This document shows, in pieces, positions 1 to 44,253 of a stretch of 44,253 nucleotides of DNA; positions within the stretch are counted from its first letter, which is position 1; the number at the start of each line of letters is the position of its first letter. A program made the position numbers and the translations under genes. The stretch comes from Rotaria sp. (taxonomy: Eukaryota). The stretch lies in assembly GCA_905250055.1 (NCBI GenBank), contig CAJNOF010000004.1:4268656-4312908 (forward strand). The letters run 5' to 3'. Under the pieces are notes generated by a model that saw nothing but the letters and a program-made list of their open reading frames with translations, made no database searches and was not told the DNA's origin.

Positions 1-826
1 TGGCATGTCTTTCGATTCAAGATGATTGGATATATTTTTATGAATACATGGTCTCTCATTAATCATAGAGAAAACGCGAAAAAAAACAGAGGCTAAGATC
101 AACGAGAAGAAGAAGATACGCCTCGAAGACAAATATGATCTGATGTTATTGTCATCTATCATAATAAATAGCTTCTATCGAAATTCTATCATTATGATAT
201 TGATTGAAGAAGGTTGTCATAGTATGAAAACTAGAGCATCATTTTTACTATTAGTCCATATATAGAAAAAATTTCTTTATGATTTTTATAAGCAACTACA
301 GTACCTCAAGCATTACGTTTGCTATGACCTAAATATCTTTTTAATTTAAGGTCATTTCACGTTGTGCGAAGTGTGTTGTAGGCAGAAACTGCTGTCTAGT
401 AATGATAGTTTTTTCTCACATACAAGTAATTTAATCGTAAAAGAAACTCTAAACATTTTATCAGAACGGAAACAGGAAACAAGAAAAGTCGTTCTCATAG
501 GATACTATTTCTATATGATTAAAACTTGATAATCATCGATGCATAAATAAATTTAAATCAAATATTCATAACATAAAGGCTTTCAAATACTATTTATAAC
601 ATCTAATTGATTATTGAAAAACTAATTCTGTATGATATTAACTGAAACTATCTTTTTTTTCTAGAAGTTTATTTAATTTAAAAAGAAAAAAAAAAGAATA
701 TCACCTTGACGAATCTCGTGGACCAATAACACGCAGATTATGAAGTAATGGAGATGGCATTCGTTTCGGTTGACCCTTAAAAAATATTCAATAATAAATT
801 GAAATAAATTAAGAAAATTCTTTTAC

Positions 827-1020
827 TGTATCAATTCTTGATGTAACATTATCATACATTGTAGGCGATTTTTTCATTTGTTGTGCTGCTTGTAATTGTT
901 GATGAGCAACAACAATGCGTTGTTTAAGTAATTTATTCTGTTCACTTAATTGAGATATTTTATTACGATATTCCTCAAGAAGATTTTCAGTTTCAGTTTC
1001 ACGAGCGCCAAGTTTAGCTC
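827..1020 (-). CDS. RPGRIP1L-like gene exon, phase-0 donor gtaaaag at 825-826.
   Basis: Encodes GAKLGARETETENLLEEYRNKISQLSEQNKLLKQRIVVAHQQLQAAQQMKKSPTMYDNVTSRIDT. Acceptor aaaataaaaag at 1021-1022 (minus sense). Confidence 0.55.
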
Positions 1021-1474
1021 CTTTTTATTTTTAATTTATGAAGATATTAAATTTTTTTAATTTAATTTTATTGTTTACTTACCTAAAGGAATGGCGTCAC
1101 TTCTCTTTTTATCTTCAATTACTTTTGTTAATTTTGTGGCTAATCTAGAAGAAAGAAAAATTATAAATACAAATTAAATATTGTTCTATTTCTTTTTTTA
1201 GACGTTTTTTACTTTTTAATTTTATCTTCTTGCTTTCGAGCATGCTGTTTAAGAACTAAATGATCATCATATAAACGTAAATATCGATCTTGAAGTTCCA
1301 ATGGATCAAGTTTGGCAATCATTTGACGTTCATTTGATATTCGTTTAGCTTGACCTAAAATTGTTCGACATCTCCTTTGCAATATATCAATTAAATTTCT
1401 TTTATTTTAAAACTACCTTGAGATTGGTCAAGGCCAGATGTAATACTTGTATCTCGTGCCGGAGTAATATCCAT
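827..1474 (-). CDS. Partial gene (5' part): RPGRIP1/RPGRIP1L (fantom)-like N-terminal coiled-coil region. Exons approximately 1424..1474 (MDITPARDTSITSGLDQSQ), about 1213..1383, 1083..1144 and 827..1020. The gene continues leftwards past the window start via a donor at 825-826.
   Basis: Minus-strand translation gives ...[35 protein letters not shown] / LATKLTKVIEDKKRSDAIPL / GAKLGARETETENLLEEYRNKISQLSEQNKLLKQRIVVAHQQLQAAQQMKKSPTMYDNVTSRIDT. This is collinear with human RPGRIP1L residues about 45-150 ([45 protein letters not shown]...TPYNNVQSRINT). GT donors and AG acceptors are present at each junction; the exact 5' exon junctions were not resolved. Confidence 0.5.
1083..1144 (-). CDS. RPGRIP1L-like gene exon.
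   Basis: Encodes (K)LATKLTKVIEDKKRSDAIPL; acceptor ttcttctag; donor gtaagtaaac. Confidence 0.5.
1213..1383 (-). CDS. RPGRIP1L-like gene exon; the 5' boundary is approximate.
   Basis: Encodes ...[54 protein letters not shown]; donor gtaaaaaacg. Confidence 0.45.
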
Positions 1475-3049
1475 CACTGTTCTTATTTATTTGATTTACA
1501 GATCTTTTCACATTAAAAATGAACTTTCACAAAATGTTCTTATGTACCGAAGCTTTGTTAATCTCCTCTTTAAATCACAATCTGTAAATAATCAAAATGA
1601 AACTTTATATTACTGATGATAGCATACCATAATAGTATGTATATTGAATTCGGTAACTAAGTTGTGTTACTCACATTATATTGCATATGATACTTTTAAT
1701 GATAGATGGCAGTAGTGAGCAGTAATAATGAATTTCAATGTTCAACAAGAAAACTTTTCAGAGAAAGTAAAAAAAAAACATAAAATTCGATAATGTTTGA
1801 ACAAGCATGAATGAATATGTCATAGGATATCTAACCTATAAAATGCAATAAATTAAACTTTTGTTTCATCCATAAAATCAAACTTTAAGTGTAAAGTATT
1901 TCCTCAGCAATATTATGATTTTTTCAACAAATATCGAGAGTCAAATGATTGAAATATCTTCTCATGATAGTTCTAATGTTTGAAATTACTAAGATGTAAT
2001 ATAGAAACAAGAATACTGGAGATGTAGGTGTAGATGTCGATCTCGCTGTGGATATTGGTTTGGAGTTACTCTTCACCGACCTACTTTCATATTAAAACCT
2101 ATCAATCTAAAACTTTCGTACCGTACTTGGATACTTTCTATGAACTTTTCTAATTGAAATAGGATAGTTGCCCCGAAAATACGTGATACTTATTTTTGTA
2201 GTGTCCGATGTTCGATGATCAGTGAATCCTATACATTGCTCAGACGAATCGTCCGAGAAAAGTATAGGATAGAGTCCATCGATCTTGGACTAAACTAACA
2301 GTCTCTAATTCACATCCTTATGATATATAGTTGAAACAGAAAAATAGATATAGAACTTGTATGATTATAGGTAATTCGTTGATTGAAGTTCTTTTCGTAT
2401 TTCATCATTGCTCGTCATAAGAGTTTTTTCTTCTCATGAATATTGATACTACAAATAAAATCAATATATTGAATTCTTTATCTTCAACTCAGCAATAACT
2501 TATATAATTTCGACTTTTTTTTTTATCTTTTTTTCAGTTTGGCATATTTATTATTCGACGTTTTAGCATATGTACATTTTATTTTTCAAGATCACTATGA
2601 GCTACATTCTTTCTTTCGATTTTCGATATTTTTCTTTGTGATTCAAATTGATTTTACCAATGTTATTTCAAACTTGAATAGAAAAAACTTAATGATATCA
2701 TTTTACGATATATCTTTTTACGAAGCATGATAGCCTTTATCATTTGACGACAAACAATGAAAACTATTGAGATGATTATTACAATTCTTTTCTAAGGTTC
2801 TATTGAAGTAAATTTACCAACCATTCTACAATATTATTTATTATGAAAAATAACCAAATATTTATTGAACACAATCTAATATGCATCTTTTTTTTTTTGT
2901 ATTATTTAGTGAATACAAATATTATACATTCGTTCACTGAGTAAAGCATTCTTCGGTTCGCTTTGTCATCAAATGACGACGTGTACTCGAAGTAGAAAAC
3001 AATAAACAAGAATATTAGCAAAACTGTCCAAGTAAGAAACGAAGAATCG

Positions 3050-3069
3050 CACACACACACACACACACA
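3050..3069. repeat. (AC)10 dinucleotide microsatellite.
   Basis: cacacacacacacacacaca, read directly. Confidence 0.9.
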
Positions 3070-3170
3070 AAACACAAATACATTTAGAACTAATAAAGAG
3101 AACCTAATTGAAAAACAAAAGCGAACACCTGAGTATTATTGATTAACAAAAACAAAAGAATTACGATCCA

Positions 3171-3360
3171 TTTTTATGATTTTGTCTCTGATGATGCCGA
3201 TGACGATGACGATTGTGGTCGTTCGTCACTTTTTTCTACTGTTCCCGAATGATGATTTACATTCGATCCATTGGCAACAGTTATTGATGTTTCACGAAGT
3301 TCATCAAGTGGATTAGTAAAAGCATCATCAAGACCAGCCATAGTTATTAATTCACCCAAA
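3171..3360 (-). CDS. LRR gene terminal exon 12, with stop.
   Basis: RLGELITMAGLDDAFTNPLDELRETSITVANGSNVNHHSGTVEKSDERPQSSSSSASSETKS*; acceptor tttttttatag. Confidence 0.65.
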
Positions 3361-6300
3361 CTATAAAAAAATAAAGTAAATTTTGTTATTAATGAAAGAA
3401 AAAAAAAGAAATTTACCGTTTTGATCGAAGAAAATCAAGAAATTTTTGAAATTTTTGAAATGTATTTTCAACTACTGCACAAAAATGATCTTGTTCTCGT
3501 TGTGCTAAATCATTTTTTGCTAAAACCTAATCAATAAAAAAAACACACATAATAAATATTAAAAACCTGTTGGTGATAAACACAGGAAGATTATTTCCAG
3601 GCACATTTCTTCATCACCGTTTTATCTAACCCTCCAGAAATGCCATAAGGAAACAGTCTATATACTAAAACAGGACCTTATTAACATATAGTCTTTGATC
3701 ATGTATTAATAACGTTTGTGATAGTCTCTGCCTAGCTTTTGCTACGGTTCGAGAGCGAAGGGATGATTACGAATTTCTACACTATACAATTCACAGGATC
3801 ATAACCAGGAATTTTCCAAAGAGGGTGCACAGCAGCAGGAAAATAATTGTCTCTTTTGTAAGCTTTTTTTTTATTTGTAACCTATTCCAGATTTTTTTGC
3901 CAAAGGGGATGCACAAGCATCGTGTGCATTCCCTGGCTACGCTCCTGACACGTCATCACTCGTTTTAGATCATGTTTCACAAGACAAACACAAACTAATT
4001 CTTCTATTATTCTTTTTACCTGTTGAAGTTGTTCTTCTAATTGTTTTTTAGCTTGACGTTCTTCACGTAGTTTATTTTCTAATCTTTGTATTCGACTCTA
4101 TAACAAGAAAATTTTACAAAATCCTATTTGAATATTCATTCCTAAATAACATACGATTGGATTTTCTTTAATTGGTTGTTGCTGCAAATCACCACCAACA
4201 CCAGCACCATAAATCGATTCTTCTGATGAATGAAACGCACGTGTTGGTAATTTAGGTGGAAATCCACTGATCAAAAAAACAAACACAGAAATTCGCTAGT
4301 AAAATAATATTTGAAAAAACATATATATGTATATAAACATACGGCAATCGACTTGCACGAGCAGCTGTTCTCCATGGTATTCCATCACTTCTCGGTTCAG
4401 TTGAAACTGATCCAGTTGATTTACTACGTTGTAATTTCGTTGGATCAACTGGTGTTTTCGGCTGAAAATAAGCTGGTCGATTAGTACCTGTTGTTGTCGT
4501 TGTTCGAGCAATTTTCGAACGTGGACGTCGAGGAGATTCAAGTTTTAACCATTTATACTAATTCACAAAAAAGAAGTATTATTTATTTATTTATTTTTTG
4601 GGTCAAATACAAACTTCACATAAACGATCATCTTCACAATTAATTAATAATTGTTCAATTAATTTTTCCATAACATCACGATCAACAAGAGGATTATTAC
4701 GAATATCGATTATATGTATCAGACTATTGTATTTAGCTGCATTCAAAAATTCTTTTGCACCATTTGTTGATATTGCGCAATCTTGCAGATCGAGAGCTGA
4801 AAGAAAAAAGAAAATAAATTAACTTCTTTAACAATAAAAAATTCTCTTCTATTTTCTTAGATATTTGTAAATCATAGAAATATAAATGTTTGCAAATTTT
4901 AAATTCCATATCTTTTTGCATGATATTGCTAATATATAGGAAGTAAAAATAAAAAGAGAATAAAATATTCTATTTTCTAGTCAAATAGATGTAACAATCA
5001 AGATTTGTGCAGCAGTATTCATAATTCAGACATTAGTAATTTAACGAAATGAGAAGTAAATGTGGTTATATATTTTATTCAGTCGAGTATAGAAAAGATA
5101 ACTATACTTTTACTTTAGTTCTTTGGTTTTCCTTATTTTCCATGATAGTCTACAAGCTCTAAGAGCTTGAGCTATAGATACGTCTTCTGTTGCGAATTTC
5201 TGAATCGTAGGTATATATCCTGTCGATTAGTTACATACGAATCACAGTGTCTATCAAGGTCCTAGCGAAAATATCGTTCAAACAAGGACATCCTTCTGAA
5301 GTAGTTCGTCAAAATACTAGGATGCATGATCATGTCAATGGCATATTATTATACTAAAAAATAAGTTCACAAACGTCTAAGTTCCTTAATGAAATTTATT
5401 TCGTGCTTTACTAAAAATCCAACTTAATGAACTTATAATTAGAAAAGAATAGAATTAATTATATTTGGATATATTAAATAAATACCTTTAATCCAAAGAT
5501 CAGCTTCAAGTACTTCAGCTAAAAATGTTGCACCACGATCAGCAATTAATGGATTTCGATTAAGTGTTACACGTCGTAAACCAGACATATGGTCAAGCAT
5601 TGGATTTTGATATGGTAAACTTTCTTTTTGTTGATGACGAAGACTTTCTTTCCAAACATCTGTATGACGTCGATTTCCTTGTTGCTAGAAAATCAGAAAA
5701 AAGAAACAATTTGTTAATTGATCGAATCGTGACTTTAGAAGTTTTTTTCTTCTTGTCATGAAATAGAATGAACACGCAACAATAATTTTTGAATAATCAT
5801 ATTTTGTTTTGTATTATCTTATATAGTTATATCTTTTTTCTGTTCTCCTTCAATTTATTCTTATAGATTTATTTTTTCTTGTTTTAGTCATTATGATGAA
5901 CAATGAAACAATATCATTCATGTTAAATCAAGTTTTTTTCTCAATCGGTCATTTAGTTGCTATATGTACTCTTTTATTTATTGTAGCAATTTTTATTATT
6001 ATAGTCTTTCTCGTATTTATTCAACCACGAAGAAGATATTATTTTGATTCAAACGAATTCAGAAGTGAAACAGATCTCACAACAATTGGATATGACTCAC
6101 TAGAACTTACACATTTTAAATAATAATCAAAAAATGACTTTGTTAACATTAATTAGTTTATTTTAATTAGATATTAATGCAAAGAACAAACAAACTCCCT
6201 TAACGACGAATTATAACTTTCTGTGAAATAGTTTTTTAAAGATATATATCTCTCACTTAGTTTGCATGAATCTTTAGAATAAAATTAAAAAAATATCTAT

Positions 6301-7194
6301 TAACTTACTCTAATCAGATCAGCAATAATATGTGCACCTTGACTGGTAAGTGAACAAGCTGAAAAATCCACTTCACGAATTTTAGGTGCTTGATTTAAAT
6401 GTCGACAAAGAACTGAAAGAATGACATATTGGTGTTTTTTTTCCTCTCTTCAAAGATTTTCAGTTAATCAAATTTTCTTACTATCAAGTCCTTCATCACC
6501 TATTGGACTATTTGTAAGACGAAAATGAATAAGTGATTTACATTTTGCAATACCCTTCAAAAAAATAGATTTATTTGATAGATTAAATCATTTTTGCATT
6601 TTACTTGAGCTAAAATTGTTAAATCTTTACGTCGAAATGGAAGACCATCGAATTCAAGTAAGACAAGTTCTGTTGTTATTAAGAGACTATCTTTAATATG
6701 TGTACAAATTTTTGAAAGTAATTCTTTTGATTGAAATATTGGTGGACGTTTTGAAGCAGATGAAGCTCGTTTTAATGTTCGTCGCTCAGCTAATTTGAAA
6801 AGAAATACAAATATTTGAAGTCTTTTCTTTGGTTTCATCAACAAAAAAAAAAAACACAAACCTTCAGCAAAATTACTTGATAGTGAATTATAATATTGAC
6901 TTCGTAATGTAAGAGAACGAAGTGTTTTACATGTACCGATAGCAGAACATAATGGTGTCCAGTCATCAAATCTAAATAAAATAATTTTGAAAAAATGAAG
7001 AAATAAAACAAAGAAAAAAACATATTGAATCTATACCGAAGATTATCAGTATCTAAATCAATAATTCCCGAATCAAGTTTTATTTTAACAACTGATAAAG
7101 GTAATAAATGATATTGACGACAATAATCATCGTATTTCGGACCAAAATCACATGGAACATCTGATGTTGTCTTAGTTATTGGATCGACACGCAT
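3171..7194 (-). CDS. 12-exon gene for an RNI-like leucine-rich-repeat protein with a short C-terminal coiled coil (PPP1R37/LRRC45-like), 571 codons. Model: complement(join(3171..3360, 3417..3526, 4020..4097, 4155..4266, 4343..4557, 4615..4796, 5486..5684, 6309..6412, 6482..6554, 6605..6789, 6862..6971, 7037..7194)).
   Basis: All junctions use GT donors (gtatag, gtttgt, gtaaaatg, gtaaga, gtaagtt, gtattt, gtatgttt, gtaaaaag, gtaaattt) and AG acceptors with consistent phases. Exon lengths sum to 1716 nt with a single stop at 3171-3173. The product MRVDPITKTTSDVPCDFGPKYDDYCRQYHLLPLSVVKIKLDSGIIDLDTDNL... carries repeated ribonuclease-inhibitor-type LRR units (LTSQGAHIIADLIR, LTNSPIGDEGLDIL, LNRNPLIADRGATFLAEVLE, ISTNGAKEFLNAAKYNS). 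It then has a Ser/Thr-rich linker, a coiled coil (SRIQRLENKLREERQAKKQLEEQLQQ) and an acidic Ser-rich tail. Family identity is inferred and the exact orthologue is uncertain. Confidence 0.7.
3417..3526 (-). CDS. LRR gene exon 11.
   Basis: VLAKNDLAQREQDHFCAVVENTFQKFQKFLDFLRSK; acceptor attgattag; donor gtaaattt. Confidence 0.65.
4020..4097 (-). CDS. LRR gene exon 10 (coiled coil).
   Basis: SRIQRLENKLREERQAKKQLEEQLQQ; donor gtaaaaag. Confidence 0.65.
4155..4266 (-). CDS. LRR gene exon 9.
   Basis: (P)GFPPKLPTRAFHSSEESIYGAGVGGDLQQQPIKENPI; acceptor ttgatcag; donor gtatgtta. Confidence 0.6.
4343..4557 (-). CDS. LRR gene exon 8.
   Basis: YKWLKLESPRRPRSKIARTTTTTGTNRPAYFQPKTPVDPTKLQRSKSTGSVSTEPRSDGIPWRTAARASRL; donor gtatgttt. 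Confidence 0.6.
4615..4796 (-). CDS. LRR gene exon 7.
   Basis: ALDLQDCAISTNGAKEFLNAAKYNSLIHIIDIRNNPLVDRDVMEKLIEQLLINCEDDRLCE; acceptor tttctttcag; donor gtttgt. Confidence 0.7.
5486..5684 (-). CDS. LRR gene exon 6.
   Basis: QQGNRRHTDVWKESLRHQQKESLPYQNPMLDHMSGLRRVTLNRNPLIADRGATFLAEVLEADLWIK; acceptor ttttctag; donor gtattt. Confidence 0.7.
6309..6412 (-). CDS. LRR gene exon 5.
   Basis: ILCRHLNQAPKIREVDFSACSLTSQGAHIIADLIR; acceptor ttctttcag; donor gtaagtt. Confidence 0.7.
6482..6554 (-). CDS. LRR gene exon 4.
   Basis: GIAKCKSLIHFRLTNSPIGDEGLD; donor gtaaga. Confidence 0.65.
6605..6789 (-). CDS. LRR gene exon 3.
   Basis: AERRTLKRASSASKRPPIFQSKELLSKICTHIKDSLLITTELVLLEFDGLPFRRKDLTILAQ; acceptor caaattag; donor gtaaaatg. 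Confidence 0.65.
6862..6971 (-). CDS. LRR gene exon 2.
   Basis: (R)FDDWTPLCSAIGTCKTLRSLTLRSQYYNSLSSNFAE; acceptor tttatttag; donor gtttgtg. Confidence 0.65.
7037..7194 (-). CDS. LRR gene exon 1, with start codon ATG at 7194..7192.
   Basis: MRVDPITKTTSDVPCDFGPKYDDYCRQYHLLPLSVVKIKLDSGIIDLDTDNL; donor gtatag. This is the first ATG after an upstream in-frame stop. Confidence 0.6.
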
Positions 7195-7835
7195 GATTTG
7201 TTTTTAAAACAATTATTAATAATCAAAGAACATGTTTCTTTACTCTAAAAAAAATTAAGAGATGATGATATAATAGTTTCGTTTGCGGTTATCGCTGACT
7301 GGATGAGTAGAACAAGGCACCACATTATCCATGTCGCTAAGTAAATGTCCTCAATATTAAATGATTAAATTCTTTCATTAATCAATTAAATTATTTAGTT
7401 TTTGAATAGATGCATCTTTTATTTCTTTTATTTTTTATATAAAAAATTATTTTCAATAAACTCAGTTGACATAGATGGCGTCATTGTTTTAATCTATTTT
7501 TTTGACGATGCAAACGATTTTTTTTCTACTTTCGTTTGCTCTCGACATGACACATACTGGCTTGTGCAATAGCATGAAAGAAAAAAAAATATATATTGCA
7601 CATACTCTGGTTGTTCTTACACCATCAACTGTCAATTCGGATTTTTTTTATAGTTGTGAATAACCCGAGTCTGACATTTGTTTGCCTTTCTTTCTGCTCG
7701 CTTGTGCAACGTTGTTTCTTTCTCAACTCGATGTTTTTTTAGTTATTTGCATTTAAATACTCGAGTTATTTTATTTTTTACTTTCATTTGTTTTTTTACA
7801 CTTCTAGTAGTATCTTCAATAGTGAGCACAAGAAA

Positions 7836-8621
7836 ATGGCTGATCCCAAAAAGCCATCAACGGCATCCTCATTATTGTCTACGACAAGTTCATTTTTGTC
7901 AACAAAAAATACTACTCTTAACAGTAGTTCATTACTTCAAGGATCGAGTCTTTTATCTTCATCAACATCTAATAAAACAAGTTCACTTTTATCAGAAACG
8001 AGTACAAGCAAACCATCGGGTCTTCTTTCATCATCAAATGTATTAGGTTCTCTGCAAAAGCCATCATCGTCTTCAACTCTATTGAATACTTCATCTAAAC
8101 TATCATTTGTTTCAACACAATTAAATACTTCATCTAAACCATTATCTTCATCAAGTCTATTAAGTACTCCTCCTAAGTCATCTTCATCAACTCTATTAAA
8201 TACTGCTCCTACATCATCATTTCTTTCCACTACAAAAATATCTACTAACAATACATTGCTTTCATCATCAAATTTAAATAATTCATCTTTATTAACAAGT
8301 GAAACAAGTTTAAGTCGAAAACGTAAAGCTGAACCTTTAGAATCAACAGGCATAAATCAATCATTAACTCAAGAAACTTTAAAGAAATCTACATTAACAG
8401 CAACAAAAACAAGTACACCTGTTTCACTCTCGGATGAAAATGAACGCAAATATAATGCTGAAAATATCCAACCTGAATCGATTCGTCTTAATGTTGATTT
8501 ACATTGTCATATTCCAGCACCGAAACGTCCTCGTATTGATCCATTTTCTTCAATCTATGCTAAACTTGAAAGTCAAAATATAACAGATGATGATTTCAAT
8601 GTGGGCATTAAATCGATTAAG
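7836..8621 (+). CDS. TEP1: TEP1 exon 1: Ser/Leu-rich repeat region plus basic (NLS-like) segment.
   Basis: [67 protein letters not shown]...SRKRKAEP...[34 protein letters not shown]; donor AAG|gtttga. Confidence 0.75.
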
Positions 8622-11600
8622 GTTTGATATCGATTGTTCTTTTCTTGGAAAAAAAAATTTATATCCATTGTCTTTTTGTAGAAAAGTTTTCTTAATTCAT
8701 TGGCTGACTCATTATTAAGTCAACCAGATCTAAGAAAACAAACAGATTCAAAACGAAATGAACTTATTCGTCTTGCTAATTTAGTAATTGAACAAGATCC
8801 AGAATTTATTCTTAAAGTAAAATTCAGATAAAATTAGAAATATTTTATTTATCGAAAATTATTTGTTCTTTTGTCTTTTCATTTTAGGCTGCTCTTTATA
8901 CACGAAATCATTTGAATATTCGTATAACAGCGAATTTTCTAATTGCATATGCTGCATATACCGAACCCTGTCGAATATTTTTAAAAAAATATTTTCAAAT
9001 AACAGTTAATTTACCATCAGATTGGATTGAAATAGCTGAACTTTATCAAACATTTTTTGATAAACGTATTCATTTTGGTTCATTACCATCTGCATTACGT
9101 CGTGTTATGGTCAAAAAATTTCCTGATTTTGATAAATATCAGCTTGCAAAATATAATAAAGAGAAAGCTCGTTTGAAAAAAGCAAAAAAGGCTAATGCAC
9201 CAAAATCTACAAATACAACTAGTGCAACTCGAGGACGAGGAAATGTTGCTTGGAGAGGTAGTACTCGAGGTTCTCGATCAATGCGCGGACGGGGAACAAA
9301 TCGATCATCTTCAACCGATTCGAATATGAGTGTTGCATCAGTAGAACAAAAATTGGATAAAACAACAAAAAAAGCAATGGCTCAAATTACTGAAGAAGAC
9401 CGTGAAACACGACGAATGGCATTCACATTAAAACGATTAATTCGTCAATTACATATTAGTGAACCAGTTGAACATGTTTGGTGTCTATTAGGTAAACGAT
9501 ATCCGGAAACATCCGAACTTTTTTATCAATCACGTTTACCTGGTGTATTCGATCCAGAACGTGCAAATAAACGTATGAAATTACCAACACCAGAAACGTA
9601 AGTGACATTAGTTTTCTTTATTTTAGGTATTTTTATTTTACAAATTTTTCTTTTTTAACAGATGGGAAACACAAATCAGTCTTAAAGGAAACAAAGCTGA
9701 AGTTTGGCAACAATTAATCGATAATAAAAAACTTCCATTTATGGCTATGTTAAGAAACTTACGAAATATGATTAAAGTTGGTATGTATTGAGAAAACTGA
9801 TAGAATTTATTAAATATGATTATCGTAGTTTTCTATAAAATATAACAAAAATAAACAAATAATCTCTATTTTAATCTTTTATTTTTCAGGTATCTCGGAA
9901 AAACATCATCAATGGGTATTAAAAAAACTTCAAGATGATGGTGCAGTTATATACAGTCGTCAATTTCCATTTCGTTTCTTTTCGGCATATCAAATATTAG
10001 ATGAACTTGAAGATGAATTTAATAAATGGTGTGCAGCTAAAGAAACAGTAGCTGGAGTAACAGATATTAAAAGTCGACGATTAACACGAAAAGAAAAAGG
10101 AAAAAAAACTGCATTAAGTCCATTAGAAAAAGCTAAAAAACTTGGTTCAAAAGAAATAAAATATGATGTTGCACTTTTACAACGTTATAAAAAAGCACTT
10201 GATTGTTCAGTTAAAATAGCTACTCAACATAATTGTCAACCTATACCTGGTCGAACATTTGTTTTTTGTAATTTAAGTGAAGCTATGTCTCAACCATGTC
10301 AAGCAGCTAGAGGTTTAGGTAAACCCCGAACACGTGCTGAAATAGGTCTTTTAATGGGTTTAATGTGTAAATCAGCATGTGAATCAAGTCAATTAATTAT
10401 TTATAAAACAAAAGATAGTTTTACTGAAATTGAACAAACACCACAAGAAACAATACTTAATCAAATGACAAAAATTTTATCAAATAATCAACTTTCATCA
10501 TCATCAACATCAGATGTATGTATACCACCAACATTTCTTACAAATATGATTGCTGAAAAACAATGGTTTGATAATATGTAAGTAATGAAAAACAATAAAC
10601 GAAAATAAGTTTAATTCTACGTTTTTTTTTTAATTTTCTTTTTAGTATTATTGTTTCGGATGGATTAAAAGCTGATACAGCTGAATCAGATTTTGTTTAT
10701 CGATTTCTTTCACTTTATCGTTATTTAGTTAATCCTGAACTGATGTTTGTTAGTATTGATTTAAGTATAGCTCAATGTTCATTAACAAAATCCGATCGAT
10801 TTAATAATCGAAATGATATATTTTTAAGTGGTTTTTCTGATTCAATTTTACAATTTATTGCTGAACGTGGTAATGATGGACAATTATTACATGTTGAAAA
10901 TATTGATAATGCACATAATCTTAATAAACAAGTTGAATCAAACACAGAATCACAATCAATAACAGACTCATCAAATGAAGAACGATCAAAATTATCGACA
11001 AACTTACCAATGACGACATTAGTACCACGTTGGCGAACAGTACGTGTATTTATATCATCAACATTTAAAGATATGCATGCTGAACGTGATCTTCTAACAC
11101 GTTATGTTTTTCCCGAATTACGTCAACGAGCAAAAAGTCTTTTTGTTAATCTGTATCAAACAGATCTTCGATGGGGTATTGCAGAAAGTCAATCAAGACA
11201 ATCTGTTTTCTTATGTCTTAATGAAGTATATCGTAGTGATTATTTTATTGGTTTAATTGGTGAACGTTATGGTTTTATACCAAAATCATATGATGCACCA
11301 AAAGATGATCCACGATATACATGGTTAAATAAACTACCAATTGGTTATAGTATAACAGATTTAGAAATGCAAGCTGGTGCACTTCATTCATCCACAAAAC
11401 AAAATCGAGCATTTTTTTATCTTCGTGAACCAAAATTTCTTTCAAATATTCCTAAACCATGGTCTGATGATTTTAATTCTGAAGATCAAGATTCACAAAC
11501 AAAAATAAATAATTTAAAACAACGTATACGTTCAAGTGGTTTTGAAACATTTGATGGTTATCCATGTTCATGGCAAGGTGTATCAAATGATCGACCACTT

Positions 11601-14600
11601 GTTACTGATCTTGAACAATTTGCACAACGTGTTATTGATAATTTATGGACATCATTACAAGAAGAATATAAACCTGAATATGTTCTATTAGATGATAATG
11701 AAATAGAAGATAATCAACATCAACAATATCGTATGTCATTTATGGAACATTTTGTTAGTCGTAATAAAATTCTTCAAGATACAATTAAATCTCTTGGAAA
11801 ATCATCAGTTATTCTTATTACAGGACAACAAGGTTCAGGTAAAACAGCAGCTATTGCAGCTATTGCTAATAATATTTTATCAAAACTGGATTTAAATGCT
11901 AAAGTATATGAACATTATGTTGGTATTACACGTGCATCCTTAAATAGTGTTGCAATGCTTCGTCGTTTACTTTGTCAAATGATAAATGATCATTCCGAAG
12001 TAGCAAAACAATTTCCAATTGATAAAATTCGTTCAAGTTCATATACAGATTTATGTAAAATATTATCAGATTTCTTTCATACGATAAAAGGTCCATTAAA
12101 TATTGTTATTTGTATTGATGGTATTGAATTACTTGATAATGATACATTAGTTCATACATTAAATTTTATTCCAAAAGATTTTAATTTTGAAAAAATAACG
12201 TTTATTATTAGTGCTACAGAAGATAGTAATGTTGAACAAGCATGTAAAAATTTTTCTAATTTATTAACAATTAATATATCAAATCTTGAATTACTTGAAC
12301 GTAGTGAAATTGTTCGTAAACATCTTGATCGTTTTGGTAAAAAATTAGATGAACAAGCATTTTCATCACAAATGAAATTTATTACAAGTAAACGTGATTC
12401 ATTTAAACCATCATATTTAACATTAATATGTGAAGAATTATTATTAATGACAGATTATGAAAAGAAAATAACAGAAAAATTAAAAGCTATTCCACAAAGA
12501 CAATATTTATTTTTACTTGAAATATTTAAACGATTAGATACATTATTTGGTGAAACATATGTTGGTACAATATTTGGTTTAATTTATTCAGTACGACAAG
12601 ATTTAACTGAACAAGAATTACGTGATTTAATTAATATATCATTTAGTTCAACGAAAACATTACCTCCACCAGATAATTATACTTATCCAATAACAACAAC
12701 ACCTTTACAATTAGCTGATTTTATTTATAATTGTCATATTTTATTAAAACCTCAACTTTATGATGGACCACAAACAGTTTCAATAGCATCAAATGAAATT
12801 CGTCAAATAGTTAAAACACGATATATCCATTCAAATGAACAACAAATTAATTTATATAAACTTCTTGCTTTTTATTATTGGTGTGAAGCAACTGGACCAC
12901 AATGGACATCAATGAATATTAAAGCATATGAACATTTACCATATTATTTATATGCTGCTGAAGAATATAAATTATACTATTCATTATTAACTAATCTTAA
13001 ATTTATTGCTGGTAAATGTCGTGTTGGTCTTGTTCAATCATTAATTGATGATTATGAATTAATTAAATCTCTATCAAAAGTTTCAACTCATAAACAAACT
13101 TCTTCAATTATGAAAACAAAATCAATATCATCAACAAATACAAAAGAACAACCAATAAATGAAGTATTTCTTCAACAATATCGTTCATTTATACAACGAA
13201 ATAGTCATATTCTAGTTGTTAATCCATCATTAATTTATCAACAAGCATTAAATGAATTAGAAACAAGTCCTGTTTTTGATAATATACAACAAATACTTTC
13301 TAATCATCAAAAAAATTCATCCAATACAAATGATCAAATAACAGCATTTGTTCGTATTAATAAACCAGATAATATGGAACAAATGAAATATTCAATTGAA
13401 GGTTTTACAGAACCTATTCGATGTTTAGCAATATCACCATCAGGTAAGTTAAAATAAAATAAAAATACGAATATGAAAAAAATAATAATCAATTTTATTT
13501 TATTTTTTAGGTGTTCATCTAGCTGCTGGTTCTGCTGATTGTTTAATTCGTCTATATAATACATCAACATCTCGTTTATTAAAATTATTTGTTGGTCATG
13601 CTGCACCAATATCTGCTCTATGTTTTGTTGGTAATGATCGTTTAGTAAGTGGTAGTAATGATGGTGGTTTATCAGTTTGGGATGTATTAAATGGTCATCG
13701 TTTAAATATACTTTCACCAAAACATGATAAACGAGTTTCAGAATTATGTTCAAATCAACGTGGTACACAATTTGCATCTGTTTCATGGGATTCATTTGTA
13801 CGTATATGGGATATACAAAAAAGTCGACCAGATACAGAAATTCGTTTACATCCTAAACCAGTATCAAGTGTAGCATTTCATCCTGATGGTTTTATGTTAG
13901 TAACTGGTTGTTGGGATAGTATTGTTCGACAATGGAATGTAACAACTGGACAACGTAAATCAGTTATGCGTGGACATTTAAGTTCAATAAAAGCTGTTGC
14001 TTATTCAGCTGATGGTCGTTATATAGCATCATGTTCAATTGATGGTGAATGTCGTTTATGGAATTCATTAACTGGTAGTCAAGTTGGTCTTATATCAGCT
14101 CGTATAAGTTCGATTTATTTTTCACCAAATGGATCAACATTAGCATCAGCTGGTAATGATGGTCGTGTTCGAGTATTTTCATCAACAATAGGTCAATGTC
14201 AAATGATTATAACGAATGAAACATGGGGTTCAGTATCGAGTATTATGATTCATCCTGAAGGAGAATTTATTATAGCTGGATATCATTCAGGTTCTATAAG
14301 AGTATTTGATATACAAAATGGTACTACAGAACAAGAATTTCATTATCATAAAGGTCGTATTAATCGTCTTGGATTTTCATCTTCATCAGGAAATATTTTA
14401 ATATCAGCATCAAATGATCATAATTCTCGTATATATGATTTAAAAGATTTAGGTAAAAGAACTGATATTCGTATTCAAACAGCAATACTTAAAGGTCATA
14501 CAGCAGCTGTTCTATCATGTGCTATGAGTAAAACGAATATGATTGCAACAGGATCTGAAGATGCAACAATTTGTTTTTATGTACTATCAAAATATTTTGA

Positions 14601-16566
14601 ACGTTCATCACATGAACCAAATGAAATTTTAACTGAACATCGTACACCAATTACTGGTTTAACATTTAATAATGAAACACATCAATTAATATCAGCTAGT
14701 CGTGATGGTCAAGTACATATATGGAATATAAATCGATATTCATCAAAAGCTGTTGTAACACTATCAAATACACTTGCTCATTGTCATGCTGATTGGATAA
14801 ATGATATTGCTTTATCAAATACAAATAATGGTTTACTTGTAACTGCATCAAATGATAATACATTAAAAATTTGGAATACAATACCAAAAACAACAAAAAC
14901 TAATGATGATTCTATGGATGTTGTTTCAGCTAATGTTGAAGAAGCACGTGTAACACTTCGTGGTCATCAAGGCTCAGTTAATACAGTTTGTTTTTCATAT
15001 GGATGTGTTGTTTCTGGTTCATTGGATAATACAATTCGAGTATGGTCTCATAAAGGGACTGAAATAACATGTTTACGTGGTCATACAGAAAAAGTAACTT
15101 CATGTGACTTATGGATTAAATTAAAAGGTGTTCCTATAAAATCTGAGACCGATACAGATTCTAAATGGGCAAATATAGTTGAAGAGCAAGAAAAAGAACT
15201 TTCACGTACAACACATACAGTTGATACAATGCTTGTTGTTAGTGCATCAGAGGACGGTTCAATACGTGTATGGCGTCCAACTGATCCTGAACAACGTTGT
15301 GTGTATGATGCACATGCACAACCATTAAATGATATAGTACTAAATAATGAATCAATTGTAACATCATCACTTGATAAAACAGTTCGTTCATGGCAAATTC
15401 CAACAAATATGTTTATAAATAATGATTCAACAACATCAGCAATGACACCTCAAGTTGTTCCACCTGTTAGTCATTTAGATGAAGTTACATCGATTAGTGT
15501 TTCTCGTGATAATTCACTTGTTTTTACTGTTTCACGTGATGCATATCTATTTATTTGGTCATTATTATCATTATCATCAAAAAATGATGATTATGAAATG
15601 GATACAGATATGATAAAAAATAAAATGTCGAAACAACCATTTCGTATCATACAATCAGTTAAAGCACATGATGAAACAATTCTTGGTATGGCTTTAGTCC
15701 GTTCCGATACTCAACATCATATTCTTGTAACTGGTTCTGTTGATAAAAAAATTAAAATTTGGACAATCATAAATAATCAAAATGACGAAAAATGTTCAAT
15801 TAAACGTTTAAGAACGGATACAACAGCAAATGGACCTGTTTCATTTGTTTCTGGTCGATATGATATGCCATATTTTGTTGTTGGTGAAAATCAATCATTT
15901 GATTCACTTACATTCTATCTTTATTCATCAACTTCACTTGACCGTTTAAAAACATATAAAACACAAACATGTCAATGGCCATTATCATCATTAATAACAT
16001 TAAATGAACATCAACATTATATTTTAACAATTGGTTCAACAAGTAATGAATTATGTTCATATGATTTATCATTAATTGATTCAACAGATAGTAAATTATA
16101 TGCATCATATGCATCAACAATCGAATATCGAACATCAATAACATCTGAATGGATAACATCAATAGAAAATTTTGATAATAATAAAGTTTTTTACTTAGGT
16201 ACAACAACAGGAAATATTTATTCAACAACAAATTTATTTAGTGATATAAAAACATGGAATAAAAATCAAATATCATCAAAACAACGATCAATTACAGCAT
16301 TATGTTCAATTAATAATGAACTTATATTTACAAGTGGTTTTGATAATGTCATACGAGTACAATATAGAAATGATCATGCAAAACATATGAATACAAATGA
16401 TGATGATGAACAAGATGAAAAAGTTGATGATATTCTTGGACAGTATCCTGTACCAGCACCAATTACACAAATGCGTACATGGAAACAAAACAATAATGGA
16501 ATATTTGGTGTTGTAGCCGGTGATACATTAGGAAACCTATATTTAGTACAATGGTATTCGTCTTAA
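7836..16566 (+). CDS. TEP1: TEP1 homologue (telomerase-associated protein 1 / vault TEP1), 7 exons, about 2,760 aa. Domain order: Ser/Leu-rich N-terminal repeats, TROVE, DUF4062, NACHT NTPase, long WD40 array. Model: join(7836..8621, 8682..8816, 8888..9597, 9662..9780, 9890..10577, 10646..13443, 13511..16566).
   Basis: All six introns are short (59-108 nt) and GT-AG with matched phases (gtttga, gtaaaa, gtaagt, gtatgt, gtaagt, gtaagt; acceptors ttttgtag, cattttag, tttaacag, ttttcag, ctttttag, ttttttag). The TROVE region is [59 protein letters not shown]...[21 protein letters not shown]4062 is [50 protein letters not shown]...[17 protein letters not shown] Walker A is [20 protein letters not shown] and Walker B is [14 protein letters not shown]. 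More than 15 WD40 units follow (GH..., WD/WN dipeptides, e.g. [45 protein letters not shown]). The TROVE-DUF4062-NACHT-WD40 order is the defining TEP1 architecture (established knowledge). Start ATG at 7836 (agaaaATGg) and stop TAA at 16564-16566. Confidence 0.85.
8682..8816 (+). CDS. TEP1: TEP1 exon 2 (start of TROVE).
   Basis: [45 protein letters not shown]; acceptor ttttgtag; donor gtaaaatt. Confidence 0.7.
8888..9597 (+). CDS. TEP1: TEP1 exon 3 (TROVE).
   Basis: Continuous ORF (8912..9601 in the ORF track) extended 5' to acceptor cattttag|gct; donor ac|gtaagtgac. Confidence 0.8.
9662..9780 (+). CDS. TEP1: TEP1 exon 4.
   Basis: (T)[39 protein letters not shown]; acceptor tttaacag; donor gtatgtat. 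Confidence 0.75.
9890..10577 (+). CDS. TEP1: TEP1 exon 5 (end of TROVE / vWA-like part).
   Basis: [52 protein letters not shown]...[10 protein letters not shown]; acceptor atttttcag; donor at|gtaagtaatg. Confidence 0.8.
10646..13443 (+). CDS. TEP1: TEP1 exon 6 (DUF4062 + NACHT NTPase).
   Basis: 904-aa ORF in track (10743..13457) extended to acceptor ctttttag|tat; Walker A GQQGSGKT; Walker [11 protein letters not shown]; donor cag|gtaagtt. Confidence 0.85.
13511..16566 (+). CDS. TEP1: TEP1 exon 7 (WD40 array, stop TAA at 16564-16566).
   Basis: 890-aa ORF in track (13894..16566) extended 5' to acceptor ttttttag|gtg, in the same frame. Dense WD40 signature: ...GHxxxIxxLxFxxxGxxLxSGSxDxxIxxWD. 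Confidence 0.85.
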
Positions 16567-18533
16567 GTGTGATCATATATATATATATTCTTATACAGTT
16601 TATTATCCGTCTTTTCTTTTTTTTTAGTATACTTAAAAAATTACTTACACTTTTTACTATTGTATCATTATAATATAATTTTATTTTCTAATAAAAATGA
16701 TACAAAAAAAACACATATGCATATATTCTTATGATCTAAATTGCGCGCTATCAAGGTATAGATATTCATAGCAATTAAGAATCTGCCACTGTCTCGATGA
16801 GAAATTCTTCGAAAACATCGTCCGTCAGTCTACGAAACTATCACAATCAGATTGAATCCATCAGATACATCCAGATTTTGACTGTTGCATCTGCAAACAC
16901 TCAAATGTACATTTAGTTTTTTTTTAATTTTGAGGTTTATTTTGTTCTTTGAAACAATTGAAACAATGGGTACTCAATCAGAACATTCATCTATAATATG
17001 TATTAGGTACCAAAAGAAAAGAAAAACAATTTAGTCGTGCAAAATAATATTATTCAAGAATTTGCAAGTACATTGAAATATGTTTTCAGTTCGTTAGGTC
17101 GAATTTTGGAAAAGAAGAAGACCATCCATAAATCCAGATGTTTTGATGATTAGAAGTTTTCATGATATGAAGTATTGTTTTTTTTTGTTCGCTTTATGAT
17201 TGAAAGCAACTGAATTAAGACACATAAAAAACTGATATGAAAGTTTGGATCTTTCAATAGTGCTAAGCAGGACAGGATCAGATCGTCTAAACATCGTGCT
17301 CTGCAACCTTCTTATCTGGTATAATGGTTATAACATTAGTTTCGAAATGATAAAATACTTACTTTTCATAAATAGATATAATAAAAAGTCTTCAAAAGAA
17401 AATTTTTCAATTTCGCCAAATAAATTAATGCTTATGTTTGAACAGATAATCAAGAATTCCAATCACAATTTGAAATGACTAATATCTTCACTAAAAGAAC
17501 TTTTTTTTTCGATTGAATGATTTATCTAGATTAAGAAAATAATTTCATTATTTATATTTAATCGAATCTAGCAATAATAATAATAAATGAAACGAAAATT
17601 TATCAATTCTATGTTTGACTAATTATCCTGTCTCTTTTTTCTCTCACATATAATAATAATAAACAAACACAAAAGATCTTAAAAGTCACTAAGAAAATTA
17701 GTCAGTATGAAATTCTTCAAGTTTACACATATGTGTATATGTATGTGTATAAAAATAAAACAAGAAAGTATTTAGAACATTTAAGAAAATAATACATAAA
17801 CATACATTCATTTATATATGAATAATGATCTTGACATCTTATATTCATGTTTCATCATATATCTGCATTTTATCATAAACATATGTAATCATTGAGAGAA
17901 AAATAGTTTATTTTAACAGTTGAAGACTTCAAGAGAATTCAACAAAATTTCAAAACTTCACCACTCAAGTTCTTCTTGTTGTTTGATCTTTCGTAATAAT
18001 ACATATATTGACAAAATTATTTTCTTCCAATCTAACTTACTACACTAGCAATGGATGAATTTTTACATAATGAATGTTTACAACAATAGATTCTACACAT
18101 TTATATATAAAATTATTCGACATGCTCTCAAAAAATTTACTCTTGAAAGCTTTTGTTGAATAAAAGTATTACGAGGAAAAAAAACTAGCATTATATAACT
18201 AATGCGATCTTAAAAGAGCGTAAATTTCTACTTCCAGCATATGATTTGAAAATAATTGACAATTTGAGATAATATTTTTGAAAGCTATATGATATTACTT
18301 CTAGATCATTTATGATACTCTAGAATGTTTCTCAGCAGTTTTTTCAAAAAAAATCGATTTACTTGTCGTTAACAAAGTGTTCGAATATGAATATATAAAC
18401 GAAGAAATACTCTTGCAGTTGAATACAAATTTTCGAATCAACTTAATGTTTTCGAATCTATCCTTAAACCTTGACGTTCATTTTCCGTAAATGCTTAGAG
18501 AACTATTTTTTAATTAATAAATTTTTATTTTAA

Positions 18534-19111
18534 CCCTTTGGTTACGGATCACACATATACTGTATGTGTATTGAACTTTTCCTTGGACTACTTCTGTTAC
18601 AGTTATGACTTTACTGCTTTAACTAAGTGCACAATAGCATGGCTTTTTATACTCTATATTGTACGACAATTCCTCTACATATCTTTGTTTTGGTCTGTTC
18701 TACGGAAGTCATACTTCATGGCAAAGTCAAAACCTGTCAGTTCTCAAGAGAGAGTGATACAATGCCGAGTGCTACTAAGGAAAAATACTTTATTCATAAA
18801 CTAGAAGACATTTGCTCATGAGGCATAATACAACACTCCTGAGACATCACCTGAAATGCTATCGCAGCAAATACGCTAATTGTAGTACCCTAACACTACC
18901 CTGATTGTACTCTTGTCCATTACAGGCTAATGGTGAAAGGAGAGCTATCTTGTAGAATTCCATCACTTAGTTATATTATAAAAGTGCTCTGGTACTATCA
19001 GAATTGTAACGTCATTATATAGTCTTACCATACATCGACATATCCTATGTGAAGCATTTTTCATAGAAATCGAAAATTTTCTTTTCCTAGAAAAATCCCG
19101 TAACCAAAGGG
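18534..19111. mobile_element. Non-autonomous piggyBac-like MITE, 578 bp. It has 14-15-bp perfect terminal inverted repeats (CCCTTTGGTTACGG ... CCGTAACCAAAGGG) and is flanked by TTAA target-site duplications at 18530-18533 and 19112-19115.
   Basis: TIRs and the TTAA duplication are read directly from the sequence. TTAA insertion with CCC...GGG termini is the piggyBac-superfamily hallmark (established knowledge). There is no intact transposase ORF inside, only short ORFs. Confidence 0.6.
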
Positions 19112-19830
19112 TTAACAGATCAAGCATTTAACGTCTATTTTTCTTCAAAATGTGGATCTCGAAGCCAGCACGTTCAATAGAGCTGGGACTTTGTGCACAG
19201 ATTGAGGATAGACAATTTATACGCTAGAAATTTTCCAGCTTCATGTCTTTTTAGCTAGCGGAAGGTCAATTAATTTCAGTATATGTAATGGTAGGCATTT
19301 GGCATCTATCGTATCTCCAAGTGCATTCAACTACCTTAAGATATAAAGACAATTCTCGTTTTTTTACTTTAAAGAAAACACTTGAGACTTGCAACTGTTG
19401 TTGCCCTTTTTTTGCTTTGCTTCTTTTTCGTACTCGTTTGATTGAGTATTCGATCGAAATCGTGAGGAAAAAATGCGCAATTCTACTTAAATAGCGAACT
19501 TTTGAAGGAAAGTAACAAGTAAGAAAAAGATTTTTTTCTATGTTTAAACCTTTTAAAAAAAAAGGATTACGAGAGTCGTTGGACCGAAGCATGAACTTTC
19601 GGATAAAAAAAAAGATTTAATTTTGTTTCGTATTGGAACAAAAAGCTTCTGGAGACGCATCACCGACCATATGATTCGAAATAAAAATGAAAAACATTTT
19701 CTGCCTTTACTAAAAAAAAGCTGTTAGTGTACTTCCTGTGGGATTAAAATGTGAAACATGATTCATCTACTTATTCAAAATAAAGGACACTATAATGTCT
19801 GTGAGAGTCTGGAATAAGGATCAAATTTGC

Positions 19831-20018
19831 TACCTTTATACTTCAAAATTCGTTTTAGATTGTGTTTCACAAAAATACTGTAATGTTGGTATGGTCTACG
19901 ATAGTCTCTGATTCATGTGTGTGTCACGGTCTGTGTGGGGCGAGGACGAGAGGTTCAGGTCTAGATTTTCTACTTTTTTACTTCAGTATTTCTTCTAGAT
20001 TGTGTTTCACAAAAAGCC
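19831..20018. repeat. Tandem duplication: a roughly 140-bp unit, with copies beginning about 19831 and 19970, sharing 'ctactttt(a/t)tacttca...tagattgtgtttcacaaaaa' and separated by a short GC-richer stretch.
   Basis: The 20-mer tagattgtgtttcacaaaaa occurs at 19856-19875 and 19996-20015, with conserved upstream context. Confidence 0.5.
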
Positions 20019-22782
20019 TGTCTTTTTCAGTAGTGGATGACGGAAATGATCAAAATTTTGGCGCGAAAAAAATCGATGTTGATGTAAAAATTATATTGTT
20101 GTTAAAGTATAGCATGATTGAGACTATAATCATCAGCGTTTATCTGAGTTTTCATTTTTTGGAGATATTGATTTTTTCTGTTGAAGAGGCTTCAGAAAAA
20201 CAATACATGAATGGGATACATACACATAAGAATAATGCGATGCACCTTCGTCTCTAAAAGAAGACTAACATCCTTTCCGTTTCATGTTACAATTGATAGA
20301 AAAATTAAGACACAAGAGTAATAAATTACTCCACTGGACTTTCCAAATTTTGAAGACGATTTCATAGGGCTCCATAAGACGAGAGTCTGTTGTTTCTCTT
20401 CTGGTCTAGTGTCTTTTGAGTCCGATAAAAATATCTTAGGTTCAAAAAAGTATTTTGTATGTTGTAAGTCTGGAACAGGAATACTACTGTGGGGGCGAAT
20501 TGAATTTATCGCCTTCGTATTTTTTTTTGTTTTTATCACTGTAGTCTTTTTATATATTAATTCATTACTATATATAGAGCAAGAAAATCCGAAACGTGCT
20601 GTATCTTTTGGTATATTTATATTGAATATCAAATGCAGTTTAAGGTGTAAAAAACGTACTAGAAAAAAAAGTAACATATTATTTTTACTACAATGTATAT
20701 TGCAAATTCAGTGACGGTATGGATGCAACTGTGAAGGTCAGGATGGATGTGAATGAATGTACGTAAGGGTATGGGCGTATTTGGATGCGAATGTGAGTGT
20801 GGAATGAATATAAAATAATCTCAACCCCAGTCACACATACACCGACACTCATAGGGTGTTGGTGTAAGTGATTGAAGAAGAATAGCTGCAACTACACCCA
20901 CAGATTAAAATAGTCGCTTTAAAATTGTGCAGAATCTTGGAATTCAAACCTGCTTAAGTCCAATATTCAAAATCATACAGTACCATCTGAAAACACGTTT
21001 TTCTCTTCATAATTGACAGTTGAATATGGTATAACACATAAGGAGTATGAAAATTAGTAACAATTATTTAATTTCTTTCAATATATATGTGAATTGTTAT
21101 TGCCGTTACTGTTTTCTCTAACTAAAATGACAATAAGAAAAGCTCTTCAAGATTAAGGGTGATGTCAAGGATTGGTAGCATATGTAACGCATCATATTCT
21201 AATATATTGGAGCATATTCTCTGTATTATTTTGCAATTTTATCTGCTTCATATCAACAAGTATATCAAGCACTTCTTCGGGTAAATATTTCTAGTTTTTT
21301 ATACTAAAAGTACAACATTATATTAAAACACAAAGCAGCATATGAAAATACAAAGTATGCTGTTTGGTACTTAACGAGAGTTGCCTATTTGTATTTTTGT
21401 AAAATTAATTAAACTCTAACGTAAATTACAAATAATTTAATTTGAAAATAATTTTAGTATGTTTTTATTATTAGTTTACTTTATTTTAATTACGAATTCT
21501 GATAATTTAAACTAAAAATAGATTTAAATTACATAATTTTAGTTTATGTTAAAGTTCATATAGCGAAAATTAAAATTAAAATAGACTTCAACTATAATGC
21601 GAAAAAAAATTACTTTTTTTGAAATATAGGTTATTTTTAATTTATTTGTGTACTTAATTTCTTTTCAATATAAAATAGCTTCTCTGAAATACCAGCAATT
21701 AGAGGATCTTTTTTGAAAAAATAAAACTAATTCTAAATTAGTCTCGTTCAACTTTATCTCTCTAATTTTGTATACTATGATAGAAATTTTTTATTTATAC
21801 AAAACTTGGTAAAATTCGAAGTAAAATTGTGTTAAATAGCATCTCAGAATGTTTATTGATATGTAGAAGTTAATCACTTGATCGTACAATTCAATCGGCT
21901 AAATGACAGGTAAGAAACATATTATATGCATGTTTGAATCTAACCTTCATCCTTACATATTTCAATTTAGATTAGTCCGGACCAGACCAGTGTATAAGAC
22001 TACAACTCCTCGTATGCAGCGTCATGGACTCCCACACTTTTTTTTATTTACAAATGTTTTTGGACGGACCTCAAGGATTGTACAACATGCCTAGTCCTTT
22101 TCTCACAAAAGACTAGACGAGACGTGCCGTTATGACAAGAACAGCGACTAGTCTTTTTACCCGTCCTTTGTTCATCTGGGTAAGATGTAAAATATTTAGT
22201 CGTAGTCAATAAAGGAACATCACCTTTCATGATCTCAATGAAGTTTGGACTATTTCCTTTTTAGATAATAGCTTTAACTTTTCACTACATAACTGTATAT
22301 TTCAACCAATTATCTATACATGTATTTGTATCAACAGCATAAATTTACAGAGAAAGATCAAAACTTTTGGATAACCCTTTATTAAGACTGTTACTCATAG
22401 TTATCACTATAATTAATAGCCTAATATCAAATATGTATCTGCACTTTCTCTCTTGCTTTAGATTCCCATTTGTTATATATACATGATCTCAGAGTCGTCT
22501 CATCCATCTAAATTGTATGATAAAAATACATGTCCTTTATAATCTAAGCATATACAAAGGTTGTTATCAGAAAAAATAAACAAATAGCTTAATTCTACTT
22601 GTAACATTTTAAAAATGTTTAGCTCAAATCGATAACTATAAAATGATTTGTATCTTCATCACACTGATAATTTTTAAATATTCTACTATTTTGTCGAGTT
22701 TTTCTTATCAAACACTAATTTCCTTTTTTTTTGCGCAGTAAAGAAAATTTTCTGTTATTTCGATTTAATGTTGTATTTTTAA

Positions 22783-23531
22783 ATGAATAATAATCCTAAT
22801 TCTAATGAAGTACCTGAACAAATAAATCTGTCTAATCGAATAACAACATCAAAAATTCTTGAAAAAAAAGAAGTTCTTATATTACATCAAGTTCCTATTC
22901 AACTTCATACAGCTCAACAAGAAATAAATAATTTACGTCTTTTAAATATTTGTCTTCAATCAACATTAATTCGTGTTCAAACTCAATTAACTGAATATTT
23001 ACCAGTTAATATTCATGATGAAATAAAACGAAATGAAACAAAACAAAAATTAATTTCATTACGTCAAATCGATGATCAAAGTCGACGAATTATTCATCCA
23101 CAACAAATATCTTTTTTTCAAATAATTAATAATTTTAAAAATTTATTAGATATTAAACAAAAACAAGAACCATTTAATAATAAAGATATTCCATTATCGA
23201 AAAATGAAAAACAAATTGATATTTTATATGAAATGTTTCATGAACTTAATACTATAATACATACAGAACATCATGATAGAATTTGTCAACTTTATATTAC
23301 ATTAGCTGAAACATCTCATTCAGTAAATCAAGCACGGGAAAGTAAAATTCTTTTTTTCTTTTCTTTTTTTTTTTTTGAAACTATTTTCTTATAGTTCTAC
23401 ATCATACAATTCATGCACATAAAATCATTACACGACGAAAAATTAAACGAAAAATAATTTTCATATTAATTGCATGTACATTCATTTCAATATTTATATT
23501 TATAATTATTATATCTATTCAAATACATTAA
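22783..23531 (+). CDS. 2-exon gene encoding a tail-anchored coiled-coil protein of about 233 aa, possibly SNARE/syntaxin-like. Model: join(22783..23341, 23395..23531).
   Basis: ORF from ATG 22783 (MNNNPNSNEV...SHSVNQARE). Phase-1 donor A|gtaaaatt at 23342; acceptor ttcttatag at 23394. Exon 2 encodes ILHHTIHAHKIITRRKIKRKIIFILIACTFISIFIFIIIISIQIH*, a basic juxtamembrane stretch plus a single C-terminal TM helix 2 residues from the stop. The preceding heptad region (IDILYEMFHELNTIIHTEHHDRI) loosely resembles a syntaxin SNARE motif ([23 protein letters not shown]). Identity is inferred and not firm. Confidence 0.55.
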
Positions 23532-24195
23532 AATTCTGTCTGTTTTTCATTTCGATACATTTTTATTAATTGTATAATATTCATAATTAGACTAAGAAGA
23601 ATAAAGATAATACCAATAATTACAATAATTATAACACCAGACATCAATTGTTATAATGCGCGCGTTTATTTGAAAACATTCATTATAATGTTACGTTTAT
23701 CTTGCTATAAATGAAACACCTTTACGAATTAAAATAATTCGTGTTTGTGGGTATGGATATATTGGATATTTGACAACTTGAAAAAAAAAAGAAACAATAT
23801 AATAGGTGACCGAAAAGTAACTAGACAAAATATTCATTCATTTTTCAGTGTGTTTAAGAAACCTGCAGAACTTGGAAACTATTCAATTTTGTAGAGAAAC
23901 GGTTTCTATTTCATTCACTATATTTAAAATAATTTTTGCTTCTATTTTCAGTAATTTTTTGGTGCGCTGAAGTTCGCTCAAACTCAATTTATAAATCTCT
24001 ACAAGATTACCTCACATCACTTAAACTATCATTCCTAGAAGAATTTTGAACTCATATTTGAAATATGACATAAAATTCTTATTTTAATCTAATATTTTCG
24101 AATTTCTGCAGATGAAAAATTAACATTCTATCTAGTTACTTTCTGAAGATTCGTTATGCAAGAGGAATTAAATTTTTGAGTTCTACTTACATTTG

Positions 24196-25039
24196 ATATT
24201 TTTTAAAATAAGAAGCCATTTCTCGTTTGCATCTGATACATGAAACTAAAAAAGATGTTTTCTTTCTGTTTCTCAAGGATTTCTTAATGATCATTAGACT
24301 TACACGAGAACCAATGGGATGATTAAAACTTCCACCGTGTATACGAACGAATTCTTCAACTATATTTGTTAATGATCGCTCACTAGATTGATTAAAACAA
24401 TTGAGAAAACGACGTAAAAGACCAGTTCTAAATACTTTCTTGGTAAAATCATGACTTATTTAAAAAAATTCTTGTATACCTTCGATGTATTGATAACCAA
24501 ATCTCCGAGATCCATGACTGATCAGTAGTAGATATTTGAACAAGATTATTATCGTATAAATGATCTTGACCTTTGATTGCTAAATTTTGATTGACAACAT
24601 CGTTGCCTATTAGATAATAATAAATCAATAATTCACAAAAAAATTTTTTAAATTTCTATTTACCGAATTCTTGTTGGTCAGCACAATCAAAATAGATATC
24701 TTGTAAATAAAATAAAGAATTTTTATCATAAAATAATCAACTAACCTGTTTCATCATTAATTGAATCTTTTTCTTTAAAAAAAAACAACAAATATTAATC
24801 CAATTTCATTATCAATCAATGACACTGACCGATATTATTTTCGAGCCATTGTTGTAAAATCTGAATATGTTTATTGATTTCTTGTTTTTGATATTCAATA
24901 GGATAAGTTTGATAAGATTGATAATCACGATAGATTATTAAGCGATTATTTTGTTCACCTTGAAGGATTCAAAAAAAAAAAATTAGAAATTTTACTGTTG
25001 AAATTCACGACGAAATTCATTAGCAATATATTTGTTCAT
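24196..25039 (-). CDS. Uncharacterised multi-exon gene on the minus strand; 5' and 3' ends are uncertain. Clear internal exons: 24480..24606, 24304..24454, plus small exons around 24664-24700, 24737-24763 and 24831-24963.
   Basis: Spliced translation: ...EQNNRLIIYRDYQSYQTYPIEYQKQEINKHIQILQQWLENNI / EKDSINDET / DIYFDCADQQEF / GNDVVNQNLAIKGQDHLYDNNLVQISTTDQSWISEIWLSIHR / SHDFTKKVFRTGLLRRFLNCFNQSSERSLTNIVEEFVRIHGGSFNHPIGSR, then the strong donor gtaagtc. Junction phases are consistent (gtcagtg, gttagt, gtaaatag and gtataca donors; ttttaaag, tttacaag, ctaatag and aaataag acceptors). The putative start MNKYIANEFRR at 25039 needs a weak GTGAAT donor. There is no confident family assignment; the 'hGGS' motif could hint at a nucleotidyltransferase fold, but that is weak. 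Confidence 0.4.
24304..24454 (-). CDS. Exon of the uncharacterised gene.
   Basis: (S)HDFTKKVFRTGLLRRFLNCFNQSSERSLTNIVEEFVRIHGGSFNHPIGSR; acceptor aaataag; donor gtaagtc. Confidence 0.45.
24480..24606 (-). CDS. Exon of the uncharacterised gene.
   Basis: GNDVVNQNLAIKGQDHLYDNNLVQISTTDQSWISEIWLSIHR; acceptor tctaatag; donor gtatacaag. Confidence 0.45.
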
Positions 25040-25425
25040 GCAATTCTATACTTCTACATACTTACAATACATATTGAAAATGAATGAGATTATAAGAGGC
25101 CTTATTATCTTTTTTGCGTATATATCTATATTATAAACTAAACATCAAATGCATGTATACACATTGTAAATTATGTTCTCTTATCTATCATTATAATAGA
25201 ACAGTGCAAAAAAAAAAATTATAATCTTGATATATGAATACTCTATTCTTTCGTCTTTTCTTTCGTAACAAAAAAGTTAATTCTTTCTTTTTTCATTAAA
25301 ATACAATTTTTTTTTTCATACAAATGAATAACTTGATTTATATGAAAGTGTTTCTACTTCATCTAGTTCTTCATCAATATCTATTGATTTGATTGTTGTT
25401 ATATGTCTAAAATTATCATTTGGTA

Positions 25426-27314
25426 TTAATTTTGCTGTGAATAAGCGATTGTATCGTTTAGTAGATGGCTGAATATCACATCAAATGAATTTTCTCGTTG
25501 TAATTTTCTATTGAAATTCATATGATATAAATATGGCGAACTAATGGGTCTATCAGATGTTCTTATATCGTTCAATTCTTCATTTTCATAATTCCAAAAT
25601 TGAGGAGCATCAATCAATTGTATATGATTAAATTTTTCATAATCGAATCCACTTAATGTAGAATTACATGGTGAAAATTGATAACCCCATAAAAGTTCAT
25701 TAGGTAAATAAGATGTACGAAAATGACATCAAAAACCAGTATAATCAAAAGAACCTTCAATAATAGCAATGATTTCAAAATGTTATTTTTCTAATGTTGA
25801 TTGTTGTATACCATAAAGTGGACTACGTGAATTAATAATATGTTCAACAATAGTTGGTTGAGGAAAAAATAATTGATCATTACGTAAGTGTGGTAATTCC
25901 ATATCATAGATTTGATGAGGAATTATTTCACCTTCAAGTGTTCGTCGCTGACGAATCATTAGTAAACGAACACTAGCAAATATCAATTAAGAAGTTGATA
26001 AGTTAACTATAAAAAAAAAGAAAAAGAAATGAATCTTTCTTTTATAATGGTTTATTTGACATACCTATTCGAAATGTTAATGGTAATTGATTATTTCGTG
26101 GGGCAATGAGCGGATAATTACTGAATATAATAAATTGGGATTTTTCTAAAAATATACAAAAAATATTCATTTATTATCATCAATCAAACAAACTAACAAA
26201 AATAATATTCTTTCATTATGGAATATTTCTAGAAGACCTTGATGGTTTACAATCTATTCTGAAATTATTCATAGAATTAGTTCAGCTTTGAATTTAATTA
26301 ATGAAATTTACTTTTATTTTGTTAAGTATCAGAAAAAAGAATAACCTTCGCCTGTAGGTCGTGATAATTTAGTAAAAACAATTTGTGTGACAATAACTTG
26401 TAATAAATATTCAAGTAATGATTGAAGAGTTCATACAAGTATACCACCCATACATTCTGTTGTTATATATCTTGAACCATAACCAATTGTATGTTGTGTT
26501 TCAATAGAAAAAAGTAATGCACTTAAAAAATCATGTACAGGGTTGCCAAAAATGTTTTGCCCGGGGGATACAGCTCCAATGACAAATGATATCAATATTG
26601 AATTTGATACAAAATGGAAGCCCGTCAAGAATGGGGTTTATCCATACGAATGAATAAGGGCTATAAAGACTTTTCTCTATCAAACTTTGATAATTTCTAA
26701 AACTCCATGAACTATAGTCATAGCAAAACTATCCTTTATCATAGAGAACTCAAACTATTCCTGATATAAAATTACTAAACATAGAAAGGTTATCCTTACT
26801 TTTTATGGCTTAATGAATGATACAAAATAAAGGTAACTTTGCTAGATTCAGTATTTTTATATCAGAAGTAGTCTGAGTTCTTTATGATAAAGGATAGTTT
26901 TGCTATGACTATGGTTCATGGAGTTTTGGAAATTTTCAAAGTTTGATAGAGGAAAGTCTTTATAGCCCTTATTCATTCGTATGAATAAACCCCATTCTTG
27001 ACGGGCTTCCATTTGGTATCAAATTCAATATTGATATCATTTGCCATTGGAGCTGTACCCACGGAGCAAAACATTTTTGGCAACCCTGTACATCTTGAAC
27101 ACATTTTTTTTGTTCTATTTTCAAATATTGTCGTGTATAATTTGTTTGATTATCTAATAAAACTTGTTCATCATCGTTTAAAACAATATATCCATGTTCA
27201 ATTGAAATAAGAACATAAAGTGAGGAAAAGAAAAACCAACCTAATATAAAACCAAACAAAACAAATATTAATACAAGCCACCAGTAGAGGGCTGTAGATT
27301 GCTCTATTTTGACA
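25426..27314 (-). pseudogene. Inward-rectifier K+ channel (Kir/KCNJ family) gene copy that appears disabled. Recognisable segments: M1 helix (27092..27313), pore helix/selectivity filter + M2 (26346..26530), cytoplasmic C-terminal domain exons (about 26061..26146, and 25426..25972).
   Basis: The minus-strand translation is collinear with Kir2/Kir6 sequences. Segments: (i) LYWWLVLIFVLFGFILGWFFFSSLYVLISIEHGYIV...KKCVQ (M1); (ii) [62 protein letters not shown] (pore TIGYG + M2); (iii) EKSQFIIFSNYPLIAPRNNQLPLTFRIG; (iv) IVRLLMIRQRRTLEGEIIPHQIYDMELPHLRNDQLFFPQPTIVEHIINSRSPLYGIQQSTLEK*HFEIIAIIEGSFDYTGF*CHFRTSYLPNELLWGYQFSPCNSTLSGFDYEKFNHIQLIDAPQFWNYENEELND... There are three in-frame stops at aligned, normally coding positions: TGA 26431-26433, TAA 25783-25785 and TGA 25729-25731. 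A 560-bp hairpin interrupts the M1-pore exon. The conserved N-terminal cytoplasmic segment (…RFV.K.G.CNV.F…IFTT.VD.KWR) could not be found; the sequence upstream of M1 is the ctgccctgccctg repeat instead. Confidence 0.65.
26531..27090. repeat. 560-bp long hairpin / foldback element. The two roughly 225-bp arms (26531..26760 and 26870..27090, about 93-95% identical as reverse complements) flank a partly palindromic roughly 110-bp centre.
   Basis: The left arm 'atgtacagggttgccaaaaatgttttgcccgggggatacagctccaatgacaaatg...' is the reverse complement of the right arm '...catttgccattggagctgtacccacggagcaaaacatttttggcaaccctgtacat'. The boundaries fall exactly inside Kir coding sequence: right flank ...KKCVQ / left flank [13 protein letters not shown].... 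Confidence 0.8.
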
Positions 27315-27375
27315 ACCTGACTCTGCCCTGCCCTGCAAGTTTTTGTTATGTACCCTGTTCTGCCCTGCCCTGTTT
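27280..27375. repeat. Copy A of a GC-rich 'caccagtagag / ctgccctgccctg / taccctgtt' repeat family.
   Basis: caccagtagagggc...ctgccctgccctgcaag...gtaccctgttctgccctgccctg. Related motifs recur at 28555-28735. Confidence 0.5.
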
Positions 27376-27562
27376 TCTTTAAAACTAAAGAAAATTCCAA
27401 ACTTTCGTATTAACTCATTATACAATTTCATTTCGATTTGTTACAACCATGAAGCAAAAAACAACAACATTATGTATCTCGAAAATTTCTAATCACGAAA
27501 ATATCATCAACAATATCTGAATTTAAAAACTATCTTTTTTTTCTAATATTCGATCTGATGAA

Positions 27563-27763
27563 CTAAAACATACTCCGATATGGGTATGCATCTTCTCTTC
27601 GTACCCGCACCCTATCAAGAGTTTTGTTGTTTTTTAGTGTATTTGATTCATCTAAACAATTTTTAAAATGATAGCTACTAGTAGAAGTTTCGTTTGATAT
27701 GGAATATGATAATATCTCATGACACAATCGACATTTTACAAATGGTGAATATACATTATTCAA
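27563..27763 (-). other. ORF fragment with a BED-type zinc-finger-like spacing (C-x2-C-x17-H-x3-C): ...SPFVKCRLCHEILSYSISNETSTSSYHFKNCL.... Possible remnant of a hAT-like transposase N-terminus.
   Basis: 66-aa ORF in the track; the adjacent upstream frame (27764-27960) is interrupted by a stop. It lies between the two repeat copies A and B. Motif spacing only, so weak. Confidence 0.2.
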
Positions 27764-28204
27764 ACGTTTAACACGTAATAAATGTTCCTAAAATGAACCA
27801 TGAGATGATAATGGCGGTTCTACTATAGCTATAAATTCATCAGTTTTAAGTTTTTCTATCACCCACTTCTTTTTTCGTTCTATATCTTTTTTTGAATTAA
27901 ACATAGTTGATATTTCACTAGCAGAAAAATCTAACCGATATTGATGATGATATTTGAGAGATTAGTTAATGATGATAATGAAGAAAAGATCAAGATAAAA
28001 GTCAAAATAAGAAAACTAAATGCAAACTTGAGTAACCATATAATGTATAATGGATAGATTACCGACATATTTGCTTCTATTAAATATCTTTGCGACCAAT
28101 CTAAATTGATTGTTCAGTTCACTTTCACTTCTATTTTTTTTCTTAATGTATAAATTTAGAAAAGATGTTGACAATATCTAGCGCATAAAAATCGTCACAG
28201 GTTG

Positions 28205-28503
28205 ACAGCACATGTAAAAAAATGGATTAAGAATCAGATTAAAAATCGATTATAATGGCACTATTATAATCTGATTTTAATCAGATTTTTCAGCTTTAAA
28301 ATACAGATTTTATTTGATTTTGATTTTTTTTATATCTATTTTAATCGATTATTATAGTAATTGTAGGTAATTGGTTAAAATAGATTAAAAGAAAATCAAA
28401 ATCAAATAAAAACTGTCTTTTAAAGCTGAAAAATCTGATTGAAACCAGATTATAATAGTGCCATTATAATCGATTTTTAATCTGATTCATAATGCAAATT
28501 TTT
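28205..28503. mobile_element. Foldback / MITE-like element of about 300 bp. It is a near-perfect palindrome: arms of about 125 bp around a short AT-rich centre (28320-28380), with ends catgtaaaaaa...ttttttacatag.
   Basis: Left arm 'atggattaagaatcagattaaaaatcgattataatggcactattataatctgattttaatcagatttttcagctttaaaatacag...'. Right arm '...ctgtcttttaaagctgaaaaatctgattgaaaccagattataatagtgccattataatcgatttttaatctgattcataatgc' is its reverse complement. Confidence 0.75.
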
Positions 28504-28554
28504 TACATAGGAGGTCACGATACTCGTACTCTGCAGCCTTTCCTGTAAAAATTT

Positions 28555-28735
28555 TCATAACCCGGCACTGCCCTGCCCTGTCAGGGCAGTGCAGGTTATC
28601 TATACCCTGTTGGGCTCTAGTCACCAGTAGAGCCTATCGGGTCCGGGTATGGTCGGGGTCTGAAGATTTTTTTTCGAGCGGATCTGGGTCCGGGTCTAAA
28701 ACTTTTTGCACCCGATGGGCTCTACCCACAAAATA
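28555..28735. repeat. Copy B of the GC-rich repeat family. It contains a perfect 10-bp-stem hairpin (cactgccctg-ccctgt-cagggcagtg), a 15-bp inverted repeat (tagagcctatcgggt / acccgatgggctcta) and the direct repeat gggtccgggt x2.
   Basis: Read directly. It shares ctgccctgccctg, taccctgtt and caccagtagag with copy A (27280-27375). Confidence 0.5.
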
Positions 28736-31700
28736 TCAATCACCCAATATATATTCGTCTGTTCTGTTTTATCTTACAGTTGGTTTTTCGTTCATGATTG
28801 ACATTTTGTATTATGAAAAGGTCTGATCATAAAATGATATTCAGTCATCCTTCTGTTCATTGTTAATATAAAGCACCTAAAGTTTTTTCTTTTTATTTTA
28901 TCCTCTCTATTATTAAATTTGGAAGTGCATACGATGAATATCATAAGCGTTCATAACTGTTTGATTATACGACTGCATATTGTTATAGTGCATACAGAAT
29001 CATAGACAAACGAAAAAAATTGATTCACAATATAGCATGACTGGTGAATAAAATATGATGAGAATATGCAACTTAGGAATGAAACCAGGAAAAACTGGAA
29101 AGAAGACAAACGAACGAAAAAAAAAGCGGTTACAGTAAAGAGAAGAGAGAGAGAGAATAACAAACACAAGCGCGCCAAGTTTTACATGGATAAATAGTCA
29201 ACGCACAAAAGAAGCAGTGATTGATGCCTTGCATGTATATGTTACACTTGTTTCATTCGAAAGAAATGTAGTGGCGTAATCAGGGATGTGCTAGGCTCGC
29301 CACTGCTCTACCAGCAGAAGAAAAAAAGACTATAATAATTATCCTTATTGACGCTATATTTCATGAATTTTCTCCAAGATAATGGAGCATTGTCCTACCA
29401 TTCAAGATCTTCTGTTTATACCACTAAAGAAATGTCCAAAAGACTCATTCTTTTTACTCTTATGAAATAAATCTTAATTAAGCATATTACTAAAAAAACT
29501 ATTGACCGAGTTAAATAACGTATCTAATCACAACGACATACTCCTAATTTTAATTTTCTCAATGTAACTATCGCAACTGATTTCCAAACATCGGAATACT
29601 TGTGTTTTCTCAACTAAGTATTGAAACAGCGTATGAAACAACTTATATAATTCTGTCAAAGCTATTTGTTCATAACATTGAATAGTCTTGATGATGACAA
29701 AGAAAGTATATTTCCTTTGCTTATTTTGGTAAACATAAAATTAAACTTTTGGATATTCTACTTGATCTCACAACCGTATTGAGTTGTGTTCAATCTGCAA
29801 CTATGAGTAGAGGATGTGGCAATGATCGTTCGAGACATATTTTACTCTTGTACACAGATAAAAATAATATTGATCCTTGAATAAAATAGTCATTACAGAC
29901 AGCGTCGGGTGCGGTTACTGAGAACATGGATAGTGAAGGTTGTACTATTGCAATGCTCTGATCATGTACAGAAGCAGTACTACTGAGAATTTTTTCTTTT
30001 TCTTTCCATTGTATAAGTCGTTGTTTTAAAGCAACAAAAAAGCCTACGTAATTCACATACTATTTATCGATATTGTTCTCTCTATTCGTTTCCTTCATCC
30101 AAAAATCTTTTAAGAACATGAGAATAGTTTCATACAGTTTCCAACTCACATTAAAAAACATTTTATTCTTATCAAAACCAACATTTTCACAAATAATCAT
30201 TACTGGTGAGAGATCACTAGTGCCAGTCTTCACAATCTCTTCTCGTGCACCTTCTACATTTGTAAACATTAAATCAATGTTTCTTTTCGAATGTTTAGTA
30301 GAATGTGACGTTGATGGAATGTAATAACGATTGTTTTTATTCTACACATCCTTTTCAAACTTCTATCTCTTTTATGGGTACATTACAATCAACAATGATG
30401 ATTGTATTTTCAATGATGTATGATTGTAAATTTCCTAAATCTTCTACTCTGTACTGGCGGTCAATAAATAGCAATTGTTCGAATTGTTTGACTGAGCCCA
30501 GTACAAGCTGTTCAAACAAAATACTAAATTGAGCTATTCGATATGCATTTCACAGATTATCAACTTCTGTAAATACAAAAATTAGAGACATTCATTTTAT
30601 GACGAACGTTCTGACAGAAAAGAATCAAAGAGAGTTGTTCTTTTAACAGAGAGATATTTTTACATTGCATCAGGATATTTTCTTAAAAATCTGCCATAAT
30701 CATTCTGCAAAAACTTTGTCTACTTGTTTCTGATCTTTTTGTCTAGAAGCCTGATTGACAAAACTGTTTTATTGTTGAGAACAGAAAAAAAATATATGGC
30801 ATCTACCCTCCATTTAGAAAACATAGTACTTATGGAAATGCTCATCTTTGAATAATAATTATTATTTCGTGTGTTGACAGTTTTTTTCGACCGATGCAAT
30901 GAAGAGAGACATAGAAATGGCGATGTATGCTGCTGTTGATCTCTCCATCCGGCAATATTAAGACTGTCATCATCGATTAGACTAAATCATTAAGTAATAA
31001 TTCAAGTGTAGGCAGTAGTTGTAATTTAATATTCAGAGCTATTTGATTGATTTTCATATTGATACGATCTAAGTTTTTATCCATACAAGACGTAGTCTTT
31101 ACCATATTGAACATGTTTTGTTTGATTAATAATAACATTTTGGTTGTATCTTCATTAGTTATTGTTCATGATTGTAATAGAGCAAATATGAAACAATAAT
31201 CGATGCAATTGTCTTGATGATATTGCACTTTCAACTTATTATTTTAAATTTAACGTGTATGTAGCTTTTCTACATTCACTAAATAAAGAATGATGATAGT
31301 CATCATGTTAGATACGAAGAACTATATTTGAAAGCTCATGTGTTTGATTATCAATAAGAGTATAGTATATTATATGATTGCCGATCAGAAAAAGTATGAT
31401 AGTAGAGAATGTATTTTCAACTATTGTGATATTGATATTAGTGATTTGAAATGACTATTTATTTGTAGACATAAATATTTTGTATGAGTCAGTTTTTTGT
31501 TTACATACTACTCATATGACTGATGAGTGAAAATGCGACCGATATTTTTTGCTATTTGAACTATTCTTCAAATAATGTTTAAAATCTGCATGTTTCAACC
31601 GCTTAAATGGAAGACAATACGATTAATATTCTAATAATTCCTATCGTAGTTAAGCATATTGTGGATTATTAGTCGATAGATATATAGAGTCAGTAACTAT

Positions 31701-32903
31701 TCATCAATTCACTTGACCAACAATTTTTGTTTTTGTATTCAATAAAATACACATTGCTATGTTAATATTAGACATTGCAGCTGTGAAAAATGAATGAGAT
31801 GTTTATAAACACCGAGTACTAAAATACTAAGGTTTTGACGAATACATGCAATCCTTTATTTCACTTTGGTACGTAGCTGCTATAATAATATTTCCAACTG
31901 TTGTTTTATTGATTATTATTTGTCATAGCGATGATAGATGAGTAAATTTATTACTAATTAGACGATGAATGTGCCTTATTAGTACAATAATTACTGCAAA
32001 TTACATTTCTCATTAAAATAGATAGAGGAAGATGTCGTCAAAACAAGAATGTAAGCAAGTACTTTTGTGTCTACTCTCGAAGCAGAAGAAAGAAAACGTG
32101 CATCACTTGATTGTTTGTTCAATAATAGTTCTTTTTTAATTTTTAACGAAAGGATATCATCTAATAAAGTTTTCTTTCTCGATGTATCTCATAATTGCTA
32201 TATACAACATCATCATACAACGACTATTTATGGATTATATTTGGGTTCCGTCTTCCATGTTTACTATCACAAATGAAATATTCGTAACTAAGTTTCTTTT
32301 TAACTGTGAAATCAAATTCTAACTGATTAATCTTATCGATTACTTCCTTTACTGTTCAATATTTCACGCCTTTTAAAAATACTAAATAGGTAGAATTTAA
32401 AAAAAAACAATCTGATTAGTCACTTGCTCATTTTTCTCTGTAAATAAATGACGAAACATTTTTGAAATAAGTTCTAGTATTATACTGCCATCTTTGATTA
32501 TAAAAAACAAAAAAGAAATCTTTGGTGAATATCTTTCGACTAATAAATAAAATAAATAAATAAAAAGTCGTTCAAATACGAATGGTTTATTCTTTCCATC
32601 AATCAAGGATATTATTTATGTAAATGATCATCCAATAAAAATGATTGATTAAAAAAAGAGTCAATCAAAATGAGGGTACATAAAGACATAAATAAAGTTT
32701 ACAATGGAGTAAATACATATGAAGACCTATTCTGTCAGTTAAGGAAACAAAACAACAAATATTTTATTTCTCAATTATATTGTTACTTTTATGATTATTT
32801 TATTTTTAAGATCTATTTTTTTTTTCTATTTTTTTGCATTTTGTTTATCATCATAAAAGTTGTTAATATGCACTGTTAACATCTTAAGAAAAAAAACCGA
32901 ATT

Positions 32904-34799
32904 ATGTCACCGAATAATCGATTTTTTTCATGCTTTTTTTCTCGTTTCTCAACTACTAATAATGATCATCATCGAGCTCATCAACTTGTTAATACCGAAG
33001 ATGAAATAAATAGTGATGATCCGACCGAACACACAATAGTTGAAGAACAAAATCTTGTTTCTCAACCAATAACAACAAGAGCTTATTCATCATCCTCAAT
33101 ATTAAAACGATATGAACGAAATTATATTTCAGCATCATGTAGTATGTTTGCTATAGCTGCATTAGCAGTAAGTCTATCTGATTATCGATGGTTCTGGTTA
33201 AATGGTGGTTTATGCAATTCAAAATATATTGGTTTAAGTATGTTTTTTGCTGTTGGAAAATTATTTGTTGTACGAGTACCTGTTGCATGGGATCCATCAG
33301 CACCAATGAACGAAATTTATCAATTTAAACCAAATGATTATATGGGTATATTTTGAAAAAAAAAGAATATGATCAAATAATCAAAAATTTTTTCTTATAG
33401 ATTTAAGTGGTTGTGTTGATACACGTTCGATATTAATTCTTCGTTTAATGATAACATTAATTTGTTTAGCGATATTTTCTTCGACTATTGGATTTTTATT
33501 AGATGCACTTGGACCAATGAAATTTGGACTAAAATTTATGAGACGTCATGCGTTTTGGCATATTTTATCAGGTAACAAAAAAATAAAAATAAATTTGATT
33601 TAAGTTTTCGTAAATGATTTTATTTTGTTTTTCGATTTGTTTAGTTCTTCTTTGTACAGTAGTAACCGGTCTATGTTTTTGGGCATCGGAATTAATTTAT
33701 GATATTCAAGATAAAACTCGTACGAAAATAGGAAAAAAAGTCGAAGTACAATTCGATGTCGCTTATTATCTTGTTGTTATGTCCAGCGGTCTTTCATTAT
33801 TAGCATCTGCTTTTGCACTCTTAAGACGATATCCAACAGCTGAAGAAGAACATTTAGAAAGGTATATTATTAATCATTTTCGGACGAGATTTACTTATAT
33901 AAAAAAAAAACAAAATTTCAAAAACTTTGTAGGAAAAGAAAAGACGACGATTGAAGGTAGACTATTTGTCTTAATACTACAATATATTGGAGATCGTTAG
34001 ATAATAAATAGATTCCTCATTGATATTTCATGGTATTTCTAAAAAAACAAAGTTCCGATTGTGATAGCAGTTGTTTTTGATTCAGTGATACAAAGAGAAT
34101 AGTGTTGAACGTTTAAAACTTATTATGCCTACAGAATGTTTAAAAAAAACATGCACGAAGATGATGTTCCGTTTTGTTTTGAGAGGTGCTTCACATCTAT
34201 AGTTTAAGACATGATTCAGGTAAACAACTATTCTGCTGACTTCTTATCTAAAGATCTTTAAAATAAAACACAGTTGAATGTTTTTCTTTTTTAAAAGAGG
34301 ATGAATTTTAAAATAATTTTATCTTATGTAGTATCAAGTAATAAAGATGTTCGGAGTTCATTATTTACATACTTATGAGGAAACCTTTTCATTGGTGTCA
34401 AACTTTATGCATATAGAGAACTCAATTATATTAGTTTACATAAAAGGATCATTATGTAGTATCTACAGGCAAAAAAAAATTTATTGAACTAGGAAAATGG
34501 GTATTTGAAGAGGTTCCCTCATTAGTGGAAATCATAAAAGTGCATTGATAAATTAATAATGAGTGGATTCAAAACTCTGTATGTATGTATATGGATATTT
34601 TGTATCTTTGAGAAGTTAAAATAAAAAAAGATCTTTATTTATATTTCTGTTATTATATTTAATTAGATTAATGGATGATTGGTCACGACGTGAAGAACCT
34701 TTGTTTATTGAACGTTCTTTACCGGCTTCAATATCAACAATACCAACAAGTGATGAACCACCACCAGAATATTCCGAACAGAATGTTATTGTAGTATGA
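32904..34799 (+). CDS. 4-exon gene for a four-transmembrane (tetraspan) membrane protein of the PMP22/claudin/LHFPL-like type, ending in a PPxY motif. Model: join(32904..33345, 33400..33571, 33645..33861, 34667..34799); boundaries are +/-1 nt.
   Basis: Exon 1 ORF MSPNNRFF...CSMFAIAALAVSLSDYRWFWLNGGLCNSKYIGLSMFFAVGKLFVVRVPVAWDPSAPMNEIYQFKPNDYM (TM1 followed by an extracellular loop with W..GLC). Exon 2 DLSGCVDTRSILILRLMITLICLAIFSSTIGFLLDALGPMKFGLKFMRRHAFWHILS (TM2). Exon 3 VLLCTVVTGLCFWASELIYDIQDK...AYYLVVMSSGLSLLASAFALLRRYPTAEEEHLE (TM3, TM4). Exon 4 RLMDDWSRREEPLFIERSLPASISTIPTSDEPPPEYSEQNVIVV*. Donors gtatat, gtaaca, gtatat; acceptors ttcttatag, ttgtttag, ttaattag; phases consistent. The family call is inferred from topology and motifs only. 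Confidence 0.6.
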
Positions 34800-34905
34800 A
34801 CAAGTATTTTTCTTTTTTTCAGAATCTCTTATATTAAACAGTGATTGTATCTACAATAATTTTTTCTCATTCTTTTATATTTGTATGTAATTAACTGGAA
34901 CTTGT

Positions 34906-34943
34906 TCTTCTTCTTCTTCTTCTTCTTCTTCTTCTTCTTCTTT
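34906..34943. repeat. (CTT)n trinucleotide microsatellite, about 12 units.
   Basis: cttcttcttcttcttcttctt..., read directly. Confidence 0.9.
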
Positions 34944-35197
34944 TTGCTGTAACTACTATATATTATTTACACACCGTAGTTAATGGGGAAAATGAATAAA
35001 TGCAAAAAAAAAAAAACAGTTGAAGATATATTATAATGATTGAACGATCATATTACTAACATTATATTTGCGTCCTTTTCTTTTTCTTTTATTCTTTAGA
35101 TGATGACAATATCTTATCAAAGTATTAAGGTCATGTCTTAAATATAATTCTTTGACGATTATATAATATATTAAGTGCCTATGTGTCACTACTCAAC

Positions 35198-35229
35198 ATG
35201 GTTCTTTCTGAAAAACAAAAAAATGAACT
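35198..35229 (+). CDS. PAFAH1B1: LIS1 exon 1.
   Basis: [10 protein letters not shown](L); donor ct|gtaaga. Confidence 0.8.
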
Positions 35230-37924
35230 GTAAGATTTTCTTTTTTTTTTTTTAATGTCTTATTGATTAATAAAAAATTATATATATGTATGTTTTTTCT
35301 TTTATTTCAGTAATCAAGCTATAGCTGATTATTTAGCCACAAATGGTTATACAATCTCATGTAAAGAATTTTGCAGAGAAGCAAATATTGTATGAAAAAT
35401 TTTGATAAAATAATTCGAATAAATTGATTTGTTCTAGTCTACTAATGAAAGTGTGGAAAGAAAAGATCAATTGGAAAAAAAATGGACTTCAGTTATACGA
35501 CTACAGAAGAAAGTAAAAATAAAATATTTCACTAGTGTTTAATAATAATGAATACTGAACGTTTTTTTTTATTATTAAGGTTATGGATCTTGAATCAAAA
35601 TTACAAGAAGCTCTACAAGAAGCGATAACTGGTGTATCTCCTGGACCAAAACGTCAACCTAACGAATGGATACCTCGACCTCCTGAAAAATTCGAGCTAA
35701 AAGGTCATCGTGACACAGTGACACGCGTTGTCTTTCATCCAACTTACGATATTCTTGCATCAGCTAGTGAAGATGCAACAATTAAAGTATAAATTCTTCA
35801 TAATAAATATATTTTTTAAATTTATTTGTATATAGATATGGGATTATGAATCAGGAGAACATGAACGAACATTAAAAGGTCATACAGCACCGGTGCAAGA
35901 TATTGCCTTTGATCATACAGGCAAATGGCTTGGTAAAACACTTTTCTTTATTCCATTAAAAAAAAAAAAAAACTTCGAATCTTTTTTTATTCTTGCTTAG
36001 TATCATGTTCGGCTGATATGAGTGTTCGTTTATGGGATTTTCAAACTTATCAATGTGTAAAAACAATGCATGGTAATGAAAAGTCAATAATGTGATTTTA
36101 AGTTTTGTTTTTCTTAGGTCATGATCATAATGTATCGTCAGTAACGTTTACTCCAAGTGGTGATCATATTATTTCATGTAGTCGTGATAAAACGATTAAA
36201 ATATGGGAAGTATCAACGGCGTAAGTGTCATTGTTAAAATATATTTTGATAAAAAACAAATAATCTAGTTTATAAATTGTTCATCTTAGATAGTCAAAGG
36301 TAGTTTTTTGTTTTATGAAAAAAAAAAAAAGAAATTAAGCATGTAAAATATTTATCATTTCAAATTATATTGGAGATAGTAATTTAAAATGATCATTTCA
36401 CATAATTAGAGATGTGCTGGACTAAATTCTTTTTGGTTTTAGTCATAATCCTAATAAATTTAATCTAGAAGAAACTATTCAAAATTTTATTCATATCATG
36501 TCTAGAAAAATTCTTCAATATTCACTGTTTTAATTTGTTTAGTTAACGACCAGTACTCTCTTGGGTAATCTTTCTTGAATTATATTTTGATTGATATGAT
36601 TTATAAGATAATTTGCTTAAAACTATAGAGTATTGAACTATCTATCAATGATAAAATGCTTGTGAATCGTATTTTTGATGCATACTTTCATAAGTAGTCA
36701 ATCACAAAAAATACAAAGTTCTCAATAGATTTTTTTTTTACATGTAGAGAACTCGTTGTGCTGATCTTTTTCGGTAAAAAAGAAATATTCAAATTCATTC
36801 AATAAATCATAGTGCTCAAGTCAAAATAGTCGAAAACATCTACAATCACTCAGTAGCAGTCAAGAACAGTCGAATTATTCACTATGATTTCTTGAGTAAA
36901 TTTGGAGACGACTCATTAGAGCGTATCAGGCTGATTTTGAACTAGATGGACTCTCCTACCTATCAAAAATATGATTTGCAAGCATTTTATTGTTTGTCAG
37001 ATAATCTTTAGTTCTGGTTGGGACAACTTTTCCTTAATACTTGTAAACCTTCAAATTTCAGTCTCGCACATCTCTACACTTAGCACTGATATATCATAAA
37101 AATTGTAGAAATATTTCTAATAATTTAATTTTATAGATTTTGTGTAAAATCTCTTGTTGGACATCGAGAGTGGATACGTATGATACGTGTTTATCACGAT
37201 GGTACATTAATTGCCAGTTGTTCAGTCGATCATGTATGTAAATGAAGAATTTTTATGAAGTAAAATTTGTGTCTTTGATAGACTGTACGTATTTGGTCAC
37301 TGCCAAGTGGTGAATGTAAAACTGAATTACGTGGTCATGACAATGTTATTGAATGTATTGCTTGGGCACCGGATTCGGCCGGACCACATATATCCGAATC
37401 GATTTCTAATGGTGGATCTGAAGTATTTATCTTTGTTTTTATTCGAAAAAATTTATTTTCATAAAAAAAATATTCTTTATTATTAGACACAGAAACGATC
37501 CGGTCCTTATCTCGTATCCGGTGCACGTGATAAGACAATTCGAATGTGGGATGTAACTAATGGTTTATGTTTGTTTATATTAGTAAATATTTAATTAAAA
37601 TAAATATTTTATTTATTTATTTATTTATTAAATTTATATTAGACTGGTCATGATAATTGGGTTCGTGGACTTGTATTTCACCCAGGTGGAAAATATCTAT
37701 TGAGTTGTTCTGATGATAAAACATTACGTGTATGGGATATTAAAAATAAACGAAATACAAAAACTATTGATGCTCATACTCATTTTTGTACTTCACTTGG
37801 TAAAATATATCGTTCATTTATTTCTTATTTTATATGTTTGCTTTATTTAGATATGCATCGAAATAAACCTTTTGTGATTACGGGTAGTGTTGATGCATCA
37901 GTTAAAGTATGGGAATGTCGTTGA
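35198..37924 (+). CDS. PAFAH1B1: LIS1 / PAFAH1B1 orthologue (lissencephaly-1 homologue, dynein regulator), 12 exons, 409 aa: LisH + coiled coil + 7 WD40. Model: join(35198..35229, 35311..35389, 35438..35512, 35580..35786, 35836..35932, 36001..36072, 36118..36220, 37137..37233, 37282..37422, 37487..37582, 37643..37799, 37851..37924).
   Basis: Spliced product: [132 protein letters not shown](I)[277 protein letters not shown]. This is near end-to-end collinear with human LIS1 (410 aa). Every junction is GT-AG with matching phase, and exon lengths sum to 1230 nt. Confidence 0.93.
35311..35389 (+). CDS. PAFAH1B1: LIS1 exon 2 (LisH).
   Basis: (L)[26 protein letters not shown]; acceptor tttatttcag; donor gtatga. 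Confidence 0.85.
35438..35512 (+). CDS. PAFAH1B1: LIS1 exon 3.
   Basis: [25 protein letters not shown]; acceptor ttgttctag; donor gtaaaaat. Confidence 0.85.
35580..35786 (+). CDS. PAFAH1B1: LIS1 exon 4.
   Basis: [70 protein letters not shown]; acceptor attattaag; donor gtataaat. Confidence 0.9.
35836..35932 (+). CDS. PAFAH1B1: LIS1 exon 5.
   Basis: (I)[31 protein letters not shown]. Using acceptor tatatag adds one residue (Ile) relative to the human KVWDYE. Confidence 0.8.
36001..36072 (+). CDS. PAFAH1B1: LIS1 exon 6.
   Basis: [24 protein letters not shown]; acceptor tcttgcttag; donor gtaatgaa. Confidence 0.85.
36118..36220 (+). CDS. PAFAH1B1: LIS1 exon 7.
   Basis: [34 protein letters not shown](A); acceptor tttcttag; donor gtaagtgtc. 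It is followed by a 916-nt intron. Confidence 0.9.
37137..37233 (+). CDS. PAFAH1B1: LIS1 exon 8.
   Basis: (A)[32 protein letters not shown]; acceptor attttatag; donor gtatgtaa. Confidence 0.9.
37282..37422 (+). CDS. PAFAH1B1: LIS1 exon 9.
   Basis: [47 protein letters not shown]; acceptor tctttgatag; donor gtatttat. Confidence 0.9.
37487..37582 (+). CDS. PAFAH1B1: LIS1 exon 10.
   Basis: [32 protein letters not shown]; acceptor tattattag; donor gtaaatat. Confidence 0.85.
37598..37640. repeat. (TTTA)n / AT-rich microsatellite inside LIS1 intron 10.
   Basis: tttatttatttatttatttatt, read directly. Confidence 0.8.
37643..37799 (+). CDS. PAFAH1B1: LIS1 exon 11.
   Basis: [52 protein letters not shown]; acceptor tttatattag; donor gtaaaata. 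Confidence 0.9.
37851..37924 (+). CDS. PAFAH1B1: LIS1 exon 12 (stop TGA 37922-37924).
   Basis: [24 protein letters not shown]; acceptor ctttatttag. Confidence 0.9.
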
Positions 37925-38628
37925 ACTTGTATTAACAGCATTAATAGACATGCTAATTGTTTCCTTTTCTTTCCAACTCATCCTTATCGATTTGTATTCC
38001 TTTATTTGCGTGATGGAATTGTCTACTATTATTTATTTTCTTGTTCTTTCATGTATCTGCTACTGATGCAATAGCTTTTTTTTTCTCTTTCTTTAGTCAT
38101 ACATACGCATATATAAATATATATATACATAAATTGACGAGAGAACTAAAACAAAACATATTTAACTGAGAGGAGACATAACAATTTCCTTTGATGTGTG
38201 AACGAACAAAAAAATAACTATCCAGCACACAAAATGCATTTTTCTTTTTACATAAACTTTCTTTTTCTCTCTATTTTTGAAAAAAATAAACGACATATGA
38301 GCGAGACACGAAAGAAAAAAGTGTGTGAATGAACTACTTTGTTTTCTTTTTTTTTCCCACGTTGCTTGTGTATGTCTGTTGATTTTACTTATTTGTGTGT
38401 ATGTGTGCGCACTGTTTGTTTAGAATGTTGCTCTCTCTCTTTTTTTTTTCTGTGTGCATTGATTGGTTATCTTTATTTCGTTTTCTTTGCTCTGTTCACT
38501 TCTTTTTCGCTCAAAATACAGTACAGAAGTTCGAGAAAAAAGCATTTTTTTTTTACATCAAAGTCAAAATACACTAAACACAAAACGAACAACATGAAGT
38601 TTAAATGAAGCAGGTAGAAAATATCTAG

Positions 38629-38752
38629 TTAATCTTTATGTAAAAGCCAAATACATGTTTGACCAATACCTGTCATTGAAATTACGTGATAACCAAGTGT
38701 TTCCAGTTTATCAAGAACAACACGTGCACAATCATTTGTACGATATTCAGAA
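38629..38752 (-). CDS. GCHFR: GCHFR exon 2 (with stop).
   Basis: (F)SEYRTNDCARVVLDKLETLGYHVISMTGIGQTCIWLLHKD*. Confidence 0.85.
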
Positions 38753-39853
38753 CTAAAATACAAGAATATTTATGGTTGATTGATATAGGAGGCTAGCTGA
38801 AAGTTTCTAAACAATCCTAGATTGAGTATATTGGAAGTTAGAAAAAATTATTAGAAATTTATCGCAAGAAGAATAGTTGTTTTTCTGATTTTCGCCTTTT
38901 AAACGTAAAATGATCCTACGTCACAACTCTGCTATTGTTTAGCAGATTAACCAAAACTCTCCATCCTTGAGCCATTTGGCAAAGTAAGATTTTGCTTTTT
39001 CAGAAATCTTTTTTGAGTTCTTTCAAAAGTTACACAATAATTCTAAGCATATATCCTGAAAGTATACGAAAAATGATCCAATATTTTGTCAAGAAACTTT
39101 TGGCCCACTCCTAAAATAAAGAATCATAAATACTTCAATCATAGCTAGAATCAAGTGATTTAATTCATCTATCGTACCGATGAAATACGTTTTAGAGTAT
39201 GAATTTTAATTTGAAATAATTTTTTTCTTATCTCATGTAACGAAAAACTTCTATTTCAGTCAAGTTAAGATGACAATATCCATTTTTTGTTGTGTATACC
39301 TGATCAAAAATGTAAATCAGAGACACAATCTTTGTTCGATAGCTTAAGTGCCAAGAGAACTATGTTATCCAAAGAATAAGTTCGTTAGCTTAAGCATAAT
39401 TTATTTATGAAACGTGTAGGCAGTAATGTTCTATTGTAGAGATATTTTCCTAAGAAGTTGAGCTTCATTCACTGAATAACTACTACGTTCTCGTCTTAAA
39501 TAAATTTGAAAACTCATCTTTTCCGAGGCTTTTAGCATTTATTTATTTGCAATTATCATCGAAAGAGTAATAATGTTAGGAAAAAGAACGTGTCATCAAA
39601 TTGAACAAGATTAATTATGTAATAAGAATGATAAAAAAAACTAATTCGAGACAACATCATCATCAACATTAGTTGCATTTTCTATAAATAAATCAAATGA
39701 TAAAATATTCAAATTAACTTACAAATTGTTGCATTTTTCATGAAAAAGTTGAGCACCTAAATAGGCCATAATTTCTGGATCTACTCGTTCATCACCTACA
39801 ATAGTTGGACCTGATTCAAGACGAATTCTCGTACTAACAAATAAATGAGGCAT
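38629..39853 (-). CDS. GCHFR: GCHFR orthologue (GTP cyclohydrolase I feedback regulatory protein, GFRP), 2 exons, 84 aa. Model: complement(join(38629..38752, 39723..39853)).
   Basis: MPHLFVSTRIRLESGPTIVGDERVDPEIMAYLGAQLFHEKCNN|FSEYRTNDCARVVLDKLETLGYHVISMTGIGQTCIWLLHKD*. This is collinear along its full length with mammalian GFRP (MPYLLISTQIRMEVGPTMVGDE.SDPELMQHLGA...[45 protein letters not shown]), which is also 84 aa. Phase-2 donor tt|gtaagtt; acceptor gtattttag; ATG at 39853..39851. Confidence 0.85.
39723..39853 (-). CDS. GCHFR: GCHFR exon 1 (with start).
   Basis: MPHLFVSTRIRLESGPTIVGDERVDPEIMAYLGAQLFHEKCNN. Confidence 0.85.
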
Positions 39854-40572
39854 ATCTAAAAAAAAGAAATCAATAAAATATATTTTCATTGTGAAGAACG
39901 AAAAACAAAAGAAATATTAAAAGACGATCTTTTAAGTTCGAAATCCAATAATTAGTCATTAATGCATTAATATCTCGTATTCATTTTATGGTTTTATAAG
40001 ATGTTCACCTAAATCAAATTAATCATTTAAACAGTATTGCAAAAATTGAAAAATATGCATCGCGTTTTACAACATCAACTCGTAAATGATTATCTTTGAA
40101 ATGTATCTAACATAATTCTGTTCTAGAAAGCACTTCCAAGACAATTATATCATAGAACCAAGCGTCTGACTTTAATAAACAGAAGCAGAACTAAGTCTGT
40201 AAAAAATGTCAAATTCTATCGGATCGTATTACCGATTTGTAAAGCAATGTTCAAGCTACAAATTTCGTTAACCTGAAAAGTCGGTATTTTTCAATTATTT
40301 AGGACTACATGTACCTAATTTCGAACTCTTTAATTAACAAGATTTAAAGAATGAAATTGTTCTAAAATAGAGTCTTTTGCTATAACTATGAGTTTCGAAG
40401 ACAATCAATCACCATCTCTAGAAGACATACATAACTCAATTCATTTTGCATTATTCGTTTGAAATATATCAAATCATAGAAAATTTGCAGCGAAAAAAAA
40501 TAATTCAAAAAATATTTTTTCCGTTGTAATATTTTGTCTTTTTCACAGAAGCTTATTAGTATAGTCTTGTTT

Positions 40573-40597
40573 GGAGCTGACATGTGGAACTCACATA
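40573..40597. repeat. 25-mer 'ggagctgacatgtggaactcacata'; a second copy (4 mismatches) lies at 44136-44160.
   Basis: Compared directly: ggagctGAcaTgtggaactcacata versus ggagctAAaaCgtggaactcacata. Confidence 0.5.
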
Positions 40598-43500
40598 CAT
40601 GTTCGCACATTGAACATTTCCTTACTATTAGTACTGCACATATTAGTACCTTAGAACTTTTGTAAGATATTATTTAATTATCTATGTCATCTTCGTAATA
40701 ACTATTTTATAATACAGTATGAGTGATTTATTTTTAGGTTCTCTTTGAAAGCATATTCTTATTATGATTGTCATATATTTCTCGAATATTAACAACAAAA
40801 ATGTTATGTATTTTATTTAAAATAGAATATCCTATTCGAATATTAATTATTTCTTTTTATCGTAAACTCAACATATCTTTGCAATCTTTCGATTAGAAAA
40901 TCAATTTTATAACTTACAAGTAATGACTCTCGTTAATTCATCCTTTTTTGCAACATATCTTCGGATTTAATTTAGATAACATTTTCAGCTTCAGTTACAT
41001 TGCTTTTTGCCTGAAAAAACAATCATTTTTTTGGAAGAGAAAACAAAAGAGTATTTTTGTACCCAAATAACCTTATCCTACTGTGTTCTATAAACATGGA
41101 ACTTACTCATTGACTTTTTTCATATTCTTTTGTTCAAGAAGATTTTTAAGTAAAGCATTCAATACATCACCTCAAAATTGATCAACATTTGAATCAATAT
41201 TTGTTGCTTTTTTCAGAGCAGTGCATTAAAAAATTTATGCAAAACCATCTTGAGTTTTCACTCAATAGTCGAAAAAATTCATCTATAGAGTATATTGTTG
41301 ATAGTCAATTACAAGTATGATTTGGTGAAACGTTGATGTTAAACATCGATGCCTTGAAAGTTTTTATGGCATTAATATGTGAAGAAGCCATTTTTTTTTC
41401 TTTTATCATTAGAAATCGAGTAAGAGTGGCTATCTGTTGCGTATGACTCAAGACATGACAATATGTAAATGAATAGAAGAAAACAGATGCCAATCCATTA
41501 CAAGCTGTTGCAAAGAACACAACTCAATAATCATGACATACAAAACATATATTATAATATCTACAAAGATTATTTTCTCTTTCTTTTTAAGCATAAATTA
41601 TTTAATATTTCATGAATAAAATAAGAATAAAACAATATGGACAAGTTGCGTTCATAGTTATGCGGCAAAAATACTCAATTTATTCTTTGGAATTTGTAAT
41701 CTTGTTAATAAATGCCATCTAGAACAAAAATTAAAAAATCTAACGTGAAGAATCTTTTGAAACAAAAATGTTCTTGAATGTCAATTATTTGAATAGCTTT
41801 CTCGCATAATCAATGAAGTTCTATGAAAAAATTTTCATTTATGTGTGCTTTTGCTAATGGTTTGAAAAATGACACATTATTGACTTGAAAACATTAAGAA
41901 AACTCATATTGTCATTAGAATAATGACAATGTCAGTAAGTTTAACCGAAAGAAAAAAAGCGGCTCGAGTATTCTTGCTTTCGGTTGCGAATAATAGAATC
42001 TATTTTTCTCTTTTCTTTTCAAGTATTTCTCATGTATTTCATTCTATTTACCACAATGAATTTCTTTTATGTACTAAATAAATGTAATATCAGTGCCTCT
42101 GGTAGTAATTATAATGAATTGATCTGTTAGATCACATTAATGGCTTCGTATTTTCATATGACAACAATAGACATCACTGATTATTGCGTGTATTTTGAAA
42201 AATAGATCATGTTACATTAGAATACATTATATCTAGTAGAAGACACACTATGTCAGAACTTATATTGTTTTCAGAAAACATCTTCTGAATAAAGAACATT
42301 AACACAACATAGTGATCGTCATTCTTCATGAGAGTATTTCTGAAAAACAAGTTATTGTGAATATCCATTATATTTACAGCAGCAGGTCCTAACACTCTAT
42401 TATATATGTCAATAAAATCACAAAAAATTGATATTGATTATTTTTAAAGGTTATAACTTGACCAATTCACACTTTTTATGTTGATCAACTGACAATTGTG
42501 GTAAATTAATAGATCACTACCTATGATCGTTGACATTTTGAGTATAGATTCTTTTCTACGCAAAAATCAAACACTGCACTATGTAAAACATTTGCAAGTC
42601 ATTCAAAATATGACGAAGCCTTTGGAATATTCTAGGACTCTAAGAAAGCATTCTGATGCTGATTGTTCTCAATTGCTTAAGTCTGTGATGGCGAACGAAA
42701 AAAGGAAGTCGGAAAGCTTCGACTTGAAACTTAGGGTGCGGGTTACAACGATACCTACATACACACCTTGTTTTGATTCTTGTTCTTTCTTCTGTAGAAA
42801 AGCATCACCTATCTCAAATGTTAATATTTCGTTGATGAAGAGTTTTTTCTTTCCTTATTGGTTTTACCTCAGTCATCATTGACTCTCAGCGATAAACCGA
42901 GTTCGTTGAAGAGGTGAGAAGCTATCATATAAATGAGTAGTCAAAAAGCGAAACAACATTCATTTTCTATTATTCTTACTCTTTTGCAGGTAGATGGGGA
43001 TAACAAGAAGTAACAAGTTTTTATTTCATTCTGATATTCTCTCCCTCTTTGATTTTACAGCAGTTGTTGCTCTCTCATGGATACACAGATATCAGTGAAG
43101 AGGTGAATAGAAATAACAGAAAGGGATAGCCACAAGCCAACAGAACCTTCTTTATTGATTGTGTTCATTCACTGATTGGCAGATTTAATGATAGCTAGCT
43201 GTCTAGTGTCTTGTCATTATGAACACTTTCTTATTTTTGCCTATTACGGCAATGATGACATTAACGCAGTCGAATTTCTTTTTATACATATGTACAATAG
43301 TCGGATATAGAAAGGGCTAACAAGTTAGCATGAAGTTCAGTGTTAGTTTGTTTCTTTGTTATGGCATGCCTAAACACAAAGAAGACAGCTTTCAATTATT
43401 ATTTCTTTGAATTATTCTTTTTCTATTCGTTCTTAAATAAGAGTGGCAGCGTATTGCACGTGAACAAAGTTGTTAGCATCGAGCAACATAGGACCAATTT

Positions 43501-43920
43501 AGATATAGATGTCAGGATCAATATTTATTTTGTATTTTGATCCTATAAAGAGCACACGTACAAAGTGTCGAATTTCGTTTCAGGAAGAAGACATCAACCA
43601 ATAAGAGAAGGAAACGAAACGAAGTAAAGCACACTATCCGTTTCTATTCTTTTTCTAATAGTAGTTGCACTGTGTTGACAGTCAGTTCACACTGATTTTT
43701 TTGTTCATGCTATGTTTATTCGTCCGTCACAAACCATAGTTTTCTAGTACCTGAAGTAAAGGGATTCTGTTGTATTGCTCGTAAAATGGTGAAAAATGTT
43801 GATTAATTGCAAAAAACCAAAACAGTAGAATGCAAGAAGCAGCAAAAGAGTGTGGAATGGGTTTGAGTGAAAATATAAAGAATATTCACACCTCACACCC
43901 AAATCATTAGGGATCAGAGA

Positions 43921-44037
43921 TGGACGAGCCGCGGTGTAAAACCGCCCCGTCCCGCGGCGGGGCGGTGCTAAAACTTGACGGGGCGGGGCGGTGACGGTGC
44001 ATGACGAAATTTCACGGTTTCCCCGCCTTTGTATAAT
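43921..44037. other. GC-rich palindromic island in an AT-rich background. It has a perfect 9-bp-stem hairpin (accgccccg-tcccgcgg-cggggcggt at 43941-43966), tandem GGGGCGG boxes (gacggggcggggcggtgacggtg) and cacggtttccccgcc.
   Basis: Read directly. This is a local G+C burst (about 75%) in an otherwise roughly 70% AT region, immediately followed by the second copy of the 25-mer repeat (44136-44160). Confidence 0.5.
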
Positions 44038-44135
44038 CTTGATTTCTTAAATATACTCAGATCTTTAGAGACATCTTTTAAAAATTTTTTCAAACTAAAC
44101 TAATCAGTAAAACAGCTTGTTAGCGCAGCTCTAGA

Positions 44136-44160
44136 GGAGCTAAAACGTGGAACTCACATA
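44136..44160. repeat. Second copy of the 25-mer ggagct..gtggaactcacata.
   Basis: See 40573-40597. Confidence 0.5.
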
Positions 44161-44253
44161 TATTTTTTTAATTTTTTTGTCCTGATGCCTAATTTTTAAA
44201 TTGTAAAATACCTTTTTTCCGAATACGTATGAAATCATTGATATATTACATAA

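Follow-up and report, generated by a model that had tools for sequence, protein, structure and literature searches.

A complete and intact TEP1 orthologue from a Rotaria-group bdelloid

Gene structure and orthology

The gene at 7836-16566 on the plus strand of the analysed window (the whole stretch of 44,253 nucleotides) is a complete and intact orthologue of the RNA-binding TEP1 (telomerase protein component 1, a minor vault protein) from a Rotaria-group bdelloid rotifer, i.e. an ordinary orthologue of a known family, and we consider it probable that its product acts as a vault-resident, RNA-holding and autoinhibited NADase. A full-length TEP1 had been proposed in a first-pass annotation of this DNA, and Pfam profiles, PDB matches, named homologues and collinearity all agree with this identification. 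The gene borders given there are exact, the seven exons with two giant ones of 2.8 and 3.1 kb were recovered as described (Table 1), and the product, which had been estimated at about 2,760 aa, has 2,763 aa and is encoded by a single frame of 8,292 nt that contains neither frameshifts nor internal stops.

The start codon is the ATG at 7836-7838, which is the first ATG after a stop that lies in frame 31 codons before it, and translation ends with the TAA at 16564-16566. All six introns (60-109 nt) have GT..AG borders, and their GC content is 10-25%, as compared to 27-35% in the exons. The exons belong to one gene, as an 8.5-kb intron-less contig of a related bdelloid carries the entire TEP1 ORF, including the Ser/Leu-rich N-terminus, and as the alignment of the window with this contig breaks exactly at the six introns, with the sole qualification that the start of exon 2 is not marked by the alignment, since one tblastn match spans exon 1, intron 1 and exon 2. 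Intron 1 is nevertheless required, because a TGA lies in frame at 8625-8627 and the flanking coding parts are contiguous in the intron-less contig. A distribution of the exons over separate genes, which had been named at the outset as the case that would speak against the model, can therefore be set aside. On the minus strand, ORFs are present at 7937-8353 (138 aa) and 13334-13795, and both seem to be mere side effects of the low complexity and AT-richness of the sequence.

In a search of 5.8 billion proteins, the best named homologues are annotated as "telomerase protein component 1" and come from many phyla. The identity is 82% to a predicted protein of Rotaria magnacalcarata, 64% to a partial sequence of Didymodactylos carnosus (61% by full-length BLASTP), and 31-40% to named TEP1s of echinoderms, molluscs, annelids, arthropods, cnidarians, a placozoan, vertebrates and Amoebozoa. 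BLASTP results in one collinear alignment each, which spans aa 258-2428 in case of sturgeon TEP1 and aa 93-2498 in case of sea urchin TEP1. An LRR gene, IRK and TMEM127 flank TEP1 both here and at the R. magnacalcarata locus, and the R. magnacalcarata protein has the same N-terminus (MADPKK...SSLLST...RKRKAE...) before TROVE. A horizontal transfer of the DUF4062-STAND core was rejected in view of the collinearity with metazoan TEP1 and of the conserved synteny among metazoan genes. In the R. magnacalcarata model on CAJOBG010000734.1, about 250 aa are missing due to an assembly gap (the counterpart of roughly aa 2379-2630), whereas the window copy is complete. The nucleotide identity of 78-86% between the two would fit an orthologous gene of a different species as well as a homoeologue.

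Table 1. Positions of the TEP1 gene and its features in the window.
Feature	Position	Strand	Basis or remark
TEP1 orthologue, ATG to stop	7836..16566	+	gene model, homology, intron-less related contig
Exon 1, 786 nt; only the lineage-specific N-terminal extension, aa 1-262 (TROVE match from aa 262)	7836..8621	+	
Exon 2, 135 nt	8682..8816	+	flanking introns GT..AG
Exon 3, 710 nt	8888..9597	+	
Exon 4, 119 nt	9662..9780	+	
Exon 5, 688 nt	9890..10577	+	
Exon 6, 2,798 nt; end of vWA-like domain, DUF4062, STAND NTPase, first WD40 strands	10646..13443	+	
Exon 7, 3,056 nt; WD40 propellers and stop codon	13511..16566	+	
Ser/Thr/Leu-rich low-complexity region with ten SSLL-type motifs, aa 1-160	7836..8315	+	
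Only detectable tandem array, 39-nt (13-aa) period, 3.8 copies	8061..8204	+	73% matches
Basic motif RKRKAEP, NLS-like, aa 161-167	8316..8336	+	kept in three bdelloid sequences; putative function
Basic motif of 10 aa, NLS-like, aa 227-236	8514..8543	+	kept in three bdelloid sequences; putative function
TROVE, RNA-binding module, aa 262-704; across introns 1-4	8619..10251	+	PF05731, 347.6 bits, E=2e-103
Arg/Gly-rich loop within TROVE, 27 aa, aa 420-446	9224..9304	+	read from sequence
DUF5920, vWA-like, directly after TROVE, aa 737-905; across intron 5	10348..10922	+	PF19334, 36.3 bits, cut-off 27
DUF4062 / TIR-like ("NIR") domain, aa 942-1154	11031..11669	+	PF13271, 49 bits, cut-off 24.7
Codon GAA of E1053, aligned with human catalytic E1008	11364..11366	+	invariant in 14/14 sequences
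STAND NTPase module (P-loop, helical, winged helix, helical), aa 1184-1720	11757..13367	+	Pfam, predicted fold
Walker A GQQGSGKT, aa 1206-1213	11823..11846	+	G, G, K invariant, 12-sequence alignment
Walker B region, 10 aa, aa 1301-1310	12108..12137	+	D-G pair invariant, 12-sequence alignment
WD40 region, aa 1721-2763; across intron 6	13368..16563	+	Pfam, AF2 model
AATAAA, candidate polyadenylation signal, 124 nt 3' of stop codon	16690..16695	+	

Domain architecture and active site

The Pfam search that had been suggested for this product places the family-specific models TROVE, DUF5920, DUF4062, Beta-prop_TEP1_2nd and Beta-prop_TEP1_C above their cut-offs. The TROVE match covers positions 20-442 of the 442 positions of the profile (PF05731), and RG-rich segments at the place of the Arg/Gly-rich loop are also found in the TROVE modules of the other bdelloid, Capitella and Dimorphilus. 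For aa 942-1154, the sole PDB match is 11gz, the TIR-like domain of human TEP1 (E=1.6e-53).

In case of the NTPase module, the predicted order TROVE-DUF4062-NACHT-WD40 needs a refinement: TROVE, DUF4062, a STAND NTPase and WD40 are all there, but the Pfam NACHT model (PF05729) reaches only 16.4 bits and thus stays under its gathering threshold of 26.7. The module is instead matched by NPHP3_N (28.4 bits) and KAP_NTPase (24.9 bits), which both exceed their Pfam cut-offs, and weakly by HTH_NWD1 (25.3 bits) and APAF1_C (20.5 bits). The AF2 model of the module has a pLDDT of 81.7, and a Foldseek search with the model of aa 1160-1720 gives APAF-1 as best PDB match (E=3.6e-10), with MalT, CED-4 and Dark also among the best matches. 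It is the combination of related P-loop models, Walker motifs and predicted fold that assigns the module to the STAND class, and as the best match of the predicted fold is APAF-1, this assignment does not separate NACHT from NB-ARC. The WD40 region scores 298 bits with WD40, 202 bits with Beta-prop_TEP1_2nd (cut-off 89) and 77.5 bits with Beta-prop_TEP1_C (cut-off 32). It is modelled by AF2 as an all-beta region of 83 strands (pLDDT 74), with about 21 predicted WD40 blades, which would suffice for three seven-bladed propellers.

The DUF4062 domain of human TEP1 is a TIR-like NADase whose activity depends on E1008, with contributions of R908 and R976, and human TEP1 is active within reconstituted vaults (10.64898/2026.05.01.722283; 10.64898/2026.09.04.749371). 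The initial idea that TEP1 has its module logic in common with prokaryotic immune STAND proteins has thereby gained experimental backing from the 2026 preprints. The rotifer protein is about 30% identical to human TEP1 overall and 47% identical in DUF4062. E1053 and R1020, which correspond to human E1008 and R976, do not vary among the 14 sequences of the alignment; human R908 is conservatively exchanged by K954, and at the position of human R954, an Arg that points into the active site, bdelloids have a Gln. The catalytic Glu, the active-site Arg R1020 and the Walker A and B motifs are conserved.

The N-terminal extension

The first 160 residues consist of 36% Ser, 19% Leu and 15% Thr and are probably disordered. 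The motif [ST][ST][LF][LFI] occurs 10 times in this tail, as compared to 1.7 +/- 1.2 times in 5,000 shuffles that preserve the composition, and a count of 10 was never attained in these; the significance is overstated because the motif was defined after reading the sequence. About ten degenerate, S/L-rich decamers had been described here; the number is right, but the motifs are irregularly spaced by 6-31 aa, and the one tandem array has a 13-aa period, so that they are not decamers. Over aa 1-160, R. magnacalcarata is 72% identical and the other bdelloid 33%, well under the 79-88% of the folded domains, and the tail therefore evolves fast.

Within aa 1-262, there are no Pfam matches at E<=10, TEP1_N included, and the view that the tail is a recognisable derivative of TEP1_N thus finds no support in this profile search. 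In the same scan, TEP1_N, like all other Pfam families, also had no match in the N-termini of sturgeon, caecilian, sea urchin or Hydra TEP1, which indicates that, beyond a narrow group of vertebrates, the repeats are no defining feature of the family. The rotifer N-terminus can therefore not be said to replace the vertebrate 30-aa repeats, as had been claimed.

The tail is followed by the two basic, NLS-like motifs, the second of which resembles the monopartite NLS of c-Myc, PAAKRVKLD. Both had been recognised initially as parts of one KRKAEP/PKRPRIDP bipartite NLS-like stretch; the motifs as such are present, but they are 61 aa apart, and this distance makes them two separate clusters and speaks against a classical bipartite NLS.

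Proposed function and alternatives

How might this protein act? By analogy with the human protein, rotifer TEP1 would be expected to have NAD(P)ase activity, to reside in vaults and to bind RNA. As in case of human TEP1, the protein would be placed inside the vault shell that is built by MVP, and its TROVE module would hold a small non-coding RNA, as human TEP1 and STAND proteins suggest. The WD40 propellers would keep TEP1 autoinhibited, by analogy with STAND proteins such as APAF-1, until an activating signal causes the NTPase module to oligomerise. This oligomerisation would bring the DUF4062 domains together, and the clustered domains would then hydrolyse NAD+/NADP+ to ADP-ribose (or its phosphate) and nicotinamide.

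The vault shell is present in bdelloids, and Adineta vaga encodes several MVPs (PMC10809525). The A. vaga TEP1 orthologue FUN_026027 is induced 12-fold (log2FC of 3.6) at 2.5 h post X-irradiation, and MVPs and a PARP4-like gene are induced together with it (PMC10809525). Rfam at gathering thresholds and ARAGORN detected no RNA genes in the whole window, and hence no linked vault-RNA candidate. A vault RNA adjoining the TEP1 gene is not expected anyway.

What alternatives exist for a vault-resident NADase? TEP1 could in principle be mainly a nuclear telomerase or telomere factor, imported by means of its basic motifs and binding telomerase RNA through TROVE. The conservation of both NLS-like motifs in three bdelloid sequences would agree with such a role, as would the original discovery of TEP1 as a telomerase-associated protein, which is reference 44 of a 2026 preprint, and the A. 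vaga study labels the orthologue "telomere maintenance" (PMC10809525). However, this label is an annotation transfer and no test, the co-induction with MVP and the PARP4-like gene points to vaults, and a nuclear role would be compatible with a role in vaults; we regard a mainly nuclear function as improbable.

Still somewhat less probable is that TEP1 functions independently of vaults as a free cytosolic STAND sensor that, like an apoptosome or NLR, depletes NAD+ upon damage or infection. The order DUF4062-NTPase-WD40 mirrors APAF-1, with DUF4062 in the position of the CARD, the predicted fold of the NTPase module is closest to that of APAF-1, bacterial DUF4062 proteins are abortive-infection effectors, and the strong radiation induction of the A. 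vaga orthologue would suit a damage sensor. On the other hand, human TEP1 is located and active inside vaults, bdelloids retain MVP and induce it along with TEP1, and a pure sensor would leave the TROVE module unexplained.

That the gene model is an artefact, i.e. a Ser/Leu-rich upstream ORF fused to TEP1 or a decaying pseudogene, can practically be dismissed: exon 1 is indeed of low complexity and without any Pfam match, AT-rich DNA readily yields such ORFs, and a 138-aa ORF lies antisense to a stretch of exon 1, but the same N-terminus precedes TROVE in R. magnacalcarata and in the uninterrupted ORF of the intron-less contig, the frame is open over its full length, and the residues for catalysis and nucleotide binding are intact.

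Two further, linked ideas can be put forward, which as a pair we consider unlikely to be correct. One is that the entire set of vault proteins of bdelloids, i.e. MVP, the TEP1 NADase and the PARP4-like protein, may form a single inducible NAD+/ADP-ribose module that responds to radiation and desiccation damage; if this were true, vaults would gain a testable physiological role. The other one concerns the N-terminal tail, whose SSLL-type motifs may be an expanded short linear motif of roughly the type [S/T/N]-x-L-L-[S/T], from which, as an ancestral core, the 30-aa repeats of mammals may have evolved and which could be used for docking or tethering. At the N-terminus of TEP1 from sea urchin, Hydra and sturgeon, this motif is enriched as well, an enrichment across orthologues that was obtained with a post hoc regular expression and serves as a lead only.

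That a bdelloid keeps a complete TEP1 with intact catalytic Glu and nucleotide-binding residues matters little in itself, apart from the gap-free gene model that it provides for a part that is missing from the public R. magnacalcarata assembly. Its context is of greater use, i.e. the vault NADase described in 2026 and the strong induction of TEP1, MVPs and the PARP4-like gene in A. vaga upon irradiation. As bdelloid TEP1 genes are compact and nearly intron-free, and as there is a clear induction condition, bdelloids could be a practical system for the function of the vault NADase.

Comparison with known systems

The bacterial DUF4062 defence systems Swarozyc, Avs-NIR, Vulcan and Vesta have a homologous domain, likewise a TIR-like NADase, which shares the catalytic Glu and is activated by oligomerisation. 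Unlike TEP1, these are prokaryotic abortive-infection systems with other sensors and without TROVE or WD40, and there is no evidence for a recent transfer between bacterial DUF4062 systems and rotifer TEP1.

The eukaryotic DUF4062-STAND proteins NWD1, NWD2, NPHP3 and TTC41, and likewise APAF-1, are organised like rotifer TEP1 in that an effector domain, which is N-terminal in these proteins, is followed by a STAND NTPase and a repeat sensor, but they have no TROVE, and APAF-1 carries a CARD at the position of DUF4062. An identity as NWD1/NWD2-type protein, with N-terminal DUF4062 and no TROVE, is not compatible with the approximately 940 residues, including TROVE and DUF5920, that precede DUF4062 in the rotifer protein. 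In purified form, NWD1, NWD2 and NPHP3 had no NADase activity, in contrast to TEP1 (2026 preprint).

Ro60 and Tetrahymena p80 share with rotifer TEP1 the TROVE and the vWA-like module that bind small non-coding RNAs, but they end after the vWA-like module and have no DUF4062, NTPase or WD40 domains. An identity as Ro60, which comprises about 540 aa with TROVE and vWA only, can be discarded for a product of 2,763 aa in which DUF4062, NTPase and WD40 follow this module pair.

In comparison with TEP1 of humans and other vertebrates, differences are seen in the N-terminal extension, which is a Ser/Thr/Leu-rich tract of SSLL-type motifs in the rotifer and is made of 30-aa repeats in mammals, in the Arg/Gly-rich loop of the rotifer TROVE, and in the gene structure, with six short introns in the rotifer as opposed to about 54 introns in the human gene. 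Over some 2,200 residues, however, the proteins are collinear, with TROVE, the vWA-like DUF5920, DUF4062, the STAND NTPase and the WD40 propellers in the same order, including the second and the C-terminal propellers that are specific for TEP1.

Reconstruction of the TEP1 gene

The window is AT-rich (~29% GC), and between 7836 and 16566 of its forward strand long open segments follow each other in alternating frames. Spliced at canonical GT..AG sites, these segments yield a seven-exon model, whose coordinates, exon number and two giant exons (2,798 and 3,056 nt) agree with the first-pass annotation, and whose spliced coding sequence of 8,292 nt encodes 2,763 amino acids with a sole, terminal stop. 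The introns have 60-109 nt and 10-25% GC, as compared to 27-35% GC in the exons. The open frame contains no ATG earlier than 7836 and is closed by an in-frame stop 31 codons before it, and an AATAAA is found 124 nt downstream of the TAA stop.

That the exons could belong to separate genes is countered by an 8,494-nt JGI contig that encodes a 76%-identical protein without introns. From its first ATG, preceded by an in-frame stop, this contig has a 2,743-aa ORF that starts with MTDPKK and runs from a Ser/Leu-rich tract via TROVE through the final WD40 repeat. In tblastn, the contig protein aligns to the window in six segments with five boundaries at introns 2-6 (few residues' slack per join), and the query coordinates are contiguous, with zero residues missing at any junction. 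Since its 60 nt preserve the reading frame, intron 1 is bridged within one alignment, but the model still needs it on account of the TGA at 8625-8627, after exon 1. Be it derived from cDNA or a genomic copy that lacks introns, the contig joins the N-terminal tract and all domains in a single ORF of the relative, and the one-gene claim therefore holds. Given the intact frame, the conserved N-terminus and this contig, a chimeric model or a pseudogene can in effect be dismissed.

The first 29% of the coding sequence contain five of the six introns, and the other 5.85 kb are broken only once (introns span 8622-13510), which is the pattern that cDNA-mediated, 3'-biased intron loss would leave. Elsewhere in the window there are few long ORFs, and the other genes thus seem to consist of many small exons. 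Two antisense ORFs that overlap the TEP1 gene, an Asp/Glu/Val/Leu-rich one that mirrors the Ser/Leu codon tract (7937-8353, minus strand, 138 aa) and one that spans intron 6 (13334-13795, minus strand, 153 aa), look like products of sequence composition and not like genes.

Features of the TEP1 gene, its product (aa) and its neighbours (window coordinates)
Feature	Position	Strand	Basis
TEP1 exon 1	7836-8621	+	GT..AG gene model
TEP1 exon 2	8682-8816	+	GT..AG gene model
TEP1 exon 3	8888-9597	+	GT..AG gene model
TEP1 exon 4	9662-9780	+	GT..AG gene model
TEP1 exon 5	9890-10577	+	GT..AG gene model
TEP1 exon 6 (giant)	10646-13443	+	GT..AG gene model
TEP1 exon 7 (giant)	13511-16566	+	GT..AG gene model
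TROVE	aa 262-704		Pfam, 347 bits
DUF5920 (vWA-like, after TROVE in TEP1)	aa 737-905		Pfam, 36 bits
DUF4062			Pfam, 49 bits
STAND P-loop region	aa 1184-1351		Pfam, NPHP3_N 28.4 and KAP_NTPase 24.9 bits, both passing
WD40			Pfam, 298 bits
Beta-prop_TEP1_2nd (TEP1-specific propeller)			Pfam, 202 bits
Beta-prop_TEP1_C (TEP1-specific propeller)			Pfam, 77.5 bits
Putative LRR gene, upstream	5400-7200	-	own sequence reading, R. magnacalcarata annotation
Inward-rectifier K+ channel gene, downstream	about 25400-25730	-	IRK_C match
TMEM127, beyond K+ channel gene	32880-34000	+	order conserved with R. magnacalcarata

Domain architecture and family identity

Pfam profiles, applied to the whole product with family cut-offs, recovered the TROVE, DUF4062 and WD40 parts of the previously proposed architecture, but the NACHT model itself stayed below its cut-off (16.4 versus 26.7 bits); HTH_NWD1 and APAF1_C gave weak matches. 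The AlphaFold model of aa 1160-1720 (pLDDT 81.7) has its best fold matches in APAF-1, MalT, CED-4 and Dark, and the region is thus predicted to be a STAND nucleotide-binding module, a match that does not separate NACHT from NB-ARC. The modeled C-terminal 1,049 aa are all-beta, with 83 strands in ~21 blades.

For aa 942-1154, the PDB search gave human TEP1 as sole relative (11gz, E=1.6e-53). When aa 263-1728 were compared to 5.8 billion proteins, the closest among the matches listed were a predicted protein of R. magnacalcarata (82% identity), the second bdelloid sequence (76%) and Didymodactylos carnosus (64%), followed by proteins named "telomerase protein component 1" at 31-40% identity from echinoderms, molluscs, annelids, a priapulid, chelicerates, a myriapod, cnidarians, Trichoplax, vertebrates and Amoebozoa. 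Full-length BLASTP alignments are collinear with sturgeon TEP1 over aa 258-2428 and with sea urchin TEP1 over aa 93-2498. These matches place the source among the bdelloid rotifers, near Rotaria. Because of the Pfam set with its family-specific propellers, the PDB match, the ranking of named TEP1 homologues and this collinearity, the gene is, as judged from sequence, a TEP1 orthologue, as had been recognized. It is a conserved gene with close relatives already public as automatic predictions, and its architecture departs from TEP1 only in lineage-specific low-complexity parts.

A variable TROVE loop (9224-9304, aa 420-446) is Arg/Gly-rich; it is longer in R. magnacalcarata and the second bdelloid sequence and RG-rich in Capitella and Dimorphilus TEP1 as well, and Pelomyxa TEP1 has an N-terminal RGG tract. 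RG/RGG boxes are typical sites of RNA binding and arginine methylation.

The N-terminal tail

The residues upstream of TROVE are exactly the product of exon 1. Ser accounts for 36% of residues 1-160, Leu for 19% and Thr for 15%, and these residues contain the motif [ST][ST][LF][LFI], which was written after the sequence had been read, ten times, versus 1.7 +/- 1.2 times in composition-preserving shuffles. These SSLL-type motifs are spaced by 6-31 aa, and Tandem Repeats Finder detected one array alone (8061-8204, 39-nt period, 3.8 copies), so that the term "decamers" is inaccurate. Identity of the tract to two relatives is 72% and 33%, as opposed to 79-88% in the folded domains, and such fast evolution is what disordered regions typically show. 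Within it, M[A/T]DPKK, SSLLST, RKRKAE.LE and PA[P/A]KRPR[I/M]DPFSSI stand out as conserved islands, the last of which resembles the c-Myc NLS PAAKRVKLD. As 61 residues separate the two basic motifs, they are two candidate monopartite NLSs rather than the bipartite NLS-like stretch of the first-pass annotation.

Pfam matched no family, TEP1_N included, in the rotifer tail, nor in the TEP1 N-termini of sturgeon, caecilian, sea urchin and Hydra. As TEP1_N is absent also from the sturgeon and caecilian matches, nothing vertebrate-wide has been "replaced" by the rotifer tract. Motifs of the type [S/T/N]-x-L-L/F-[S/T/N/K/Q/G] occur 7 times versus ~1 expected in each tail of Lytechinus, Hydra and Huso TEP1, with p-values that are optimistic due to the post hoc choice of the pattern after inspection; there was no enrichment in the TEP1 N-termini of Capitella, Trichoplax, Pelomyxa and Dimorphilus. 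This suggests, as a lead and not as a result, that such motifs may be enriched in sea urchin, Hydra and sturgeon tails too.

Genomic neighbourhood

The R. magnacalcarata TEP1 locus (CAJOBG010000734.1) has matching neighbours. Its deposited protein is short by ~250 aa (~aa 2379-2630 of the complete window copy), because the public assembly is filled with Ns from 16264 to 17010 of this locus. Pfam matched nothing in the ORF fragments at 5.4-7.2 kb of the window, which are taken as the LRR gene. Exon fragments at 35559-37921 (plus strand) belong to a WD40 gene, for which Pfam supports WD40 alone and which we take to be LIS1/PAFAH1B1-like. In all 44 kb, no Rfam family reached the gathering score, and tRNA genes were absent (1-44253).

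Proposed mechanism and alternatives

According to two 2026 preprints (10.64898/2026.05.01.722283, 10.64898/2026.09.04.749371), DUF4062 has TIR-like NADase activity: both human TEP1 and the domain alone (residues 886/896-1113) split NAD+ and NADP+ into nicotinamide and ADP-ribose (or its phosphate), with an activity that increases with protein concentration and is seen in reconstituted vaults. Cryo-tomography places TEP1 at the vault shoulder, on the central axis. In the best-supported mechanism, rotifer TEP1 would be a STAND enzyme within the vault that holds RNA and is autoinhibited, and whose NTPase module would oligomerize upon a signal and thereby turn on NAD(P)+ hydrolysis.

Bdelloids possess the vault shell, as Adineta vaga encodes several MVPs (PMC10809525). 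In the same study, the A. vaga TEP1 orthologue FUN_026027(-T1) belongs to the "core irradiation response" (Table S5), with log2FC of -0.57 at 0 h, 3.6 at 2.5 h (FDR 3.5e-48) and 1.4 at 8 h after X-ray exposure; the same table lists two MVP genes with ~2.5, and a PARP4-like gene in the separate Table S8 reaches 4.5. Its authors assigned TEP1 to "telomere maintenance", with no link drawn to the vault genes. A mainly telomeric role fits the NLS-like motifs, but mouse genetics, as cited in a 2026 preprint, make it unlikely as main function, and we regard it as improbable. A cytosolic sensor independent of vaults is possible but improbable, and it leaves both TROVE and the MVP co-induction unexplained. 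The vault-associated enzyme may be extended to a joint proposal, doubtful as a whole, in which bdelloid vaults would respond to damage as an inducible NAD+/ADP-ribose module, and the N-terminal motifs would be an ancestral TEP1 docking element.

Comparison with human TEP1

The human NADase needs E1008, and its activity is lowered by R908A and R976A (2026 preprints). In our alignment, E1053 and R1020 correspond to human E1008 and R976 and are invariant in 14 of 14 sequences (human plus 13). In the 12-sequence alignment of the NTPase module, G, G and K of Walker A are invariant, and so is the D-G pair of Walker B. Human R908 is replaced by Lys in all four bdelloids aligned, as well as in Limulus and Priapulus, and human R954 is replaced by Gln in rotifer TEP1.

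Follow-up and report, generated by a model that had tools for sequence, protein, structure and literature searches.

A probable non-autonomous piggyBac-superfamily transposon (MITE) downstream of TEP1 in a bdelloid rotifer

The DNA analysed here is a stretch of 44,253 nucleotides, referred to throughout as the window. It is eukaryotic, AT-rich and compact, and it carries a homologue of TEP1 (telomerase-associated protein 1) whose very long exons encode a TROVE domain, a DUF4062 and NACHT-like ATPase region, and WD40 propellers (Table 1). Beyond TEP1, the window holds an IRK fragment, TMEM127 and LIS1-like WD40 exons, while searches for tRNAs and Rfam families detected none in the window. The best named relative of the NACHT exon is the Didymodactylos carnosus protein CAF0783335.1, with 64% identity over all 904 residues, and the next named matches (crinoid and sea urchin) show no more than 34-37% identity. 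As the TEP1 exon is closest to D. carnosus and the other named matches are far lower, the host of the window is, judged by protein similarity, a bdelloid rotifer. The TEP1 of the window also shows 66-85% identity to metagenome proteins. Upstream of the TROVE exon, we see a 39-nt repeat that occurs five times at 7851-8210 (67-77% identical), with four of the copies lying near-tandem at 8058-8210. The repeats sit inside a Ser/Thr/Leu-rich ORF of 279 aa (7788-8627), and the array is a low-complexity coding repeat without a Pfam match.

The element that is the subject of this report lies in the spacer downstream of TEP1. In the window, 6.2 kb separate the TEP1 stop from the next conserved gene (16566 to about 22728), whereas in four orthologous metagenome contigs, L001-L004, the same spacer ranges from about 80 bp to 1.9 kb. 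The element is absent from the spacers of these four contigs, which cannot be aligned with the window spacer. The element sits inside lineage-specific extra DNA downstream of TEP1, and it has no evident effect on the neighbouring genes. Pfam searches across the rest of the spacer (16566-22728) gave no match. Also in the spacer, at about 19-21 kb, is a stretch richer in GC (34%), where ORFs of 131 aa occur on either strand and a 57-nt sequence is directly repeated (19825-19881 and 19965-20021). Base composition differs widely among the orthologous TEP1 loci themselves, at 29% GC for L001, 33% for L002, 37% for L003 and 47% for L004, although their TEP1 proteins are 75-85% identical to that of the window.

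Table 1 Features of the TEP1 locus and of the downstream element, with positions in the window.
Feature	Position	Strand	Remarks
TEP1 (telomerase-associated protein 1) homologue	8912-16566		Very long exons
TROVE	8912-9601		TEP1 exon
DUF4062 and NACHT-like ATPase	10743-13457		TEP1 exon
WD40 propellers	13894-16566		TEP1 exon
Left TTAA target-site duplication (TSD)	18530-18533	.	Direct reading; within the perfect 18-nt inverted repeat I4; TTAA also borders the L005 element (216-219)
Left terminal inverted repeat (TIR), CCCTTTGGTTACGG	18534-18547	+	Same sequence forms the L005 terminus
Internal non-coding body, 550 bp	18548-19097	.	ORF, Pfam and Rfam searches; comparison with L005
Right terminal inverted repeat, CCGTAACCAAAGGG (as on the + strand)	19098-19111	-	
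Right TTAA target-site duplication	19112-19115	.	Direct reading; L005 counterpart at 798-801
Window sequence bordering the TTAAs			...AATTTTTATT on the left side; CAGATCAAGC... on the right side

Without its TTAAs, the element spans 18534-19111 and is 578 bp long. The window reads TTAACCCTTTGGTTACGG at 18530-18547 and CCGTAACCAAAGGGTTAA at 19098-19115, which is the exact reverse complement, giving a perfect 18-nt inverted repeat that includes the TTAA and whose arms are separated by 550 nt. The TIR proper is perfect over 14 nt; at positions 15 and 16, the left arm has AT and the right arm GA. The ends of the element are CCCTTTGG...CCAAAGGG, which is of the CCC...GGG type. The initial annotation had described a 578-bp element with an exact TTAA on both sides and perfect TIRs with CCC/GGG ends, and these readings are confirmed, the perfect stretch being 14 nt long in the window. 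Beyond the TIR, no sub-terminal inverted repeats were seen above the level of shuffled controls. The GC content of the element is 36%, that of the left flank 25% and that of the whole window 29%.

The 14-mer TIR has just two sites in the window, even when two mismatches are allowed (0.04 expected), and a search for TTAA-C[C/A/T][C/A/T]...TIR pairs found this element alone. That there is a single copy in the window would be in keeping with a sequence that is not mobile at all, whether an inverted repeat arisen by chance or a stretch of host DNA conserved for a regulatory or structural role. However, when the window was simulated 100 times with a first-order Markov model, none of the simulations gave a perfect inverted repeat of 18 nt or longer within 2 kb. 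As a negative control, 596 Gb of prokaryotic genomes gave only seven matches to the 18-mer, all of them unpaired chance matches without homology to the element.

A second family member also bears on this question. JGI metagenome contigs were scanned for the two 14-nt termini placed 535-565 nt apart, with the TTAA left unspecified, so that only elements 564-593 bp long were admitted. The scan yielded a single contig, L005 (Ga0116227_10206832), which is 1523 bp long and carries an element at 220-797. Aligned in reverse orientation, this element and that of the window share about 70% identity across all 578 bp (blastn E 4e-65), and the global alignment of the two scores 218, compared to -45 to -12 for shuffled controls. 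The L005 TIR is perfect over 16 nt (CCCTTTGGTTACGGGG), but exact termini were demanded by the scan, so their perfection is not counted as evidence. Likewise, the L005 element is 578 bp long as well, but this equal length arises from several compensating indels and falls within the 564-593 bp limit of the scan, so we give it no weight.

The flanks of the L005 element are unrelated to those of the window element, and there is a TTAA on both sides. Homology between the two copies stops at the termini on the right, and on the left side there is only a T-rich resemblance, in what is demonstrably host DNA. The L005 element has a GC content of 41%, compared to 36% in its left flank and 23% in its right flank. 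As the L005 TTAAs were not imposed by the search, they amount to an independent test of the piggyBac-like idea, which it passed; the chance of finding both is roughly 2e-4 (a rough estimate, taking about 0.34 A or T per position). Confinement of the TIR to this one locus, or non-TTAA flanks elsewhere, had been named in the initial annotation as grounds for abandoning its reading, and we find the opposite in each case, with a homologous element that has other genomic surroundings and is again bounded by TTAA and TTAA. In total, two copies are known, about 70% identical and in two different rotifer genomes, with one of them in the 44-kb window; since the scan needed exact termini, this count is a lower bound.

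The host of L005 can be judged from the DNA next to the element. The adjoining ORF has 79-83% identity to proteins of Rotaria sp. Silwood2, R. sordida and R. sp. Silwood1, and the flanking exon has 88% nucleotide identity to the R. sordida contig CAJNOT010000012.1. These identities to Rotaria indicate that the L005 host, too, is a bdelloid rotifer. The element is located in an intron of an exportin-like gene. The L005 exon ends in ...CAATTG/GTAAAAAT, and the donors in R. sordida and in a further contig, L014, are GTAAG; from these matching splice donors we place the TTAA used in L005 about 20 nt into the intron. The introns of the relatives (R. sordida and L014), with lengths of 48 nt and about 320 nt, cannot be aligned with L005, while the flanking exon aligns at 83-88%. 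The presence of a homologue with the same boundaries in an unrelated exportin-like intron of another rotifer argues strongly against an immobile sequence. With a second copy in different flanks, the chance or host-sequence reading is effectively refuted, and we regard it as barely conceivable.

Some further features of the L005 contig can be described. Outside the element (1-219 and 802-1523), it carries the exportin-like exon with its donor and, directly after these, an antisense NARF/iron-hydrogenase-like gene fragment of 35 aa that is 71% identical to Adineta steineri. The exportin-like/NARF arrangement differs from that of R. sordida, and the locus could be rearranged or paralogous, or an assembly chimera.

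Two copies of the element also allow its body to be assessed for coding or RNA content. The longest ORF inside the window element is 88 aa and begins with a TTG start. Six-frame pieces of the window and L005 elements matched no Pfam family at E<=10, and therefore there is no recognisable transposase remnant in either copy. The two copies differ by 167 substitutions, which are distributed evenly among the codon phases (52/54/61) and have a ts:tv of 116:51, and this pattern is one of drift, not of coding. A protein-coding body was rejected due to the lack of codon periodicity and of a Pfam match, and the absence of coding capacity noted in the initial annotation stands. A structured RNA was rejected as well, as there is no Rfam match inside the element and the sole match at E<=1 is outside it and non-significant. 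At 578 bp, the element has the size and structure of a MITE (under about 800 bp, with TIRs and a TSD and no coding capacity).

A published survey of 157 piggyBac-like elements describes TTAA sites, TIRs of 12-19 bp and precise excision, with ends that are usually CCC/GGG and more generally C[C/A/T][C/A/T] (PMC5381638). The TTAA duplication, a TIR length in this range and the CCC...GGG ends are all found in both the window and the L005 copies. Because the element conforms to the structural definition of the superfamily in its TTAA TSD, its TIR of 14-16 nt and its CCC...GGG ends, it is assigned to piggyBac, and the piggyBac-type insertion signature proposed at the outset is supported. We consider it very likely that window 18534-19111 is a non-autonomous piggyBac-superfamily DNA transposon (MITE) downstream of a bdelloid TEP1.

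The TTAA can be read in another way, as a TA is nested within it. The element could be a Tc1/mariner-type MITE that duplicated just the central TA; its TIR would then be 15 nt long (ACCCTTTGGTTACGG), and the T and A on the outside would be there by coincidence. Both copies do parse as T/TA/ACCC...GGGT/TA/A, and a TA-flanked foldback at 26533-27093 in the window indicates that TA-targeting transposons are present in the genome. If the outer T and A were indeed coincidental, it would be surprising that the four outer positions in both copies all fit TTAA, for which we estimate a chance of about 1.5% (with roughly 35% T and 35% A). Tc1/mariner elements are not known for ends of the CCC...GGG type or for a start in CCCTTTG. 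Both are typical of piggyBac (PMC5381638; PMC2997546), and we judge a Tc1/mariner origin to be quite improbable.

The piggyBac assignment can also be weighed against known systems, among which the mouse lemur piggyBac MITE npiggy1_Mm offers a close structural likeness. This element has TTAA followed by CCCTTTGCACTCGG, with the terminus TTAACCCTTTGCACTCGG, and was classed as piggyBac from its TTAA duplications (PMC2997546). Like the window element, npiggy1_Mm is short and non-coding, with a TTAA TSD and a TIR of 13-14 nt, and comparison with the window terminus (TTAACCCTTTGGTTACGG) shows identity at 10 of the 14 TIR positions, including the first seven. The two differ in that npiggy1_Mm is a 240-bp element of a primate host and the window element a 578-bp element of a rotifer host, and we see no sign of internal homology. 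They also differ in abundance, as npiggy1_Mm has about 943 copies and an autonomous piggyBac1_Mm, whereas we have at least two copies here and a partner was not found.

This classification draws on the TSD and the termini. Another or an undescribed cut-and-paste superfamily with 4-bp AT-rich duplications, such as the Sola group, could leave similar traces, and its transposase would be unrelated to that of piggyBac. Sola elements reportedly make 4-bp TSDs, in an account attributed to Bao et al. from 2009. However, the termini fit the piggyBac pattern, down to the positions shared with npiggy1_Mm, and a TTAA TSD is a recognition feature for piggyBac in published surveys (PMC5381638, PMC2997546). 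A source in another superfamily therefore seems improbable to us, and we retain piggyBac as the classification.

A further short element for comparison is the lepidopteran TFP3/tagalong, which has an insect host and other termini; its mobility was shown experimentally, whereas we infer that of the window element. TFP3/tagalong is about 780 bp long and is not known to carry a transposase gene of its own. According to published accounts, this short insertion element is specific to TTAA and excises precisely (PMC5381638, PMC8634313). The Trichoplusia ni piggyBac, IFP2, is a 2,475-bp element with a 594-aa transposase and 19-bp sub-terminal inverted repeats (PMC5381638). IFP2 and the window element have in common the TTAA duplication and a short CCC...GGG TIR (13 bp in IFP2, 14 bp here), and presumably also a cut-and-paste mechanism. 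Unlike IFP2, the window element is only 578 bp long, non-coding and without sub-terminal repeats. Closest in host are the piggyBac-like DNA transposons noted in the bdelloid Adineta vaga, which belong to the same host class and superfamily as the window element (PMC2861651 Table 1). The MITE family described here is new, its type is known, and the element is an ordinary mobile one in a host group that already has piggyBac-like elements; bdelloid piggyBac-like transposons are a plausible source type for a transposase acting in trans.

Searches for such a partner, and for further copies, were made in several collections. A Pfam scan of all window ORFs of at least 70 aa detected no piggyBac transposase (DDE_Tnp_1_7, PF13843). 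Six-frame ORF pieces of the window element, compared with 5.8 billion proteins, revealed no other copies called as spurious genes, and the ORFs of the L005 element gave no match in the protein search. The 18-mer had 0 matches in viral contigs and the two-TIR pattern had 0 matches in prokaryotic genomes, while a search for the terminal strings in the searchable literature returned unrelated primer sequences only.

How the element may have moved can be outlined. A DDD transposase of piggyBac type, encoded elsewhere by an autonomous element with matching ends, would recognise the CCCTTTGGTTACGG termini and cut the element out at the flanking TTAAs via hairpin intermediates. The element would then reintegrate at another TTAA, which would be duplicated in the process. 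The MITE itself would supply only the cis sites, would encode nothing, and would be moved solely in trans. The transposase and the excision chemistry in this outline come from established piggyBac knowledge, not from the data presented here. The element would point to a past or present piggyBac-like transposase source in this genome, and current activity of the MITE family is something that we can only infer.

The two copies are about 30% diverged and belong to different bdelloid lineages, with ends and TTAAs intact in both, which would fit a family that has long been mobilisable or that has moved horizontally between bdelloid species. We put this forward tentatively, as a possibility that we do not favour. 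If true, it would mean that there is a living piggyBac transposase source in bdelloids, and that the insertion beside TEP1 is recent. Bdelloids are ancient asexual, transposon-poor animals. They are a test case for the persistence of transposons without sex, for which it has some value to date the presence or absence of such insertions across species or homologous copies. In practical terms, TTAA with CCCTTTGGTTACGG and the 578-bp probe offer a means of annotating the MITE family in bdelloid assemblies and of seeking its autonomous partner.

Finally, the window contains two other palindromic elements. One lies at 28216-28503, where 136-nt arms, 90% complementary, enclose a loop of 16 nt. Its sequence is very AT-rich and resembles neither the foldback at 26533-27093 nor any retrieved locus. 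The foldback at 26533-27093 is a 561-bp palindromic element whose 274-nt arms are 91% complementary around a loop of 13 nt. At its ends we read TA/CAGGGTTGCCAAAAATG...CATTTTTGGCAACCCTG/TA, with a terminal motif that we take to resemble Tc1, and the element is probably a foldback MITE of Tc1/mariner type. The 143-aa ORF at 26969-27400 that runs into this foldback is probably spurious.

Follow-up and report, generated by a model that had tools for sequence, protein, structure and literature searches.

The minus strand of the window (the whole 44,253-nucleotide stretch of Rotaria sp. DNA analysed here) encodes an inward-rectifier K+ (Kir) channel between positions 25316 and 27283, recognised by the Pfam profiles IRK (1.2e-25) and IRK_C (5.9e-40). 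The match to IRK (PF01007), at 90.4 bits against a cut-off of 22.7, covers M1, the pore helix and M2 and takes in only positions 34–141 of the 141 in the profile, and the match to IRK_C (PF17655), made with the stops masked as X, takes in positions 1–170 of 174. We found the selectivity filter TIGYG at 26476–26490, after the pore helix, where it aligns with the filters of Kir3.2 and Kir6.1. The solved structures of Kir3.2, Kir6.1 and Kir2.x match the translation at E ~1e-47, with Kir2, Kir3 and Kir6 collinear, and the top protein matches are bdelloid Kir proteins throughout, at 64–88% identity. The Kir identity that the earlier note had read from M1, the TIGYG pore, M2 and the cytoplasmic domain is borne out by these matches, including the significant alignment to PF01007. 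The gene is laid out as follows.

27089–27283, minus strand: proximal part of Kir exon 1, with the M1 helix and extracellular turret, to ...KKCVQDV; homology starts abruptly at 27283 (ortholog residue 65)
26346–26535, minus strand: distal part of Kir exon 1, with the pore helix, TIGYG and the M2 helix; holds the stop TGA 26431–26433
26146–26345, minus strand: intron 1, 200 nt, GT...AG kept, position as in the intact homologs
26065–26145, minus strand: exon 2, 81 nt, its length in every intact homolog examined
26007–26064, minus strand: intron 2, 58 nt, GT...AG kept
25316–26006, minus strand: exon 3, encoding the cytoplasmic domain (IRK_C) and the C-terminal tail; interrupted by three stops and a 2-nt insertion

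Exon 2 has the same 81 nt in the window as in loci L005, L006, L008, L009 and L011, and the gene order LIS1–TMEM127–Kir is kept in the window, in L005 and L006 and in the duplicate block L009. Because the intron positions and this synteny are retained, the locus is an unprocessed pseudogene and not a retrocopy. The introns lie where those of the intact homologs lie, and all four in-frame stops fall in aligned exon sequence, so that the earlier claim that introns do not remove the stops holds. An alternative acceptor (...TTTGCTAG) that would bypass the stop at 25987–25989 is out of frame. Public annotation consists here of protein fragments, namely the model P0034 and IRK models of 137 and 113 aa. 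P0034 skips one stop by means of an invented intron, losing the conserved strand 'HFEIIAIIEG', and joins the Kir remnant to the next, unrelated downstream gene.

Four in-frame stops interrupt the Kir sequence, each a single-base change from the homolog codon. The codon at TGA 26431–26433, in exon 1, is TTA (Leu) in L002 and L003, two of the four loci that we compared from Rotaria sp. 'Silwood-1' assemblies (L001–L004), and in all homologs, and its column is L across 16 bdelloid homologs. The other three lie in exon 3. TAA 25987–25989 replaces a Q that is invariant in the homologs, and TAA 25783–25785 replaces an E in a column that is E among the 16 bdelloid homologs with few D or Q; the orthologs have CAA and GAA at these two sites. 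TGA 25729–25731 replaces an S, encoded by TCA in L001–L004, in a column that is S among the same 16 homologs with two P/A. Four stops in 419 Kir codons, as against none in the 1794 codons of two long nearby TEP1 ORFs, is far more than chance would give (Fisher p=0.0013). Furthermore, a 2-nt insertion (TG) at 25479–25480 in exon 3 shifts the frame, and dropping these two bases restores the family tail '...NRL..I.SIDIDEE...' and the ancestral stop, TGA 25316–25318. The insertion thus makes TAA 25426–25428 only a frameshift-created stop, and the locus does not end at 25426, as the earlier note had it, its true stop having been hidden by the insertion. The three stops listed in that note (TGA 26431–26433, TAA 25783–25785 and TGA 25729–25731) are real, exact in their coordinates and in conserved columns, but its count of lesions was too low, for it missed TAA 25987–25989, the 2-nt insertion and a 551-bp MITE.

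The start codon and the first 64 codons are missing, and the alignment with intact orthologs begins at residue 65 of the latter. A tblastn search of the 44-kb window with seven homologs (word size 2, E up to 10) gave no N-terminal exon, with no match upstream of ortholog residue 34 and no more than weak similarity upstream of residue 65, which rules out a hidden N-terminal exon elsewhere in the window and agrees with the earlier statement that the N-terminal cytoplasmic segment is missing. About 350 bp of ancestral sequence (the promoter-proximal region, the ATG and codons 1–64) has been replaced by the following.

27284–28744, no strand assigned: 5' replacement, ~1.46 kb of lineage-specific, repeat-laden sequence
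27563–27763, minus strand: BED zinc-finger ORF remnant, inside the 5' replacement
28216–28503, no strand assigned: second foldback repeat, inside the 5' replacement
28627–28725, no strand assigned: small inverted-repeat element, inside the 5' replacement

The replacement, which also contains CAGGGCAGGGCAG repeats, is common to all Silwood-1 loci and absent at the orthologous loci of Rotaria sp. 'Silwood-2' and R. socialis. As to its origin, only the BED zinc-finger remnant and the nested inverted repeats are recognisable within the 1.46 kb, with no clear boundaries or target-site duplication.

Exon 1 is split by an inserted element.

26538–27088, no strand assigned: foldback MITE, 551 bp, in the coding exon between turret and pore helix

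Its arms, as delimited by the repeat finder, are 274 nt long and 91% complementary, enclose a 13-nt loop and extend 5 nt beyond each element end; the terminal inverted repeat is CAGGGTTGCCAAAAATG. A duplicated TA flanks the element (27089–27090 and 26536–26537), and MITE and TA duplication together add 553 bases, shifting the Kir frame. The window reads ...GATG TA [CAGGG...CCCTG] TA CATG... at a site that is empty in L001–L004 and in L005 (...GATGTACATG...); in all four Silwood-1 loci the empty site is clean and has one TA only, and the insertion site is palindromic (ATGTACAT). The sole surrounding GT...AG pair that could splice the element out (GTACAGG...TTTTTTAAG) leaves the wrong frame and, by inspection, a stop within seven codons.

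This MITE is small and non-coding, has terminal inverted repeats and belongs to a multi-copy family of variable internal length; its sequence bears no relation to Kir. One copy only is present in the window and ~120 kb of loci L001–L012, and the family surfaced through a metagenome scan, in which termini of 82–93% identity were found on four AT-rich contigs (one copy is 211 bp long) and five of five family ends had TA just before them. No transposase-bearing copy was recovered from these searches, the 887-aa ORF of L015 being unrelated. The element is like Tc1/mariner-type (Stowaway-like) MITEs in its TA target-site duplication and its terminal sequence CAGGGTTGCCAAAAA..., which we take to be similar to Tc1-type ends (CAGTGCTGGCCAAAAA...), and these two features make it a putative member of the Tc1/mariner superfamily. 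As in foldback elements, the inverted repeats cover nearly the whole element, and the 555-nt hairpin is predicted to be very stable (−240 kcal/mol, z=−46). An Rfam scan of the whole window gave zero matches.

The remnant shares with the bdelloid Kir clade (P0001 of Silwood-2 and the Silwood-1 duplicate P0010) the M1–pore helix–TIGYG–M2 arrangement, the beta-rich cytoplasmic domain, the three-exon structure and the LIS1–TMEM127 neighbourhood. It differs in lacking the start codon, the N-terminal cytoplasmic segment and IRK profile positions 1–33, and in its four premature stops, one frameshift and 553-bp transposon-plus-duplication insert. A complete ORF is thus absent, and the Kir remnant is unable to encode a channel.

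We compared the window with the four Silwood-1 loci, to which it is 98.6–99.2% identical, the alignment breaking exactly at the MITE. Each of the four independent Silwood-1 assemblies has both TAA stops and the 5' truncation, and two have TGA 26431–26433 as well. Confined to the window in this comparison are the 2-nt insertion, TGA 25729–25731 and the MITE; the window haplotype also carries a 37-nt indel. The L002/L003 haplotype has a +1 A frameshift instead; one A-run, at 27112, differs in length. Since the sister assemblies share the TAA stops and have sense codons at the TGA sites, the stops are real mutations, neither base-calling errors nor signs of a variant code. In L001 and L004, window-like and L002-like sequences alternate from site to site as a mosaic, and the distribution of lesions across L001–L004 is not tree-like; a collapsed assembly or gene conversion could account for this.

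An intact paralogue, the search for which the earlier note had proposed, does exist: P0010, of 434 aa, lies in a collinear paralogous LIS1–TMEM127–Kir block, and a single assembly (GCA_905331515.1) holds both this duplicate (L008) and the pseudogene locus L001. The Silwood-2 ortholog (P0001), to which the remnant is 88% identical in protein sequence, is open across 375 codons, where its contig ends. The short model P0054 hinted that the Silwood-2 ortholog might be dying too. Its shortness, however, does not reflect gene decay: the assembly breaks in intron 1, at a foldback MITE other than the one in the window, and a scaffold gap comes next. Hairpin repeats cause assembly breaks in these genomes.

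Among 141 columns invariant in the 16 homologs, the window has 12 changes and the other 15 Rotaria and Adineta proteins have 0–4. Of the polarised substitutions, 37 fall on the window branch and 17 on that of the ortholog, a twofold rate (binomial p=0.009). The dN/dS of the window versus the Silwood-2 ortholog is 0.50; for intact pairs it is lower, 0.27 when the duplicate is compared between Silwood-1 and Silwood-2 and 0.18 in the comparison with R. socialis. Polarised N:S is 27:10 on the window branch versus 12:5 on the Silwood-2 branch (Fisher p=1.0), counts too few to separate the branches; as the window branch shows no excess in this ratio, the evidence from omega is weak. Constraint may be relaxed on the Silwood-2 copy too, open though it is.

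Could the gene be intact in the animal, with stops, frameshift and hairpin insert all errors of sequencing or assembly? The 2-nt insertion, TGA 25729–25731 and the MITE are each seen in the window only, the length difference in the A-run at 27112 is at an error-prone kind of site, and hairpins of this sort do break assemblies. We nevertheless consider such an artefact extremely unlikely, with the TAA stops and the 5' truncation recurring in four independent assemblies and TGA 26431–26433 in two, a MITE from a multi-copy family, bordered by a perfect TA duplication where the other loci are cleanly empty, and flanking TEP1 ORFs of ~900 codons that are open. Poor base-calling, which the earlier note had already doubted, is excluded by the shared TAA stops and truncation and by the open TEP1 ORFs. 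The sister sequences also bear on the idea that the gene works under a non-standard code or through recoding, with TGA read as Trp, Sec or Cys, TAA read as Gln, or both subject to programmed readthrough. TGA does make up two of the four stops, and all four lie within otherwise well-aligned coding sequence. At these sites, however, the homologs show L, Q, E and S, for which no one consistent reassignment accounts, and at the two TGA positions the sister haplotypes have sense codons, TTA and TCA. Bdelloid nuclear genes are not known to depart from the standard code, and the neighbouring ORFs of 904 and 890 codons are stop-free, where ~8% of random codons would be stops. The codon reassignment that the earlier note had raised is excluded by these sister codons and the stop-free TEP1 ORFs, and recoding in any form, which would cure neither the 553-bp insertion and 2-nt frameshift nor the missing start and N-terminus, is close to inconceivable.

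A truncated yet functional product is very improbable as well, be it a stand-alone IRK_C fragment, a P0034-like chimera, a regulatory non-coding RNA or a hairpin source of small RNA. Three stops and the frameshift lie inside the IRK_C region itself, and P0034 requires both the invented intron that deletes a conserved strand and the fusion to an unrelated gene; on the window haplotype TGA 25729–25731 breaks even P0034. The fragments called by public annotation, the very stable stem that the 555-nt hairpin would form and the intact splice signals of both introns speak for such a product, and a remnant of the locus may be transcribed. The MITE, however, is unrelated to Kir in sequence, and the lesions vary between haplotypes, as expected without selection.

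We therefore hold with high confidence that the locus is a dead Kir copy, an unprocessed pseudogene that is one of two ohnologous copies, in or very near Rotaria sp. 'Silwood-1'. What the earlier note called a likely pseudogene is strengthened by lesions that are real and shared by four assemblies and by the existence of an intact duplicate, and its word 'recent' is fair in relative terms, given that the Silwood-2 ortholog is open to its contig end and that the remnant is still so close to it. The copy would have no channel function, is probably silent, and appears to be decaying neutrally in place.

The order of events suggested by the distribution of lesions would be as follows. Once Rotaria sp. 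'Silwood-2' had split off, the copy would have lost its 5' end by a repeat-associated replacement and in the same period gained the two TAA stops, all common to every Silwood-1 sequence examined; the death of the gene would thus fall between that split and the divergence of the Silwood-1 sequences from each other. Later, separate lesions would have accumulated on different haplotypes: on that of the window the two TGA stops, the 2-nt frameshift, the 37-nt indel and the Tc1/mariner-type hairpin MITE at a TA in the pore-loop exon, and on the L002/L003 haplotype the +1 A frameshift. Channel function is presumably supplied by P0010. It is possible, and we put it forward tentatively, that the dead duplicate has been decaying independently on either member of a pair of homologous chromosomes in an anciently asexual bdelloid, with haplotype-specific lesions; owing to the mosaic in L001 and L004, such independent decay is something that we infer. 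If true, the fact that the MITE is present in some sequences and absent from others would show that DNA transposons have moved recently within Rotaria sp. Silwood-1, and the locus could mark homologue divergence versus gene conversion, as well as transposon activity without sex.

The pattern fits gene loss in a degenerate tetraploid; the degenerate tetraploidy of bdelloids is described in PMC7943196 and work cited there. As among other unprocessed pseudogenes left by whole-genome duplication, one collinear copy is disabled and the other intact, and the disabled copy keeps introns and synteny while gathering disabling mutations at a raised substitution rate. We see no essential difference from such pseudogenes, the extra here being secondary lesions specific to haplotypes or individuals, including the polymorphic MITE. 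The current understanding of Kir channels, genetic codes and bdelloid genome biology is unchanged. What the locus offers is a clean, datable case of gene loss in an asexual animal that is a degenerate tetraploid: open in Silwood-2 to the contig end, dead in Silwood-1, with the duplicate intact. It also documents in Rotaria a polymorphic, TA-targeting family of hairpin MITEs that disrupts exons and breaks short-read assemblies. The public Rotaria sp. Silwood-1 fragment models at this locus, including the fused P0034, need flagging as pseudogene.

The flagged interval of this AT-rich window (~29% G+C) translates on the minus strand into an unmistakable inward-rectifier K+ channel (Kir). Its exons were assembled by hand, and stops were masked in the conceptual protein before the profile search. 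The masked protein matches the Pfam profiles IRK (E=1.2e-25), a comparison proposed in the earlier note, and IRK_C (E=5.9e-40), aligns end to end with the solved structures of Kir3.2, Kir6.1, Kir2.x and KirBac (E down to 3e-47), and carries the selectivity filter TIGYG at 26476-26490, all of which confirms the family first assigned to it. The nearest proteins in a large protein database come from bdelloid rotifers only (Rotaria, Adineta and Didymodactylos; 64-88% identity), the top match being P0001, the Kir ortholog of Rotaria sp. Silwood-2, at 88%.

The reading frame is broken in several ways. The three in-frame stops already described are present (TGA 26431-26433, TAA 25783-25785 and TGA 25729-25731), but a fourth had been overlooked: TAA 25987-25989, in place of a Gln that all 16 bdelloid homologs have. 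Each stop is separated from the homologous codon by a single substitution (TTA>TGA, CAA>TAA, GAA>TAA and TCA>TGA). The frame also contains a 2-nt insertion at 25479-25480, and taking it out yields the family C-terminal tail (...NRL...SIDIDEE...) followed by the ancestral stop, TGA 25316-25318. Because the insertion masks the true tail, TAA 25426-25428, at which the earlier note had ended the gene, is a frameshift artefact.

Upstream, the gene has lost its beginning, as had been claimed. A single exon encodes residues 1-192 of the orthologs in Silwood-2 and R. socialis. At the nucleotide level, homology of the window to the Silwood-2 locus breaks off sharply at 27283 (codon 65 of the ortholog) and picks up again only at 28745, ~160 bp upstream of the ortholog ATG; ~1.46 kb now stands in place of the ancestral ~350 bp, and no N-terminal Kir exon was found elsewhere in the window. 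Inserted or repeated features lie in the remaining exon and in the replacement.

Inserted and repeated features at the Kir locus
26538-27088: foldback MITE, 551 bp, inside Kir exon 1 after ...KKCVQDV; missed by the earlier note
27563-27763, minus strand: 66-aa ORF, BED zinc-finger remnant (PF02892, E=1.8e-4, slightly over the gathering score); inside the 1.46-kb replacement
28216-28503: second foldback repeat, a 16-nt loop between 136-nt arms that are 90% complementary; inside the replacement
28627-28725: small inverted-repeat element, ~99 bp, 16-nt termini GTAGAGCC.ATCGGGT; inside the replacement

The BED ORF may derive from a hAT-type transposon or be a captured fragment, and the limits of an element around it could not be set. 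The second foldback is unrelated in sequence to the MITE and is common to the Silwood-1 loci; the contig of one of these (L004) ends within it and another (L001) loses homology there, and it therefore marks an assembly or structural breakpoint. Repeats of CAGGGCAGGGCAG also occur within the replacement, and a 30-mer ending in CTGCCCTGCCCTG is present in three direct copies (27306-27372 and 28551-28580). Compared with all Silwood-1 loci the window is longer by 37 bases (27336-27372), and the 14-nt repeat on their flanks indicates a slippage- or microhomology-type indel. A palindrome, CTGCCCTG/CAGGGCAG (28562-28595), adjoins the small inverted-repeat element and looks like two abutting transposon ends. 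An Rfam scan of the whole window on both strands at the gathering threshold returned no known RNA family.

The MITE lies in the pore-loop exon and, together with its TA duplication, shifts the Kir frame by 553 added bases. The arms reported by the repeat finder (274 nt, 91% complementary; 26533-26806 and 26820-27093) overrun the element by 5 nt at each end, into the palindromic target ATG-TA-CAT, whose duplicated TA forms the borders. As single-stranded DNA the hairpin is predicted at -240 kcal/mol (z=-46). The empty site, with a single TA (...GATGTACATG...), is found in the Silwood-2 ortholog and in the four matching Silwood-1 loci, L001-L004. The two ends of the element are the only places in the window with its terminal sequence, CAGGGTTGCCAAAAATG, which was not found in L001-L012 (~120 kb of related sequence). 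In a metagenome contig scan, four AT-rich contigs match the outer ~100 nt of the element at 82-93% identity, one of them carrying a complete 211-bp copy; TA precedes all five family termini on these contigs, and the flanks are otherwise unrelated. Given the TA duplication, the small size, the multiple copies and a terminus that resembles Tc1-type ends, the element is provisionally placed among the Tc1/mariner-type (Stowaway-like) MITEs that are built as foldbacks. An autonomous partner did not turn up. MITEs account for little of the bdelloid repeat content and are mostly unclassified (PMC7943196).

P0034, a public Silwood-1 gene model, is almost identical to the C-terminal portion of the window Kir translation. 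Against the window, the contigs encoding it in four Silwood-1 assemblies (L001-L004) align at 98.6-99.2% across as much as 12.8 kb on one flank of the locus and at 93-97% on the opposite flank, and the window therefore belongs to Rotaria sp. Silwood-1 or to an extremely close relative. The assemblies are described in PMC7943196, which covers single wild-caught individuals plus a 10x assembly. The lesions were compared column by column.

Lesions in the window and in the four Silwood-1 loci
Both TAA stops: window present; L001/L004 present; L002/L003 present
5' replacement: window present; L001/L004 present; L002/L003 present
Codon 26431-26433: window TGA; L001/L004 TGA; L002/L003 TTA (Leu, shared by all homologs)
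Codon 25729-25731: window TGA; L001/L004 TCA (Ser); L002/L003 TCA (Ser)
2-nt insertion 25479-25480: window present; L001/L004 absent; L002/L003 absent
37-nt indel 27336-27372: window present; L001/L004 absent; L002/L003 absent
MITE: window present; L001/L004 absent; L002/L003 absent
A-run at 27112 longer by one A (frameshift): window absent; L001/L004 present; L002/L003 present

The sister assemblies, together with the nature of the lesions, rule out that the stops are artefacts, that they are recoded or read in a variant code, or that introns rescue the frame. Since lesions recur in all four assemblies, base-calling error is excluded for the shared ones. As the earlier note said of the neighbouring genes, two nearby TEP1 ORFs are open, running for 904 and 890 codons free of stops where ~8% stops are expected among random codons. 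Codon reassignment, raised earlier as worth checking, is excluded because sister sequences carry the sense codons TTA and TCA where the window has TGA. The recent-pseudogene reading is upheld and strengthened.

Both Kir introns keep GT...AG at the positions of intact homologs, and exon 2 is 81 nt in every Kir copy. The window shares the order LIS1-TMEM127-Kir with the Silwood-2 (L005) and R. socialis (L006) loci and with the paralogous block of P0010, an intact Silwood-1 duplicate (L009); the TMEM127 neighbour is seen in L008, also a P0010 locus, and in L010. The retained introns and synteny led us to reject a retrocopy origin and mark the window Kir, at the sequence level, as an unprocessed pseudogene.

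P0010 (434 aa, 73% identical) answers the suggested search for an intact paralogue: it is intact in three Silwood-1 assemblies, and GCA_905331515.1 carries both it and the pseudogene locus L001. The synonymous divergence between the window and P0010, ~0.54, is in keeping with ohnologous pairs in a degenerate tetraploid, a condition reported in all bdelloids (PMC7943196). Intron 1 is ~1.1-1.5 kb in this intact B copy (L008, L009 and L011) and 78 nt (R. socialis), 200 nt (window) or 437 nt (Silwood-2) in the A copies. In Silwood-2, the ortholog of the dead copy stays open across 375 codons, to its contig end. Loss of one redundant member of a duplicated pair is what a degenerate tetraploid is expected to show, and the locus will not surprise a specialist.

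The window and the Silwood-2 ortholog give a pairwise dN/dS of 0.50, against 0.27 for the Silwood-1/Silwood-2 pair of the duplicate and 0.18 against R. socialis. With substitutions polarised by three outgroups, the window branch has 37 (23 replacements, 4 stops and 10 synonymous) and the ortholog branch 17 (12 replacements and 5 synonymous; binomial p=0.009), the N:S ratios of the two branches not differing in what is a weak test (p=1.0). Across 141 columns invariant among 16 homologs, the window copy shows 12 changes (among them a D>Y within HGDF, a G>E within SLGYLL, a G>D and an R>Q), against 0-4 in each of the other 15 proteins from Rotaria and Adineta. A window-branch omega of ~0.6-0.7 fits a gene constrained during the smaller part of the period since Silwood-1 and Silwood-2 separated, and neutral thereafter.

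Over 7.7 kb (18800-26535), L001 and L004 show almost no private differences, and their variable sites carry the window allele at 51 and the L002 allele at 44, in interleaved patterns. The simplest reading would be two real haplotypes, window-like and L002-like, with L001 and L004 as collapsed or mosaic assemblies or gene-conversion products. Shared inactivation would then have been followed by separate secondary lesions on each homologue, a modest illustration, in an asexual lineage, of decay that differs between haplotypes and of a polymorphic MITE insertion.

The public models at the locus are of local annotation interest. P0034 (381 aa; window 24449-25986) starts within pseudogene exon 3, bypasses TAA 25783-25785 via an invented intron and is fused to an unrelated downstream gene; upstream of it, the annotation has separate IRK fragments, 137 and 113 aa long. 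These models are artefacts, and P0034 is a chimera. A different hairpin MITE (terminus GTCGTAGGACAGATTGAAATTCAG) is a polymorphic insertion in intron 1 of the intact Silwood-2 ortholog, at ~5950-6131 of L017 and at the ends of L018, L019 and L020, with an empty site at ~10949 of L005. Three Silwood-2 assemblies end within it, and in another a scaffold gap follows; these breaks explain the truncated Silwood-2 model P0054, and decay of that ortholog was rejected. Finally, all aligned homologs of the bdelloid Kir clade have Gln at an M2 position (~26400; ...YLLQVIVTQ...) that is Asn in Kir6.1 and Kir3.2 and is presumably the 'rectification controller', D172 in Kir2.1; this Gln hints at weak rectification in the functional bdelloid relatives.

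Follow-up and report, generated by a model that had tools for sequence, protein, structure and literature searches.

A TA-flanked foldback MITE, probably of Tc1/mariner type, within a Kir pseudogene of a bdelloid rotifer

PALTA elements are palindromic, take TA as their target, and presumably owe their mobility to Tc1/mariner transposases. They represent the closest described class for the element reported here, the whole-length foldback MITEs, of which PALTA1_CE and Hairpin are examples (PMC3814204). The Caenorhabditis elegans elements PALTA1_CE, PALTA2_CE and PALTA4_CE (PMC3814204) resemble ours in being short, non-coding and essentially one inverted repeat. Ours differs from PALTA in its own termini (CAGGGTTGCCAAAAATG...), its bdelloid host, and the restriction of similarity among relatives to the outer ~100 nt; the likeness is one of class description. 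Stowaway and Stowaway-like MITEs, which are derived from Tc1/mariner, also show a TA duplication, are non-autonomous and measure a few hundred bp, but their repeats are typically 10-30 bp around a non-palindromic core, whereas here the repeat occupies the whole length. In Drosophila Foldback (FB) elements the arms consist of tandem sub-repeats and the target-site duplication is 9 bp long. Our element has long inverted arms able to fold back, as FB does, but it lacks tandem repeats and its duplication is 2 bp, which sets it outside FB. Tc1 of C. elegans, with a published inverted repeat of TACAGTGCTGGCCAAAAAGATATCC (PMC3680223), and Sleeping Beauty, with a majority target consensus around TA of ANNTANNT (PMC8934666), both differ from it in size, ~1.6 kb against 551 bp, and in having the transposase gene that it lacks.

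In bdelloid rotifers, known TEs make up 2.4-7.3% of the genome and are concentrated away from genes; their insertions are mostly species-specific, one recent retroelement insertion in coding sequence has been reported, and RNAi gene families are expanded (PMC7943196). A foldback-like DNA TE indel was noted earlier in a gene-rich bdelloid contig (PMC2861651).

The sequence analysed here, the window, is a stretch of 44,253 nucleotides from Rotaria sp. (contig CAJNOF010000004.1, positions 4,268,656 to 4,312,908). A first-pass annotation of the window reported an inverted repeat within an exon of a Kir (IRK) gene. That repeat is real and far beyond chance. Its arms, at 26533-26806 and 26820-27093, are 274 nt each and are complementary at 249 of 274 positions (91%) on either side of a 13-nt loop. 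Folded as single-stranded DNA, the element forms a single hairpin with a minimum free energy of -241.8 kcal/mol; shuffles reach -47.8 +/- 4.6 kcal/mol, so that the real hairpin lies at z = -42. Identity is 93.5% over the outer 230 nt of the arms, in good accord with the 225 bp at 93-95% first estimated, and 77% over the innermost 44 nt. The arms contain a perfect 23-nt terminal repeat, and the 25 positions at which they disagree comprise 17 transitions and 8 transversions.

Across the element the plus strand reads ...AATCATG-TA-CAGGGTTGCCAAAAATGTTTTG...CAAAACATTTTTGGCAACCCTG-TA-CATCTTG.... The target is an 8-bp palindrome, ATGTACAT, with TA at its centre, and after duplication of the TA either ATGTA or TACAT stands at each junction. 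Because the target is palindromic and its TA is duplicated, the inverted repeat appears 5 nt longer on each side than the true element. Its features are listed below, with L001 and L016 denoting two orthologous loci described further on.

26538..27088, no strand assigned: foldback MITE, 551 bp, with left arm 26538-26806, loop 26807-26819 (13 nt) and right arm 26820-27088
26536..26537, no strand assigned: TA target-site duplication, left copy on the plus strand (downstream in gene orientation); a single TA lies inside GATGTACAT in the empty sites L001 and L016
27089..27090, no strand assigned: TA target-site duplication, right copy on the plus strand; TA flanks the element on both sides
26538..26642, plus strand: family-conserved left terminus, ~105 nt, beginning CAGGGTTGCCAAAAATGTTTTG, with 79-93% identity to termini in metagenomic contigs L002, L005, L011 and L015
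26984..27088, minus strand: family-conserved right terminus, ~105 nt, the reverse complement, on the same basis as the left terminus

Arms of 269 + 269 nt in 551 bp make the element a foldback over its whole length. It is small and non-coding, with stops in all frames. Both arms had been described as open reading frames; about 46 and about 31 stop-free codons do continue from the Kir frame, and nothing more, while a three-frame translation of the element found no homolog at E <= 10 among 5.8 billion proteins. Tandem sub-repeats scoring >= 30 are absent from the element, and an Rfam scan of the whole window, element included, returned no family. There are exactly two occurrences of the 17-mer terminus CAGGGTTGCCAAAAATG in the window, one at each end of the element, against 0.03 expected, and no further part of the element recurs elsewhere in the window.

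The Kir reading frame runs on the minus strand and is interrupted by the inverted repeat after ...KKCVQDV. Excision of 553 bp, namely the element at 26538-27088 plus one TA, restores this frame without gaps relative to Kir2.1, whose sequence served solely as a tblastn probe. The restored sequence is likewise gapless against nine intact bdelloid Kir proteins, in which the D and V at this place are invariant and the H is nearly so. The insertion point falls within the codon for Val in ...CVQDVH(N/D)F..., part of the turret that precedes the pore helix. The hairpin had been thought to lie exactly between codons and to be removable as 561 bp (26531-27091), an excision that in fact leaves the flanks in different frames; the arithmetic was off by 8 bp. 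Codons at the arm ends that seemed to mimic the Kir loop turn out to be the original exon, ATG-TA-CAT being the palindromic target with its TA duplicated. The insertion length of 553 bp is of the form 3n+1 and breaks the reading frame, with a stop reached after 46 element-encoded codons.

Comparison with orthologous Kir genes, a check that the first-pass annotation proposed, yields clean empty sites with a single TA. Where the window has the filled site GATGTA-element-TACAT, L001, L016 and 13 further ortholog loci have the empty GATGTACAT, and filled and empty sites together show a 2-bp TA target-site duplication. Locus L001, from Rotaria sp. Silwood2 (CAJOBM010004890.1), matches the window in collinear order along 25538-33474 (~8 kb), with 70-90% nucleotide identity. 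It reads TGTGTTCAAGATGTACATAATTTTTTAAGTGC at the site (also given as CAAGATGTACATAATTTT), with one TA, and the restored window sequence matches it at 94 of 98 positions without gaps. Locus L016, a 49.6-kb metagenomic bdelloid scaffold, has in common with the window the gene order TROVE-NACHT-WD40...Kir...TMEM127; its Kir gene is intact, intronless, 447 codons long and empty at the insertion site. All 15 of the 15 fetched Kir ortholog loci, representing about six distinct sequences and including two on collinear contigs, are gapless across the site. Since the site is uninterrupted in the orthologs, the event is an insertion private to the window's lineage and not a deletion in the others.

The arm-to-arm K2P distance is 0.098, and the raw distance over the outer 230 nt is 0.065. 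If the arms were identical at the time of insertion, each would have diverged by ~0.03-0.05. Intergenic sequence of the window is 70-82% identical to that of L001. Because arm divergence falls below this intergenic divergence, the insertion is probably younger than the split from the Rotaria sp. Silwood2 lineage, in agreement with the empty site in L001.

One metagenome scan, with the pattern TACAGGGTTGCCAAAAATG, returned 14 contigs. Ten are chance 19-mer matches in contigs of higher GC. The other four, L002, L005, L011 and L015, are true relatives; they have a GC content of 28-34% and come from one sample series, Ga01162xx, and we infer their host from the low GC. About 100 nt of terminus are common to the window element and these contigs, at 79-93% identity, amid unrelated flanks. 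Altogether the four contigs carry five further termini, dispersed copies whose flanks are unrelated outside the TA and in which only the outer ~100 nt are shared. A complete relative of 211 bp, with TA on both sides, lies at L015:11-221. At four of the metagenomic ends the search pattern itself required a TA, the diverged end in L015 (TA followed by CAGGGTTACCAACAATG) alone being independent of the pattern. TGTA precedes five of the seven family termini. The four relatives show no coding capacity. The full 551-bp version was not found as a second copy in the window, the fetched loci or the metagenome scan, where no match emerged to the inner ~170 nt of either arm, and all fetched loci (257 kb, of which ~175 kb is bdelloid Kir-locus DNA) gave no copies beyond those on the four contigs. 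No bdelloid Kir genes were found from the same samples as the four relatives, the Kir contigs belonging to other sample series. A multi-copy foldback family with target-site duplications elsewhere had been suggested as something to look for, and these four unrelated metagenome loci essentially supply it; judged by sequence, the element is a member of a family defined by its termini. As a separate observation, a second non-autonomous family is nested inside L002, with termini CAGGGTTGCCAGATCA... and the start CAGGGTTGCCAG; Stowaway-like MITEs similarly comprise several families with similar terminal repeats.

The element is probably of Tc1/mariner type, an assignment based on TA duplication, terminus similarity and target preference. 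Its terminus, TA followed by CAG.G.T.GCCAAAAA, resembles the Tc1 inverted repeat TACAGTGCTGGCCAAAAAG (PMC3680223), agreeing in 12 of the first 17 columns with one gap, a score above that of 99.87% of the 23-mers in the window. Its target, ATGTACAT, conforms to the consensus ANNTANNT of Sleeping Beauty (PMC8934666), and the element sits at the TA within that palindrome, a likeness to Sleeping Beauty (SB100X). Searches of the window and of the four non-coding metagenomic relatives found no autonomous partner or transposase for these termini. PIF/Harbinger elements, with a 3-bp TWA duplication, are excluded in that the GTA on one side does not equal the TAC on the other; hAT, Mutator and Drosophila FB, with duplications of 8-9 bp, are excluded by the empty site.

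The Kir exon had been treated as part of a working gene. In the window the gene is in fact represented by the following remains.

27091..27285, minus strand: Kir pseudogene exon 1, M1 to turret, upstream of the insertion (WWLVL...KKCVQDV), supported by tblastn, by blastn against L001 and L016, and by Pfam IRK at 1.3e-25
26347..26535, minus strand: Kir pseudogene exon 1, pore helix, filter and M2, downstream of the insertion (...SRPTGE), with an in-frame TGA at 26431-26433 at a conserved Leu
26064..26146, minus strand: Kir pseudogene exon 2 (EKSQFIIFSNYPLIAPRNNQLPLTFRI), with canonical GT-AG introns on both sides
25426..26005, minus strand: Kir pseudogene exon 3, IRK_C domain (2.3e-40), with three in-frame stops

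The stops in exon 3 are TAA at 25987-25989 (conserved Gln), TAA at 25783-25785 (conserved Glu/Asp) and TGA at 25729-25731 (conserved Ser). All four in-frame stops thus sit where the nine intact homologs without exception keep L, Q, E/D and S. The IRK and IRK_C domains and the TIGYG filter are still recognisable, in a copy that lacks the intact ORF of a functional Kir. Homology to Kir orthologs ends at 27285, and the promoter and first ~63 codons are gone. Over 308 codons and with two outgroups, the window branch carries 18 non-synonymous changes (4 of them stops) against 11 synonymous, and the L001 branch 6 against 7, a contrast that is suggestive, though the numbers are small. Two short stretches that interrupt the coding sequence are not damage: they are canonical GT-AG introns, also present in L001 and R. 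socialis and missing from some bdelloid orthologs. The conceptual protein shows 86% identity to a protein from Rotaria sp. Silwood2, followed by dozens of homologs from Rotaria, Adineta and Didymodactylos. On the strength of four stops at conserved residues, 5' replacement and excess non-synonymous change, the Kir copy is dead. Its reading frame marks it as a pseudogene independently of the insertion, a state that the first-pass annotation overlooked.

The region that takes the place of the 5' end is a block of foreign DNA specific to the window.

27286..28744, no strand assigned: window-specific block, 1459 bp in place of 348 bp of ortholog L001, delimited by the collinearity break against L001 and L016
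27566-27787, minus strand: BED zinc-finger remnant within the block (zf-BED, 21.3 bits, cut-off 20.6)
28217..28503, no strand assigned: second, unrelated foldback of 287 bp within the block, with arms of 136 nt at 90% and a 16-nt loop, flanked by ATGTA and TACAT

GC-rich CAGGGCAGGGCAG repeats lie near both ends of the block. With the Kir N-terminus as query, tblastn gave a hit at 28147-27872 whose E value of 9.8 is not significant, and Pfam searches of ORF fragments from the window-specific stretches of 6.3 kb and 3.7 kb gave nothing but the one BED finger. The neighbouring TMEM127-like gene has a best protein identity of 73-83%. Two ORFs of 904 and 890 aa are intact in the standard code and, with an upstream TROVE fragment, constitute a TEP1-like gene of TROVE/NACHT-type/WD40 composition. 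In-frame TAA and TGA codons and a GC content of 29% had prompted consideration of a ciliate or other reassigned code, with the element as a TA-bounded internal eliminated sequence. These intact standard-code ORFs and the bdelloid homologs rule this out, and since the ORFs are intact in the standard code, the TAA and TGA codons of Kir count as real stops.

Several other explanations of the hairpin have to be weighed. The first-pass annotation left open two origins, a foreign foldback TE, which stands, and a palindromic duplication in which part of the Kir exon was copied in inverted orientation, so that the arms would be exon-derived. The latter drew on an inverted repeat that seems to begin within Kir-like codons (ATGTA / TACAT) and on read-through frames that yield ...CVQDV and ...NPVHDF. 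The 5 nt in question, however, are the only sequence common to arm and exon and are the halves of the palindromic ATGTACAT, present already in uninterrupted orthologs; the other 269 nt of each arm resemble neither any Kir sequence nor anything else in the window, and four unrelated loci have termini homologous to the outer ~100 nt, which leaves this origin with next to no probability. An artefact of assembly or library, whether a mirror or a foldback chimera, is conceivable in that such chimeras occur in amplified or long-read libraries and the case here rests on an assembly. Artefactual mirrors are identical, though, and these arms differ at 25 of 274 positions, as the first-pass annotation had argued in calling the structure real; with its precise transposon-type ends, its TA duplication and its relatives in independent metagenome assemblies, it is most unlikely to be of artefactual origin.

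It is just as unlikely that the element is spliced out of a functional Kir in the manner of an introner. Transposon-derived introns do exist in other eukaryotes, and the gene itself contains two real, short GT-AG introns not shared by some bdelloid orthologs. When all pairs near the junctions were enumerated, however, no GT-AG, GC-AG or AT-AC pair restored KCVQDVH(N/D)FLSALL, which bears out and extends the earlier remark that no canonical GT-AG pair would give a clean intron; pairs that preserve the frame all either lose conserved residues or bring in 8-30 foreign ones, their donors are poor, and the gene carries four stops and has no 5' end. A real transposon from some other TA-targeting superfamily, or a foldback family moved by an unknown enzyme, is improbable to a lesser degree. 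No transposase was found, and the likeness to the Tc1 terminus extends to just 12 of 17 aligned columns with one gap; against this, a 2-bp TA duplication, CAG... ends and a palindromic target of the ANNTANNT type together form the signature of Tc1/mariner.

We therefore favour, at a probability of about 90%, a non-autonomous, TA-targeting foldback MITE of Tc1/mariner type that inserted in a bdelloid Kir copy, now a pseudogene; the insertion, its TA duplication, the empty ortholog sites, the family termini and the dead gene are the established parts of this reading. An ORF-less MITE of 551 bp would have been mobilised in trans by a transposase recognising CAGGGTTGCCAAAAA... termini, and inserted by cut-and-paste at the central TA of ATGTACAT within a Kir Val codon. 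The 553-bp insertion breaks the Kir frame, and the gene copy is now a pseudogene; either this insertion or the 5' replacement may have been the first inactivating lesion. A more elaborate scenario, which we regard as a long shot, is that the foldback was the first knock-out lesion, tolerated thanks to the redundant copies that bdelloids keep, and that read-through transcripts of the hairpin, with its 274-bp stem, would give rise to small RNAs against the MITE family by way of the expanded RNAi machinery. If that were true, the dead Kir copy would be a small-RNA-producing trap and not inert debris.

As it stands, this is an ordinary TE insertion in a pseudogene and matters little beyond annotation. 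The appropriate annotation for the locus is a Kir pseudogene with a TA-targeting foldback MITE rather than an exon of unusual structure. The locus offers one clean, polarised DNA-transposon insertion in bdelloid coding sequence, filled in one lineage and empty in relatives. The termini, together with the preference for ATGTACAT as target, could serve as a starting point for finding the family and its transposase in bdelloid genomes. The insertion fits published evidence that bdelloid TEs are still active and that their insertions in genes are usually selected against (PMC7943196).

The gene order TROVE-NACHT-WD40, Kir, TMEM127 is kept in several bdelloid contigs. The first of these genes is an intact TEP1-like gene with exons of 904 and 890 codons; it is 82-88% identical to L016, the syntenic metagenomic bdelloid scaffold. 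Features of the window are listed below by window coordinates, with strand where assigned.

8148-16575: TEP1-like gene (TROVE, DUF4062/NACHT-type NTPase, WD40 propellers)
16576-22899: 6.3-kb stretch separating the WD40 gene from its next conserved neighbour
~26006-26063: Kir intron, 58 nt, canonical GT-AG
~26147-26346: Kir intron, about 200 nt, canonical GT-AG
27276-89 and 28619-32: 14-nt direct repeat CTCTACTGGTG[G/A]CT in the region of the 1459-bp block
27286-28744: 1459-bp block
27306-27372 and 28551-28595: GC-rich CAGGGCAGGGCAG repeats
27566-27787, minus strand: BED zinc-finger remnant, 21.3 bits
28217-28503: second foldback element, 287 bp, with arms of ~136 nt at 90% and a 16-nt loop
30063-30341, minus strand: ORF fragment

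The 6.3-kb stretch lacks a counterpart in L016, which has 160 bp at that place; it carries no long ORFs, Pfam matches or clear terminal repeats. The size gap could mean that the window gained DNA by insertion or that L016 lost it by deletion. The window, Rotaria sp. Silwood2 and R. socialis (contigs L001 and L018) all carry the two short Kir introns. Two metagenomic bdelloids (L016 and contig L021) lack them; their Kir genes are intronless but otherwise orthologous. These introns are a presence/absence polymorphism within bdelloids.

At the 5' end of Kir, the 1459-bp block stands in place of 348 bp of the ortholog, comprising the promoter and the first ~63 codons. The block, which has the GC-rich repeats close to both ends and the BED remnant inside, may be a decayed hAT-like element. 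Separately, the ORF fragment (...NIDLMFTN...TSDLSPVMI...), from a region also present in the Silwood2 contig, resembles by eye the C-terminal motif of a LINE AP-endonuclease; nothing in Pfam matched it at E <= 1.

The 287-bp foldback is unrelated in sequence to the 551-bp element and is bordered by ATGTA on the left and TACAT on the right. These flanks (ATGTA|...|TACAT) imply a putative TA duplication and a presumptive pre-insertion target, the 8-mer ATGTACAT, identical to that of the 551-bp element. The identity of the two reconstructed targets suggests that both foldbacks share a fairly specific target preference. A copy of the 551-bp element's family in the metagenome contig L002 hosts a nested 935-bp non-coding element (L002:1-935) with inverted termini of its own, CAGGGTTGCCAGATCA... 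The termini of the two families have their first 11-12 nt in common, which suggests that one transposase lineage serves several MITE families.
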